Shown: positions 1 through 33,445 of the stretch, piece by piece
Numbering within the stretch: the first letter of the stretch is position 1
How the letters are laid out: each line of letters begins with the position of its first letter
DNA from: a virus
Lineage: Duplodnaviria; Heunggongvirae; Uroviricota; Caudoviricetes
Virus record (IMG/VR): IMGVR_UViG_3300045988_112031
Location: 1 to 33,445 of that record
Reading direction: 5' to 3' (one strand)
Length of the DNA: 33,445 nucleotides
Notes under the pieces: model-generated
Seen by the model: the letters and a program-made list of their open reading frames with translations, nothing else
What the model was told of the DNA's origin: nothing
The model's database searches: none
Position numbers and translations under genes: made by a program

Positions 1-383
1 ATAATAAATCTTGTGCCTTTTGTCGGAGTGTATGTACCTGAGCTTTTAAACACCTGACACTGTATAAGCCTCCCGGAGCCATCTCCCAAACCAAGGTTTT
101 CGAGAGCCGTTTTCACCGTGCCGTCCGATTTGATATCACCAAACGGATTCTTGCGGCTTAACAGCAGCGCACGAAGCGCGGTAAGCAACTGGTCGTGCCG
201 CTCCTTCTCCAGGCTGGCACCGGAGGCCTCCACCACGCTGCAAAGCTCCTCCTGCAACATGTCAAAGTAGTCATCATCCAGATCGGTGGCAGGCGTGCCG
301 GTCTGGGGGTTACCACGGGTAAAACCGTTCTTACCCGCGCCGAACTTATCCTTCTGTGCGGTTTTCGTGTCTATACGATGCAT
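1..383 (-). CDS. tail fibre protein, N-terminal fragment (gene continues beyond window start)
   Basis: Hand translation of the minus strand from ATG at 383-381 is open to the window edge: [47 protein letters not shown]..., a recalled prophage side-tail-fibre N-terminus. Starts 3 nt after the stop of the upstream tail gene. Not in the ORF track because it has no stop inside the window. Confidence 0.6.
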
Positions 384-386
384 GGA

Positions 387-971
387 TTACTCCGGATATT
401 TAAAAATTACGTAGGTATGAGACGGACAGAGTTTGTTAAGCACACACTCGACAACGGTGTCGCCCCAGATACGCAGTGCGGAATCACAGGGATCGCCACA
501 TGTCATCCAGGTGGTGTTGGTGGCGGCTGGCATGTTGATCTGCCAGTAATACCGCCATTCCGGCGCATTCACCGCGTCAGTACAGGCCGATGAGCAGGTG
601 AACGTGCTTTTATCGTATCGCGTGATAGTGGCGTCTGGTCTGCCCAGGGCAGCAAGCTGTGCAAGGTAAAAATCCTCATTGATGCCGCCCGCCAGATTAA
701 CCTTCGCATCCAGCCGTTGCTGACGCTGGCGAAGGGTCTGTGTCCCTGCGGGAATACATTCATCCGGCAGACCGCACAGACGCTCCCAGCGGTTTATCAG
801 TTCAGTGGTGGTGCGCGGATCCAGCTCCCGCATCAGGGCATCCGCACGCTGATGAACACGGGTTAATGACGGTGCCGCACCGGCAATCGCCGGATCGCTG
901 GCTGACCACGCCGGACCGGGCGGCAGCAGTGCCGACAACAGACGGATGTAATCATCGTTTGTCACGTCCAT
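387..971 (-). CDS. tail/baseplate protein, DUF2313 (YmfQ / Mu gp48-like)
   Basis: 194 aa, same length as E. coli e14 YmfQ; sits between the baseplate J-like gene and the tail fibre, as in Mu-like tails. Confidence 0.55.
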
Positions 972-2020
972 GAAATCGTCCCCAGAACCGCCAGTTCATT
1001 TTTTGCAATGGAGATATTGTCCGCCGGTGCAAGCAACTGATGGCTGTATTCCCCGTTCGCACCGGAAATCGCTTCACTGATACGTGACACCTTCAGTTCT
1101 CCCTGCGGATAACCATCACGCAGCAGGAACGAACGCAACTCGGCGGTGATGGCAGCCCGTATTTCCGGTGTGTCCGGCGTCACGCGGATATGAAAATCCA
1201 CTTTATGCGCCACCGGCCTGAACACATACAAATCAGAGCCTGCCACCGGGGCCAGTGGCCAGATATGTTGTCTTGCCGCCGTTTCCGTTGATTCTTCCGG
1301 AATGGGATTAATCAGGTCACTGCCGGCAATCATCACACCGACAGTTCCCGTTCCCATCCAGTGACGGTATGTCCATGCGCGGGTAATGCCGGGCACTTCT
1401 TTAGCCCAGACGACATAGTCCCCGTCAGCCCCGCCCTGCGGCGTCCAGTAATACCGCTCAATGACGCGGGCGCGCCACGTTTCCAGATCTTCAGTATCGA
1501 ATCCGCCAGTCAGGGTATCTGCAACACCGGAAGACGGCAGACCATTCACCGGCGTGACCAGGATTAATGCCGTACCGTCGTCAGCGTTACCGACCTCGCC
1601 TGCACTTGAGCAGGCGATCGGCACGCGCAGGACACCACCGGAGCTGGTTGCATCGGCAGTTGCCGTGTACTGAACCAGGTCATCGCGCTGAATAACACTC
1701 CCAGCGGTCACCTTCAGGCCATCGCTGACACCTTCCCAGCGCATATACCCGCTGGCAGCCGTGGCCCCCTTGCGCGGACACCGTTTCATCGCAGCATGTC
1801 GCGCCAGCCAGGACTCATCGCACAGGTCAGGCAGCATGTTCATTGCCAGATAATCGATGTACCCGTAAACCGTATGCAGCGCCGCCGCATACACCTTTGC
1901 CCGCACGTCTTCGCCCATGCGCCGGAGCGTGTCGCTGACGTCCAGCCTGGCGAATAAATCGTTACGGAGCATACTGATATTTTCTGCCAGCGTCGGGCGC
2001 TGAAATTCACTGTCCGCCAT
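962..2020 (-). CDS. baseplate J-like protein (Mu gp47-like)
   Basis: 352 aa; position and size match baseplate J of Mu-like contractile tails; overlaps neighbours by a few nt (operon coupling). Confidence 0.65.
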
Positions 2021-2435
2021 GCGTTATCGCACTCCACAGATCATCAAAAGAAATCATTACCGGTCCGTCACGACGCCAGAGGGTGATACTGTTACCCAGT
2101 TCATTAATCCCGGTGCGGCGGATATCCAGATCAATACGGGACACCACGCCGTCATCAATCATCCATTGCAGGCATTCGCGGATATACCCCCTTACCGTCT
2201 GCACCAGCTGATTGGTCAGTTTGCTGCGCTGAAGCAGCCACAGTCGGGAGCCGTAACGGTCATTCTGTACCGCAGGCCAGGTATCCCCCCACCATCCCAT
2301 CGGGACGTCGGCATTGTCATCAGGCTCCGCCCGCCGCCAGGTAAACAGGGAAATCACCACAGCGCGGGTCAGTGGATCCAGCGGTGCGCTGGCGCAGGTG
2401 CGTTTACCGTTCACCGTCAGCCACAGTTCCATCAT
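2007..2435 (-). CDS. baseplate protein, GP46 family (Mu gp46-like)
   Basis: 142 aa between the spike (V-like) and J-like genes, following Mu gene order. Confidence 0.5.
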   Translation of the reverse strand: MMELWLTVNGKRTCASAPLDPLTRAVVISLFTWRRAEPDDNADVPMGWWGDTWPAVQNDRYGSRLWLLQRSKLTNQLVQTVRGYIRECLQWMIDDGVVSRIDLDIRRTGINELGNSITLWRRDGPVMISFDDLWSAITHGGQ

Positions 2436-2980
2436 GCCTCCATCGCTTTATCAGGTTTGTCGGTGTTACTGCCCTGACCGTTCTCTCTGTGACGATGCCC
2501 GTTATAGGCAAGCCGCATCGCTGACATGGTGGTGCCGCCGGAGTCGCACAGGTCTTTCACCTGTCCGGTCACTTCCAGGTCCATTTCAAAACGTGCTTCA
2601 GGTGCATTGCGAAACGTAATCGTTTTACCTGCACCGTCCACCACGATCCCCGCCCGGGTCAGCGTCACGGACTGCCCCTGATCGTCATAGACAGCCACCT
2701 CCCCCGTCTGCAGCCCTTTCAGGCGGTAGCGCCGGTCTGACACCGTAACAACCACCGCATGAGAACGGTCGCCATCCGGAAACAACACCACCGCTTCCGC
2801 ACCGCTGTTTGCCCTTGCGGTAAAACCGTAGGGTTCAAGATGTTCAACCCCGGCTTTGGGTTCACCGGCAATCAGGGACACATCCACGGTCTGACATTTC
2901 GTGGCGGCACTGATGCTTTTCACCACGGCCCGCCCAATCAGGCCGAGGAGTTGTCGCTGCATGGCTTCAATCGTCCTCAT
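2432..2980 (-). CDS. baseplate assembly protein V / spike (Mu gp45-like)
   Basis: 182 aa; N-terminal region resembles gpV-type spike proteins; synteny with the Mu baseplate module. Confidence 0.55.
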   Translation of the reverse strand: MRTIEAMQRQLLGLIGRAVVKSISAATKCQTVDVSLIAGEPKAGVEHLEPYGFTARANSGAEAVVLFPDGDRSHAVVVTVSDRRYRLKGLQTGEVAVYDDQGQSVTLTRAGIVVDGAGKTITFRNAPEARFEMDLEVTGQVKDLCDSGGTTMSAMRLAYNGHRHRENGQGSNTDKPDKAMEA

Positions 2981-4059
2981 CAGAACGGGTCCTCCTGTAC
3001 TCTGGCTTTTTTCTTTTTCCGCGCGCCGGGGGCTTCGGGTTCAGGCAGATAAGCATCAGGTGGGCCGACACGGATTTCCGTCAGGGTTCCGTTCTGGTCC
3101 TGAGTAAACGTGACTTCCGAGACAAGCAGTTCGGTATTGTCGAAACCACAGACCGGATCGAAGACAATCACCCGCTGGTTGGGCTGCCACAGCGTACCGT
3201 TACCCTGTCGCCAGCCCTGCACCACATAGGTGGTTTCATCCGTCCGCGCCGCCCGTTGTCGGGCTTCAAAGTCAGCACGCGCAATACAGCCTGCCCCCGT
3301 GGCCTGCCCTGTCTGCCTGATATACATCGGACGGTAACGGGCAATAAATGCGTCCTCTGTGCGGGCCCGCAGCGCGGTGGTGGTGGCCTCACCGAAATCA
3401 TCGTCGTTTCCGGCACGCTGCCCCGCCACCTGGTAAACTGAAAACCGCTCCCGGATACTCTTCTCCGTATCACAGGAAAGGATATTTTCCCCAAGTACCA
3501 GCGCGGTATGTGCCCGCGTTGAGCCAATACCGCCAATCACCAGCCTGCCGTGCGGGTCGTCGTAAGCCAGCGCCTGCTGCTGACCGAGTATTTTGTTGAT
3601 TACCTCAATCACCGTTTCACCGTGATCAGACTGAACATCAGGAATAACACCCGACGGCGCACCGCTGTTCACCACCTCAATGCCGAAAGGCGCAGCAAGC
3701 GCCTGCGCAATCTGCACCAGCGAGCGTCCGTTAAACTGTGTCGGTTCGGCTGCACAGTCAATCAGGTCAGCCGTCAGACTACGTCCGGCAATACCGGTGC
3801 TGACCGAACGGGCATCGTACCGAACGGGCGTCGCCTCCACCCAGCCGGTGATCACCAGCTCATCACCAATCAGCACTTCCACTTTTGAACCGTTTTTAAT
3901 GCGCGGCTGAAGCGTGGTGATACCCTCATCTCCCGGCCACTGGCGAGTGATCTCCACACTGAAATCCCGCGCCAGCCGTTCAATACCGGCACCGATGCGC
4001 ACCGATGTCCAGCCATTCCACTCCCGGCCATTTACCCGTAGCGTGACGTTATCGTTCAT
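2980..4059 (-). CDS. baseplate hub / tail protein (Mu gp44, P-like)
   Basis: 359 aa directly downstream of the DNA-circulation gene, as in Mu (N then P); lysine-rich C-terminus. Confidence 0.5.
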   Translation of the reverse strand: MNDNVTLRVNGREWNGWTSVRIGAGIERLARDFSVEITRQWPGDEGITTLQPRIKNGSKVEVLIGDELVITGWVEATPVRYDARSVSTGIAGRSLTADLIDCAAEPTQFNGRSLVQIAQALAAPFGIEVVNSGAPSGVIPDVQSDHGETVIEVINKILGQQQALAYDDPHGRLVIGGIGSTRAHTALVLGENILSCDTEKSIRERFSVYQVAGQRAGNDDDFGEATTTALRARTEDAFIARYRPMYIRQTGQATGAGCIARADFEARQRAARTDETTYVVQGWRQGNGTLWQPNQRVIVFDPVCGFDNTELLVSEVTFTQDQNGTLTEIRVGPPDAYLPEPEAPGARKKKKARVQEDPF

Positions 4060-5390
4060 TGCACTGGCACCTTCAGAGGGATCACCGGCACAAAGCCGGG
4101 ATGCGTAATGGCATTACGCCGGATAATGTCCGCGTCACGCGCCGCGTTATCAAACCAGGTCGCCGCCAGCACCAGCGCGGGTAAAACCTCATCCGGCGTG
4201 CGCTGAATGATCCGTGCAGACTGTTCAAGGCGCGTGTTGATATCCGCATTCAGATCTGCTTTCACCCGGCGCAGCGCAAGAAACAGCGCATCACTGGTTG
4301 TACGGGACAACTCCTTATCAATTGCCGTATTCAGTGTGTCGCGAATGTCAGTCAGTTCTTCCCACGTCGGCAGGTCAACTGTGTTTTTCACCGCCGGTGC
4401 ATTGTTCAGTGCCGGATGCGTGACGGAAGGCCAGCCAGTGCTCTGCGCAGGTGTTGTTGCCTGCCCCACTGCGGCATTCTGCATCACCGCGGAAGTTGTT
4501 GGCGCAGGCAATCGGGTGACGGCATACGCCGCTTCGCTGATTGCGGTCGTACGAAGGGTGCTGGCAACCACGTTACGCTGCTGCGTAGCCGTGGCGGTGG
4601 TTTTACTGTCCGTTTTCCAGACGCCGCGCGGTTGCAGATCGCTGCCGAGGCTGACACCGGAAAGCGTTTTGATCATGGCGACCAGGTCGCTGGCGTTACC
4701 ATAAAGGCGTTTCCCGGTACGCCACATTTTCTGCACCTGCTCAACGAAATTTTTGCCTGACGATGGCGGCGGCAGAAGTACCGAGATATCCCCCTGCAAC
4801 AGCCTGGCGGCATCCGATACGGCAGAATCCACCACTTTCATCGCATCAGAAACATACCCAAGCATTGTGCTGGCATTACCGACGACGTCGTTCTGCACAA
4901 AATCTGCCACGCCATCGATACTGAAACTACTGAAACTGTCACTGATGCAGTCATCCAGTGCAGAACAGGATGACATCAGCGTCTGCGCCGTCGCCGCACC
5001 TGATGTGGGGTAAGAGAGTTCTCCCGCTTCGACAAACTTCAGGTCAAAGCGGACAATACGCCCTTCACTCTTCGATGTGCTGACCCGAACCTCTCCGTCA
5101 ACACAGACTTTCAGCTCACCGTAAGTCGGATGGACAAGCGTGCCGGGACCGGGTTTATTCAGCGCGTCAATCAGGCGATCGCGCTGGTCAAAGCAGTCAT
5201 CTCCCACCACATAAGCCGTGATGGACGGGCGGAAAGTGATTTTCCCCAGGTCTTCGGTATAGGGTTTGTCGCGGTTCGGGTATTCATGTGTTTCCACACG
5301 GCGACCGGTTCCCGCACTTTCTTCTTCAACCTTAAACGGCACACCTCGAAATGACGCATCCTGAAGCCTGTCTTTCCACGTCATATACAC
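4056..5390 (-). CDS. DNA circulation protein (Mu N / gp43-like)
   Basis: 444 aa; N-terminus WKDRLQDASFRGVPFKVEEESAGTGRRVETHEYPNRDKPYTEDLG matches the recalled signature of the Mu DNA-circulation N-terminal domain. Confidence 0.7.
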   Translation of the reverse strand: MYMTWKDRLQDASFRGVPFKVEEESAGTGRRVETHEYPNRDKPYTEDLGKITFRPSITAYVVGDDCFDQRDRLIDALNKPGPGTLVHPTYGELKVCVDGEVRVSTSKSEGRIVRFDLKFVEAGELSYPTSGAATAQTLMSSCSALDDCISDSFSSFSIDGVADFVQNDVVGNASTMLGYVSDAMKVVDSAVSDAARLLQGDISVLLPPPSSGKNFVEQVQKMWRTGKRLYGNASDLVAMIKTLSGVSLGSDLQPRGVWKTDSKTTATATQQRNVVASTLRTTAISEAAYAVTRLPAPTTSAVMQNAAVGQATTPAQSTGWPSVTHPALNNAPAVKNTVDLPTWEELTDIRDTLNTAIDKELSRTTSDALFLALRRVKADLNADINTRLEQSARIIQRTPDEVLPALVLAATWFDNAARDADIIRRNAITHPGFVPVIPLKVPVQ

Positions 5391-5396
5391 TCCGAA

Positions 5397-5425
5397 AATA
5401 AAAAAGCCACCTATTAGAAGGTGGC
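5397..5425 (-). terminator. intrinsic terminator downstream of the tail-operon moron
   Basis: Minus-strand reading: GCCACC-loop-GGTGGC hairpin followed by a run of T (plus strand shows the A-run then the hairpin). Lies between the moron stop and the DNA-circulation gene. Coordinates approximate. Confidence 0.6.
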
Positions 5426-5445
5426 CTTGTAATGAATTTTATTAA

Positions 5446-5976
5446 TTAGCGAGTCAGAAACAACGAATCTTTATACTTTTGCTGTTGTTCATTTAAATAC
5501 TTAGCTGTTTCATCGCTGGCAAATGGAAATATTACCGTATTTTTAGGCATGGTAATTTCTTTTTTGTCCAGCGTCAGAGTAAACATAGGAACATACTGAG
5601 CAGAGTAACGCACCGCAGAAACGAGCTCTAGTTTAGACTCTTCAATAACACTTAAATTATCCAGGCTAACTTTCTCTTCATCTTTTTTCTTTGACGCATT
5701 TAAAGTTTTTATTACTTTATTTAATTTCTCCTGAAAATCCTCCTTAAAGTTTTCAGGATTGCCGTCGACAACAAGAATCTGTTCACCCTGATTATCTGGA
5801 AAAATAATCTTTGCACTTATCAATTTATTTTCTTTATAAACATCACCAAGTTTTATGGCTCCTCCAGATAACTGAATAATATGTTCATCTTTAAAGGAGA
5901 TGTTGCCAGAGATTATGAGAGATGAAAAAATAGCCGCTGCTCCAAGAATTACACTTGCTGTGATATAGCCTTTCAT
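5446..5976 (-). CDS. moron-encoded membrane-anchored hypothetical protein (candidate superinfection exclusion protein)
   Basis: 176 aa; N-terminal hydrophobic segment MKGYITASVILGAAAIFSSLIISG (signal anchor or signal peptide) then a K/E-rich soluble domain; visibly AT-rich compared with flanking tail genes; followed by its own terminator. Confidence 0.6.
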   Translation of the reverse strand: MKGYITASVILGAAAIFSSLIISGNISFKDEHIIQLSGGAIKLGDVYKENKLISAKIIFPDNQGEQILVVDGNPENFKEDFQEKLNKVIKTLNASKKKDEEKVSLDNLSVIEESKLELVSAVRYSAQYVPMFTLTLDKKEITMPKNTVIFPFASDETAKYLNEQQQKYKDSLFLTR

Positions 5977-6067
5977 TTTTCGCCTATTAACATTTTTCTA
6001 AATGTGCATTAATTCTATCACTCTATTTATGACTTACAACCAGCAAAACCTGTGAGGGGAATCCTGG

Positions 6068-7900
6068 CTACCAAAATCGGGTATAGCCAACATCGTGATT
6101 TATATCAATGCCACTGGAGCGTGTTTCCGTAACCCGCATACCTGATGGCATATTTATAAATGATACCTTGATCTCACCATCAACTTTTGGCGCGGTAGCT
6201 TTATTAATCATGAAAGGATTCGGGCCTGTGGCACCGGAGGCGTTGTTTGCCTGAGCCGGCTCCACCTCCGGATAAGGAGTGTATCCCCGTGGCGGTATTC
6301 CCGTCCCATAAGCATCATAAGCACCCGCGCCCCACTGCGCCGAGTTAATGGCATCGACCGTGTCACCGGAACTGTCGGTAAACCATTCAATAATCGGCTT
6401 CAGCTTATCCCACATATCCTGAAACCACTTAACAACCGGTCCCCAGTTATTGATCACCATCCCCAGCGGCGACCAGGCAAAAACCTTCTTCAGAAGTTCC
6501 CAGCCAGCCTCAAAATAAGGACTAATGGTTTCCCAGAGTTTCTTAAAATAAGGTCCGACAACATCCCAGTTAGTGATAATTAATCCCGCAGCCAGGGCAA
6601 TCGCCGTCGCAATCATGCCAATCGGCGTCATCGACATGATCCTGCTGACGATACTGATGGCACTGCCCACGCCCATCAATCCCAGTTTCAGAATCGCAAG
6701 ACCGGCAGCAAGCCCGACGACGCCGCGAATAACCCGGGGATTTTCATCCGCAAACTTCGTGAATTTTTCCCCTAACTCCCCCAGCCATTGCGTGATATTT
6801 TTGGCGTCACCAGAAAATGCGCCGCCAATAGCCGCAAGGCCGTTAGTTGCGGTCCCCGTCATTGCCTCCCACAGGTTGGACAGCGTACCAAGCTGTGCCT
6901 GAACACGTTTATTCAGGCTGGCCTGTTTATTCATCTTCTGCTGGATCTGATCGTAGCCATCCTTTCCTTTATCGATCAGCGCATTGACCACCTGAAGGGT
7001 TTCGGCATCATCACCAAACATTGCCTTAAGTACACCAGTTCGTTTAACGTCGGTCAGTTTTCGCAGCTTTGCCAGTTGCCTGAACATGTTATCAAGACCG
7101 CCAAAACTCCCTTTGCCATCAGTAAAATCGAGCTGTACCCCGAGTTTCTGACGGGCCATGACTTTATTGACGTCCCTGATTTTCTTAACGCTTAATCCGG
7201 ACTGGATAACTTTTCGCAGGGCGTTACCTGCCGACTCCCCGTTCATCCCCATCTGATCCATCATGACGCTGATGGGGGCAAGGCTCTGTGCAGCCTGAAG
7301 ACCGTCCTTGTTCACCATCTTCAGAACAGAACTGGTTTTAGTGAAGAAGGACAACATGTTGGTATCGTCAACGCCCAGATAAAACGCCTTCTGGATAGTG
7401 TCGAACAGCCCCATCATGTCTTCTGACGCCGTTCCGGTAGCATCCTGCATCTTTGCAGCAAACTCAGCAGCCGCTTCCGGTGTTTTTTTCAGTTGTACCG
7501 CAAGATAAGCTGTCGCTTTACCCACACCGCCAAGAATGTTTTCTGCCGGGATCCCCTGACGCACCAGCATCTGCATCATGTTCTGGAAATCAGCCGTTGT
7601 ACCGGGTAGCTGGTTACCCAGACCAATAGCCAGTTTATTGATGTCCTGAAAGCTCTTTCCGACCTCACCGTTCGCATCCATCATGGCAACTTTCAGCCCG
7701 GTGGCGGCGTTTTCCTGATCGGCATAAGATTTCAGGGAAAGCGTCAGCCCCGCTGCCAGTCCGCCACCAAGCGCCAGCCCACCCTGTGACGCTTCTTCCG
7801 CCTGGCGTTTAAATCCCCGGATTTTCTTTTGCATTTTCGACAGCGCGGGAGAAAGCCTGTCGACACCGGTGATCAACGCCTTAAGCTCAAATTCAGCCAT
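6068..7900 (-). CDS. tail tape measure protein
   Basis: 610 aa; Ala/Gly-rich helical N-terminus, hydrophobic central segments, W-rich C-terminus; preceded by the chaperone gene pair with a frameshift site. Confidence 0.85.
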   Translation of the reverse strand: MAEFELKALITGVDRLSPALSKMQKKIRGFKRQAEEASQGGLALGGGLAAGLTLSLKSYADQENAATGLKVAMMDANGEVGKSFQDINKLAIGLGNQLPGTTADFQNMMQMLVRQGIPAENILGGVGKATAYLAVQLKKTPEAAAEFAAKMQDATGTASEDMMGLFDTIQKAFYLGVDDTNMLSFFTKTSSVLKMVNKDGLQAAQSLAPISVMMDQMGMNGESAGNALRKVIQSGLSVKKIRDVNKVMARQKLGVQLDFTDGKGSFGGLDNMFRQLAKLRKLTDVKRTGVLKAMFGDDAETLQVVNALIDKGKDGYDQIQQKMNKQASLNKRVQAQLGTLSNLWEAMTGTATNGLAAIGGAFSGDAKNITQWLGELGEKFTKFADENPRVIRGVVGLAAGLAILKLGLMGVGSAISIVSRIMSMTPIGMIATAIALAAGLIITNWDVVGPYFKKLWETISPYFEAGWELLKKVFAWSPLGMVINNWGPVVKWFQDMWDKLKPIIEWFTDSSGDTVDAINSAQWGAGAYDAYGTGIPPRGYTPYPEVEPAQANNASGATGPNPFMINKATAPKVDGEIKVSFINMPSGMRVTETRSSGIDINHDVGYTRFW

Positions 7901-8075
7901 GTGTGCGTTTCTCCTGCTCTATCCTGTTTGCCTGACTGACCAGCAAGGGAATTTCACTGATCGGCATATTCAGCAATTCGAAGGGATTAATGCGCCAGTA
8001 ACTGGCGCAGTCAAAGAAGCGATCAGTGAGGTATTCAGCCGTCAGGCCTGGAGGAAAAAACCGGCCACAAGCCAC
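7893..8075 (-). CDS. tail assembly chaperone, -1 frameshift extension (C-terminal part of the fusion product)
   Basis: ORF in the -1 frame relative to 8042-8311 and overlapping its 3' end; the overlap contains a T_TTT_TTC slippery heptamer; classic arrangement upstream of a tape measure gene. Confidence 0.5.
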   Translation of the reverse strand: MACGRFFPPGLTAEYLTDRFFDCASYWRINPFELLNMPISEIPLLVSQANRIEQEKRTHG

Positions 8076-8311
8076 GCCGCTGCATTCAGGTCTGCCGGAG
8101 ACATCTGGTCGACAGAGCTTTGCGGCACTTTCGCCAGCCGCACAATGTATTTCGACACCACATGCGCCAGAAGTCTGACTGACTCATCCTGATTCATCTG
8201 GTAGGGATACCCCAGCTCGCGGACATCCTTCCCGGTGGGCTCATCAAACTCCAGTACGGAGAGTGTCTCGCCATGAGCAGTAATCGGTTTCTTTAACTCA
8301 AGCTCTTTCAT
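8042..8311 (-). CDS. tail assembly chaperone (Mu gp41-like)
   Basis: 89 aa acidic protein between tail tube and tape measure; 3' end overlaps the frameshift extension ORF. Confidence 0.6.
   Translation of the reverse strand: MKELELKKPITAHGETLSVLEFDEPTGKDVRELGYPYQMNQDESVRLLAHVVSKYIVRLAKVPQSSVDQMSPADLNAAAWLVAGFFLQA
8054..8060 (-). other. candidate -1 programmed ribosomal frameshift slippery site (T TTT TTC on minus strand)
   Basis: Plus strand gaaaaaa; in the chaperone zero frame the codons read ggT TTT TTC; a -1 slip enters the frame of ORF 7893-8075 (..GRFFPPGLTAEYL..). Coordinates approximate. Confidence 0.5.
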
Positions 8312-8667
8312 TACTGGTAATCCCCTTCTTCACCGTGGAACTCAAGATCAACCGTGCCTTCTTCGGCATTATGGTTCGCTTCGCCGTGCAGCCATGCAGA
8401 CGACAGTACATAGACCTGACCGTTCGCCAGCTCGGCAGTGATTGTCATCTCATCAGACGAGGTGATTTTGCTCACAGGAAAATTCTTCGGCACCTTGAAG
8501 GTTCCTTTAACATAAGGCGCACGGTGAGTTTCCTTGCGGTCCACTGAACCGTCCAGGCCGATGATGTCATCATTGACCGTCCTGTTCATGGGCACCTCAA
8601 TGCCGCCGGTCAGCGATAGCTGCTGACCGTCAATTTTGAAATAACAGGTTCCCCCGATACGGGCCAT
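8311..8667 (-). CDS. tail tube protein (Mu M-like)
   Basis: 118 aa immediately downstream of the sheath gene; ATG overlaps the sheath stop (TAATG). Confidence 0.7.
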   Translation of the reverse strand: MARIGGTCYFKIDGQQLSLTGGIEVPMNRTVNDDIIGLDGSVDRKETHRAPYVKGTFKVPKNFPVSKITSSDEMTITAELANGQVYVLSSAWLHGEANHNAEEGTVDLEFHGEEGDYQ

Positions 8668-10163
8668 TATGCGGACTCCTCTGAATACTGAAGACGGAAC
8701 TGGTTAACCACGGCAAAGACACGCAACTGGTTAACATAGTCAGGCGGGAACAGCGTGTTCAGGCGGTTCGGTTCGCTGGCATCACGCTCCACAACCAGGT
8801 ACTGCTTGAACAGTTCGTAGTTTTCCACGATCCCCGCACGCTCAAGCTGACGGTAGGTTGCCAGCAGTTCCCCTTTGATCACCGCCGGGGTGACAATCGC
8901 CTGACCGGGACCAAAGCGGGTACCGTCGCTGGCAAGCTTGTGACGCCCGTACTTACTGGTAATGACGGATTTCAGTTTGCGCAGTACATACGCGCTGGTA
9001 TGCAGCGTCTCGCTGTCGAGGTAGCTGTTATCCGTAACCCCGTAAGCATTTTTCCTGTACGTGGTGACATCACGCTGAATGCGCAGCACCCCGCTTTCGA
9101 CATACGCCGTTGCCACGCCATGAGACAGCAGGGTCTGCTGCTCGGTCATCGTGAACCGTTTCCCCTTCGGCGCAGGCAGCATACCCACCAGCTCACCGGT
9201 CTGCGTGGGACGTGCCGGATCGTTGCGGATAAACACCGCTGCGCGGGCGGTACGGCTTGCCACCAGCTCGTCGGCAGGTGTCTGGGTTTCTTTTTCGTAC
9301 CCCGCCAGGGTAATGTGCTGCTGGTTAAACTGGTCACCTGCGGTCACCAGTTCTGACAGTGTGCCGGTCTTTGCCGTATACACATGACCATACAGCTGAC
9401 GCGCATAGCTCCAGCGACCGCTGGTATCGTTCATCTCGGTCACCAGCGTGTTAACGGAGGCCGTGTCGTTGAACGGCAGACCGATATAATCAAACGGCTC
9501 ATCCGCCATTGCAGCCACCGCGCCGGTGAGAACCGGAGCGCCCGTTCCGGCGGTACCCGTCGCCACAGCAATCTGTACGCCCGCTGGCAGCACTTCGCCA
9601 CCACCAAAGCCGTAGTAATTGAGGCTGACAGGAATTTCATTCCCGCAAAGCCCCTTATGACGCGCGGTCAGCGTGACCACGCCTGCCGAAGATGAAGCCG
9701 TAAACGGCAGGGTCGGAACGGCATTGATGGCATCCTGGATACTGCTGGCAATCATCGTGACGTTATCGCCGTTAGTCACCAGTGCCTGCACGCGGGTACG
9801 TCCCACATACACATTCACCGTGCCGGTTTCGGTTGCCGCCCCGGTCACCGTCAGCGTAACCGTTGCCGCCGCGCCTGTGGCTTCCGGAACGGCAATCACA
9901 TACAGCTCGCCAAACGGGTCAGTCTGGCGATAAGCCTCGACCATACGCGCCAGCTGACTTCCCGCACCACAAATCTGGCGTGCATAGTCTGCCGACGGCA
10001 TCAGCACCAGACTGTTGGCAACAATCTCTGCACCGTTATTGGCGTGACCAATCAGCAACGATGCCCCGCTGTCCTGTGCAGTATTCGCCGCCTGGTTATC
10101 CATTTCCGCATAAAACAGCGGAACCAGCGTATTCGACGGAATGGTGTTAAAGCTTATCGTCAT
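8667..10163 (-). CDS. tail sheath protein (Mu L-like)
   Basis: 498 aa, typical sheath size and position upstream of tube and chaperone. Confidence 0.8.
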   Translation of the reverse strand: MTISFNTIPSNTLVPLFYAEMDNQAANTAQDSGASLLIGHANNGAEIVANSLVLMPSADYARQICGAGSQLARMVEAYRQTDPFGELYVIAVPEATGAAATVTLTVTGAATETGTVNVYVGRTRVQALVTNGDNVTMIASSIQDAINAVPTLPFTASSSAGVVTLTARHKGLCGNEIPVSLNYYGFGGGEVLPAGVQIAVATGTAGTGAPVLTGAVAAMADEPFDYIGLPFNDTASVNTLVTEMNDTSGRWSYARQLYGHVYTAKTGTLSELVTAGDQFNQQHITLAGYEKETQTPADELVASRTARAAVFIRNDPARPTQTGELVGMLPAPKGKRFTMTEQQTLLSHGVATAYVESGVLRIQRDVTTYRKNAYGVTDNSYLDSETLHTSAYVLRKLKSVITSKYGRHKLASDGTRFGPGQAIVTPAVIKGELLATYRQLERAGIVENYELFKQYLVVERDASEPNRLNTLFPPDYVNQLRVFAVVNQFRLQYSEESA

Positions 10164-10317
10164 CGGTGTTCACCTTTTTATTCACGCGCCGGATATCACC
10201 CGCTGCTTCACGGCGCAGCCAGTAGTTGTTCTCGTCAACATTTCGCCCTTCGGTGGGCAAAAGGTCACCGCGGGCAGGGTCAGGCACTGACCGCCCTTTA
10301 ACAGGTTTCACAAACAT
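10147..10317 (-). CDS. small DUF2635-like protein upstream of the tail sheath
   Basis: Hand-translated 56-aa ORF below the track size cut-off: MFVKPVKGRSVPDPARGDLLPTEGRNVDENNYWLRREAAGDIRRVNKKVNTDDDKL; the MFVKPxxG..VxDP start matches my recollection of a small family found just upstream of sheath genes in Mu-like tails. Confidence 0.45.
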   Translation of the reverse strand: MFVKPVKGRSVPDPARGDLLPTEGRNVDENNYWLRREAAGDIRRVNKKVNTDDDKL

Positions 10318-10325
10318 GAAGATTC

Positions 10326-10886
10326 TCAGGAAGGAAGGGTTATTTCGGTGTGATGTTCGATATCGCCGTCAGGCTCGTTACCGGGATCGAGATAATCAAC
10401 ATCAATCGCCAGCGTTCGCAGTTCATCCAGACTGTTCAGCTCATCCTGCTGGCGGGTATCGTCTTCGGTCAGCTCGCTGATGACCGAAAAATCGAACTGA
10501 TAAATCAGCTCATGACGATTCAGATCCAGCAGCGTGCCGCCGTCATAGGTAATCGGGTTACCGCACGCTTCCGGGTTCCAGCCCAGCAGGGCCTTAAAGA
10601 GCATCTGCCGGACATCGTCCACCACATCATACGAAGCAAACTGACCGCGCTCATCACGCCCGTTACTCAGTATGACAACCACGGAGAAGCCCTCTTTCAG
10701 CTCCTGCCAGTAGTCGGTCTGGCTTTTGTTTTCTCCCGGAGAATCATCACCCGGTACAACATATGCCGCCGGGAGTTTCAGCTTTCCGACCTCCGGCAGA
10801 TTTTTGAACTGGGCCGCGCCTGCAACCCGGTTTTCAAAATACGGACAGCGGGCACGCAGTGCAGCAATAACAGGCGTCAGTTTCAT
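10326..10886 (-). CDS. virion / tail-associated protein (Mu gp37/gp38-region-like)
   Basis: 186 aa acidic protein between the head-completion genes and the sheath; call by synteny only. Confidence 0.35.
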   Translation of the reverse strand: MKLTPVIAALRARCPYFENRVAGAAQFKNLPEVGKLKLPAAYVVPGDDSPGENKSQTDYWQELKEGFSVVVILSNGRDERGQFASYDVVDDVRQMLFKALLGWNPEACGNPITYDGGTLLDLNRHELIYQFDFSVISELTEDDTRQQDELNSLDELRTLAIDVDYLDPGNEPDGDIEHHTEITLPS

Positions 10887-11389
10887 CTGTGTCGTCGCTC
10901 CGGCTTCAGTGATTTACGCAATTCCCGCGCCAGAAAATAGCGTGTCCAACTGCGGTTCTTTTCAAGCGTTTCCACCATGAAGTTATTACGTGGAGCCAGT
11001 CGCCAGCCGCTGCCACCGGATGCACCACGATGATGGCTGCGACGACGCTTTGCCCCTCGCCTCACGCCATAGAACAAAAAAGCCGGATAAAAATCACCGG
11101 TGATACGGCGGTTTCCCTCTCCATTACGCTGGTTAGGGGCTATACGTGCCATAAAACCAGGGCGATGTTTACTGGCTCTGGGTACCATGTAACCAATCGA
11201 ACGAGCCAGGCGTCCGGTCTGATAACCGGGGTTTTCACCCGGTGCCGACCGCGCACGGCGCATCACCAGCCGACGGGCATCACGCATATGACGCTGACCA
11301 ATCGTGACAAACGCCCGCCGGACACGGGCGCGGTTAAAGCGCATCTCCGCGGGCTGCTGAAAATCAACGTGCAAAAAGGAAGTCGTCAT
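10883..11389 (-). CDS. virion morphogenesis protein (Mu G-like), arginine-rich
   Basis: 168 aa, strongly basic; position between head-tail joining protein and tail genes. Confidence 0.4.
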   Translation of the reverse strand: MTTSFLHVDFQQPAEMRFNRARVRRAFVTIGQRHMRDARRLVMRRARSAPGENPGYQTGRLARSIGYMVPRASKHRPGFMARIAPNQRNGEGNRRITGDFYPAFLFYGVRRGAKRRRSHHRGASGGSGWRLAPRNNFMVETLEKNRSWTRYFLARELRKSLKPERRHR

Positions 11390-11774
11390 TGTTGCCTCCG
11401 TGACTCTGCCTACATTCGCCCAGCTCCGTACACTCCAACAGCAGAAAGCGCCGCGCCCCGTTCAGATCGCGCTGACGTTTCACCCGGTACACACTGTCAC
11501 CGCAGACCACCTCATAATCAGCGGTGATCCCCCGGCGGTAGCGAATGGTGATGTAATGGGTGATGGCGTCTCCGGTCTGCGCGGTTTCCTGCCAGGTGGT
11601 GGCACTGGTCTGGATAACCTTCGCCCATGCCCGGAACGCAACCGGGTATTGAGGCTCCACGCCAAAGTTATCCGCGGGCATATCCACCCGCTGGCGGATC
11701 AGGACGCGTTTATTCAGCTCGCCTGGGTCAGGCAGAATGTAGGTTGCGCTGGTCTGCGCCTGACGAATTTTCAT
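11364..11774 (-). CDS. head-tail joining / head closure protein
   Basis: 136 aa; ..WAKVIQTSATTWQETAQTGDAITHYITIRYRRGI..VYRV..LLLECTE.. resembles the recalled head-tail joining family; follows the connector gene. Confidence 0.55.
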   Translation of the reverse strand: MKIRQAQTSATYILPDPGELNKRVLIRQRVDMPADNFGVEPQYPVAFRAWAKVIQTSATTWQETAQTGDAITHYITIRYRRGITADYEVVCGDSVYRVKRQRDLNGARRFLLLECTELGECRQSHGGNNDDFLFAR

Positions 11775-12094
11775 AGTGGTATAAGGCGATAAGGAGCAAC
11801 CAACCAGTTAAAGCTCATTGGCAACTCCATTTTCTCAACGTCTGTAACCGTTGAGCGGTTTTCGTAGAAATGGCTGACAAGTAGCAGGAGCGCCAGCTTC
11901 ACATCATCAGATATCACAAGCCCATCAGGATCATCCGCAGGCCTGTCATCTGCGGTTGCATACAACGTACGGTTAAGGAAGTTTTCCGTCCGACTCTGAG
12001 CGGCCTTCCCAAGTAGTTCAAGCAACTCATCTTCATCAGAGAAATCATCATCCAGACGAAGCTGAAGCTTAATCTCTTCCATTTTTAACAGCAT
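11771..12094 (-). CDS. head-tail connector protein (gp6-like)
   Basis: Track ORF 11771-12139; preferred start is the internal ATG (MLLKMEEIKLQLRLDDD..) preceded by AGGAGG; the KLQLRLD motif is typical of gp6-type connector proteins. Confidence 0.55.
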   Translation of the reverse strand: MLLKMEEIKLQLRLDDDFSDEDELLELLGKAAQSRTENFLNRTLYATADDRPADDPDGLVISDDVKLALLLLVSHFYENRSTVTDVEKMELPMSFNWLVAPYRLIPL

Positions 12095-12172
12095 AAAACC
12101 TCCTGTGCCCACCAGAACGCGGGCACAAAAAAACCGCATTACGCGGCGTGCTGTATTACGTAAAAAGACTAA

Positions 12173-13402
12173 TCAACCACCAACGCTACCTTTCCCCACC
12201 AGCGCTTTAATGGCAGAGGTGTCTTCCAGGATACAGTCAAAACGATGGAAGGCCAGAAAACCGGTCTGATCATATTCCGCGTAACGCTCAACCAGACGTT
12301 TAAGAATCATGTATCGCACACGACGGATAATGAAGCGATCAAAGTCACCACAGAACATGAATTTTTTACCCGCCCCGATATCATCAATTTCCTGATCAAT
12401 GACATACGGTACATTCAACACTGAAGCAGGTGCCACACCAACAATATCCGGCAACCATAAAGGGCGTCCCTGACCGTCTTCCATCTCACTGATCAGTTTC
12501 AGCGTATTATCGTTAAACGCCAGGCGGAATTTCGGTCCGCGACGATATGCAGGATCAATGCTGTGTTTCAGAGCCAGAATTTCCTGCCACTTCACCGCAT
12601 TTGCCGCGGCAGTCTGTGTTGTGCCGGTCACTGATGCTGCCAGCCCTTTGGGTTGTTTAGGCGTACCAGCCCCCGTCCCCTGAATCAGATAACGGGCTTC
12701 ACCACGACCAATACGTTCAGCAATGCGACGGGCAAGATAAGCTTCCATATCGATCGCACTGTCCTGCAGCAACTCATTAGACACACGAATTATTTTCGAT
12801 GTCATTTTGAGCGCCCCAAGGCTTCCCATACCGAAATCGGTGTCTTCTTCACCGGCTTCTTCATTTTCGCCCAGCAGAACACCAACTTCGGAAGTACCAT
12901 CAGCTGTTGCCCACTCCATAGTGCGACCGTCAGAAGTGGTAAGAATCTGCGCCACACTGGCGATGCCACCGTAGGATTTCATCTTCTCAACAACTTTCGC
13001 CAGGAATGTTTCTGGTACGGTATATCCGCCCTTTTCATCCTGAGCTACGCCCTGGGCACGAAGTTCACGCAACGCCTTTCGTTCTTCTGATGTCAGCTCA
13101 CTGGCACCGTGACGCATCCACTTATCAAAAACCTGAGCTCGTTTCTCATCCTGTTGTGGATTGTTTTCCGGATCAAGATTCTGACGCTGCTCTTCCTCAT
13201 TGCTTTCAATGTACGCCTGATCCTGACGACGTAGTTCTTCTTCGCGTGCAATTCGTTCATCAAGAGCTTCCAGTTCGGATTTTGCTTTGTTCCACTCAGT
13301 GCGCTGCTCTTCCGTCCATGCGTTATCACCAATTTTTTCATTCAGGGCGCGCATGTCAGTTGCGATAGTATTACGTTTCTGTTTCAGTTCATGCAGTTTC
13401 AT
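12173..13402 (-). CDS. major capsid protein, HK97 family (with N-terminal scaffold-like coiled coil)
   Basis: 409 aa; charged coiled-coil N-terminus then capsid fold region; follows the prohead protease as in HK97. Confidence 0.85.
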   Translation of the reverse strand: MKLHELKQKRNTIATDMRALNEKIGDNAWTEEQRTEWNKAKSELEALDERIAREEELRRQDQAYIESNEEEQRQNLDPENNPQQDEKRAQVFDKWMRHGASELTSEERKALRELRAQGVAQDEKGGYTVPETFLAKVVEKMKSYGGIASVAQILTTSDGRTMEWATADGTSEVGVLLGENEEAGEEDTDFGMGSLGALKMTSKIIRVSNELLQDSAIDMEAYLARRIAERIGRGEARYLIQGTGAGTPKQPKGLAASVTGTTQTAAANAVKWQEILALKHSIDPAYRRGPKFRLAFNDNTLKLISEMEDGQGRPLWLPDIVGVAPASVLNVPYVIDQEIDDIGAGKKFMFCGDFDRFIIRRVRYMILKRLVERYAEYDQTGFLAFHRFDCILEDTSAIKALVGKGSVGG

Positions 13403-13412
13403 GATGTTTCCT

Positions 13413-14015
13413 TTACGCGTTAAGAAGGGTCAGGACGCGTTCACGCGCCATACGTTGATTAATGGCTTTCTGTAGCGCGCCGCTGTTGCGCGCCTCCTGC
13501 CATGCTTTCATGGAGCGAACAGCCGAGTCAGCCTCCTGATAGGCAGGATATGTCACAGGACTTACATCCAGCAGACGGGAAAAGCGGGTTATCTCGCGAA
13601 TAACAACCCCGTCCTCATCCTGATACCACTCCTCGCCGTCACGGGCGACACGGAAAGCAAAAGATGACTGGTTAATATCTCCACGTTGCATCGGGGCCAG
13701 CACCAGATCACGAATGGTCTGTGTCTCCGGAGCCTGGATGTCATAGCGCAATCCGCGCTCATCAACTGAAAGATTCAGCGTGCCTGCTGCACTACGCCCA
13801 AGAATAAAATTAGGATCGTGGTTAAACAGTGCGCGTACATCATCACCAAGCACATCGTCAAAAGCGCCGGGCCGGATGATTTCGCGGAATGAACCAAATA
13901 TCAGCTCAGAACGACAGTCAAACACCGATCCATAACCGATAATGTGCGCAGGGTTATCGTCATGCCGCTCAGCACGCACCTCACCGCTGTAACAACGGAT
14001 TTCACGGTCATTCAT
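13413..14015 (-). CDS. prohead protease (HK97 gp4 family)
   Basis: Track ORF 13413-14072; likely start at the internal Met (MNDREIRCYSGEV..) preceded by GAGGGA; between portal and capsid. Confidence 0.75.
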   Translation of the reverse strand: MNDREIRCYSGEVRAERHDDNPAHIIGYGSVFDCRSELIFGSFREIIRPGAFDDVLGDDVRALFNHDPNFILGRSAAGTLNLSVDERGLRYDIQAPETQTIRDLVLAPMQRGDINQSSFAFRVARDGEEWYQDEDGVVIREITRFSRLLDVSPVTYPAYQEADSAVRSMKAWQEARNSGALQKAINQRMARERVLTLLNA

Positions 14016-15234
14016 TGGTTTTTCCCTCATCATTTTTTGGGGGCTTAAAATCTCCTGCCGGGTTAGCAGCATTCACGCTTACCAGCATCTCATCCAGCCC
14101 TTCAACCGGATTCATATCCTCGAATGCGCGGGCCTCATTACGGCTCATCCATCCATCGGTAATAGCGAAGTGATAGAATTGCGCGCGCTCCTGCGGAGTT
14201 CCGCGTAAAAGCCCCGTCAGATTGAACCTGACGTAATACCCGGCGGCTAACTCAGCGCGGGTAAACAAGCGACGGTTAAGCTCCTGCTCCCAGTTCGTCA
14301 CCCACGGCATCATCGTGTAGCGGACAAACTGAATCGCCTGCGCAGAAATATTGGAGAAGGTGGCTTTTTCGAGGTCATTAATCATGTGCGCAGGAATATT
14401 GAAAATACCGGCAATCATTGAACGGTTCAGTTTCATCATGTCAATGATCTGAGCGTCAACTGGCGACACAGTCAGTGCCTTGTAATCCAGATCGGCTGGC
14501 AGCAGCATGGTTTTGTTTTCCTGGCTGCGTAACGCCTGCGATGCCTTCTGCCACTGATCTTTAAGCCAGCCCCAACTGTCCTTATTGAGTCCGCTTTTAA
14601 CGGATACTATCCCCGCCGGACGGGCATTACCGCTGAAGAAGCTTTCTGTGTATTTCTGACCGCTCATCCCCATGCCTATTGTTTCGGCATGTTGCATAAT
14701 CGGACTCAGCCCCATCTTCTGATTATTACCCAGCGCACGGATGTGGATCATATCGTCGGGGCTGATCGCAAACGCCCCATATTCGTTGTACAAACCGTAG
14801 GTGTATCGGCCACCAGTATTCATCAGCGTCGTTTCCCACGGCATACAGCAATCCAGGGATATGACTTCACCGCGACGATTACGTTTCACCCAGGTATACC
14901 CATTCCCCCAGCCAAGGATGTGACGTTGCTTCAGTTCGCGCCATTTGTAACTGGTTTGCCAGGTATTGGGCTCATCATGAACCAGATAAAACGCCGGATG
15001 ATCGCGTGCGGGCTCAACCTTCCCATTGTGCCTGCGCATAACATGCAACGGCATCTGGGCAAGGCTGGAAGACAGGACATAGATACAGGAATACACCGCA
15101 GCCAGTTTCATCGCAGTTTCAGGACTGACATAAACGTCTGCCCGGAACAGCCCATCAGTATCAACGGCATCCCCGGTTATCGGGGTGGAAGGATTCTCCA
15201 GTGATTTACTTCTGAACAGAGCATCAAGCAGCAC
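14008..15234 (-). CDS. portal protein, HK97 family
   Basis: 408 aa downstream of terminase large subunit; GTG start with AGGGGG Shine-Dalgarno. Confidence 0.85.
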   Translation of the reverse strand: MLLDALFRSKSLENPSTPITGDAVDTDGLFRADVYVSPETAMKLAAVYSCIYVLSSSLAQMPLHVMRRHNGKVEPARDHPAFYLVHDEPNTWQTSYKWRELKQRHILGWGNGYTWVKRNRRGEVISLDCCMPWETTLMNTGGRYTYGLYNEYGAFAISPDDMIHIRALGNNQKMGLSPIMQHAETIGMGMSGQKYTESFFSGNARPAGIVSVKSGLNKDSWGWLKDQWQKASQALRSQENKTMLLPADLDYKALTVSPVDAQIIDMMKLNRSMIAGIFNIPAHMINDLEKATFSNISAQAIQFVRYTMMPWVTNWEQELNRRLFTRAELAAGYYVRFNLTGLLRGTPQERAQFYHFAITDGWMSRNEARAFEDMNPVEGLDEMLVSVNAANPAGDFKPPKNDEGKTNE

Positions 15235-15385
15235 GCGTCCCCCTTCTGGCCATAGCCAGTGCGCCCACCAGCAGTAAACCGCCGGACAGCATCAGAGCCG
15301 GAGCCATACCAAACTGCAGGTAAAACCCGCACGTAAGCAGGCCAAAACCAGCCAGCCCGATAACATCAGCAATTAGTGATTTCAT
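15224..15385 (-). CDS. small hydrophobic protein (two predicted TM helices), unannotated
   Basis: Hand-translated 53-aa [56 protein letters not shown]; its ATG overlaps the TerL stop (ATGA) and its 3' end overlaps the portal start. Confidence 0.3.
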
Positions 15386-17115
15386 AGAATTAAGAGAGCA
15401 TCGTCCGGATCAAGAGATGAGAGGAAATCGTCGGGTTCTTTGAGCATTGCCCGACCGATCGCCATAATCAGTGCAACCGCACCATCGATTTTGTTTTCCG
15501 CCTGCTCCTTGACAGGCTTCACCACATCATCGTTACCCGGAATGGTTTTGCCGACCACGTTGCCGATACACCAGGTCATGATGGGATTGCCGTCATGATG
15601 AAAGCGCCCCGATTCAATCGCCGCTTCCAGCTCTTTCATCGGATCGGACATGTTGGTGTAGTTCTGAATGATGGTGATGGGGTTCAGGTCTTCATCAGCA
15701 AGGTCATGCGACAGCCCGGTCGCCCCGAAGGGGTCGATGGGTGACTCACTGACCGGGCTGATTTTGTTCGCCGCTTTGGCCTCCTCGAGGATGTAGCGAT
15801 AATCCACCTCCGCACCAGCGGTAACAGTCAGAACGCCCATTTCCACCCATTTCTGAAAGCGTTCGGCTGTCCGGCGATCTTCATTTTTCTCGACGCTGTA
15901 CACCGTGTCATACGGTACCCAGAAACGCGGGGCCACACTGTAGTAATGCGTTTTACCGTCAATCTCGCGGGTATAAAGTCGCGCCATGCTGTTCATATCC
16001 AGCTTACGCGCCAGGTCAAAGGCCAGAATGCACGGCTGCCCCTCGAACTGCTCAAGGGTCAGTGATTTATCCTCGCAGCTCTGCCAGCTCACCAGGTTGA
16101 AATACGCCGAACGCGCCGACACCCAGATATTGAGGTGTTTTGTTTTAAAGACGTTTGCCAGACGGGCGTTATTTTTCGCACGCTGCTGCTGACTTAACAA
16201 AAATTCGCGATAAACCGACACGCCAATATTTGGATTGGCTTTTTCCAGCACCTGCGGGTCGGTCCAGTCGTCACCTTCATCAATGGTATAGATGATCCCG
16301 AACAGTTCATCGTTGGGTACCGAACCGTTGAGCATCTCGATAACTTCCCGCCGCTTGTCGTAGCACGGCCCCTCAATGTTGTACCCGGCGGTGGTGATGG
16401 CCCACATCAGTGGCTGACGTCGCGCCCCCATCCCGGTAAGCATCGTGGTATAAAGCGCATCGGTGGCGTGCTCGTGATATTCATCCACCACCGCACAGTG
16501 GGGTGATGAACCATCACCAGGGTTACCGATCAGCGGTTCAAACCGCGCACCATCCTCCGGACGGTTCATGTTTGAGGCGTTAACCTCAATCCCGAACGCT
16601 TCCGTCAGCATGGGTGTGCGTTTACACATCAGTCGTGCCGGACGAAAGACTTCCCATGCCTGTTTCTCCGTCGTGGCACCGGAATACACTTCCGCGCCGA
16701 ACTCGTTATCACAGGCAAAACAATACAGGGCAACACCGGCAGAGATTGCCGATTTGCCGTTCTTACGGGGGATTTCGGTATACACCTCCCGGAAGCGGCG
16801 CAGCCGGGAGCCTTTATTGACCCAGCCAAACGCGCAGCAGATCACAAAGAGCTGCCACGGCTCCAGCGTGATGGGCATCCGTTTGAATGCCCACTCACCC
16901 TTGGTGTGCGGCAACAGCTGAATAAATTTCGCGGCCCGTTCAGCCAAGTCCTTGTCGAAGCGGTAACGAAACGACTTACTTTTTTCCGCCATCAGGTCAT
17001 CAAGATGGCGCTGGCAGGCCTGAATCACAAACTGGCAGGCCACAATCTTTCCGCGCACGACATCACGGGCATACTGATTGGCTGCATTTACGTTGGGGTA
17101 AGATTTCCGGCTCAT
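15382..17115 (-). CDS. terL: terminase large subunit
   Basis: 577 aa; Walker A-like [11 protein letters not shown]; follows the small subunit with a 4-nt overlap. Confidence 0.9.
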
Positions 17116-17606
17116 GATTCGATAATTTTCAGAAACGGGTTAGTGGCTTTCTTCTGCCCCGCCAGGCCAATCAGACGCTGGCGGCTGCTGGGGTCGAGTC
17201 CGAGCATTGCCCCCGTGCTGCTCATCTCGGACTCCTGTTCTTTCTTGGCGGTCAGCTCCGGATTTTTGACCATACCGCCCATTGCACCGGTGATGGTGTT
17301 GCCCTGGCTGGCAATATTTTTCACGGCACGTCGCCAGAACTCATAGGCAACGCACCACCGCTCAAGCACCGCGAGGTCAGTCACGCACAGCAGGCCCTGA
17401 CCGCAGAGTTCTTTGGTTGTCAGTAGCCACATGATCGTGGCGAGAGGGAGATTTTCTTCTGCGAACCACTCCGGTGGCTCAACGCCTTTGATGGGCGTAA
17501 AAACAGGTTCATCTTTGTTCAGGGCTCGCTTGCCGGGGTTTCCGGCCAGCGCCTTGCGCGCCGTTGGCTTGGGGCGACGCCCGGAACGCCCCGCCGTTCC
17601 AGCCAT
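17112..17606 (-). CDS. terS: terminase small subunit (P27 / HK97-like family)
   Basis: Track ORF 17112-17615 (GTG start); an ATG three codons in has a well-spaced AGGAG Shine-Dalgarno; basic N-terminus; directly upstream of TerL. Confidence 0.75.
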
Positions 17607-17639
17607 ATGCGGCACTCCTGGTTAAATTTCATTTTTCGC

Positions 17640-17731
17640 GGGTATAAAAAAACGATGGGGCGGGCAGTCCGGAAGACGTCAGGTCACAGGGATTTGACCC
17701 GCCCCTCCCCTCAGACAGTTGAGAATTATTA
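17640..17731. other. GC-rich structured intergenic segment between HNH and terS: candidate cos region and/or terminator
   Basis: 8-bp GC inverted repeat GGGGCGGG / CCCGCCCC enclosing about 33 bp, followed on the minus strand by a run of T; G-rich tracts. In HK97-like phages cos lies between the HNH gene and terS. Confidence 0.35.
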
Positions 17732-18082
17732 TCACTTTAGCCGTTCACGGGCCGTCTTCGCCTTGTGGCACGGCCAGCACAGACTCTGCAGATTACTGTC
17801 GGCATCAGTGCCGCCATGTGCTTTAGGGATGATGTGGTCAACGGTTTTCGCCTCACGCACCACACCAGCACGCAGACATAACTGACACAGGCCTTTGTCA
17901 CGCTTCAATATGCGCGCGCGGATACTGTCCCACTTCGAACCGTAGCCGCGCTGATGACGGGATTGTCCAGGTTTGTATTGCTTCCAGCCTTCGCTTTTGT
18001 GGCTTTCGCAATAGCCTGACGGGTCAGTGGTGGTATGGCGGCAGCCGCGAACACGGCAGGCTTTTGGGGTTCGTTGCGGAAT
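17732..18082 (-). CDS. HNH endonuclease (terminase-associated), no canonical start codon
   Basis: Hand translation: ..PQRTPKACRVRGCRHTTTDPSGYCESHKSEGWKQYKPGQSRHQRGYGSKWDSIRARILKRDKGLCQLCLRAGVVREAKTVDHIIPKAHGGTDADSNLQSLCWPCHKAKTARERLK*. HNH motif is DHIIPKAHGG..N..LCWPCH. A perfect AGGAGG sits 6 nt before an in-frame ATT; there is no ATG/GTG upstream (first canonical start is an internal TTG giving 58 aa), so the ORF track missed it. Confidence 0.65.
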   Translation of the reverse strand: MPQRTPKACRVRGCRHTTTDPSGYCESHKSEGWKQYKPGQSRHQRGYGSKWDSIRARILKRDKGLCQLCLRAGVVREAKTVDHIIPKAHGGTDADSNLQSLCWPCHKAKTARERLK

Positions 18083-18239
18083 GTTATTCCTCCTGTGTAA
18101 TTACTGATTTCATTAATGTAATATATTGTATTGTAAGAAAAATTTGTTTTTTTACAGTGATATATTTTTATAGAAGACTATTCGCTCAAGGTGCATTAAG
18201 ATTAATCTCACCCCCACGAAGAACGTTAAGGATAAGAAG

Positions 18240-18578
18240 ATGATAAAAATGATTAACTGTACTGCTTCCAATTGTGGCGTTGGATACGTTTTTGGCAAAG
18301 GCGTTGATGCTGAGCTAATCAATAGTCACGCAAGAGCATGTAAAATCGGCTTTGTGCAAGCAGGGAATGAAAAAGAATGGTCAATACTGTTGGAAAAGTT
18401 GCTAACCAAAAAAGCTGATTTTGAGTCTTTACTGACTGTATGTGAAACTGTTAATTCAGAAGATAAAAAAAACGTCATATCCAAGTCCAATTTATTTGAA
18501 TATTTATCTCATTTTGCAAATGCTACAACTGTTTATACCTTTCTCGAGGGGTTAGTGAACTCTCTTTTAGCCAAATAA
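18240..18578 (+). CDS. moron-encoded hypothetical protein (112 aa), opposite strand to the late operon
   Basis: AT-rich cassette; AAGGA Shine-Dalgarno about 9 nt upstream; AT-rich upstream region; followed by a hairpin terminator. No family recognised. Confidence 0.55.
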   Translation: MIKMINCTASNCGVGYVFGKGVDAELINSHARACKIGFVQAGNEKEWSILLEKLLTKKADFESLLTVCETVNSEDKKNVISKSNLFEYLSHFANATTVYTFLEGLVNSLLAK

Positions 18579-18620
18579 TCACCATTTAGAATACAACTGG
18601 GTTTAAAAATAATTATAATT

Positions 18621-18676
18621 AAAAAGCTATACACCTACTTAAAAGAGTCATTATATTTGTGTATAGCTCGTTTTTC
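18621..18676. terminator. bidirectional hairpin terminator between the convergent moron and spanin genes
   Basis: 10-bp inverted repeat AGCTATACAC / GTGTATAGCT with a roughly 24-nt loop, flanked by an A-run 5' and a T-run 3' (serves both strands). Coordinates approximate. Confidence 0.5.
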
Positions 18677-18913
18677 TTCATGCCTTCTAATATGAGACTT
18701 ATCTAAATTACAACTCCCTAACGCGGACAACAGTTTTACATTCAAATCCAAACTTTCACCATACGTCAGCGGATTGGGTATAAAAGGTACTGGAGTATCA
18801 GAAGTCAGGCTGGTTGGCAGTAGTACCGCCGGTGTATTCACGTAAACTGTCCGCGTACTTCCGCAACCGGTCAGCAGCGGTAGCAGGCACAGGACGTGAA
18901 GCGCAATCATCAT
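18635..18913 (-). CDS. o-spanin (Rz1-like outer-membrane lipoprotein), overlapping Rz in the +1 frame
   Basis: Track ORF 18635-18979; the internal Met gives MMIALHVLCLLPLLTGC with an LTGC lipobox, then a Pro-rich region; begins inside Rz and runs about 160 nt past the Rz stop into the AT-rich insert. Confidence 0.5.
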   Translation of the reverse strand: MMIALHVLCLLPLLTGCGSTRTVYVNTPAVLLPTSLTSDTPVPFIPNPLTYGESLDLNVKLLSALGSCNLDKSHIRRHEEKRAIHKYNDSFK

Positions 18914-19190
18914 TCGCAATAGCCACTTTGATATCTTCCTGGGTTCTCTGTGACTCCAGTGCGATCTGCTGTTTTGCATGTTGATTCGCCTCCTGAATGA
19001 TGTTCGTTATTGCCATAGTACGCAGAACATTCTCGGTGATAGCCTCAGTAGAATCAGCTCGCTGTTCCGCAGCGTCAGCACGCTTCTGCTCCTCCAGAAA
19101 CTTTCCATAATAGTGATTCGCTGACCAGACAAGACCACCAGCAACACAAGCAATAAACGTTAAAATGAGCGCCAAATAACTTATCTTCAT
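18798..19190 (-). CDS. i-spanin (Rz-like)
   Basis: 130 aa; N-terminal TM helix then coiled-coil-like region; immediately downstream of the endolysin. Confidence 0.65.
   Translation of the reverse strand: MKISYLALILTFIACVAGGLVWSANHYYGKFLEEQKRADAAEQRADSTEAITENVLRTMAITNIIQEANQHAKQQIALESQRTQEDIKVAIANDDCASRPVPATAADRLRKYADSLREYTGGTTANQPDF

Positions 19191-33445: not shown

Follow-up and report, generated by a model that had tools for sequence, protein, structure and literature searches.

Several morons carried in phage late operons are known to exclude other phages, among them HK97 gp15 (PMC3594210) and JBD26 Tab (PMC10884400), and proteins that block DNA injection offer a more general precedent (PMC10883804). 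HK97 gp15 belongs to the YebO family and stops genome entry without masking the receptor, and its gene is located between those for the tail chaperone and the tape measure (PMC3594210). The Tab moron lies in the late structural operon of JBD26, is expressed constitutively from the prophage and has an anti-phage function tied to the tape measure (PMC10884400). P22 SieA, which resides in the inner membrane, halts genome delivery after adsorption, and Lactococcus Sie2009 and Streptococcus TP-J34 Ltp block DNA injection, with the action of Ltp being overcome by changes in the tape measure (PMC10883804). The gene examined here occupies positions 5446–5976, minus strand, of a 33,445-nt viral sequence analyzed in full (the window), and encodes, within the tail operon, a 176-aa protein; the phage is temperate, SfV/SfI/SfII-like and Mu-like in its tail, a myophage of a type found as E. 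coli prophages.

The 176-aa gene and HK97 gp15 are alike in being optional, compositionally distinct tail-operon cassettes that have a terminator and adjoin the tape-measure gene, and both products are predicted to be single-pass inner-membrane proteins. HK97 gp15 is, however, a small siphophage protein, whereas the present gene specifies a folded periplasmic domain of ~150 residues and is carried by a contractile-tailed phage between the tape-measure and hub genes, and Pfam searches with the 176-aa protein and 58 family members gave no homology to YebO/gp15. The first-pass annotation had cited HK97 gp15 as a moron "at this position", a loose parallel, as the gp15 slot (tail chaperone/tape measure), the type of phage and the protein itself are all different. 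Sie2009 and Ltp, which are membrane- or lipid-anchored proteins of Gram-positive phages, resemble the 176-aa protein in being prophage-encoded and tethered at the outer face of the cytoplasmic membrane, as well as in size and N-terminal anchor, but they are products of lysogeny-module rather than tail-operon genes and show no detected sequence or fold similarity to it. T4 Imm and Sp are further inner-membrane proteins that halt genome delivery after adsorption. Both are much smaller than the 176-aa protein, while SieA differs in being polytopic, with three transmembrane segments and a conserved motif on the cytoplasmic side, and no Pfam or PHROG match links the 176-aa protein to SieA, Imm or Sp. 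Tab is an 83-residue cytoplasmic protein acting on tail assembly, a mode of action closed to the 176-aa protein because it is exported or membrane-tethered. The Llp protein of T5 and the Cor proteins of phi80, N15 and HK022 are likewise phage-encoded, envelope-tethered and genetically linked to tail or receptor-binding genes (Cor: PMC3594210), but they are lipoproteins of the outer membrane, and their target for inactivation is the receptor FhuA. The 176-aa protein lacks both a lipobox and cysteine, has the inner membrane as its most probable site of attachment and is not homologous to Llp or Cor.

The position of the gene within the tail operon is well defined by its neighbors. Upstream lies the gene for the tail tape-measure protein (6068–7900, minus strand; PF10145; phrog_28/17727) and downstream a Mu gp43-like "DNA circulation" or baseplate hub gene (4056–5390, minus strand; PF07157, DNA_circ_N; phrog_184), the true start of which is likely the ATG at 5384 judging from annotated homologues, and all three genes are read from the minus strand. 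The ATG-initiated frame at 5446–5976 is the sole ORF of at least 50 aa within 5391–6067. The existence of homologues together with pairwise dN/dS values of 0.04–0.22 among enterobacterial members identifies it as a functional gene under purifying selection and not a chance ORF. The phages SfV, SfI, SfII and 689R6 have no insert, their tape-measure and hub genes being direct neighbors, and in alignments against SfV, SfII, 689R6 and SKA5 similarity breaks off precisely at the stop codon of the tape measure and at the stem of the terminator. The whole accessory cassette can therefore be placed at 5403–6067 on the minus strand, bounded by the tape-measure stop codon and by a U-tract common to the empty-slot phages. 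The base composition is also deviant, with a GC content of 0.343 for the ORF (GC3 0.30) compared with 0.515 for the tape-measure gene (GC3 0.56), 0.561 for the hub gene and 0.51–0.57 over the flanks, and 300-nt windows dip to 0.32–0.35 around the ORF. On these points the first-pass annotation, which had described an AT-rich 176-aa reading frame interrupting a Mu-syntenic tail module between the tape-measure and DNA-circulation genes, is borne out.

The same annotation had assigned the gene an intrinsic terminator of its own, and this claim stands in part. A strong terminator is present at 5392–5428 on the minus strand, beginning 17 nt past the ORF stop codon and composed of a 10-bp GC-rich hairpin (5428–5403) followed by UUUUUUAUUUU, with the U-tract (5402–5392) adjoining the hub gene's ribosome-binding site, GGAG. 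Its folding energy of −15.6 kcal/mol corresponds to z = −5.3, and none of 200 shuffled sequences folds as well. The empty-slot relatives SfV, SfII and 689R6 also have a hairpin terminator at this junction, with another stem and the same T-tract, so that the junction terminator is a feature of backbone and cassette together and is not unique to the insert. An Rfam search of 5200–6300 returned only sub-threshold leader-like matches, which are caused by the terminator hairpin. With absence from close relatives at the same position, deviant base composition and a terminator, subject to the caveat of the empty-slot terminators, the segment is well supported as a self-contained accessory cassette with moron architecture.

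Upstream of the ORF, an AT-rich spacer of 91 nt holds a promoter-like site (6012–6039, minus strand) consisting of TTGTAA (6039–6034), a 16-nt spacer and a TG-extended TAGAAT (6017–6012). The site has 9 of 12 matches plus the TG element, and the region contains three such hits against 2.8 expected from shuffles. As this count is not above the shuffled expectation, we infer rather than demonstrate that the cassette has its own promoter. Independent transcription of the family genes is implied by the existence of stand-alone chromosomal homologues.

The prevalence of the cassette was assessed in complete E. coli genomes with the two flanks alone as query, which were found joined in 845 of 5,426 genomes (about 16%). 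The 5446–5976 cassette is present in 174–179 of the 845 joined genomes, or about 3% of the complete E. coli genomes, and of its 181 matching records 179 are at least 99% identical and 2 are 95–99% identical. Since the SKA5-type cassette has the same ~1276 bp span, junction length cannot separate the cassette types, so a separate query was used to count each one. Three alternative cargos were counted in this way: an unrelated 164–170-aa protein with a signal-peptide-like N-terminus as in phage SKA5 (phrog_8976; 84–85 genomes), an N-terminally anchored OB-fold protein encoded on the opposite strand (phrog_8545, "superinfection exclusion Sie-like", E 1.5e-49; 54–79 genomes), and a 125-aa bacterial PH-domain protein (phrog_7115; 24–28 genomes). 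By subtraction, about 480–510 of the remaining joined genomes should have an empty slot, and short-span junctions of the kind expected for an empty slot make up the majority in a 60-row sample of joined genomes. Four or more alternative cassettes thus make the tape-measure/hub junction a multi-allelic hot spot for cargo.

The 176-aa protein belongs to a family of gammaproteobacterial proteins that is unnamed and uncharacterized. It matches PHROG 5485, annotated as of unknown function, over its full length (residues 1–176 of 176, E 3.8e-108), and its only other PHROG matches are to 34391 and, at chance level, to 15137; the distant relatives also fall in PHROG 5485. The match to phrog_15137, an "endonuclease" (E 0.014), was dismissed as chance, covering part of the exported domain and not being shared by relatives. 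The protein has no match in Pfam (E ≤ 0.1), NCBIfam or PADLOC-DB 2.0, four of its distant relatives also have none in PADLOC-DB 2.0, and Pfam searches with 58 aligned family members revealed no shared domain and only scattered chance-level singletons. A literature search by accessions and PHROG identifiers found no publication on PHROG 5485 or 34391. Contigs carrying the exact 176-aa sequence number at least 1000, the protein being labeled hypothetical in every case, and close homologues at 52–58% identity are found in Leclercia, Lelliottia and metagenomes. An exhaustive profile search (E ≤ 1e-3) collected 79 cluster representatives of about 170–195 aa, the named members including Mangrovibacter, Vibrio species, Aeromonas caviae, Pseudomonas and Alkanindiges, and a tblastn search of 50,697 deposited phage genomes, with three family members as queries, gave no match. 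All full-length members have an N-terminal hydrophobic segment, followed closely by the shared motif G-x-V-x-L-G-x-V-Y-x-E, and further shared motifs are Y-x-S-E-x-x-P-x-F-x-L and an aromatic-aliphatic C-terminus.

Structure prediction with AlphaFold2 from 12 close sequences was poor (pLDDT 63), and a 58-sequence alignment gave the model used here (pLDDT 91.2, pTM 0.76). In this model, helix 2–23 is joined by a lower-confidence linker to six β strands (32–36, 39–44, 46–58, 67–72, 114–126, 132–143) and two long helices (74–93, 149–171). The predicted membrane helix (codons 2–23; 5908–5973, minus strand) is supported by conservation and by a 19-residue Kyte-Doolittle maximum of 2.08 at residues 4–22, in an uncharged stretch of about 19–20 residues with K2 on its N side, and the predicted periplasmic α/β domain spans codons 32–171 (5464–5883, minus strand). 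The rest of the protein is K/E-rich (20 K, 14 E and 10 D in 149 residues; pI 5.6), in keeping with the first reading of the sequence as an N-terminal signal-anchor or signal peptide followed by a K/E-rich domain, and lipobox and cysteine residues are absent. A profile search of solved-structure sequences found no relative, its best match being the YfiA/ribosome-associated inhibitor at E 0.7–0.8, which is noise. Foldseek against predicted viral structures gave a single significant match, to a 144-aa "Lipoprotein" of the virulent Pseudomonas phage ventosus (CNR37_00111; E 1.7e-6, probability 1.0), the N-terminus of which, MKRLLFLGITALLLTGC, forms a lipobox. When CNR37_00111 was compared with the family profile by hhalign, 132 columns aligned and the motifs stayed in register (probability 72%, E 3.3e-5). 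Because the ventosus relative has a lipobox in place of the helix, membrane tethering of the periplasmic domain looks like a trait of the family. The 176-aa protein is well supported as an exported, tethered protein.

The N-terminal segment is probably an uncleaved type II (N-in, C-out) signal-anchor, a prediction favored because the hydrophobic segment is conserved as much as the folded domain (A1 0.78, A4 0.42). It may instead be a cleavable Sec signal peptide, leaving a mature protein soluble in the periplasm: the layout of n-region MKG, h-region YITASVILGAAAIF and c-region SSLIIS, with the invariant S23 at −1 and I/V at −3, fits a signal-peptidase I site (I-x-S), and the UniRef name of a Leclercia homologue is "Secreted protein". 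Such cleavage seems less likely, since the uncharged stretch of about 19–20 residues contains no helix breaker, conservation equal to that of the folded domain is unusual for signal peptides, and the remote ventosus homologue remains tethered via its lipobox.

The relatives occur in a range of genomic contexts. The slot between tape measure and hub is shared by Leclercia prophages, an IMG/VR contig at 41% identity, a Mangrovibacter sequence at 38% and a metagenomic phage at 30% (BLASTP). In a second type of myophage tail module (E217/Pam3-like; two loci), a family gene at 30% identity lies between the hub and central spike genes, just upstream of the spike. In two lambdoid phages, L025 and L026, family genes at 33–35% identity are directly downstream of the gene for antiterminator Q, followed in L025 by confirmed holin and lysozyme genes and in L026 by an IS200-like transposase gene and unassigned ORFs. 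All enterobacterial cases but one are prophage-borne, and in Lelliottia a stand-alone family gene adjoins icd with no phage genes within 8 kb. The Pseudomonas copy is beside a resolvase and an integrase-related gene, a Vibrio island has a family gene next to an integrase and a SIR2-like gene, and at another Vibrio locus strong matches to the PADLOC candidates PDC-S42 (E 3e-130) and PDC-S07 adjoin the family gene. On one metagenomic contig the family gene is found beside a TRAP transporter.

Features of the cassette are retained across these contexts. The family gene is AT-rich in every locus, with a GC content of 0.34–0.42 compared with 0.45–0.58 in the surroundings, a difference that holds in nine loci other than the present one. 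A hairpin with a T-run is found 3′ of the gene in every locus examined, including the non-tail contexts, with the exception of L024, where the next gene starts 13 nt past the stop codon, and L026, where only 29 nt downstream were looked at.

A role as a virion structural or tail-assembly component would fit the location of the gene, which in SfV-like phages lies between tape measure and hub and in an E217-like module between hub and spike. This is nonetheless very improbable, as the protein has an N-terminal export or anchor segment, is missing from most related viable phages, and is also encoded in the Q-lysis slot and in non-phage islands, with a foreign base composition and its own terminator.

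The same two unrelated myophage tail modules, in which the gene is co-oriented with and inside the tail operon, could also point to an accessory protein expressed late, from the read-through transcript, and serving the lytic cycle of the phage itself from within the infected cell's periplasm. It might, for example, keep progeny from injecting into debris or lysing cells in the manner of T5 Llp, or modulate lysis or peptidoglycan. The location directly downstream of Q in lambdoid phages, the remote homologue in a virulent phage that has no lysogeny, and the retention of the slot down to 30% identity in step with backbone divergence would all be accommodated by such a role. It is nevertheless judged improbable, given that the majority of SfV-like phages do without the gene, the viable isolates SfV, SfI and SfII among them, that non-phage copies exist, and that a complete lysis cassette, in which Rz and Rz1-like genes are separate, is already encoded in the window. 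Elsewhere in the window are genes for a Q antiterminator, two holins, an endolysin, Rz and Rz1-like proteins, TerL and a CI-like repressor. An i-spanin (Rz-like) identity was likewise considered and rejected, as the domain is α/β and not a coiled coil and the separate Rz-like and LysC/Rz1-like genes are located at 18635–19190.

Comparison of five SfV-like phages carrying the gene shows that the identity of the 176-aa protein drops as the phage backbone diverges and does not keep step with that of the tape measure. Its value is 53% in L002 (sheath 74%, hub 67%, tape measure 36%) and also 53% in L007 (sheath 75%, hub 71%, tape measure 75%), and declines to 41% in L024 (hub 68%, tape measure 34%), 38% in L030 (sheath 68%, hub 57%, tape measure 22%) and 30% in L033 (sheath 62%, hub 44%, tape measure 22%). 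As its identity tracks the backbone, the gene looks like an optional resident of long standing in the slot rather than a newcomer. The idea that it co-evolves with the neighboring tape measure was rejected, since the protein stands at 53% in both L007 and L002 despite tape-measure identities of 75% and 36%.

Protection of the lysogen against incoming phages is our best guess for the function of the 176-aa protein, one drawn entirely from context and given a probability of about 0.4. In the lysogen, the cassette would be transcribed from its own putative sigma-70-type promoter, with transcription stopping at the hairpin terminator before the hub gene, and during lytic growth the Q-antiterminated late transcript would read through the cassette, which would be possible because a Q antiterminator is present in the window. 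The N-terminal helix in the inner membrane would hold the α/β domain of roughly 150 residues in the periplasm, and incoming phages would be stopped by a block acting after adsorption, via the tail tip, the tape measure or ejected proteins, or via a host envelope factor needed to cross the periplasm and the inner membrane. The case for an anti-phage role is a circumstantial one. Family members sit in classic moron or cargo slots in three types of phage, a Sie-like-annotated cassette (phrog_8545) is an allele at the same E. coli junction, the Vibrio copies adjoin defense-island candidates, and the remote homologue is a lipoprotein of a virulent phage, recalling T5, itself a virulent phage with a lipoprotein, and its Llp. 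Several observations argue against superinfection exclusion. No homology to known exclusion or defense proteins was found in Pfam, PHROG, NCBIfam, PADLOC or a profile search of solved-structure sequences, the promoter match does not exceed chance level, and the gene-wide dN/dS of 0.04–0.22 carries no arms-race signal. The protein identity not following that of the tape measure also speaks against tight co-evolution with the tape measure as a target. Defense candidates accompany the family gene at just two loci, both in Vibrio, and the PDC families lack validation of their own. In some genomes with a cassette-length junction and closely identical flanks, two or three SfV-like tail junctions are present; if these genomes, chosen by junction length and flank identity, truly carry the cassette, exclusion of relatives would not be absolute.

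The absence of detected anti-phage homology and the strong purifying selection with no arms-race signature are in line with a lysogenic-conversion factor unrelated to phage exclusion, in which the tethered periplasmic domain would alter the physiology of the host envelope, for example to confer resistance to colicins, tailocins or T6SS effectors, to increase stress tolerance or to affect host interaction. The topology and moron architecture fit this function just as well, and the chromosomal stand-alone copies beside an ordinary metabolic gene in Lelliottia or a transporter gene on the metagenomic contig add to it. We consider it possible but somewhat doubtful, because the family is prophage-borne in all enterobacterial cases but one, the Vibrio copies adjoin defense candidates and the allelic cassette at the same junction is annotated as Sie-like.

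Returning to superinfection exclusion, a broader and tentative proposal, which we regard as rather unlikely, is that PHROG 5485 constitutes an unrecognized single-gene anti-phage module. Its periplasmic domain, with a fold of its own and tethered by a transmembrane helix or lipid anchor, would block genome delivery, notably by contractile-tailed phages, and the module would be carried in tail-module and Q-lysis cargo slots and in defense islands across Gammaproteobacteria. The SfV-like tape-measure/hub junction, with its four or more interchangeable cargos, would then be a defense hot spot comparable to those of P2 and P4. If exclusion is indeed the function, a new protein family and fold would be added to the few known envelope-level injection blockers, among which the long-tailed examples compared here (HK97 gp15, Ltp and Sie2009) are from non-contractile siphophages, and the junction would be a place to seek further small defense genes in a very common type of E. 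coli prophage. Even without a proven function, the PHROG 5485 family gains a high-confidence structural model, a taxonomic range and a set of genomic contexts. A further feature of the cassette is the short inverted repeat ACATTT-N4-AAATGT (5990–6005, minus strand), read from the sequence between the −10 element and the ribosome-binding site, which may be an operator or a chance occurrence.

At least three further unrelated cassettes occupy the same junction between the tape-measure and hub genes in other E. coli prophages, with ORFs at L001 3176-3688, L043 1884-2378, L029 601-1047, L027 522-908 and L028 557-934 among the compared loci. These alternative cassettes include a signal-peptide protein (phrog_8976; 84-85 complete E. 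coli genomes), an N-terminally anchored OB-fold protein whose gene runs in the opposite direction (phrog_8545, "Sie-like"; 54-79 genomes) and a bacterial PH-domain protein of 125 aa (phrog_7115; 24-28 genomes). Of the 184 matches to the PHROG 5485 cassette of the window in E. coli genomes, 4 fall on plasmid-labelled records, and some E. coli genomes hold two copies of it; phage-plasmids, misassemblies and true double lysogens are the candidate explanations.

The intrinsic terminator within the tail operon is a backbone feature of SfV-like phages, because in relatives whose slot is empty (SfII, SfV and 689R6) a hairpin terminator likewise separates the stop codon of the tape-measure gene from the start of the hub gene. 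Compared with these, the terminator of the window (5392-5428) has an identical T-tract but a different stem, and termination within the tail operon is presumably overridden by the late antiterminator Q. Upstream of the cassette gene, the stretch from the putative -10 element to the ribosome-binding site contains an inverted repeat, ACATTT-N4-AAATGT (5990-6005, minus strand), which may be an operator or a chance occurrence in AT-rich DNA.

Variation in tail modules probably extends to other positions. In the Leclercia relatives (L002-L005), the hub and gp44-like genes are separated by two additional ORFs of about 503-520 aa and 94 aa (L002 10013-11808), with no Pfam match. Both ORFs are missing from the window and from L007, a relative whose tape measure is 75% identical, suggesting that this SfV-like tail module has a second variable site. 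In the E217/Pam3-like phage (L031/L032), which has its own member of the PHROG 5485 family, the tube and chaperone genes are separated by a small YdiH-family ORF in the opposite orientation (1452-1646, minus strand), which is likely another cargo insertion within a tail module.

Outside the tail module, the window has an AT-rich ORF of 213 aa (20616-21257, minus strand; GC about 0.35-0.43) flanked by Q (21730-22482) and the holin gene (20069-20455). This is a classic lambdoid cargo slot, which in other phages holds a relative of the PHROG 5485 cassette protein. The ORF has no match in Pfam or PHROG and only a chance-level match in PADLOC. A possible third cargo gene of the window is another AT-rich ORF, of 112 aa (18240-18578, plus strand; GC 0.32-0.40), with no match in Pfam, PHROG or PADLOC. 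It runs antisense to the late genes and is bordered by the terminase region on one side and the Rz/Rz1-like genes on the other.

Follow-up and report, generated by a model that had tools for sequence, protein, structure and literature searches.

A predicted P2 E/E+E'-type -1 ribosomal frameshift in an SfV-like phage's tail assembly chaperone gene

Introduction

Tail assembly chaperones that are extended by a -1 frameshift represent a textbook expression strategy of bacteriophages P2 and lambda. In lambda, a low-level -1 shift close to the gene's 3' end yields two products at a fixed ratio of ~30:1, the shared part of which binds the tape measure protein while the extension binds the tube subunit, and neither product is found in the virion (PMC5009743). 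A recoded tail chaperone, gp41, is also encoded by phage Mu, where it is flanked by the genes for the Mu-type tube (gpM) and the tape measure protein, and where a -2 shift is employed (PMC5009743; PMC2628397). Of most relevance here is P2, for which the E+E' protein is annotated in RefSeq with a -1 frameshift, whereas the E+E' protein described below is predicted from sequence.

The DNA under consideration, hereafter referred to as the window, is a 33,445-nucleotide stretch from a virus of the Caudoviricetes (IMG/VR record IMGVR_UViG_3300045988_112031). From its letters alone it had been proposed that two overlapping open reading frames upstream of the tape measure gene encode a tail assembly chaperone and that they are joined by a -1 slip at a T_TTT_TTC heptamer. 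Here we describe a computational analysis of the locus. On the comparative evidence we favor, with considerable confidence, a programmed -1 ribosomal frameshift like those of P2 E/E+E' and lambda G/GT.

Results

Organization of the locus

The features of the locus are listed in Table 1. The genes are ordered tube, E, and tape measure, with the stop codon of the tube gene overlapping the start of E. The two overlapping frames of the original prediction are indeed present upstream of the tape measure gene, and the segment assigned to them, 7893-8311, is their exact union. The heptamer lies in the X_XXY_YYZ phase within the final six codons of E and ends 9 nt upstream of the E stop codon, the zero-frame reading at the end of E being GGT TTT TTC CTC CAG GCC TGA. 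After a slip, reading would restart at C8054 (CCT CCA GGC...) and continue for 53 codons to the stop of E', with a predicted E+E' junction peptide of ...WLVAGFFPPGLTAEYLTDR. The E' stop overlaps the tape measure ATG (7900..7898) by 8 nt (ATGGCTGA). Frame 0 and the open -1 frame coincide over 139 nt, in which T_TTT_TTC is the sole in-phase heptamer. The +1 frame is shut two codons past the E stop. A GTG codon at 8075 occurs in the -1 frame, five codons ahead of the heptamer.

Table 1 Features of the tail assembly chaperone locus (window coordinates)
Feature	Coordinates	Strand	Details
Tail sheath gene (context)	8667..10163	minus	498 aa; PF04984, PF17482, PF17481; phrog_165
Tail tube gene	8311..8667	minus	118 aa; PF10618 Tail_tube 114.9 bits; phrog_185
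Gene E, tail assembly chaperone (zero frame)	8311..8042	minus	89 aa; C-terminus ...AAWLVAGFFLQA*; TGA 8044..8042
Slippery heptamer T_TTT_TTC	8060..8054	minus	Codons GGT TTT TTC = Gly84 Phe85 Phe86; from sequence
E' extension (-1 frame)	7893..8054	minus	53 codons, PPGLTAEY...EKRTHG, and TGA 7895..7893; predicted, accessible via the shift only
Second ORF (-1 frame, GTG start)	8075..7893	minus	60 aa; from the ORF list
E+E' predicted frameshift product	7893..8311	minus	139 aa = 86 aa in frame 0 + 53 aa in frame -1
Hairpin UGCGCCAG-UUA-CUGGCGCA	7991..8009	minus	dG -11.4 kcal/mol; 45 nt past the heptamer
Tail tape measure gene	6068..7900	minus	610 aa; PF10145 PhageMin_Tail 93.7 bits; TIGR01760 tape_meas_TP901 171.7 bits

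The window contains 14 copies of TTTTTTC versus 8.26 ± 2.65 expected, a number reached in 4 of 100 shuffles, and 49 copies of TTTTTT versus 32 expected. These counts are uninformative alone, and heptamer frequency was dropped as a line of evidence. The probability of a 53-codon open frame arising by chance is roughly 0.08. A scan of the 92 ORFs in the window of at least 80 aa revealed 49 in-phase heptamers, and for only four of these would a -1 slip carry translation 20 or more codons beyond the stop; the three besides the present site belong to ORFs antisense to real genes. The abundance of the heptamer, the ~8% chance of such an open frame, and the absence of the site from the SfV RefSeq and PGAP annotations would all be in keeping with a non-functional relic or coincidence, only the 89-aa protein being of consequence. 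The feature stands above chance because of where it lies and because homologues retain it, as considered below.

Protein family assignments

E matches PF10109 (Phage_TAC_7) with an E-value of 1.9e-16 and a score of 60.3 bits (gathering cutoff 25), which, together with the location of its gene between those for the tube and the tape measure, bears out the identification of the first ORF as a tail assembly chaperone. The match extends from residues 4 to 86 (profile positions 2 to 78/79), and thus the domain of E ends at the slip site. PF10109 is the only Pfam family matched, with no PF23746 (Gp41_Mu) assignment. E additionally matches phrog_166 ('tail protein'), and a protein identical to it is labeled by PGAP as 'phage tail assembly protein'.

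E' matches phrog_32181 with an E-value of 4e-40, and its A-x-[FY]-W-[RK]-x-[ND]-P motif is kept down to ~30% identity. Against PF06528 (Phage_P2_GpE, cutoff 23), the window E' alone gave no hit, a Bordetella phage relative scored 15.8 bits, and P2 E' scored 78.7 bits. A search of solved structures by sequence gave no match below E = 0.1.

An hhalign comparison of the fusion-family profile with P2 E+E' resulted in a probability of 95% and an E-value of 3.5e-8 over 122 columns that run across the junction. The VAGFF segment aligns with VVGFL of P2, placing the slip sites in register (GGT TTT TTC versus GGT TTT TTG). The further proposal that the locus follows the conserved expression strategy of tail assembly chaperones is in accord with this alignment, the P2 frameshift being annotated at the equivalent residue.

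Conservation of the slip site

Conservation of the heptamer in homologues had been set beforehand as a test of the prediction. In all 80 loci from different species, an in-phase T6 run (TTTTTTC in 78, TTTTTTT in two) leads into a -1 frame that stays open for at least 51 codons, and the same arrangement is found in 12 phage lineages (11 and YeP1) down to ~30% identity. Phages carrying the site, at 29-76% identity, include EPP-1, AH07, F1055, ST64B, SfIV, phiP27, BgVeeders33, DVM-2008, PG1, PBb002, and YeP1. When P0190, P0177, and P0164 were scanned singly against viral and metagenome contigs for more distant homologues, none was found. The T6 run recurs, as does the 89-aa protein, in SfV, SfI, and SfII, and of 5,426 complete E. 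coli genomes about 1,086 contain the region at 95-99% identity; given this recurrence, the site is not an assembly error.

Codon usage was considered for 69 loci outside the enteric group, the mean GC content of which is 61%. The codon preceding the site ends in T in all 69 (GGT in 38, AGT in 29, and CGT in two), versus an overall T frequency of 18% at third positions. Likewise, the first Phe codon is TTT in 69 of 69, while TTT accounts for 31% of the Phe codons in these loci. As judged from these sequences, the persistence of the T run in GC-rich hosts against codon bias is nucleotide-level selection for a slippery site.

The MGFFG clade serves, at the sequence level, as a natural loss-of-site control for the frame relation. 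Four of its members (L102-L105) have E' in the -1 frame and retain GGT TTT TTC. In the sister loci L100, L101, and L011 the same residues are encoded by GGC TTC TTC, the T run having been lost, and E' either occupies the +1 frame or, where it is in the -1 frame, has an overlap of only 7 nt.

The variability at the first, second, and third codon positions is 0.112, 0.064, and 0.377 for frame 0 upstream of the site and 0.128, 0.075, and 0.281 for frame -1 past the E stop. By this comparative measure the coding signature moves from frame 0 to frame -1 past the site, and the -1 frame is under purifying selection. The claim that a -1 slip at T TTT TTC joins the two frames thus gains support, in that the heptamer at the end of the first ORF is in phase and within the overlap of frames 0 and -1, and the latter frame evolves as coding sequence. 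Across the loci, the zone in which a transition from frame 0 to frame -1 is possible extends from 9-21 nt upstream of the heptamer to 9 nt downstream of it. The relic or coincidence reading introduced above is effectively refuted by the heptamer conservation (80 of 80 loci), by the P2 alignment, including E' motifs that are kept to ~30% identity and match P2 E', and by the purifying selection on the -1 frame; we consider it next to impossible.

A second alternative dispenses with recoding altogether and treats the second ORF as an independent 60-aa gene initiated at its own GTG 8075, as it appears in the ORF list. The ORF is annotated as a separate hypothetical protein in ON470584, and it has been called as a stand-alone gene in phrog_32181 and in proteins like P0226. 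There is no Shine-Dalgarno-like sequence ahead of GTG 8075, however, and 60 of 91 homologous loci lack any ATG, GTG, or TTG in the part of the -1 frame that separates the heptamer from the stop before it. Nor does E' contain a conserved Met. An independent gene would also leave unexplained both the conservation of GGT TTT TTY against codon bias and the loss of the site upon a changed frame relation, and on these grounds it is regarded as very improbable.

No bona fide in-frame E-E' fusion was observed among the best 150 of 549 representatives. Matches to E-type proteins stop at approximately query residues 86-98, namely at or just beyond the slip site. Three 'fused' proteins of 137-139 aa (P0001-P0003) contain scattered indels and were set aside as noisy assemblies rather than natural fusions; homologues of 174-221 aa that were considered as E-E' fusions proved to be tandem E-E duplications.

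RNA structure and stimulatory elements

The original prediction had suggested a search for a stimulatory RNA structure downstream of the heptamer, and in this regard the outcome was negative: none was found at the canonical spacing, with z scores of -1.05 (90 nt) and +0.71 (50 nt), and the median z of 0.06 over 67 distinct homologues led to the rejection of a conserved stimulator. A 4-bp GGCC/GGCU hairpin with a 5-nt spacer was discarded as it is not conserved. No SD-like sequence was seen in the 20 nt upstream of the heptamer. The locus thus shows neither the structure 5-9 nt downstream nor the SD-like sequence 6-17 nt upstream, one or both of which define stimulated cassettes of the dnaX/IS3 type. 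P2 has likewise been reported without a downstream structure (PMC3091744).

The 8-bp hairpin at 8009-7991 is not present outside the enteric SfV group. In 11 enteric sequences, four of four degenerate third positions in its stem are invariant (versus 12 of 53 invariant overall), and the third position in its loop varies. The distance of 45 nt from the heptamer is too great for a classical stimulator, which the hairpin is probably not, and thus any role would be unconventional, for example the pausing of a leading ribosome.

With respect to the heptamer itself, H_HH.U_UU.Y sequences are among the most shift-prone in E. coli, and some IS elements employ U_UU.U_UU.C (PMC4066793). Bare UUUUUUC gave only 0.12% shifting in a reporter assay in E. 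coli, with values of 0.89% and 7.6% in the presence of stimulators (PMC4066793 supplement). For the lambda-type GGGAAAG the value in that reporter was 0.28%, and yet lambda makes gpG and gpGT at ~30:1, so the reporter may understate the efficiency of native sites.

Ribosome or RNA polymerase

A third alternative is transcriptional slippage, in which RNA polymerase would occasionally add one extra U on the T6 run, and the resulting U7 mRNA would encode the same E+E' protein (GGU UUU UUU CCU CCA = GFFPP). A homopolymer is present at the site in every homologue examined, and it is T7 in the group of ST64B, SfIV, phiP27, and YeP1 and in two metagenome-assembled genome loci. In E. coli genes, U7 and A7 runs are under-represented in all three frames, which has been attributed in part to transcriptional slippage and lends this alternative some weight (PMC4066793). 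The protein product is identical by either route, and comparative sequence data cannot separate polymerase from ribosome; mass spectrometry likewise cannot tell the two apart, since both yield ...GFF-PPG....

Against slippage by the polymerase, the run is fixed at exactly six in 78 of 80 loci and is not lengthening. Appreciable slippage by bacterial polymerases has in general been described for longer runs, as reportedly by Baranov and colleagues in 2005. Moreover, the homologous P2 site is annotated as a -1 translational frameshift, and the heptamer is variable at its final position (C, T, or G), as fits the re-pairing of an A-site codon with UUU. Together these points are not decisive, but transcriptional slippage appears unlikely relative to a ribosomal event.

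Discussion

We infer that the shift is ribosomal, and its efficiency probably lies around 1% or a few per cent. In the mechanism proposed, most ribosomes would read through the heptamer without slipping and release the 89-aa E protein at the TGA. In a minority, the tRNA-Phe molecules on the P-site UUU and A-site UUC codons would slip back by one base and both re-pair with UUU, and reading would go on at CCU CCA GGC... for 53 codons to give the 139-aa E+E' protein. By homology, the shared E part would bind the tape measure protein and E' would recruit the tube. E and E+E', produced at a fixed ratio, would by analogy chaperone tail assembly and stay out of the virion.

There is a slim chance that the shift at the bare T6 run is largely polymerase slippage or, in the enteric SfV group, that it is tuned by the 8009-7991 hairpin; in a wider form of this proposal, the family would switch between -1 and +1/-2 recoding among close lineages (compare the MGFFG clade).

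As a frameshift site, the locus in SfV-like E. coli prophages is ordinary biology and introduces no new principle. Its main value is for annotation. E+E' (139 aa) is probably an essential tail protein, and it is missing from both the SfV RefSeq record and the one PGAP-annotated E. coli record inspected; in each of them, 141 nt separating the chaperone gene from the tape measure gene have the look of non-coding sequence. Conserved -1 heptamers have been screened for genome-wide in E. coli, and the present cluster is not among the five prophage clusters listed (PMC4066793 supplement). No experimental report of E+E' in SfV-like phages was found in the literature searched for SfV and frameshift, although SfV might be among the 28 'Xu phages' (Xu et al. 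2004). The locus also provides a clean comparative example of slippery-site selection against host codon bias, complete with a natural loss-of-site control.

Comparison with known systems

The similarity to P2 extends beyond the alignment of the fusion proteins, even though the pairwise identity is below the reach of BLASTP (E = 0.56). P2 E matches PF10109 with 47.8 bits versus 60.3 bits for the window E, and in both proteins the domain ends at the slip site. The product sizes are 91 and 142 aa in P2 versus 89 and 139 aa here, and P2 shares both the tube - E - tape measure order and the 8-nt overlap between the E+E' stop and the start of T. Within E', FHWPP of P2 aligns with FWRxNP of the present family. 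The P2 heptamer T_TTT_TTG, in the FETUD tail operon, ends in G, which places a Leu UUG codon in the A site, whereas that of the window ends in C, with a Phe UUC codon. Unlike P2, the sheath and tube of the window are annotated as Mu-like and the head as HK97-like.

More precisely, the annotated resemblance is to Mu L for the sheath and to Mu M for the tube, and gp41 of Mu is encoded in the same slot as E. Mu gp41 nevertheless belongs to PF23746 and falls narrowly below the PF10109 cutoff (24.7 bits versus 25); this membership and an hhalign probability of 0.6% rule it out as the closest relative. With a Mu-like sheath and tube and no similarity to Mu gp41, the window would encode a Mu-like tail with a P2-type chaperone.

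The lambda G/GT gene, located between the genes for the major tail protein and the tape measure protein, has the same placement as E, but lambda differs in its non-contractile tail, its G_GGA_AAG heptamer, and the assignment of its chaperone to another Pfam family. The IS3/IS1-family and dnaX cassettes of E. coli also contain X_XXY_YYZ heptamers for tandem slippage. Those sites usually depend on an SD-like sequence upstream, on a hairpin or pseudoknot downstream, or on both, and neither kind of element was found at canonical spacing here.

Gene layout and anatomy of the slip site

The structural genes of the window lie on its minus strand, as listed in the table below. The 89-residue ORF, referred to as E, is a tail assembly chaperone, with a PF10109 match that scores 60.3 bits (cutoff 25) and ends at residue 86. 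Its terminal codons read GCC GGT TTT TTC CTC CAG GCC TGA, with the heptamer T_TTT_TTC in the phase X_XXY_YYZ relative to the E codons. From C8054 the -1 frame proceeds as CCT CCA GGC and stays open for 53 codons (the extension E'), ending at a TGA within the ATGGCTGA overlap with the tape measure start codon. Two products are predicted: E, with 89 residues, and E+E', with 139 residues and a junction at which ...AGFF is followed by PPGL.... This reading of ORFs and codons agrees with the original prediction in its coordinates and in its description of two ORFs sharing a T_TTT_TTC heptamer.

Features of the window, with three homologous loci that have no T run
Feature	Positions	Strand	Description
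Tail sheath	10163-8667	-	498 aa; PF04984, PF17482, PF17481
Tail tube	8667-8311	-	118 aa; PF10618
E, tail assembly chaperone	8311-8042	-	89 aa; PF10109 Phage_TAC_7
T_TTT_TTC heptamer	8060-8054	-	slip site
Stretch between E and tape measure	8041-7901	-	141 nt; left blank in several public records
Hairpin	8009-7991	-	perfect, 8 bp; dG -11.4 kcal/mol
TGA of E'	7895-7893	-	stop codon
Tape measure gene	7900-6068	-	610 aa; PF10145, TIGR01760
Low-GC island	5400-6000		GC 0.32-0.35, about 0.52 around
ORF in island	5976-5446	-	176 aa; N-terminal hydrophobic segment
DNA-circularisation-like tail gene	5390-4056		PF07157
C4 antisense RNA	26991-27078	-	Rfam, gathering score reached, 77.8 bits
isrK Hfq-binding RNA	27103-27179	-	Rfam, gathering score reached, 78.7 bits
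L100	1139-1399		metagenome contig
L101	1142-1387		metagenome contig
L011	1085-1300		unverified Paraburkholderia phage IPK record

Identity of the region is 98.5% to orf12-orf14 of Shigella phage SfV and about 98% to SfI and SfII, and about 1,086 of 5,426 complete E. coli genomes carry it at 95-99% identity. An assembly error is ruled out as the source of the T6 run by the clusters of the 89-residue protein, which contain hundreds of identical copies. A frameshift annotation is missing from both the SfV RefSeq record and the PGAP-annotated E. coli record inspected, and in one phage record the second ORF is entered as a separate hypothetical protein. The SfV frameshift may already be listed in Xu et al. 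2004 or Christie et al. 2002.

Downstream of the tape measure gene, and before the DNA-circularisation-like gene, the low-GC island encloses an ORF whose phrog_5485 match is to a family of unknown function; Pfam and PADLOC gave no match. A megablast search of the phage collection returned nothing for this ORF, which SfV, SfI, and SfII therefore lack; it resembles a moron or cargo gene. In the prophage early region, the paired C4 and isrK elements suggest a putative antisense immunity cassette of the P1/P7 c4-like type.

Conservation of the heptamer and of the -1 frame

By itself the heptamer is not more than chance: the window has 14 copies of TTTTTTC where 8.3 are expected, and the chance of an open 53-codon frame is roughly 8%. 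A scan of the whole window found 49 in-phase heptamers among 92 ORFs of at least 80 residues. A -1 product reaching at least 20 codons past the stop follows only four of these, three of which lie in ORFs antisense to real genes. The case therefore rests on comparative evidence.

An in-phase T_TTT_TTN within the 0/-1 overlap was found in 11 distinct phage lineages at 29-76% identity (SfV, EPP-1, Pantoea AH07, F1055, ST64B, SfIV, phiP27, Burkholderia BgVeeders33, Pseudomonas DVM-2008, PG1, and Bordetella PBb002), in each of which the -1 frame reaches the tape measure start; Yersinia phage YeP1 provides a twelfth lineage with the site. When one genome per species was scanned, the site was present in 80 of 80 loci, as TTTTTTC in 78 and TTTTTTT in two, with at least 51 open -1 codons after it in all, and the heptamer is thus kept in homologues. 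Taken over all loci, a transition from frame 0 to -1 could occur only within a narrow interval, from about 9-21 nt before the heptamer to 9 nt after it.

Outside the enteric group there are 69 loci (mean GC 61%), and in these the codon before the heptamer invariably ends in T (GGT, AGT, or CGT), a base found at only 18% of third positions, and the first Phe codon is invariably TTT, which accounts for only 31% of Phe codons. Independent initiation of the second ORF at GTG 8075 would leave this selection on the T run unexplained; the GTG is not conserved and has no SD-like sequence, and such a start is unlikely. No -1-frame start codon lies upstream of the heptamer in 60 of 91 loci. In 13 enteric sequences, frame 0 upstream of the site shows variability of 0.11/0.06/0.38 at the three codon positions, and frame -1, past the E stop, shows 0.13/0.075/0.28; the heptamer and a 16-nt dual-coding stretch are nearly invariant. 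This coding signature excludes the view that the open -1 frame is a relic.

Among the best 150 of 549 protein representatives there is no bona fide in-frame E-E' fusion, and, noisy assemblies and two stand-alone E' calls excepted, the matches end near residues 86-98, at the slip site or shortly after it. Six apparent full-length fusions in public assemblies (P0001-P0006) are singletons with indels at varying positions, consistent with homopolymer and indel errors of noisy assemblies rather than with real in-frame genes. Other long homologues of 174-221 residues (P0131, P0132, P0142, P0150, P0161, P0210, and P0228) were rejected as fusions; each carries the E chaperone domain duplicated in tandem, and most of the halves stop at or near a [GS]FF-type motif.

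The clade of E homologues with the residues MGFFG provides a natural control. Four metagenome loci (L102-L105) encode them with ATG GGT TTT TTC and place E' in the -1 frame. L100, L101, and L011, the nearest relatives of these loci and 53-87% identical to relatives with the -1 shift, have lost the T run and encode the same residues as ATG GGC TTC TTC; their E'-like ORF is in the +1 frame, except that in IPK it is in the -1 frame and overlaps by only 7 nt. Within this clade the T run is thus retained just where a -1 slip at Gly-Phe-Phe makes the junction. For L100, L101, and L011 the sequences imply another route to E', possibly a +1/-2 shift or something else.

Mechanism and stimulators

Slippage of RNA polymerase on the T run would yield an identical protein (GGU UUU UUU CCU, or G F F P), inseparable from that of a ribosomal slip by sequence comparison or mass spectrometry; we regard it as improbable. 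For the favored ribosomal slip, tRNA-Phe would shift in tandem by -1 from UUU UUC to UUU UUU. In E. coli, H_HH.U_UU.Y heptamers are among the most shift-prone, the A-site tetramers ranking A_AA.G > U_UU.Y > C_CC.Y (PMC4066793). The downstream stimulatory RNA structure raised with the original prediction was not found, either at the window site (z = -1.05 and +0.71) or over 67 homologues (median z = 0.06), and no SD-like sequence was seen upstream of the heptamer in the window. P2 is likewise reported to lack a downstream structure (PMC3091744). In a reporter, shifting at bare UUUUUUC was 0.12%, rising to 0.9% with the IS911 stimulators and to 7.6% with those of IS3, and the bare lambda heptamer GGGAAAG gave 0.28% (PMC4066793). 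Because lambda reaches a gpG to gpGT ratio of about 30:1 (PMC5009743) despite that value, the native efficiency at the window site would lie at roughly one to a few per cent. If the roles of lambda G and GT carry over (PMC5009743), E would bind the tape measure and E' would recruit the tube.

A hairpin, UGCGCCAG-UUA-CUGGCGCA, begins 45 nt past the heptamer, a greater distance than a classical -1 stimulator would have, and its sequence specifies the conserved C-A-S-Y-W-R of E'. All four degenerate third positions of its stem are invariant in 11 enteric sequences, compared with only 12 of 53 third positions overall, and the third position in the loop varies. No such hairpin occurs outside the enteric group.

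Comparison with P2, Mu, and lambda-type systems

Conservation, the coding signature, and homology to P2 E+E' together support the original prediction of a programmed -1 frameshift in the tail chaperone, here belonging to an SfV-like prophage, and place it in the P2 type. The frameshift is of a well-known kind, and this newly seen, unannotated instance matters little beyond annotation. The P2 record annotates E (91 residues) and E+E' (142 residues) with a -1 translational frameshift, and in both P2 and the window the E+E' stop overlaps the start of the tape measure gene (T in P2) by 8 nt. The P2 site reads GTC GGT TTT TTG and that of the window GCC GGT TTT TTC. A profile built from ten reconstructed fusion proteins aligned by hhalign with P2 E+E' over 122 columns and both domains (95% probability, E=3.5e-8), placing VAGFF of the family opposite VVGFL of P2. 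Pairwise BLASTP of the window protein against P2 was not significant, and the window E' by itself falls below the PF06528 cutoff. The sheath and tube are most often cited as similar to those of Mu, but the Mu chaperone gp41, for which a -2 shift is reported (PMC5009743, PMC2628397), is a member of PF23746 and shows no similarity to the window's chaperone family at the profile level. The window thus combines an HK97-type capsid protein and a Mu-like sheath and tube with a predicted P2-type recoded chaperone.

Follow-up and report, generated by a model that had tools for sequence, protein, structure and literature searches.

The cohesive end of the Shigella phage SfI is known from sequencing of its virion DNA ends, which were compared with the prophage; this left a 10-nucleotide gap, 5'-TGCCCGCCCC-3', that was assigned as the cohesive end (PMC3636060). 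The same end has been assigned in SfV, and a homologous site is annotated in phiP27, the Stx2e phage that is the type member of the P27 family of small terminases (TerS), where the 10-nucleotide CGCCCGCCCC is entered as "cos-site" (a GenBank misc_feature). In the Burkholderia phage phi644-2, the ends are 10-base 3' extensions with a right end of 5'-CGCCCGCTTC-3' (PMC2920897), and HK97 likewise has 10-nucleotide 3' overhangs (PMC9410871). For HK97, the TerS site CTAACCCGATTTTTT, at positions +15 to +29, comprises a recognized G:C pair beside a bendable A-tract (PMC11331095). Lambda is a more distant point of reference, and cos sites of its type are captured by satellites (PMC6092414, PMC6739421). 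In this sense the site that we describe here, in an Escherichia coli prophage, is already known.

We examined a viral sequence of 33,445 nucleotides (the window), in which an initial annotation had singled out a GC-rich palindromic segment at 17640-17731 as a candidate cos site lying between an HNH gene and terS. The placement was confirmed by Pfam matches on both neighbors, each on the minus strand: the HNH endonuclease gene at 17732..18082 (Pfam HNH, E = 2e-16) and a P27-family terS at 17112..17606 (Pfam Terminase_4, E = 1.4e-20). These are followed on the same strand by terL at 15382..17115 (Pfam TerL_ATPase and TerL_nuclease; 25% identity to HK97 gp2, E = 2e-29) and by an HK97-type portal gene at 14008..15234 (Pfam). 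By Pfam, the gene order is HNH, terS, terL, portal, protease, and capsid, collinear with annotated SfV-like prophages. The segment thus sits in the HNH/terS gap, upstream of terL and of the HK97-family portal, protease, and capsid genes, where a cos site of the HK97 type (HNH-assisted, with 3' overhangs; P27-TerS subgroup) would lie. The remaining window (baseplate, sheath, tube, capsid, protease, lysis cassette, and Q region) is also collinear with relatives. The window holds an apparently intact temperate prophage of the SfV/e14-like type, with HK97-type head and packaging genes and a contractile tail. The HNH protein is 36% identical to HK97 gp74 over 70 amino acids, and TerS is 98 to 99% identical in IMG/VR relatives. 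The region is present in 1183 of 5426 complete E. coli genomes (about 22%).

Two further features were seen on the other side of the HNH gene. An AT-rich gap occupies 18088-18239, and the junction upstream of HNH is hypervariable when relatives are compared. An open reading frame of 112 amino acids (18240-18578, plus strand), situated between the lysis cassette and HNH, runs opposite to the late operon; it has no Pfam match and looks like a moron insertion.

Inspecting the gap between the two genes, we found at 17657..17666 (minus strand) a 10-mer, TGCCCGCCCC, identical at 10 of 10 positions to the cohesive end mapped in SfI. This cosN equivalent extends the left arm of the inverted repeat by 2 nucleotides. 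The flanks of SfI and the window, from a G-rich tract upstream to terS downstream, are identical save for single-base differences. A megablast of the region against phage genomes returned several relatives whose linear GenBank records break inside the HNH/terS gap. We then anchored an alignment of the window, SfI, phiP27, phi644-2, the Edwardsiella phage EPP-1, and HK97 at the predicted top-strand nick, and cross-checked the HK97 +1 position against the published numbering of its TerS site (T16, the C:G pair at 21, and the A-tract at 24 to 29; PMC11331095). The ends of phiP27, phi644-2, EPP-1 (from record ends only), and HK97 all fell in the same register as the cohesive end of the window. Identity to a mapped end and agreement of register with four other phages bear out the initial suggestion of a cos site, and we conclude from this comparison that 17621-17712 is very probably the cos site of an SfV/HK97-like E. 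coli prophage. The 10-mer does lie within the 17640-17731 first proposed, but the functional site extends past the left boundary of that segment, to about 17621.

From the position of the SfI end, the minus strand is predicted to be nicked between 17657 and 17656 and the plus strand between 17666 and 17667, so that 3' overhangs result. The predicted overhang pair is GGGGCGGGCA/TGCCCGCCCC, each 10 nucleotides long, with the ends at 17656 and at 17657/17666. The 3' polarity is suggested by phi644-2 and HK97 and by the fact that the SfI run-off reads left a gap rather than an overlap. Not all published break points within the clade agree: the SfV (U82619.2) and SfIV (KC814930.1) records were linearized at a point corresponding to the window between 17673 and 17674, 7 nucleotides upstream of the SfI-mapped overhang, and so depart from the overhang position that SfI, phiP27, phi644-2, and HK97 support. 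The record ends of SfII (just after the HNH stop codon) and ST64B (just before terS) were judged to be arbitrary linearizations and were set aside. A full-text literature search for the overhang strings gave irrelevant matches only.

Among the closest known systems, the Shigella serotype-converting phages SfI, SfV, SfII, and SfIV share the identical 10-mer, near-identical flanks from the G-tract to terS, and the order HNH, cos, terS, terL. SfI has a G at +1 where the window has an A, and there is a C/T difference in the spacer upstream of the overhang; across the Shigella SfI group, the linker between HNH and cos and the region upstream of HNH differ from those of the window, whose HNH gene starts with ATT. 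phiP27 agrees in architecture and register; it has GGGGAGGGGCGGGTCAAATCCCTG upstream and a 24-nucleotide spacer that ends in GGGAC, but its overhang is CGCCCGCCCC, its left side reads CACCCGCGAAATTAAAAATTT, and its TerS is 49% identical to that of the window. The Burkholderia phages phiE125 and phi644-2 have 10-base 3' extensions in register, a P27-family TerS together with an HNH protein, and the left side GCCCGCGAAAAATGAAATTTAA. These two are siphoviruses of a different host, however, and phi644-2 carries the overhang CGCCCGCTTC, GGGGAGGGGGGTGAAAAA in place of the G-tract and TCAAATC, and a TerS of 54% identity. In EPP-1, TerS is 89% identical to the TerS of the window outside an internal 37-amino-acid direct duplication of the N-terminal basic arm; its terS (L095, 48-653) is annotated as encoding 201 amino acids.

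HK97 agrees with the window in having cos between HNH (gp74) and terS, a 10-nucleotide 3' overhang, and, in the same columns, a G-tract, an identical TCAAATC, a 24-nucleotide spacer, and GAC before the overhang. In an ungapped comparison of the 60 nucleotides ending at the nick, 30 of 60 positions matched, against a mean of 14.8 (standard deviation, 3.6; maximum, 26) at about 670 other offsets. The left side of HK97 does not align with that of the window (13/40), its overhang is CGCCGCCAAA, and it is without the inverted repeat. The TerS of the window could not be related to HK97 gp1 by BLASTP, Pfam, or PDB sequence searches, and the two belong to different Pfam families. Protein homology thus parallels the DNA: TerL, HNH, and the right side are HK97-like, while TerS and the left side are not. 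We dropped a transfer of the HK97 gp1 cryo-EM model of DNA binding, since the TerS sequences are unrelated. Lambda resembles the window in general plan, with a nicking site, downstream small-terminase sites beside terS, and an upstream element needed for termination, but it has 12-nucleotide 5' overhangs, the Nu1/gpA terminase, no HNH partner, and unrelated sequence.

Read in the gene direction, the site of the window has the order GAGGGGAGGGGCGGG-TCAAATC-CCTGTGACCTGACGTCTTCCGGAC-TGCCCGCCCC-ATCGTTTTTTT-ATACCCGCGAAAAATGAAATTTAAC-CAGGAG-(8 nucleotides)-ATG of terS. The G-tract GAGGGGAGGGGCGGG (17698..17712, minus strand), which contains the right arm of the inverted repeat, accounts for the G-rich sequence seen in the initial annotation; a G-rich tract is found in every family member at the same position, including HK97, phi644-2, and EPP-1, and it is retained in satellites. 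By analogy we regard it as a candidate upstream cos element, possibly cosQ-like. The adjoining TCAAATC motif (17691..17697, minus strand) lines up column for column between the window and SfI, phiP27, and HK97. Then comes a spacer of 24 nucleotides (17667..17690, minus strand) that is variable in sequence and fixed in length, HK97 included, and ends in GGAC just 5' of the overhang.

We examined conservation in two samples of relatives. In the IMG/VR relatives, which gave 56 distinct upstream sequences, the stretch from the GGAC spacer end to terS was nearly invariant, even where the 3' end of HNH was only about 75% identical; most of the spacer varied, and the G-tract varied moderately. The second sample was picked on the left-side motif CCGCGAAAAATGAAATTTAA alone and comprised 67 distinct sites, among which 15 different 10-mers occur as the overhang. 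All 67 had a G-tract, a (T/A)(C/A)AAATC-like motif of high information content, GAC or TAC at the end of the spacer, and YGC as the first three bases of the 10-mer. The fixed spacer length held across both alignments, and the cos core of the window is the commonest allele among relatives.

Downstream of the cut lies a run of seven T's, at +5 to +11 when counted from the left end of the genome (17646..17652, minus strand). It is the T-run of the initial annotation, present as A7 on the plus strand, and a T-run is kept in most family members. Next to it, ATACCCGCGAAAAATGAAATTTAAC spans +12 to +36 (17621..17645, minus strand). In this downstream part of the site, phages of hosts as far apart as E. 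coli and Burkholderia have kept CCGCGAAAAATGAAATTTAA, probably the sequence that TerS binds, and ATACCCGCGAAAAATGAAATTTAAC is about 90% identical over 29 nucleotides in Edwardsiella, Vibrio, and Burkholderia phages, despite the modest TerS identities of phiP27 and phi644-2. The window has ACCCGCG and then A5 at +14 to +25, close to the positions of the HK97 TerS site. From this likeness in position and composition, ATACCCGCGAAAAATGAAATTTAAC is probably the best candidate for a TerS-binding, cosB-like site. Because TerS is unrelated to HK97 gp1, the assignment stays an analogy.

The feature that had first drawn attention to the segment is its inverted repeat. A repeat search recovered the reported 8-bp GC repeat, with arms GGGGCGGG (17657-17664) and CCCGCCCC (17698-17705) that are 100% complementary over 8 nucleotides and enclose 33. 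When composition is disregarded, the window has 55 perfect 8-bp inverted repeats with loops of 3 to 40 nucleotides, whereas dinucleotide shuffles have 20.7 ± 5.5. Among the 55, only this one consists of G and C alone; such repeats averaged 0.07 in the shuffles, 5% of which had at least one. Taken alone, the repeat is only marginally unusual and is weak evidence; the decisive support for cos is comparative and not statistical. Together with the T-run, it could instead form an intrinsic terminator that ends the HNH gene, with cos located elsewhere or the segment serving a dual role. The sense-strand RNA would read GGGGCGGG, 33 nucleotides, CCCGCCCC, AUCG, and U7, so that the arms pair and U7 follows 4 nucleotides on. 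However, a terminator scan made no call with this loop of 33 nucleotides, the RNA fold was no more stable than shuffles (z = -1.29), and there was no Rfam match. The stem is also not conserved: it is broken without compensation in the GGGGGAGG lineages and absent in HK97 and EPP-1, and in phiP27 and phi644-2 GTCAAA splits the T-run from the C-rich arm. Moreover, late transcription has to read through into terS. We therefore rejected the segment as a Rho-independent terminator and consider such a role highly improbable. The repeat might also be functional in itself, as symmetric half-sites or a cruciform for a dimeric terminase/HNH complex. Its arms lie 41 bp apart from center to center, about four helical turns, and an 8-bp repeat between G-tract and overhang occurs in 31 of the 67 distinct family members; in the divergent member L193, a different overhang, CGCGCCCTCC, is likewise complementary to its own G-tract. 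But in the other 36 members complementarity is 6 nucleotides or less, and these include 6 of the 35 that have the TGCCCGCCCC overhang, with G-tracts such as GGGGGAGG or GGGGGTAG. The nick-anchored alignment showed no inverted repeat at the HK97 and EPP-1 cos sites, and the fold of the DNA (z = -1.25) does not support structured DNA or a cruciform. Composition alone makes a G-rich tract partly complementary to a C-rich overhang that it faces. We thus judge a function of the repeat as such to be unlikely, though a role within the subclade of the window is conceivable; the palindrome is probably a by-product of the G-tract element facing the C-rich overhang and not a recognition feature. The initial placement of cos at this segment is supported, but the predicted cut falls at one arm and not at the center, and the palindrome is not conserved across the family.

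Two other readings accept the packaging context and differ over how, or whether, the site is used. Headful packaging from a pac site would fit the generic position upstream of terS, and we found nothing more specific in its favor. Against it, TerL is HK97-like rather than of a headful type, the relatives have defined 10-nucleotide cohesive ends where pac phages would have permuted, redundant ones, and an adjoining HNH gene is typical of HK97-type cos systems (PMC9410871, PMC3592412). The pac reading was rejected on these grounds, and we give it next to no credence. The other reading is that the site is cos by descent but is not used, the prophage being cryptic or defective in packaging, for example through poor expression of HNH. 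The HNH gene of the window begins with ATT at 18080-18082 (minus strand), whereas all relatives read at this start have ATG: a motif search gave 40 IMG/VR loci, inspection by eye gave six more, and an annotated E. coli prophage makes one further case. An ATT start could lower the supply of HNH and therefore cos cleavage. On the other hand, the ATT lies 6 nucleotides after a strong AGGAGG. At least 12 complete E. coli genomes have this upstream junction as well; both of those examined have the ATT, and PGAP annotates an intact coding sequence with an ATT start in each. The packaging, head, tail, and lysis reading frames are all long, uninterrupted, and collinear with those of intact relatives, and the commonest cos allele has been kept. 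Disuse thus seems to us a minor possibility, and a working cos site with its cut at TGCCCGCCCC remains the preferred reading.

On this preferred reading, packaging would begin with DNA produced by rolling-circle replication, in which the site would be recognized by the P27-family TerS with TerL, and the adjacent HNH endonuclease would assist. TerS would bind downstream of the cut, at ATACCCGCGAAAAATGAAATTTAAC. TerL and HNH would then nick twice, 10 nucleotides apart, on either side of TGCCCGCCCC, at the position given by the mapped ends of relatives, to yield virion DNA with 10-nucleotide cohesive ends of presumably 3' polarity. By analogy with HK97 and lambda, packaging would proceed from the new left end, whose first base is 17656, through terS, terL, and portal, and it would stop at the next cos in the concatemer. 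The upstream G-tract and TCAAATC may act in a cosQ-like manner or position TerL and HNH.

This upstream element lies 25 to 46 nucleotides (-35 to -56) from the top-strand nick and outside the -20 to +80 fragment used in HK97 TerS-binding studies. While most E. coli matches cover more, a minority cover 17627-17709 alone. In the two that we examined, both PICI-like satellites, nothing was shared with the phage on either flank, so that this 83-bp core is the only sequence common to phage and satellites. It spans the G-tract to GAAAAATGAAA, so both arms of the repeat travel together with the overhang, the T-run, and the greater part of the cosB-like motif. The shared stretch delimits the functional cos unit, as expected of a helper cos captured by satellites. 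We tentatively propose, at somewhat less than even confidence, that the G-tract and TCAAATC form a conserved, uncharacterized functional element of HK97-type sites, which would act like cosQ in termination or position TerL and HNH for the second nick, and that the 83-bp unit is a portable module captured by satellites.

The two satellites, L005 (NZ_CP042973) and L006 (NZ_CM135151), each carry the core at 8001-8083, at the end of the island beside clpS. Their genes encode a primase, an Icd-like protein, SSB, a capsid protein or protease-capsid fusion, and a Nu1-like or DUF1441 protein. Of 5426 complete E. coli genomes, 44 have a satellite-type context, taken as a match to at least 80% of a 481-bp query. 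At about 9293 on the minus strand, upstream of a Phage_Nu1-family gene at 8617-9159, L006 has in addition a cos of the lambda type, in which GGGCGGCGATCT precedes CGCGGGTTTTCGCTATTTATGA and which differs from lambda cosN by one mismatch. This satellite thus combines two unrelated cos types, the lambda type with 12-nucleotide 5' ends and the SfV/HK97 type with 10-nucleotide 3' ends; in L005, no lambda cosN was found within 2 mismatches. If the core is indeed a portable module, L006 could exploit two unrelated helper packaging systems. A different arrangement was seen in the viral record IMGVR_UViG_2711768073_000020 (L114), where cos and terS occur twice in the same orientation, 2.9 kb apart (3556-3575 and 6427-6446), with an IS3-family transposase (rve, HTH_Tnp_1) between the copies. 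The packaging regions of two related prophages seem to have been joined or duplicated there through the IS element.

Our general understanding of phage packaging is unchanged by this site. The leads that it offers are modest: an upstream element common to HK97 and the window, and cos-carrying satellites, one of which has a lambda-type cos too. For the prophage type found in about 22% of complete E. coli genomes, the assignment would fix the ends of the virion genome and the direction of packaging, and it gives a precise 10-mer and an architecture with which the same site can be found in other genomes. It would also flag DNA that SfV-type helpers may mobilize, namely, satellites and any other element that carries this cos.

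Follow-up and report, generated by a model that had tools for sequence, protein, structure and literature searches.

The efficiency of an AUU start codon varies with its context, with IF3, with ppGpp and with temperature. In E. coli, initiation at AUU reaches about 1-2% of that at AUG, and two genes, infC and pcnB, naturally start at AUU (bioRxiv 10.1101/063800). The group-1 phage HNH enzymes are defined by a zinc-ribbon motif, [CxxxxC] ... [CxxH], and the combination of a zinc ribbon with an HNH core is the architecture of the HNH enzymes encoded beside cos and terminase genes (Xu and Gupta, PMC3592412). The HNH protein of phage HK97, gp74, promotes cos cleavage by terminase (Kala et al. 2014, via PMC9410871). 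A need for the HNH protein in cos cleavage and packaging is known for HK97 gp74 only (PMC9410871), and its extension to the SfV group and to the allele described below is an analogy. A literature search for ATT start codons in phage genes, or on the HNH gene described below, found nothing specific.

Here we describe an HNH gene with ATT at its start position in an SfV-like E. coli prophage, which combines an HK97-type head and terminase with a Mu-type contractile tail. The gene lies in a stretch of 33,445 nucleotides, analysed as a whole and referred to as the window (IMG/VR record IMGVR_UViG_3300045988_112031, positions 1 to 33,445). The encoded protein, we conclude, is orthologous to SfV orf53 and ST64B sb56 and typical of the zinc-ribbon HNH proteins associated with terminase; the AUU start is its sole oddity. 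The gene is probably a natural AUU-initiated gene, judging from its sequence and that of its relatives.

The HNH gene, its neighbours and its start site

Read from high to low window coordinates, the late region runs from the holins through a GH19 endolysin, Rz/Rz1 and an opposite-strand gene of 112 aa to the HNH gene. It continues with the cos region, terS, terL, portal, S78 protease, HK97-type capsid and the Mu-like tail. Positions 82-17673 of the window match positions 1-16972 of phage SfV at 97.5% identity, and all 20 SfV packaging, head and tail proteins (20/20) are encoded in full, uninterrupted by gaps or stops and 97-100% identical. The SfV genome end thus maps to 17673, which is 59 nt beyond the HNH stop at 17732. 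The features of this part of the window are as follows.

15382..17115, minus strand: terminase large subunit gene terL (SfV orf2 by tblastn, 577/577 aa, 97.9%; PHROG 9)
17112..17606, minus strand: terminase small subunit gene terS, P27 family (SfV orf1 by tblastn, 164/164 aa, 97.6%; PHROG 83)
17657..17705, no strand: cos region, with the SfV genome end at 17673, flanked by the two arms of a perfect 8-nt inverted repeat, GGGGCGGG/CCCGCCCC
17732..18082, minus strand: HNH endonuclease coding sequence with ATT start, 116 codons and TGA stop, from translation
17734-17732, minus strand: TGA stop codon of the HNH gene, after 116 sense codons
17747..17887, minus strand: HNH catalytic domain, C66xxC69, D82-H83, N97, C102xxC105-H106 (PF01844; residues from translation)
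17906..17908, minus strand: internal in-frame TTG, codon 59 of the HNH gene, the sole canonical start available; rejected
17999..18058, minus strand: N-terminal zinc-ribbon motif C9-x4-C14 ... C25-x2-H28, read from the translation
18080..18082, minus strand: ATT, proposed AUU initiation codon, homologue of the orthologues' ATG in alignments
18083..18088, minus strand: spacer AATAAC between AGGAGG and ATT
18089..18094, minus strand: perfect Shine-Dalgarno (SD) sequence AGGAGG, 6 nt 5' of ATT

The deposited ends of phage records in the SfV group differ (17731, 17673, 17655 or 17622 in window coordinates), and therefore not every deposited terminus is a true cos end. In the portal gene, the GTG annotated as the SfV start (424-aa protein) reads GCG in the window (15234-15282, minus strand). 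The true portal start is likely the downstream GTG at 15234, which is preceded by GGGGGA and gives 408 aa; the SfV portal annotation is therefore probably 16 codons too long. Further from cos, the same prophage carries a second HNH-like gene (22496-23491, minus strand; about 330 aa, matching DUF968 and, weakly, HNHc_6) upstream of a Q-like antiterminator. Between the antiterminator and the holins lies a 213-aa ORF without a family match (20616-21257, minus strand). This appears to be a second variable cargo position, since related prophages hold a different 85-aa ORF in the same slot.

The HNH protein scored 60.1 bits against PF01844 in the Pfam profile search (cut-off 21.4, E = 2.3e-16, spanning aa 66-112), 35.8 bits against PF14279 (HNH_5; cut-off 27.5) and E = 5e-45 against PHROG 144, 'HNH endonuclease'. 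All catalytic and zinc residues of the pattern CxxC ... D-H ... N ... CxxC-H are present and align with those of the nearest solved structure, PDB 5h0m, which aligns to the HNH protein from its own Met1-Pro2 onwards, N-terminus included. A first-pass annotation, made from the sequence alone, had named the gene a terminase-associated HNH endonuclease of an HK97-like phage and considered this cos-adjacent gene relevant to packaging. Both the profile matches and the position of the gene, which adjoins the SfV end, terS, terL and the HK97-type head genes, agree with this. The stretch 18082-17732 (minus strand) thus encodes an HNH endonuclease with a zinc ribbon and a beta-beta-alpha-metal HNH domain, to which we ascribe, by analogy, an accessory role in packaging at cos.

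On the minus strand, the HNH start reads ...TAA TTA CAC AGG AGG AAT AAC ATT CCG CAA CGA..., with an in-frame TAA six codons 5' of the ATT. The arrangement of AGGAGG, 6 nt and ATT was exactly as the first-pass annotation had described it (18094-18080), as was the open frame of about 116 codons; its description gave no strand, and the gene is on the minus strand. It was also right that ATG, GTG and TTG are missing near the 5' end: the frame holds none of them ahead of the TTG at codon 59. The mechanical ORF list gives merely a 58-aa ORF for the gene because this TTG is the first canonical start. As a motif, AGGAGG-N6-ATT is statistically unremarkable, being found at least once in 21 of 100 shuffles of the window. 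It gains its meaning because the ATT is the exact homologue of the start codon ATG of the orthologues.

The orthologous coding sequences of phages SfV, SfI, ST64B, SKA5 and vB_EcoM-720R4 are 351 nt long and start with ATG-CCN-CCN (MPPRTPKACRVRGC...), and the same start is found in the E. coli prophages YD786, T309.Ta3 and FDAARGOS_1059. The ATT of the window aligns codon for codon with the ATG of the five isolated phages and of E. coli prophages, and the window protein differs from its ATG-allele orthologues at 2-10 residues. A pattern scan of IMG/VR contigs returned at least 120 with ATG at this codon and three with a non-ATG ATH codon, all of them ATT. The comparison with orthologues suggested earlier thus gives ATG as the equivalent codon in all of these phages and in at least 120 of the contigs. 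A different conserved start site, which the first-pass annotation had allowed for, was not seen among the orthologues: they begin at exactly the codon equivalent to ATT. One deposited annotation departs from this pattern, as phage vB_EcoM-720R4 (ON470603.1) has the full 116-codon ORF with a normal ATG at 393-743 and is annotated with only a 61-aa 'homing endonuclease' (558-743). This short entry is an annotation truncation, unrelated to loss of a start codon.

ATG alleles with CAA (Gln) as codon 3 also exist (ATG-CCA-CAA). Over the first 53 nt, just two differences separate the ATT allele from such an allele: the G-to-T change of the start codon and one synonymous site. Since all orthologues have ATG at this position and ATG-CCA-CAA alleles exist, the alignments support an origin of ATT from ATG by a single G-to-T change.

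Distribution and background of the ATT allele

The homology between the window and the ATG-type phages breaks exactly at the HNH start codon. Upstream of it the window carries an AT-rich module (18083-18700 including the 112-aa gene, which we refer to as the moron), with a GC content of 30-40% in comparison to about 55% in the flanks.

18083..18239, no strand: AT-rich intergenic region from moron to HNH gene, marked by the GC drop and the alignment break
18084..18113, minus strand: mini-ORF of nine codons, MKSVITQEE and stop, with ATG at 18113; it contains the SD, and its TAA ends 1 nt before ATT
18240..18578, plus strand: moron gene, 112 aa, divergent, without a known family and invariably linked to the ATT allele

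Inserted between Rz/Rz1 and the HNH gene, the moron runs on the opposite strand. PHROG and PADLOC gave no match to its protein and Pfam only a sub-threshold one, and the exact protein occurs on 523 public NCBI contigs. An ATTAC unit (18118-18122, within 18114-18126 on the minus strand) lies just 5' of the mini-ORF ATG, about 25 nt before the SD; the window has a single copy, and the copy number among genomes ranges from one to three. Being single-copy in the window, it was not flagged by Tandem Repeats Finder, and the repeat is apparent solely from comparison between genomes. An A7/A8 run polymorphism lies nearby, at about 18154. A scan for promoters and terminators around the HNH gene gave nothing above shuffle expectation and no site within 18083-18239.

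The HNH gene was present in 1224 complete E. coli genome records, of which 12 (12/1224, about 1% of the family) carry the AT-rich module. The sources of these 12 genomes include dog, chicken, pig, cattle, egret, human, wastewater and meat, from several continents. All 10 of the genomes fetched (10/10) have the identical AGGAGGAATAAC-ATT-CCG-CAA; the remaining two genomes belong to sister isolates that share the chicken-meat source of GF8. The same string of SD, spacer and ATT was found in three IMG/VR contigs and in 10 distinct NCBI draft-genome contexts, and the exact HNH protein of the window (Met form) is held by NCBI from 78 contig blocks. In RefSeq, a non-pseudo 351-nt 'HNH endonuclease' coding sequence starts from ATT in 11 E. 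coli genomes (WP_024188390.1, WP_024256831.1), a call made by homology-based annotation.

Among the 24 sampled copies of the allele, which represent 13 haplotypes, AGGAGG-AATAAC-ATT is invariant. No ATG version was found on the AT-rich upstream background, nor was any other non-ATG variant of the start codon. The HNH ORF is intact in 23 of the 24 and interrupted by a large deletion in strain BE2-5. Gene terL is open in nine of ten ATT-allele prophage contexts. The ATT prophages carry four different CI-type repressors and two different portal-protease-capsid modules, and most of their morphogenesis regions are complete. We conclude that the ATT is an inherited, shared haplotype of heteroimmune mosaic prophages from different hosts and continents. 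Of the recent point mutation from ATG to ATT considered in the first-pass annotation, the single G-to-T step from ATG therefore stands; that it is recent or private does not, as the allele is a shared haplotype.

Three sampled ATT copies lie in deleted prophages (BE2-5 and the sampled loci L145 and L148). The BE2-5 deletion (E. coli NZ_CP032986.1, 1659-2318 of sampled locus L006) removes the entire packaging, head and tail-shaft region and leaves codons 1-77 of the HNH gene fused in frame with a gpV-like baseplate protein. RefSeq starts this chimera at the same ATT, as a 'phage baseplate assembly protein domain-containing protein'.

All four ATT prophages checked for their position are integrated at thrW next to proA. 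As this is the usual site of the phage group, it is silent on independent lysogenisation. Neither the ATT allele nor the moron and upstream module was matched among 50,697 phage records, of which only 25 carry the gene, and the allele had no match in JGI metagenome contigs or GTDB species representatives. Absence from the isolated phages and from the GTDB and JGI sets is uninformative because the prevalence of the allele is only about 1%.

Translation from AUU and alternative readings

We think it fairly likely, from the sequence signals set out below, that the HNH gene is initiated at AUU with reduced efficiency and is still functional. An ancestral ATG would have turned into ATT (G-to-T) in one phage sub-lineage, at the point where the AT-rich module of moron and intergenic region meets the HNH gene. 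Initiator tRNA would start translation at the AUU, driven by the perfect AGGAGG 6 nt upstream and by an unstructured A/U-rich leader, and full-length HNH protein would be made at a level well below that of the AUG allele. A small amount of HNH protein from the late mRNA may then suffice to help terminase cleave cos. We infer the use of the AUU, the expression level and its sufficiency for packaging, and the prophage has probably kept its ability to package DNA.

The signals around the start codon are consistent with this reading. The duplex between SD and anti-SD has a predicted free energy of -10.3 kcal/mol in the ATT allele and is the strongest of 37 upstream contexts (141 copies), the ATG alleles ranging from -0.7 to -8.8 kcal/mol and typically from -4 to -6. 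The HNH leader (-50 to +50) is no more structured than its shuffles (z = 0.57), with a nearly open centroid structure.

Across the 13 haplotypes, the 157-nt intergenic region contains six SNPs, an A-run indel and (ATTAC)1-3, and the next 164 nt, from the SD to codon 45, contain no change. This SNP-free run is suggestive only, as about 3-6 SNPs would be expected there at the neutral densities of the neighbouring DNA and its boundary was set after the data had been seen. Within the coding sequence, the first 137 nt are identical across the ATT alleles. Diversity from nt 138 on is attributed to recombination because it is clustered and matches ATG alleles. The ratio pN/pS within the ATT alleles is 0.04-0.2, similar to that of the ATG alleles. 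Given the invariant 5' part and the recombinational 3' diversity, a low value is no proof that purifying selection has acted since the origin of the ATT. Therefore, we rejected dN/dS as functional proof: it cannot date selection to the time after the ATT arose.

Some observations speak against AUU initiation with retained function. Initiation that is about 50-100-fold lower might fall short of function, all four ATT prophages checked share the thrW site, and some copies lie in deleted prophages. The module and the ATT allele are also missing from the phage records, JGI metagenome contigs and GTDB species representatives searched.

The strongest alternative, which we regard as a real though clearly lesser possibility, is that the ATT could be a loss-of-function or severely hypomorphic start mutation, leaving too little HNH protein for cos cleavage or packaging. 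Cryptic prophages would then persist, spreading vertically and by recombination, and the ORF would appear intact only since the mutation is young and the 3' part has been refreshed by recombination. The lack of diversity in the first 137 nt, and the match of the 3' variation to ATG alleles, are what such a history predicts. The low efficiency of AUU relative to AUG (bioRxiv 10.1101/063800), the shared thrW site, the three copies in deleted prophages and an AF46 prophage with a truncated Rz and a frameshifted gene fit it as well. So does the lack of an isolated phage with the ATT allele in the 50,697 records, although a prevalence of 12/1224 and a mere 25 phage records with the gene make this absence uninformative.

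Against loss of function, the allele is common (78 contig blocks with the exact protein, 523 with the linked moron protein), and it is found with four repressor types and two head modules in prophages whose morphogenesis regions are mostly complete. All 20 SfV structural genes are intact in the window. The SD and the ATT show neither decay nor reversion in 24 copies despite a variable intergenic neighbour, and the strongest SD of the family would be unexpected in front of a dead gene. We therefore favour AUU initiation with retained function over a null or hypomorphic allele.

AUU initiation with retained function could further be read as a selected throttle and not as a tolerated defect, which we consider rather doubtful. 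The moron module would have brought the perfect SD and the open leader, and the change from ATG to ATT would have brought HNH output back to a safe level. Output would thereby have been made dependent on initiation fidelity (IF3, ppGpp, temperature), possibly aided by termination and reinitiation at the mini-ORF. If true, this would be a third natural AUU-initiated E. coli gene and the first start-codon-level control of a phage packaging nuclease.

The mini-ORF (18113-18084) might also account for the start by itself. Ribosomes that translate it would re-initiate at the AUU, termination-reinitiation coupling would relax the stringency of start-codon choice, and full-length protein would be made. 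Its ATG, frame and stop are kept in 13 of 13 haplotypes, with one K2E change, and its stop lies 1 nt from ATT. On the other side, it lacks an SD of its own, a nine-codon ORF in AT-rich DNA easily arises by chance, and its conservation may mirror the young haplotype. We therefore rate such coupling as improbable.

Still less probable is a 58-aa protein from the TTG at codon 59, which would consist of the HNH catalytic core without the zinc ribbon. In its favour, no other canonical start is in frame, some pipelines call the TTG (MCH9921586.1, 58 aa on a 205-bp contig), and the 61-aa ORF of the phage record mentioned above is annotated although that record has an ATG. However, such a protein would lack the N-terminal zinc ribbon, a conserved element of the family that the solved homologue 5h0m also has. 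We rejected the internal start: no SD precedes it, and the codon reads CTG in three of five ATT-allele haplotypes, the most common one included. Finally, a sequencing or assembly error, which the first-pass annotation had offered as one option, can be dismissed, as nothing but the rarity of ATT starts speaks for it and the identical 15-nt string is found in 23 other, independently sequenced and assembled copies.

Significance and relation to known systems

Gene finders limited to ATG, GTG and TTG will truncate or miss the HNH gene, and prophages may wrongly be scored as lacking a terminase HNH partner; RefSeq already annotates the ATT-start gene correctly. The ATT allele provides a natural test of how far a perfect SD compensates for AUU, in a gene without which cos packaging should fail. 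If ATT prophages are inducible, the HNH gene would join the two confirmed cases in E. coli as a third AUU-initiated gene, and packaging would require very little HNH protein. General understanding changes little, as both non-canonical starts and HNH proteins associated with terminase are familiar.

As in infC and pcnB, AUU replaces AUG at an otherwise normal ribosome-binding site, so that low efficiency and sensitivity to IF3, ppGpp and temperature are expected. The HNH gene shares with them an AUU at the start position, an SD at functional spacing and the lack of an alternative canonical start. Both infC and pcnB have a conserved AUU whose use and regulation have been proven. The AUU of the HNH gene, in contrast, belongs to a minority allele (about 1% of the family), its use is putative, and the ATT is kept within one haplotype only and not among the orthologues.

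The genes of SfV (orf53/HNH), SfI, SfII, SfIV, ST64B (sb56) and SKA5 are true orthologues of 351 nt with 86-96% nucleotide identity, located at the right genome end beside cos. They differ from the gene of the window in their ATG-CCN-CCN start behind weaker SDs. In SfV and vB_EcoM-720R4 the HNH gene directly follows Rz/Rz1, and none of the five isolated phages (SfV, SfI, ST64B, SKA5, vB_EcoM-720R4) carries the 112-aa moron.

Like the HK97 gp74-type HNH proteins of cos phages, the protein has 116 aa, a beta-beta-alpha-metal HNH domain with [CxxC]2 and an N-terminal zinc ribbon. Its gene likewise lies immediately upstream of cos, terS and terL and of an HK97-type portal, protease and capsid. It differs from the HK97 gp74-type terminase-associated HNH genes only in its ATT start and its foreign AT-rich upstream module.

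Follow-up and report, generated by a model that had tools for sequence, protein, structure and literature searches.

A candidate accessory gene cassette oriented against the late operon at the lysis/packaging junction of an Escherichia coli prophage

The stretch of DNA analysed here in its entirety (the window, 33,445 nucleotides) belongs to an e14/SfV/ST64B-like prophage of Escherichia coli. From position 1 to approximately 28160 all plausible genes but one lie on the minus strand, both in the ORF table and in the PGAP annotation of a 96–98.5% identical record, and the lone plus-strand gene within about 28 kb reported by the first-pass annotation is therefore confirmed. This gene, which encodes a protein of 112 amino acids, is located between the HNH endonuclease gene that heads the packaging block and the spanin pair (18635–19190, minus strand) that forms the final unit of the lysis cassette. 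The HNH gene has an ATT start according to PGAP, with AGGAGG at 18089–18094 preceding it. The features of the locus are listed below.

17112–17615: small terminase subunit gene, in the packaging block
17732–18082, minus strand: HNH endonuclease gene, left flank (Pfam HNH, E 2.3e-16; annotation of near-identical records)
18074–18680 (right edge at approximately 18680–18716): AT-rich cargo block (moron), delimited by BLASTN against empty-junction prophages
18083–18239, plus strand: non-coding region (157 nt) upstream of the gene and, divergently, of the HNH gene (six E. coli copies aligned)
18151–18156, plus strand: TTTACA of a weaker alternative promoter candidate (TTTACA, 17 nt, AAGACT)
18158–18166, plus strand: candidate extended -10 element, TGATATATT (custom scan)
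18228–18232, plus strand: Shine-Dalgarno sequence AAGGA, 7 nt 5' of the ATG
18240–18578, plus strand: coding sequence for 112 amino acids (ATG at 18240, stop codon at 18576–18578; ORF call)
18240–18365, plus strand: N-terminal domain, residues 1–42, predicted by AlphaFold2 as a three-sided right-handed beta-helix with two rungs of 22 residues
18369–18575, plus strand: C-terminal domain, residues 44–112, predicted five-helix bundle
18625–18668, both strands: inverted repeat with a stem of 10–11 bp and a loop of 22–24 nt, candidate bidirectional terminator
18635–18979, minus strand: lysC (Rz1-like o-spanin), right flank, stop codon at 18635–18637 (PGAP on near-identical records; ORF table)
18638–18679, minus strand: variable lysC tail, the last 12–14 codons, holding the hairpin loop and right arm
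18798–19190, minus strand: Rz-like DUF2570 gene overlapping lysC (PGAP on near-identical records; ORF table)
19187–19801: GH19 endolysin gene, in the lysis cassette
19801–20455: holin genes, in the lysis cassette

The GC content is 0.30–0.39 over positions 18000–18750, compared with approximately 0.55 on the HNH/terminase side and 0.46–0.51 on the side of the lysis genes, in agreement with the initial description of the ORF as AT-rich. The chance of a 112-codon open frame at 35% GC, calculated arithmetically from base composition, is about 2.5e-4. When the gene was compared with its 62%-identical homologue from Enterobacter, mismatches at the three codon positions numbered 31, 26 and 69, with a pS of 0.82 (saturated) and a pN of 0.26, and the frame was found undamaged in all six of the E. 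coli copies fetched, while the identical 112-residue protein is present on 523 public contigs. Judged by these sequence comparisons, ORF 18240–18578 is a real gene under purifying selection. A literature search with the accession WP_000594256 gave no match, Rfam returned nothing in the region of the gene, Tandem Repeats Finder made no call there, and megablast found little or no match among deposited phage genomes.

Related prophages of E. coli make it possible to delimit the block in which the gene is carried. Two of them (L004 and L007) have an empty junction between HNH and lysC, with an intergenic gap of 26 nt, and BLASTN similarity to these loci ends at 18073 and restarts at 18717; in the comparison with a third (L005) it restarts at 18676. 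The resulting block without similarity, from 18074 to approximately 18680–18716, corresponds well to the 18090–18680 interval that had been proposed at first reading as an AT-rich insert between HNH and the spanins. The junction is occupied by unrelated cargo in other prophages: a GrlR-family gene in L005, a pair of plus-strand genes in L006 (the 111-residue product of one of these has no homology to the 112-residue protein of the window) and one minus-strand gene in L008. These empty or differently filled junctions, together with conservation of the antisense slot, support the original view of the gene as an independently organised moron on the opposite strand. Of 5426 complete E. coli genomes, 12 have the insert; the flanks were matched in 1333 E. 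coli genomes, 12 of which carry the insert, and the length variation among these 12 matches lies upstream of the ORF in the six copies fetched. With the insert this rare, it is not obvious that E. coli is under selection to keep it.

Part of the neighbouring spanin gene appears to belong to the same exchangeable unit. The LysC proteins of six cargo variants can be aligned up to approximately residue 100 and then continue into variant-specific tails, and by this sequence comparison the last 12–14 codons of lysC move together with the cargo block. The comparisons also indicate that the HNH/Rz1 junction of e14/SfV-like prophages is a cargo hot spot, though this recurrent slot may merely mark an insertion-tolerant site in lambdoid genomes, combined with recombination in the conserved flanks. 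In all phage-borne lineages of the gene its GC content is 0.34–0.41, against 0.49–0.56 in the flanks, whereas the Vibrio copies discussed below have a GC content of about 0.40, the same as that of their surroundings. Taken as a real gene within a mobile cargo block, the ORF is very probably correctly described.

The region upstream of the gene differs among the six E. coli copies only in the repeat number of a (TAATG)n tract at approximately 18114–18118, in the length of one poly-T run and in three substitutions, and the candidate extended -10 element TGATATATT is unchanged across the aligned copies. For the promoter-like character of this region claimed at first, that element is the best candidate; a consensus sigma-70 scan called no plus-strand promoter upstream of the ORF. 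In 6 of 9 phage-borne lineages the pattern TGnTAnnnT occurs 35–82 nt 5' of the ATG, compared with 26% of shuffled upstream regions, a statistic that is derived from partly related lineages and a loose motif; it occurs in none of the Vibrio copies examined, which are promoterless. The AAGGA ribosome-binding site noticed at the outset is present as described, and a motif of the GGAG or AGGA type is found at the equivalent position in all homologues examined.

The inverted repeat downstream of the gene folds with energies of -12.4 and -15.6 kcal/mol (z -3.2 and -4.4) and is followed by U-tracts on either strand, at 18670–18674 on the plus strand and at 18620–18624 on the minus strand. The hairpin with a 10-bp stem and flanking A and T runs seen by the first-pass annotation is thus present and significant, but its loop is long, its loop and right arm fall within the final 11 codons of lysC, and it escaped the terminator scan on account of its atypical loop length of 24 nt. 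Non-homologous hairpins were found at the equivalent site in two other loci (L016, z -6.2; L002, z -2.3), and no hairpin was found there in L023. The candidate promoter elements and the hairpin would presumably function as promoter and terminator of the gene, and the hairpin would keep the two convergent units apart.

The 112-residue product has a pI of 6.7 and a maximum Kyte-Doolittle mean over 19 residues of 0.93, which agrees with the reported lack of a transmembrane segment; no signal peptide was found either. From its sequence the protein is predicted to be soluble, near-neutral and cytoplasmic. AlphaFold2, run with 30 sequences, produced a model with a pLDDT of 85.9 (86 when rounded) and two domains, the two-rung beta-helix followed by the five-helix bundle, and we regard this architecture as a prediction of good confidence. 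The structure prediction proposed as a check therefore corrected the initial description of the protein as helical outside its N-terminus, because residues 1–42 form six predicted beta-strands (2–5, 8–10 and 14–18, followed by 24–27, 30–32 and 36–40, with a period of 22) arranged in two rungs. The family's best-conserved motif, I-x-K-S-x-L-F-x-x-L-S-x-x-A-N-A-x-T-V-x-x-F-L at residues 80–102, lies in the helical bundle. The N-terminal CTASNCG had been singled out as a cysteine feature; only C7, C12 and C34 are kept among close relatives, C12 and C34 are replaced by Asn in Vibrio members, and this exchange of Cys and Asn marks a beta-helix ladder, by which a zinc or Cys motif at the N-terminus was ruled out. 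A Bor-like lipoprotein or secreted protein was also ruled out, as the protein is without a signal peptide, a lipobox context and a transmembrane segment.

The predicted N-terminal domain resembles the PbH1/pectin-lyase fold in its 22-residue, three-stranded rungs, its Gly turn and its stacked Asn/Cys position. Family matches to PF13229 (Beta_helix) and PF05048 (NosD) are weak and all lie under the Pfam gathering threshold: Beta_helix is matched weakly by 8 of 30 members, with a best E-value in the family of 0.002, and a Klebsiella paralogue reaches 23.7 bits where the cut-off is 25.9. Canonical right-handed beta-helices have at least seven rungs and are usually secreted enzymes, adhesins or tailspikes with a substrate groove; the 112-residue protein differs in having two rungs only, joined to a helical bundle, and in its predicted cytoplasmic location. 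Searches of Pfam, PHROG, NCBIfam, PADLOC, PDB and BFVD gave nothing significant for the protein, its sole Pfam match being MREG at 0.037, which is chance level. PADLOC-DB 2.0 (2023) also gave nothing for six family members, among them the window protein, P0007, P0022, P0029 and the paralogue; no similar fold was found among solved immunity proteins, and no catalytic motif was found in the protein. Neither homology nor a fold match nor an adjacent gene gave a pointer to its function.

Homology searches placed the protein, which had at first been said to match nothing recognisable, in a small unannotated and uncharacterised family of approximately 105–150 residues, whose members mostly have a pI of 4.6–6.8 and are without a transmembrane segment or signal peptide. 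Prophages of E. coli, Salmonella, Enterobacter, Citrobacter and Klebsiella carry them, as do conjugative plasmids of Klebsiella and integron cassettes of Vibrio. The proposed check on conservation came out in favour of the gene: all copies of the insert have kept the ORF, and homologues of 25–63% identity occupy the same antisense position elsewhere. The order of lysis cassette, antisense gene and HNH or terminase gene is found in Enterobacter and other prophages for members with identities down to 25%. The 62% homologues from Enterobacter prophages are convergent to spanins and divergent to a 485-aa gene, a 49% homologue is convergent to an Rz-like gene, a 32% homologue is flanked by the 485-aa/HNH genes and spanins, a 29% homologue has the small terminase subunit on one side and an Rz/GH24 lysis cassette on the other, and a 25% homologue adjoins Nu1 in a lambda-type phage. 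Other members adjoin Klebsiella tail-fibre genes or are located on Klebsiella conjugative plasmids. In three contexts diverged paralogues stand in tandem, an example being the Klebsiella pair at 8001–8711 of L024, and the proteins may accordingly work in pairs. In one locus (L041) the homologue is adjoined, in the same intergenic region, by a gene of the Acb2_Tad1_hairpin family on the late strand.

The Vibrio relatives (145 aa, 22–28% identity) have the same two domains and are longer at both ends, with a basic tail at the N-terminus (consensus MSNVIPFRKK) and an extension at the C-terminus. They are single-gene cassettes between attC/VCR sites, in arrays beside an IntI-type integrase: in L020, attC sites at 7763–7924 and 8403–8564 enclose the gene at 8001–8438, and L019 and L021 are bounded in the same manner, the arrays comprising 15–24 sites. 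The copy in the window differs from these attC-bounded superintegron cassettes in that it lies in a prophage, without attC and with a promoter-like region of its own. Phage defence is among the functions reported for integron cassettes (bioRxiv 10.1101/2024.07.02.601719). Among GTDB species representatives the enterobacterial profile found no member and the Vibrio profile found one Idiomarina locus. Four long proteins matched in the exhaustive search were treated as noise: P0018 is an ankyrin-repeat protein, P0021 and P0024 have only scattered Pfam matches of a kind unexpected for relatives, and P0016 has no Pfam match. A tblastn search against phages found the N-terminal domain to be common to only one Vibrio prophage protein. 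That protein bears the depositor's label 'Pectin_lyase-like'.

The closest known parallel in position is bor of bacteriophage lambda, which immediately follows the Rz/Rz1 spanin genes, precedes the packaging genes and is oriented against the late operon. The window gene is likewise a small single gene in the same slot and orientation, and the family member of 25% identity beside Nu1 lies in the position of bor in a lambda-type phage. The resemblance does not extend to the products, which have no sequence relation and no Lambda_Bor match, Bor being a lipoprotein of the outer membrane that has a signal peptide and a lipobox. Both are missing from the 112-residue protein, whose predicted location is the cytoplasm, and the serum-resistance function of Bor therefore cannot be transferred to it. 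Another comparison is offered by gp15 of HK97, a membrane protein blocking DNA entry, the gene for which is part of the tail operon; it differs from the window gene in location, and its product differs from the predicted cytoplasmic 112-residue protein.

Morons, a term defined for HK97 and HK022, are extra transcription units between conserved phage genes, with deviating GC content and their own promoter and terminator (PMC3594210), and both a deviating GC content and presence or absence at the junction are observed here. Expression from the prophage has been documented for lambda bor (PMC7067206; PMC3594210), and genes antisense to lytic genes which have their own promoter are transcribed in lysogens (PMC7067206). 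In the related Salmonella prophage ST64B, which has the same layout as the window prophage (HNH, terminase, HK97-type head and Mu-type tail), RNA-seq revealed own-promoter transcription of STMMW_20121, antisense to lytic genes, in nearly all conditions (PMC7067206). The ST64B reference genome differs in that its interval between lysis genes and HNH holds the unrelated, same-strand genes sb54 and sb55, by which ST64B was rejected as direct transcriptomic evidence; no homologue of the 112-residue protein was found in that genome, and its transcriptome therefore bears on the window gene by analogy only.

We give a probability of roughly 0.6 to the interpretation that the gene lies in an independent accessory cassette encoding a real stand-alone protein which is expressed outside the late operon. 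The block at 18074–18680 would be a horizontally acquired moron at the lysis/packaging junction, in the slot of lambda bor, made up of an AT-rich promoter region (most likely with the extended -10 element at 18158–18166), a Shine-Dalgarno sequence, the 112-codon gene and a two-way hairpin. Oriented as it is against the Q-dependent late operon, the cassette would depend on host RNA polymerase for its transcription in the repressed prophage and would be opposed by late transcription. Expression of the gene in the lysogen is likely, as suggested by its orientation and sequence motifs. The Vibrio single-gene cassettes and the Klebsiella plasmid members would count, by their arrangement, in favour of functional autonomy. 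The absence of a catalytic motif, and the open-ended two-rung beta-helix with its five-helix bundle, lead us to expect a stoichiometric mode of action, and we infer that the product, probably in dimeric form, acts through binding to a protein partner. Such a cassette would bring a stand-alone benefit to the carrier cell, the likeliest form of which would be protection from an incoming threat, through phage exclusion or toxin neutralisation. Protection in either form is possible but doubtful; taken separately, an anti-phage role is unlikely and toxin immunity is an improbable one.

Toxin immunity would make the protein an orphan immunity protein, neutralising a polymorphic toxin delivered by competitors (CdiA-CT, Rhs, a T6SS effector or a bacteriocin) in a carrier without the toxin, an explanation to which we give low odds. 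Its small size, cytoplasmic location, the mostly acidic pI of the family and the lack of an enzyme motif are typical traits of immunity proteins, the family is mobile and solitary in prophages, plasmids and integron cassettes, and UniRef names the 114-aa protein P0064 from Enterobacter pseudoroggenkampii 'CdiI immunity protein domain-containing protein'. This label was not reproduced, however, by Pfam (P0064 and four relatives) or NCBIfam (P0064), both negative at E <= 10, and the window protein has no CdiI or Imm match in Pfam and NCBIfam at E <= 1. Some cognate toxin pairs would also be expected of an immunity family, but an adjacent toxin gene or toxin C-terminal fragment was found in none of about 15 distinct contexts, a limited sampling. 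Proteins such as Acr, Acb2 and Tad1 inhibit or sponge bacterial immune systems, and the 112-residue protein might be a phage anti-defence protein of this type, made at DNA entry or induction: it is small, soluble, often acidic and probably oligomeric, and its gene is carried in a variable accessory slot of temperate phages. A constitutive promoter of its own, acting ahead of Q-dependent late transcription, would mean early expression on infection too, and fits anti-defence equally well. The neighbouring Acb2_Tad1_hairpin-family gene of L041 speaks for the same explanation, but that gene is on the late strand whereas the family gene is always on the opposite one; no adjacent Aca-type regulator and no similarity to known anti-defence families were found, and what a carrier would gain from an anti-defence protein in a Vibrio integron or on a Klebsiella plasmid is not obvious. 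Anti-defence is accordingly graded as decidedly unlikely.

A modulator of host physiology or virulence, which in the manner of other lysogenic-conversion genes would act on a host process (division, the envelope, stress response, regulation or the like) and not in defence against invaders, would suit the gut and clinical Enterobacteriaceae that are the hosts, and the same E. coli slot holds elsewhere a GrlR-family regulator of type III secretion, while the occupant of the slot in lambda, bor, is a virulence or fitness factor (PMC3594210). The protein is nevertheless cytoplasmic by prediction and without the character of a DNA-binding protein, being acidic to neutral with a hydrophobic conserved helix; no regulator was found to be homologous to it, and the marine Vibrio and Idiomarina members argue against a role specific to animal hosts, making this explanation quite unlikely. 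It may also be asked whether the position itself is the function, with the convergent unit insulating or tuning the lysis/packaging boundary through its transcription, RNA or terminator, or the protein modulating lysis or the spanins, and the protein sequence being secondary. Adjacency to the last lysis gene is kept in six diverged lineages with differing endolysins, holins and terminases, the cassette supplies the last 12–14 codons of the o-spanin, its hairpin overlaps the spanin stop codon, and functional antisense RNAs are known in prophages (STnc6030; PMC7067206). The strong purifying selection on amino acids and the conserved two-domain fold nevertheless argue for a function of the protein, which is also found away from lysis genes (in Vibrio cassettes, at Klebsiella tail-fibre loci and on plasmids), and related prophages function with an empty junction. 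In lambda, Q-modified polymerase reads through terminators, and the polymerase would be expected to pass them here as well. We consider this explanation very unlikely.

Returning to the accessory cassette with a stand-alone product, one specific form of the protective role is highly speculative, and its chances are slim. The family would form a novel class of stand-alone 'mini beta-helix' protectors capping the nascent beta-helical proteins of invaders and poisoning their assembly: as the ends of the two-rung helix are unsatisfied, the protein, in the form of a homodimer or of a heterodimer with the tandem paralogue, would dock onto or co-fold with the target. Superinfecting phages would offer such targets in their trimeric tailspikes or fibres; the other candidates are delivered toxins of beta-helical fold. 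If true, this would be defence via structural mimicry of a folding intermediate, and would explain why the gene is retained in prophages, beside Klebsiella tailspike modules, on plasmids and in integron cassettes.

The lysis/packaging junction is a classic site of morons by which temperate phages alter their hosts, and while the moron itself is a familiar kind of gene, its protein is conserved and uncharacterised, belonging to a family that is unannotated in Pfam, PHROGs, NCBIfam and PADLOC yet kept under purifying selection. Should no phenotype be found, the gene would stay another hypothetical moron. The 112-residue protein is probably made by the lysogen for the lysogen's own benefit, and the distribution of the family is that expected of a self-sufficient portable trait, e.g., defence or immunity; at 339 bp the gene is therefore a well-defined candidate that could be screened cheaply for phage resistance and in competition. 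A GrlR-like regulator is a known occupant of the junction hot spot, and a related phage has an Acb2/Tad1-like sponge there.

The AT-rich interval between the HNH endonuclease gene and the o-spanin gene lysC holds an open reading frame (18240-18578, plus strand) that is, judged by comparative sequence evidence, a real gene. An open frame of 112 codons has a chance probability of about 2.5e-4 at 35% GC (calculated from base composition), the identical 112-aa protein is recorded on 523 public contigs and, in comparison with the 62%-identical Enterobacter hormaechei homologue, pS is 0.82 (saturated) and pN 0.26, with mismatches distributed 31/26/69 by codon position. The first-pass annotation had let the case depend on conservation of the ORF together with its insert; it is intact in six complete E. 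coli copies and three IMG/VR contigs, and among the copies examined the insert varies in length solely in the upstream non-coding region.

The window is an E. coli prophage of the e14/SfV/ST64B type, with an HK97-like head, a Mu-like contractile tail and a P27-type small terminase subunit, integrated next to tRNA-Thr/proA in a record 96-98.5% identical to it. The minus strand carries, in order, tail, head, terminase, HNH, spanins, GH19 endolysin, two holins, Q and the replication/early genes, and since all other credible genes from 1 to about 28160 lie on it, the description of 18240-18578 as the sole plus-strand gene holds. A plain ORF listing gives HNH as a truncated 58-aa ORF because its start codon is non-canonical, and two Rfam matches above gathering score are found in the early region. 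The coordinates of these features, and of the inverted repeat downstream of the plus-strand gene, are:

18080-18094, minus strand: HNH endonuclease start region (PGAP), non-canonical ATT start 6 nt after a perfect AGGAGG
26991-27078, minus strand: C4 antisense RNA, 77.8 bits
27103-27179, minus strand: IsrK Hfq-binding sRNA, 78.7 bits
18625-18634 / 18659-18668: inverted repeat downstream of 18240-18578, 10-11 bp, with U-tracts after it on both strands

The gene's AT-richness and ribosome-binding site were borne out, with a GC trough of 0.30-0.39 against about 0.55 on the HNH/terminase side and 0.46-0.51 in the lysis genes, and AAGGA 7 nt before the ATG. The hairpin proposed to terminate both convergent transcripts stands as regards its stem of 10-11 bp and its U-tracts on both strands, but its loop is 24 nt and the terminator scan did not call it; the repeat folds at -12.4 and -15.6 kcal/mol, better than shuffles (z -3.2 and -4.4), and the last 11 codons of lysC include both its right arm and its loop. 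For the promoter-like upstream region the outcome is likewise mixed: the consensus scan calls no plus-strand promoter, but a candidate extended -10 (TGATATATT) is present at 18158-18166. A TGnTAnnnT extended -10 precedes the start codon by 35-82 nt in six of nine phage-borne lineages, against 26% of shuffled controls, with a perfect element (TGATATAAT) in one phage-borne lineage; none of the Vibrio copies examined has it, and three of these copies are integron cassettes, in which no promoter would be expected. The pattern hints at, without proving, a promoter of their own for the phage-borne genes.

Six E. coli insert copies have 0, 1 or 2 extra units of the pentanucleotide TAATG (window about 18113-18123), and in one of the six a poly-T run differs in length by 1 nt. 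The TAATG tract precedes the HNH Shine-Dalgarno (minus strand) by about 20-35 nt and the plus-strand gene's candidate extended -10 by about 40 nt, and its copy number could change the promoter on either side; in the window, where the tract has its shortest form, it escapes Tandem Repeats Finder.

Of 5426 complete E. coli genomes, 1333 have matches to the flanks (HNH, small terminase subunit, spanins), and 12 contain the insert, at 97.7-99.7% identity. In the related prophages L004 and L007 the HNH start is separated from the lysC stop by 26 nt; other E. coli prophages carry different cargo at the same junction:

L005:876-1196, late strand: GrlR-family gene (Pfam GrlR 3.9e-5, below threshold)
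L006:934-1939, plus strand: pair of genes, 111 and 189 aa, of no family and unrelated to the window gene
L008:891-1400, minus strand: 168-aa gene

These comparisons mark the junction as a hot spot for cargo. The window is similar in nucleotide sequence to the empty sites up to 18073 and again from 18717 (from 18676 against L005), and the LysC protein is homologous to about residue 100, with just the last 12-14 residues differing by cargo variant, each having its own tail. The mobile block is therefore placed at about 18074-18680, close to the 18090-18680 originally delimited, and by its sequence carries its own hairpin and its own spanin tail.

The genomic contexts of relatives are the most informative result of the analysis. 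Across several diverged lineages the same slot and the same antisense orientation are found with different neighbours, and GC is 10-20 points under the flanks in every phage-borne lineage, the Vibrio copies being equal to theirs:

55-63% identity (Enterobacter-type prophages), antisense: between a 485-aa late-strand gene and the spanins
49% member, antisense: convergent with an Rz-like gene
32% member, antisense: between 485-aa/HNH genes and spanins, once with a late-strand Acb2/Tad1-family gene beside it
29% member, antisense: between small terminase subunit and Rz/GH24/holin cassette
25% member, antisense: beside Nu1 of a lambda-type phage, the bor position

A Klebsiella 44% member (host inferred from homologues of its tandem paralogue) lies at a prophage end, beyond the tail-fibre and tailspike genes, and a related Klebsiella copy is found on IncFIB/IncHI1B conjugative plasmids. 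The 145-aa Vibrio harveyi-group members are single-gene integron cassettes bounded by attC, in arrays of 15-24 cassettes next to an IntI-type integrase, and one further relative occurs in Idiomarina.

In the Enterobacter-type phages a conserved minus-strand (late-strand) pair of 485 and 196 aa lies between the homologue and HNH (L002:5837-7866; also L032, L034, L035, L038 and L040-L042); its sole match is a weak Glycos_transf_2 (0.0048) for the 485-aa protein, with none in PADLOC. At L041:7446-7730 (minus strand), in the gap that separates the spanin from the 32%-identical homologue, lies a late-strand gene of the Acb2_Tad1_hairpin family, a name that refers to two anti-defence proteins, Acb2 and Tad1; the interval therefore holds cargo of anti-defence type on one strand and candidate host-benefit cargo on the other.

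The protein had been described as matching nothing, which has to be revised: it belongs to a small family that is uncharacterised, fairly widespread and of moron/cassette type. A word-indexed search of 5.8 billion proteins yielded no more than four clusters, from E. coli/Salmonella and, at about 60% identity, from Enterobacter/Citrobacter; HMMER, run exhaustively over 1.84 billion cluster representatives, gave 22 proteins at E <= 1e-3, seven of them at E <= 1e-10, nearly all of 105-150 residues and aligned end to end; the profile search brought in the 145-aa Vibrio members. None of 30 aligned members has a significant or above-threshold Pfam match, and those scanned against PHROGs, NCBIfam and PADLOC have none. 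Relative to the phage-borne proteins, the Vibrio subfamily (proteins P0019, P0023, P0027-P0036) is extended at both ends, by a conserved basic stretch at the N terminus (consensus MSNVIPFRKK) and by VDFExLLNTIMG at the C terminus.

With four sequences AlphaFold2 modelled the C-terminal part alone; with a 30-sequence alignment mean pLDDT was 85.9 and pTM 0.62. In residues 1-42 there are six short strands (2-5, 8-10, 14-18 and 24-27, 30-32, 36-40) arranged as two turns of 22 residues, predicted to be two rungs of a three-sided right-handed beta-helix, and residues 44-112 form five helices, so that "otherwise helical" applies to the latter part only. Consistent with this model, Pfam Beta_helix is weakly matched by 8 of 30 members (best E 0.002) and by the Klebsiella paralogue (23.7 bits, cut-off 25.9), and a Vibrio prophage protein with the same N-domain was named 'Pectin_lyase-like' by its depositor; the likeness to beta-helix proteins is, however, sub-threshold and the domain far shorter than any canonical member. 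The cysteines singled out earlier lose weight, C12 and C34 being Asn in Vibrio members and at ladder positions, on which grounds metal ligands were rejected. Family-wide conservation is strongest in helices 4-5 (I80, S83, L89, T97, A-N-A turn), pI is mostly 4.6-6.8, and the protein has no signal peptide and, as first stated, no transmembrane segment.

The two- or three-rung N-domain is a module also joined to other C-termini, one of which (consensus IVGYNP[FY]) is shared by P0025 and a corticovirus-like prophage protein of Vibrio. At three loci (a Klebsiella prophage, a Klebsiella plasmid and a metagenomic contig) the family gene is followed by a tandem paralogue that is strongly diverged and has a basic, Lys-rich C-terminal half. 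Tandem paralogues and N-domain relatives sharing this domain are:

L024:8352-8711
L049:7346-7675
L044:about 630-960
L047:12146-12484

Lambda bor has the same genomic position and orientation as the window gene, which is arranged in its genome as bor and other morons are, although the window protein is no member of the Bor family. Morons are defined by presence or absence between related phages, deviating composition and being a unit of their own (PMC3594210), and by this structural definition the cassette would be one. Lambda bor is expressed in lysogens, and in the related prophage ST64B an antisense accessory gene is transcribed from its own promoter in lysogens (PMC7067206). From these lines together we infer, with a probability of about 0.9, an independent accessory gene encoding a real protein; by analogy, its expression in the lysogen seems rather probable.

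The protein would most plausibly act by binding a partner, probably as a dimer, because it is small, soluble and sometimes part of a tandem pair, with no catalytic signature and a predicted open-ended two-rung beta-helix. If the partner is a phage protein the effect would be exclusion, and if it is a delivered toxin, immunity; it may also be a component of the host. A protective role in total is tentative and on balance doubtful. The occurrence of family members as integron cassettes, on plasmids and in another prophage location points to a role independent of the lysis genes and to a benefit for the carrier cell, which makes both an anti-defence role and a purely positional or antisense one less likely. 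That a 'mini beta-helix' caps and poisons beta-helical tailspikes or toxins is highly improbable. One public entry is labelled 'CdiI immunity protein domain-containing'; the label was not borne out, there being no sequence-family match, no fold match and no neighbouring toxin gene in about 15 genomic contexts.

A family of this moron and cassette kind would be no surprise to a phage biologist; its combination of domains is unusual, and for screens of defence or immunity the gene is a clean and cheap candidate. Another piece of AT-rich cargo, at 20616-21257 (minus strand, 213 aa, GC about 0.34), is a late-strand gene with the Q antiterminator (21730-22482) on one side and the holins on the other, presumably the slot taken by stx in Stx phages. 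Its product matches no Pfam, PHROG or NCBIfam family and in PADLOC gives a weak CasR match (0.0039); the gene is present in the IMG/VR contig L030 and absent from the otherwise near-identical L029 and L031.
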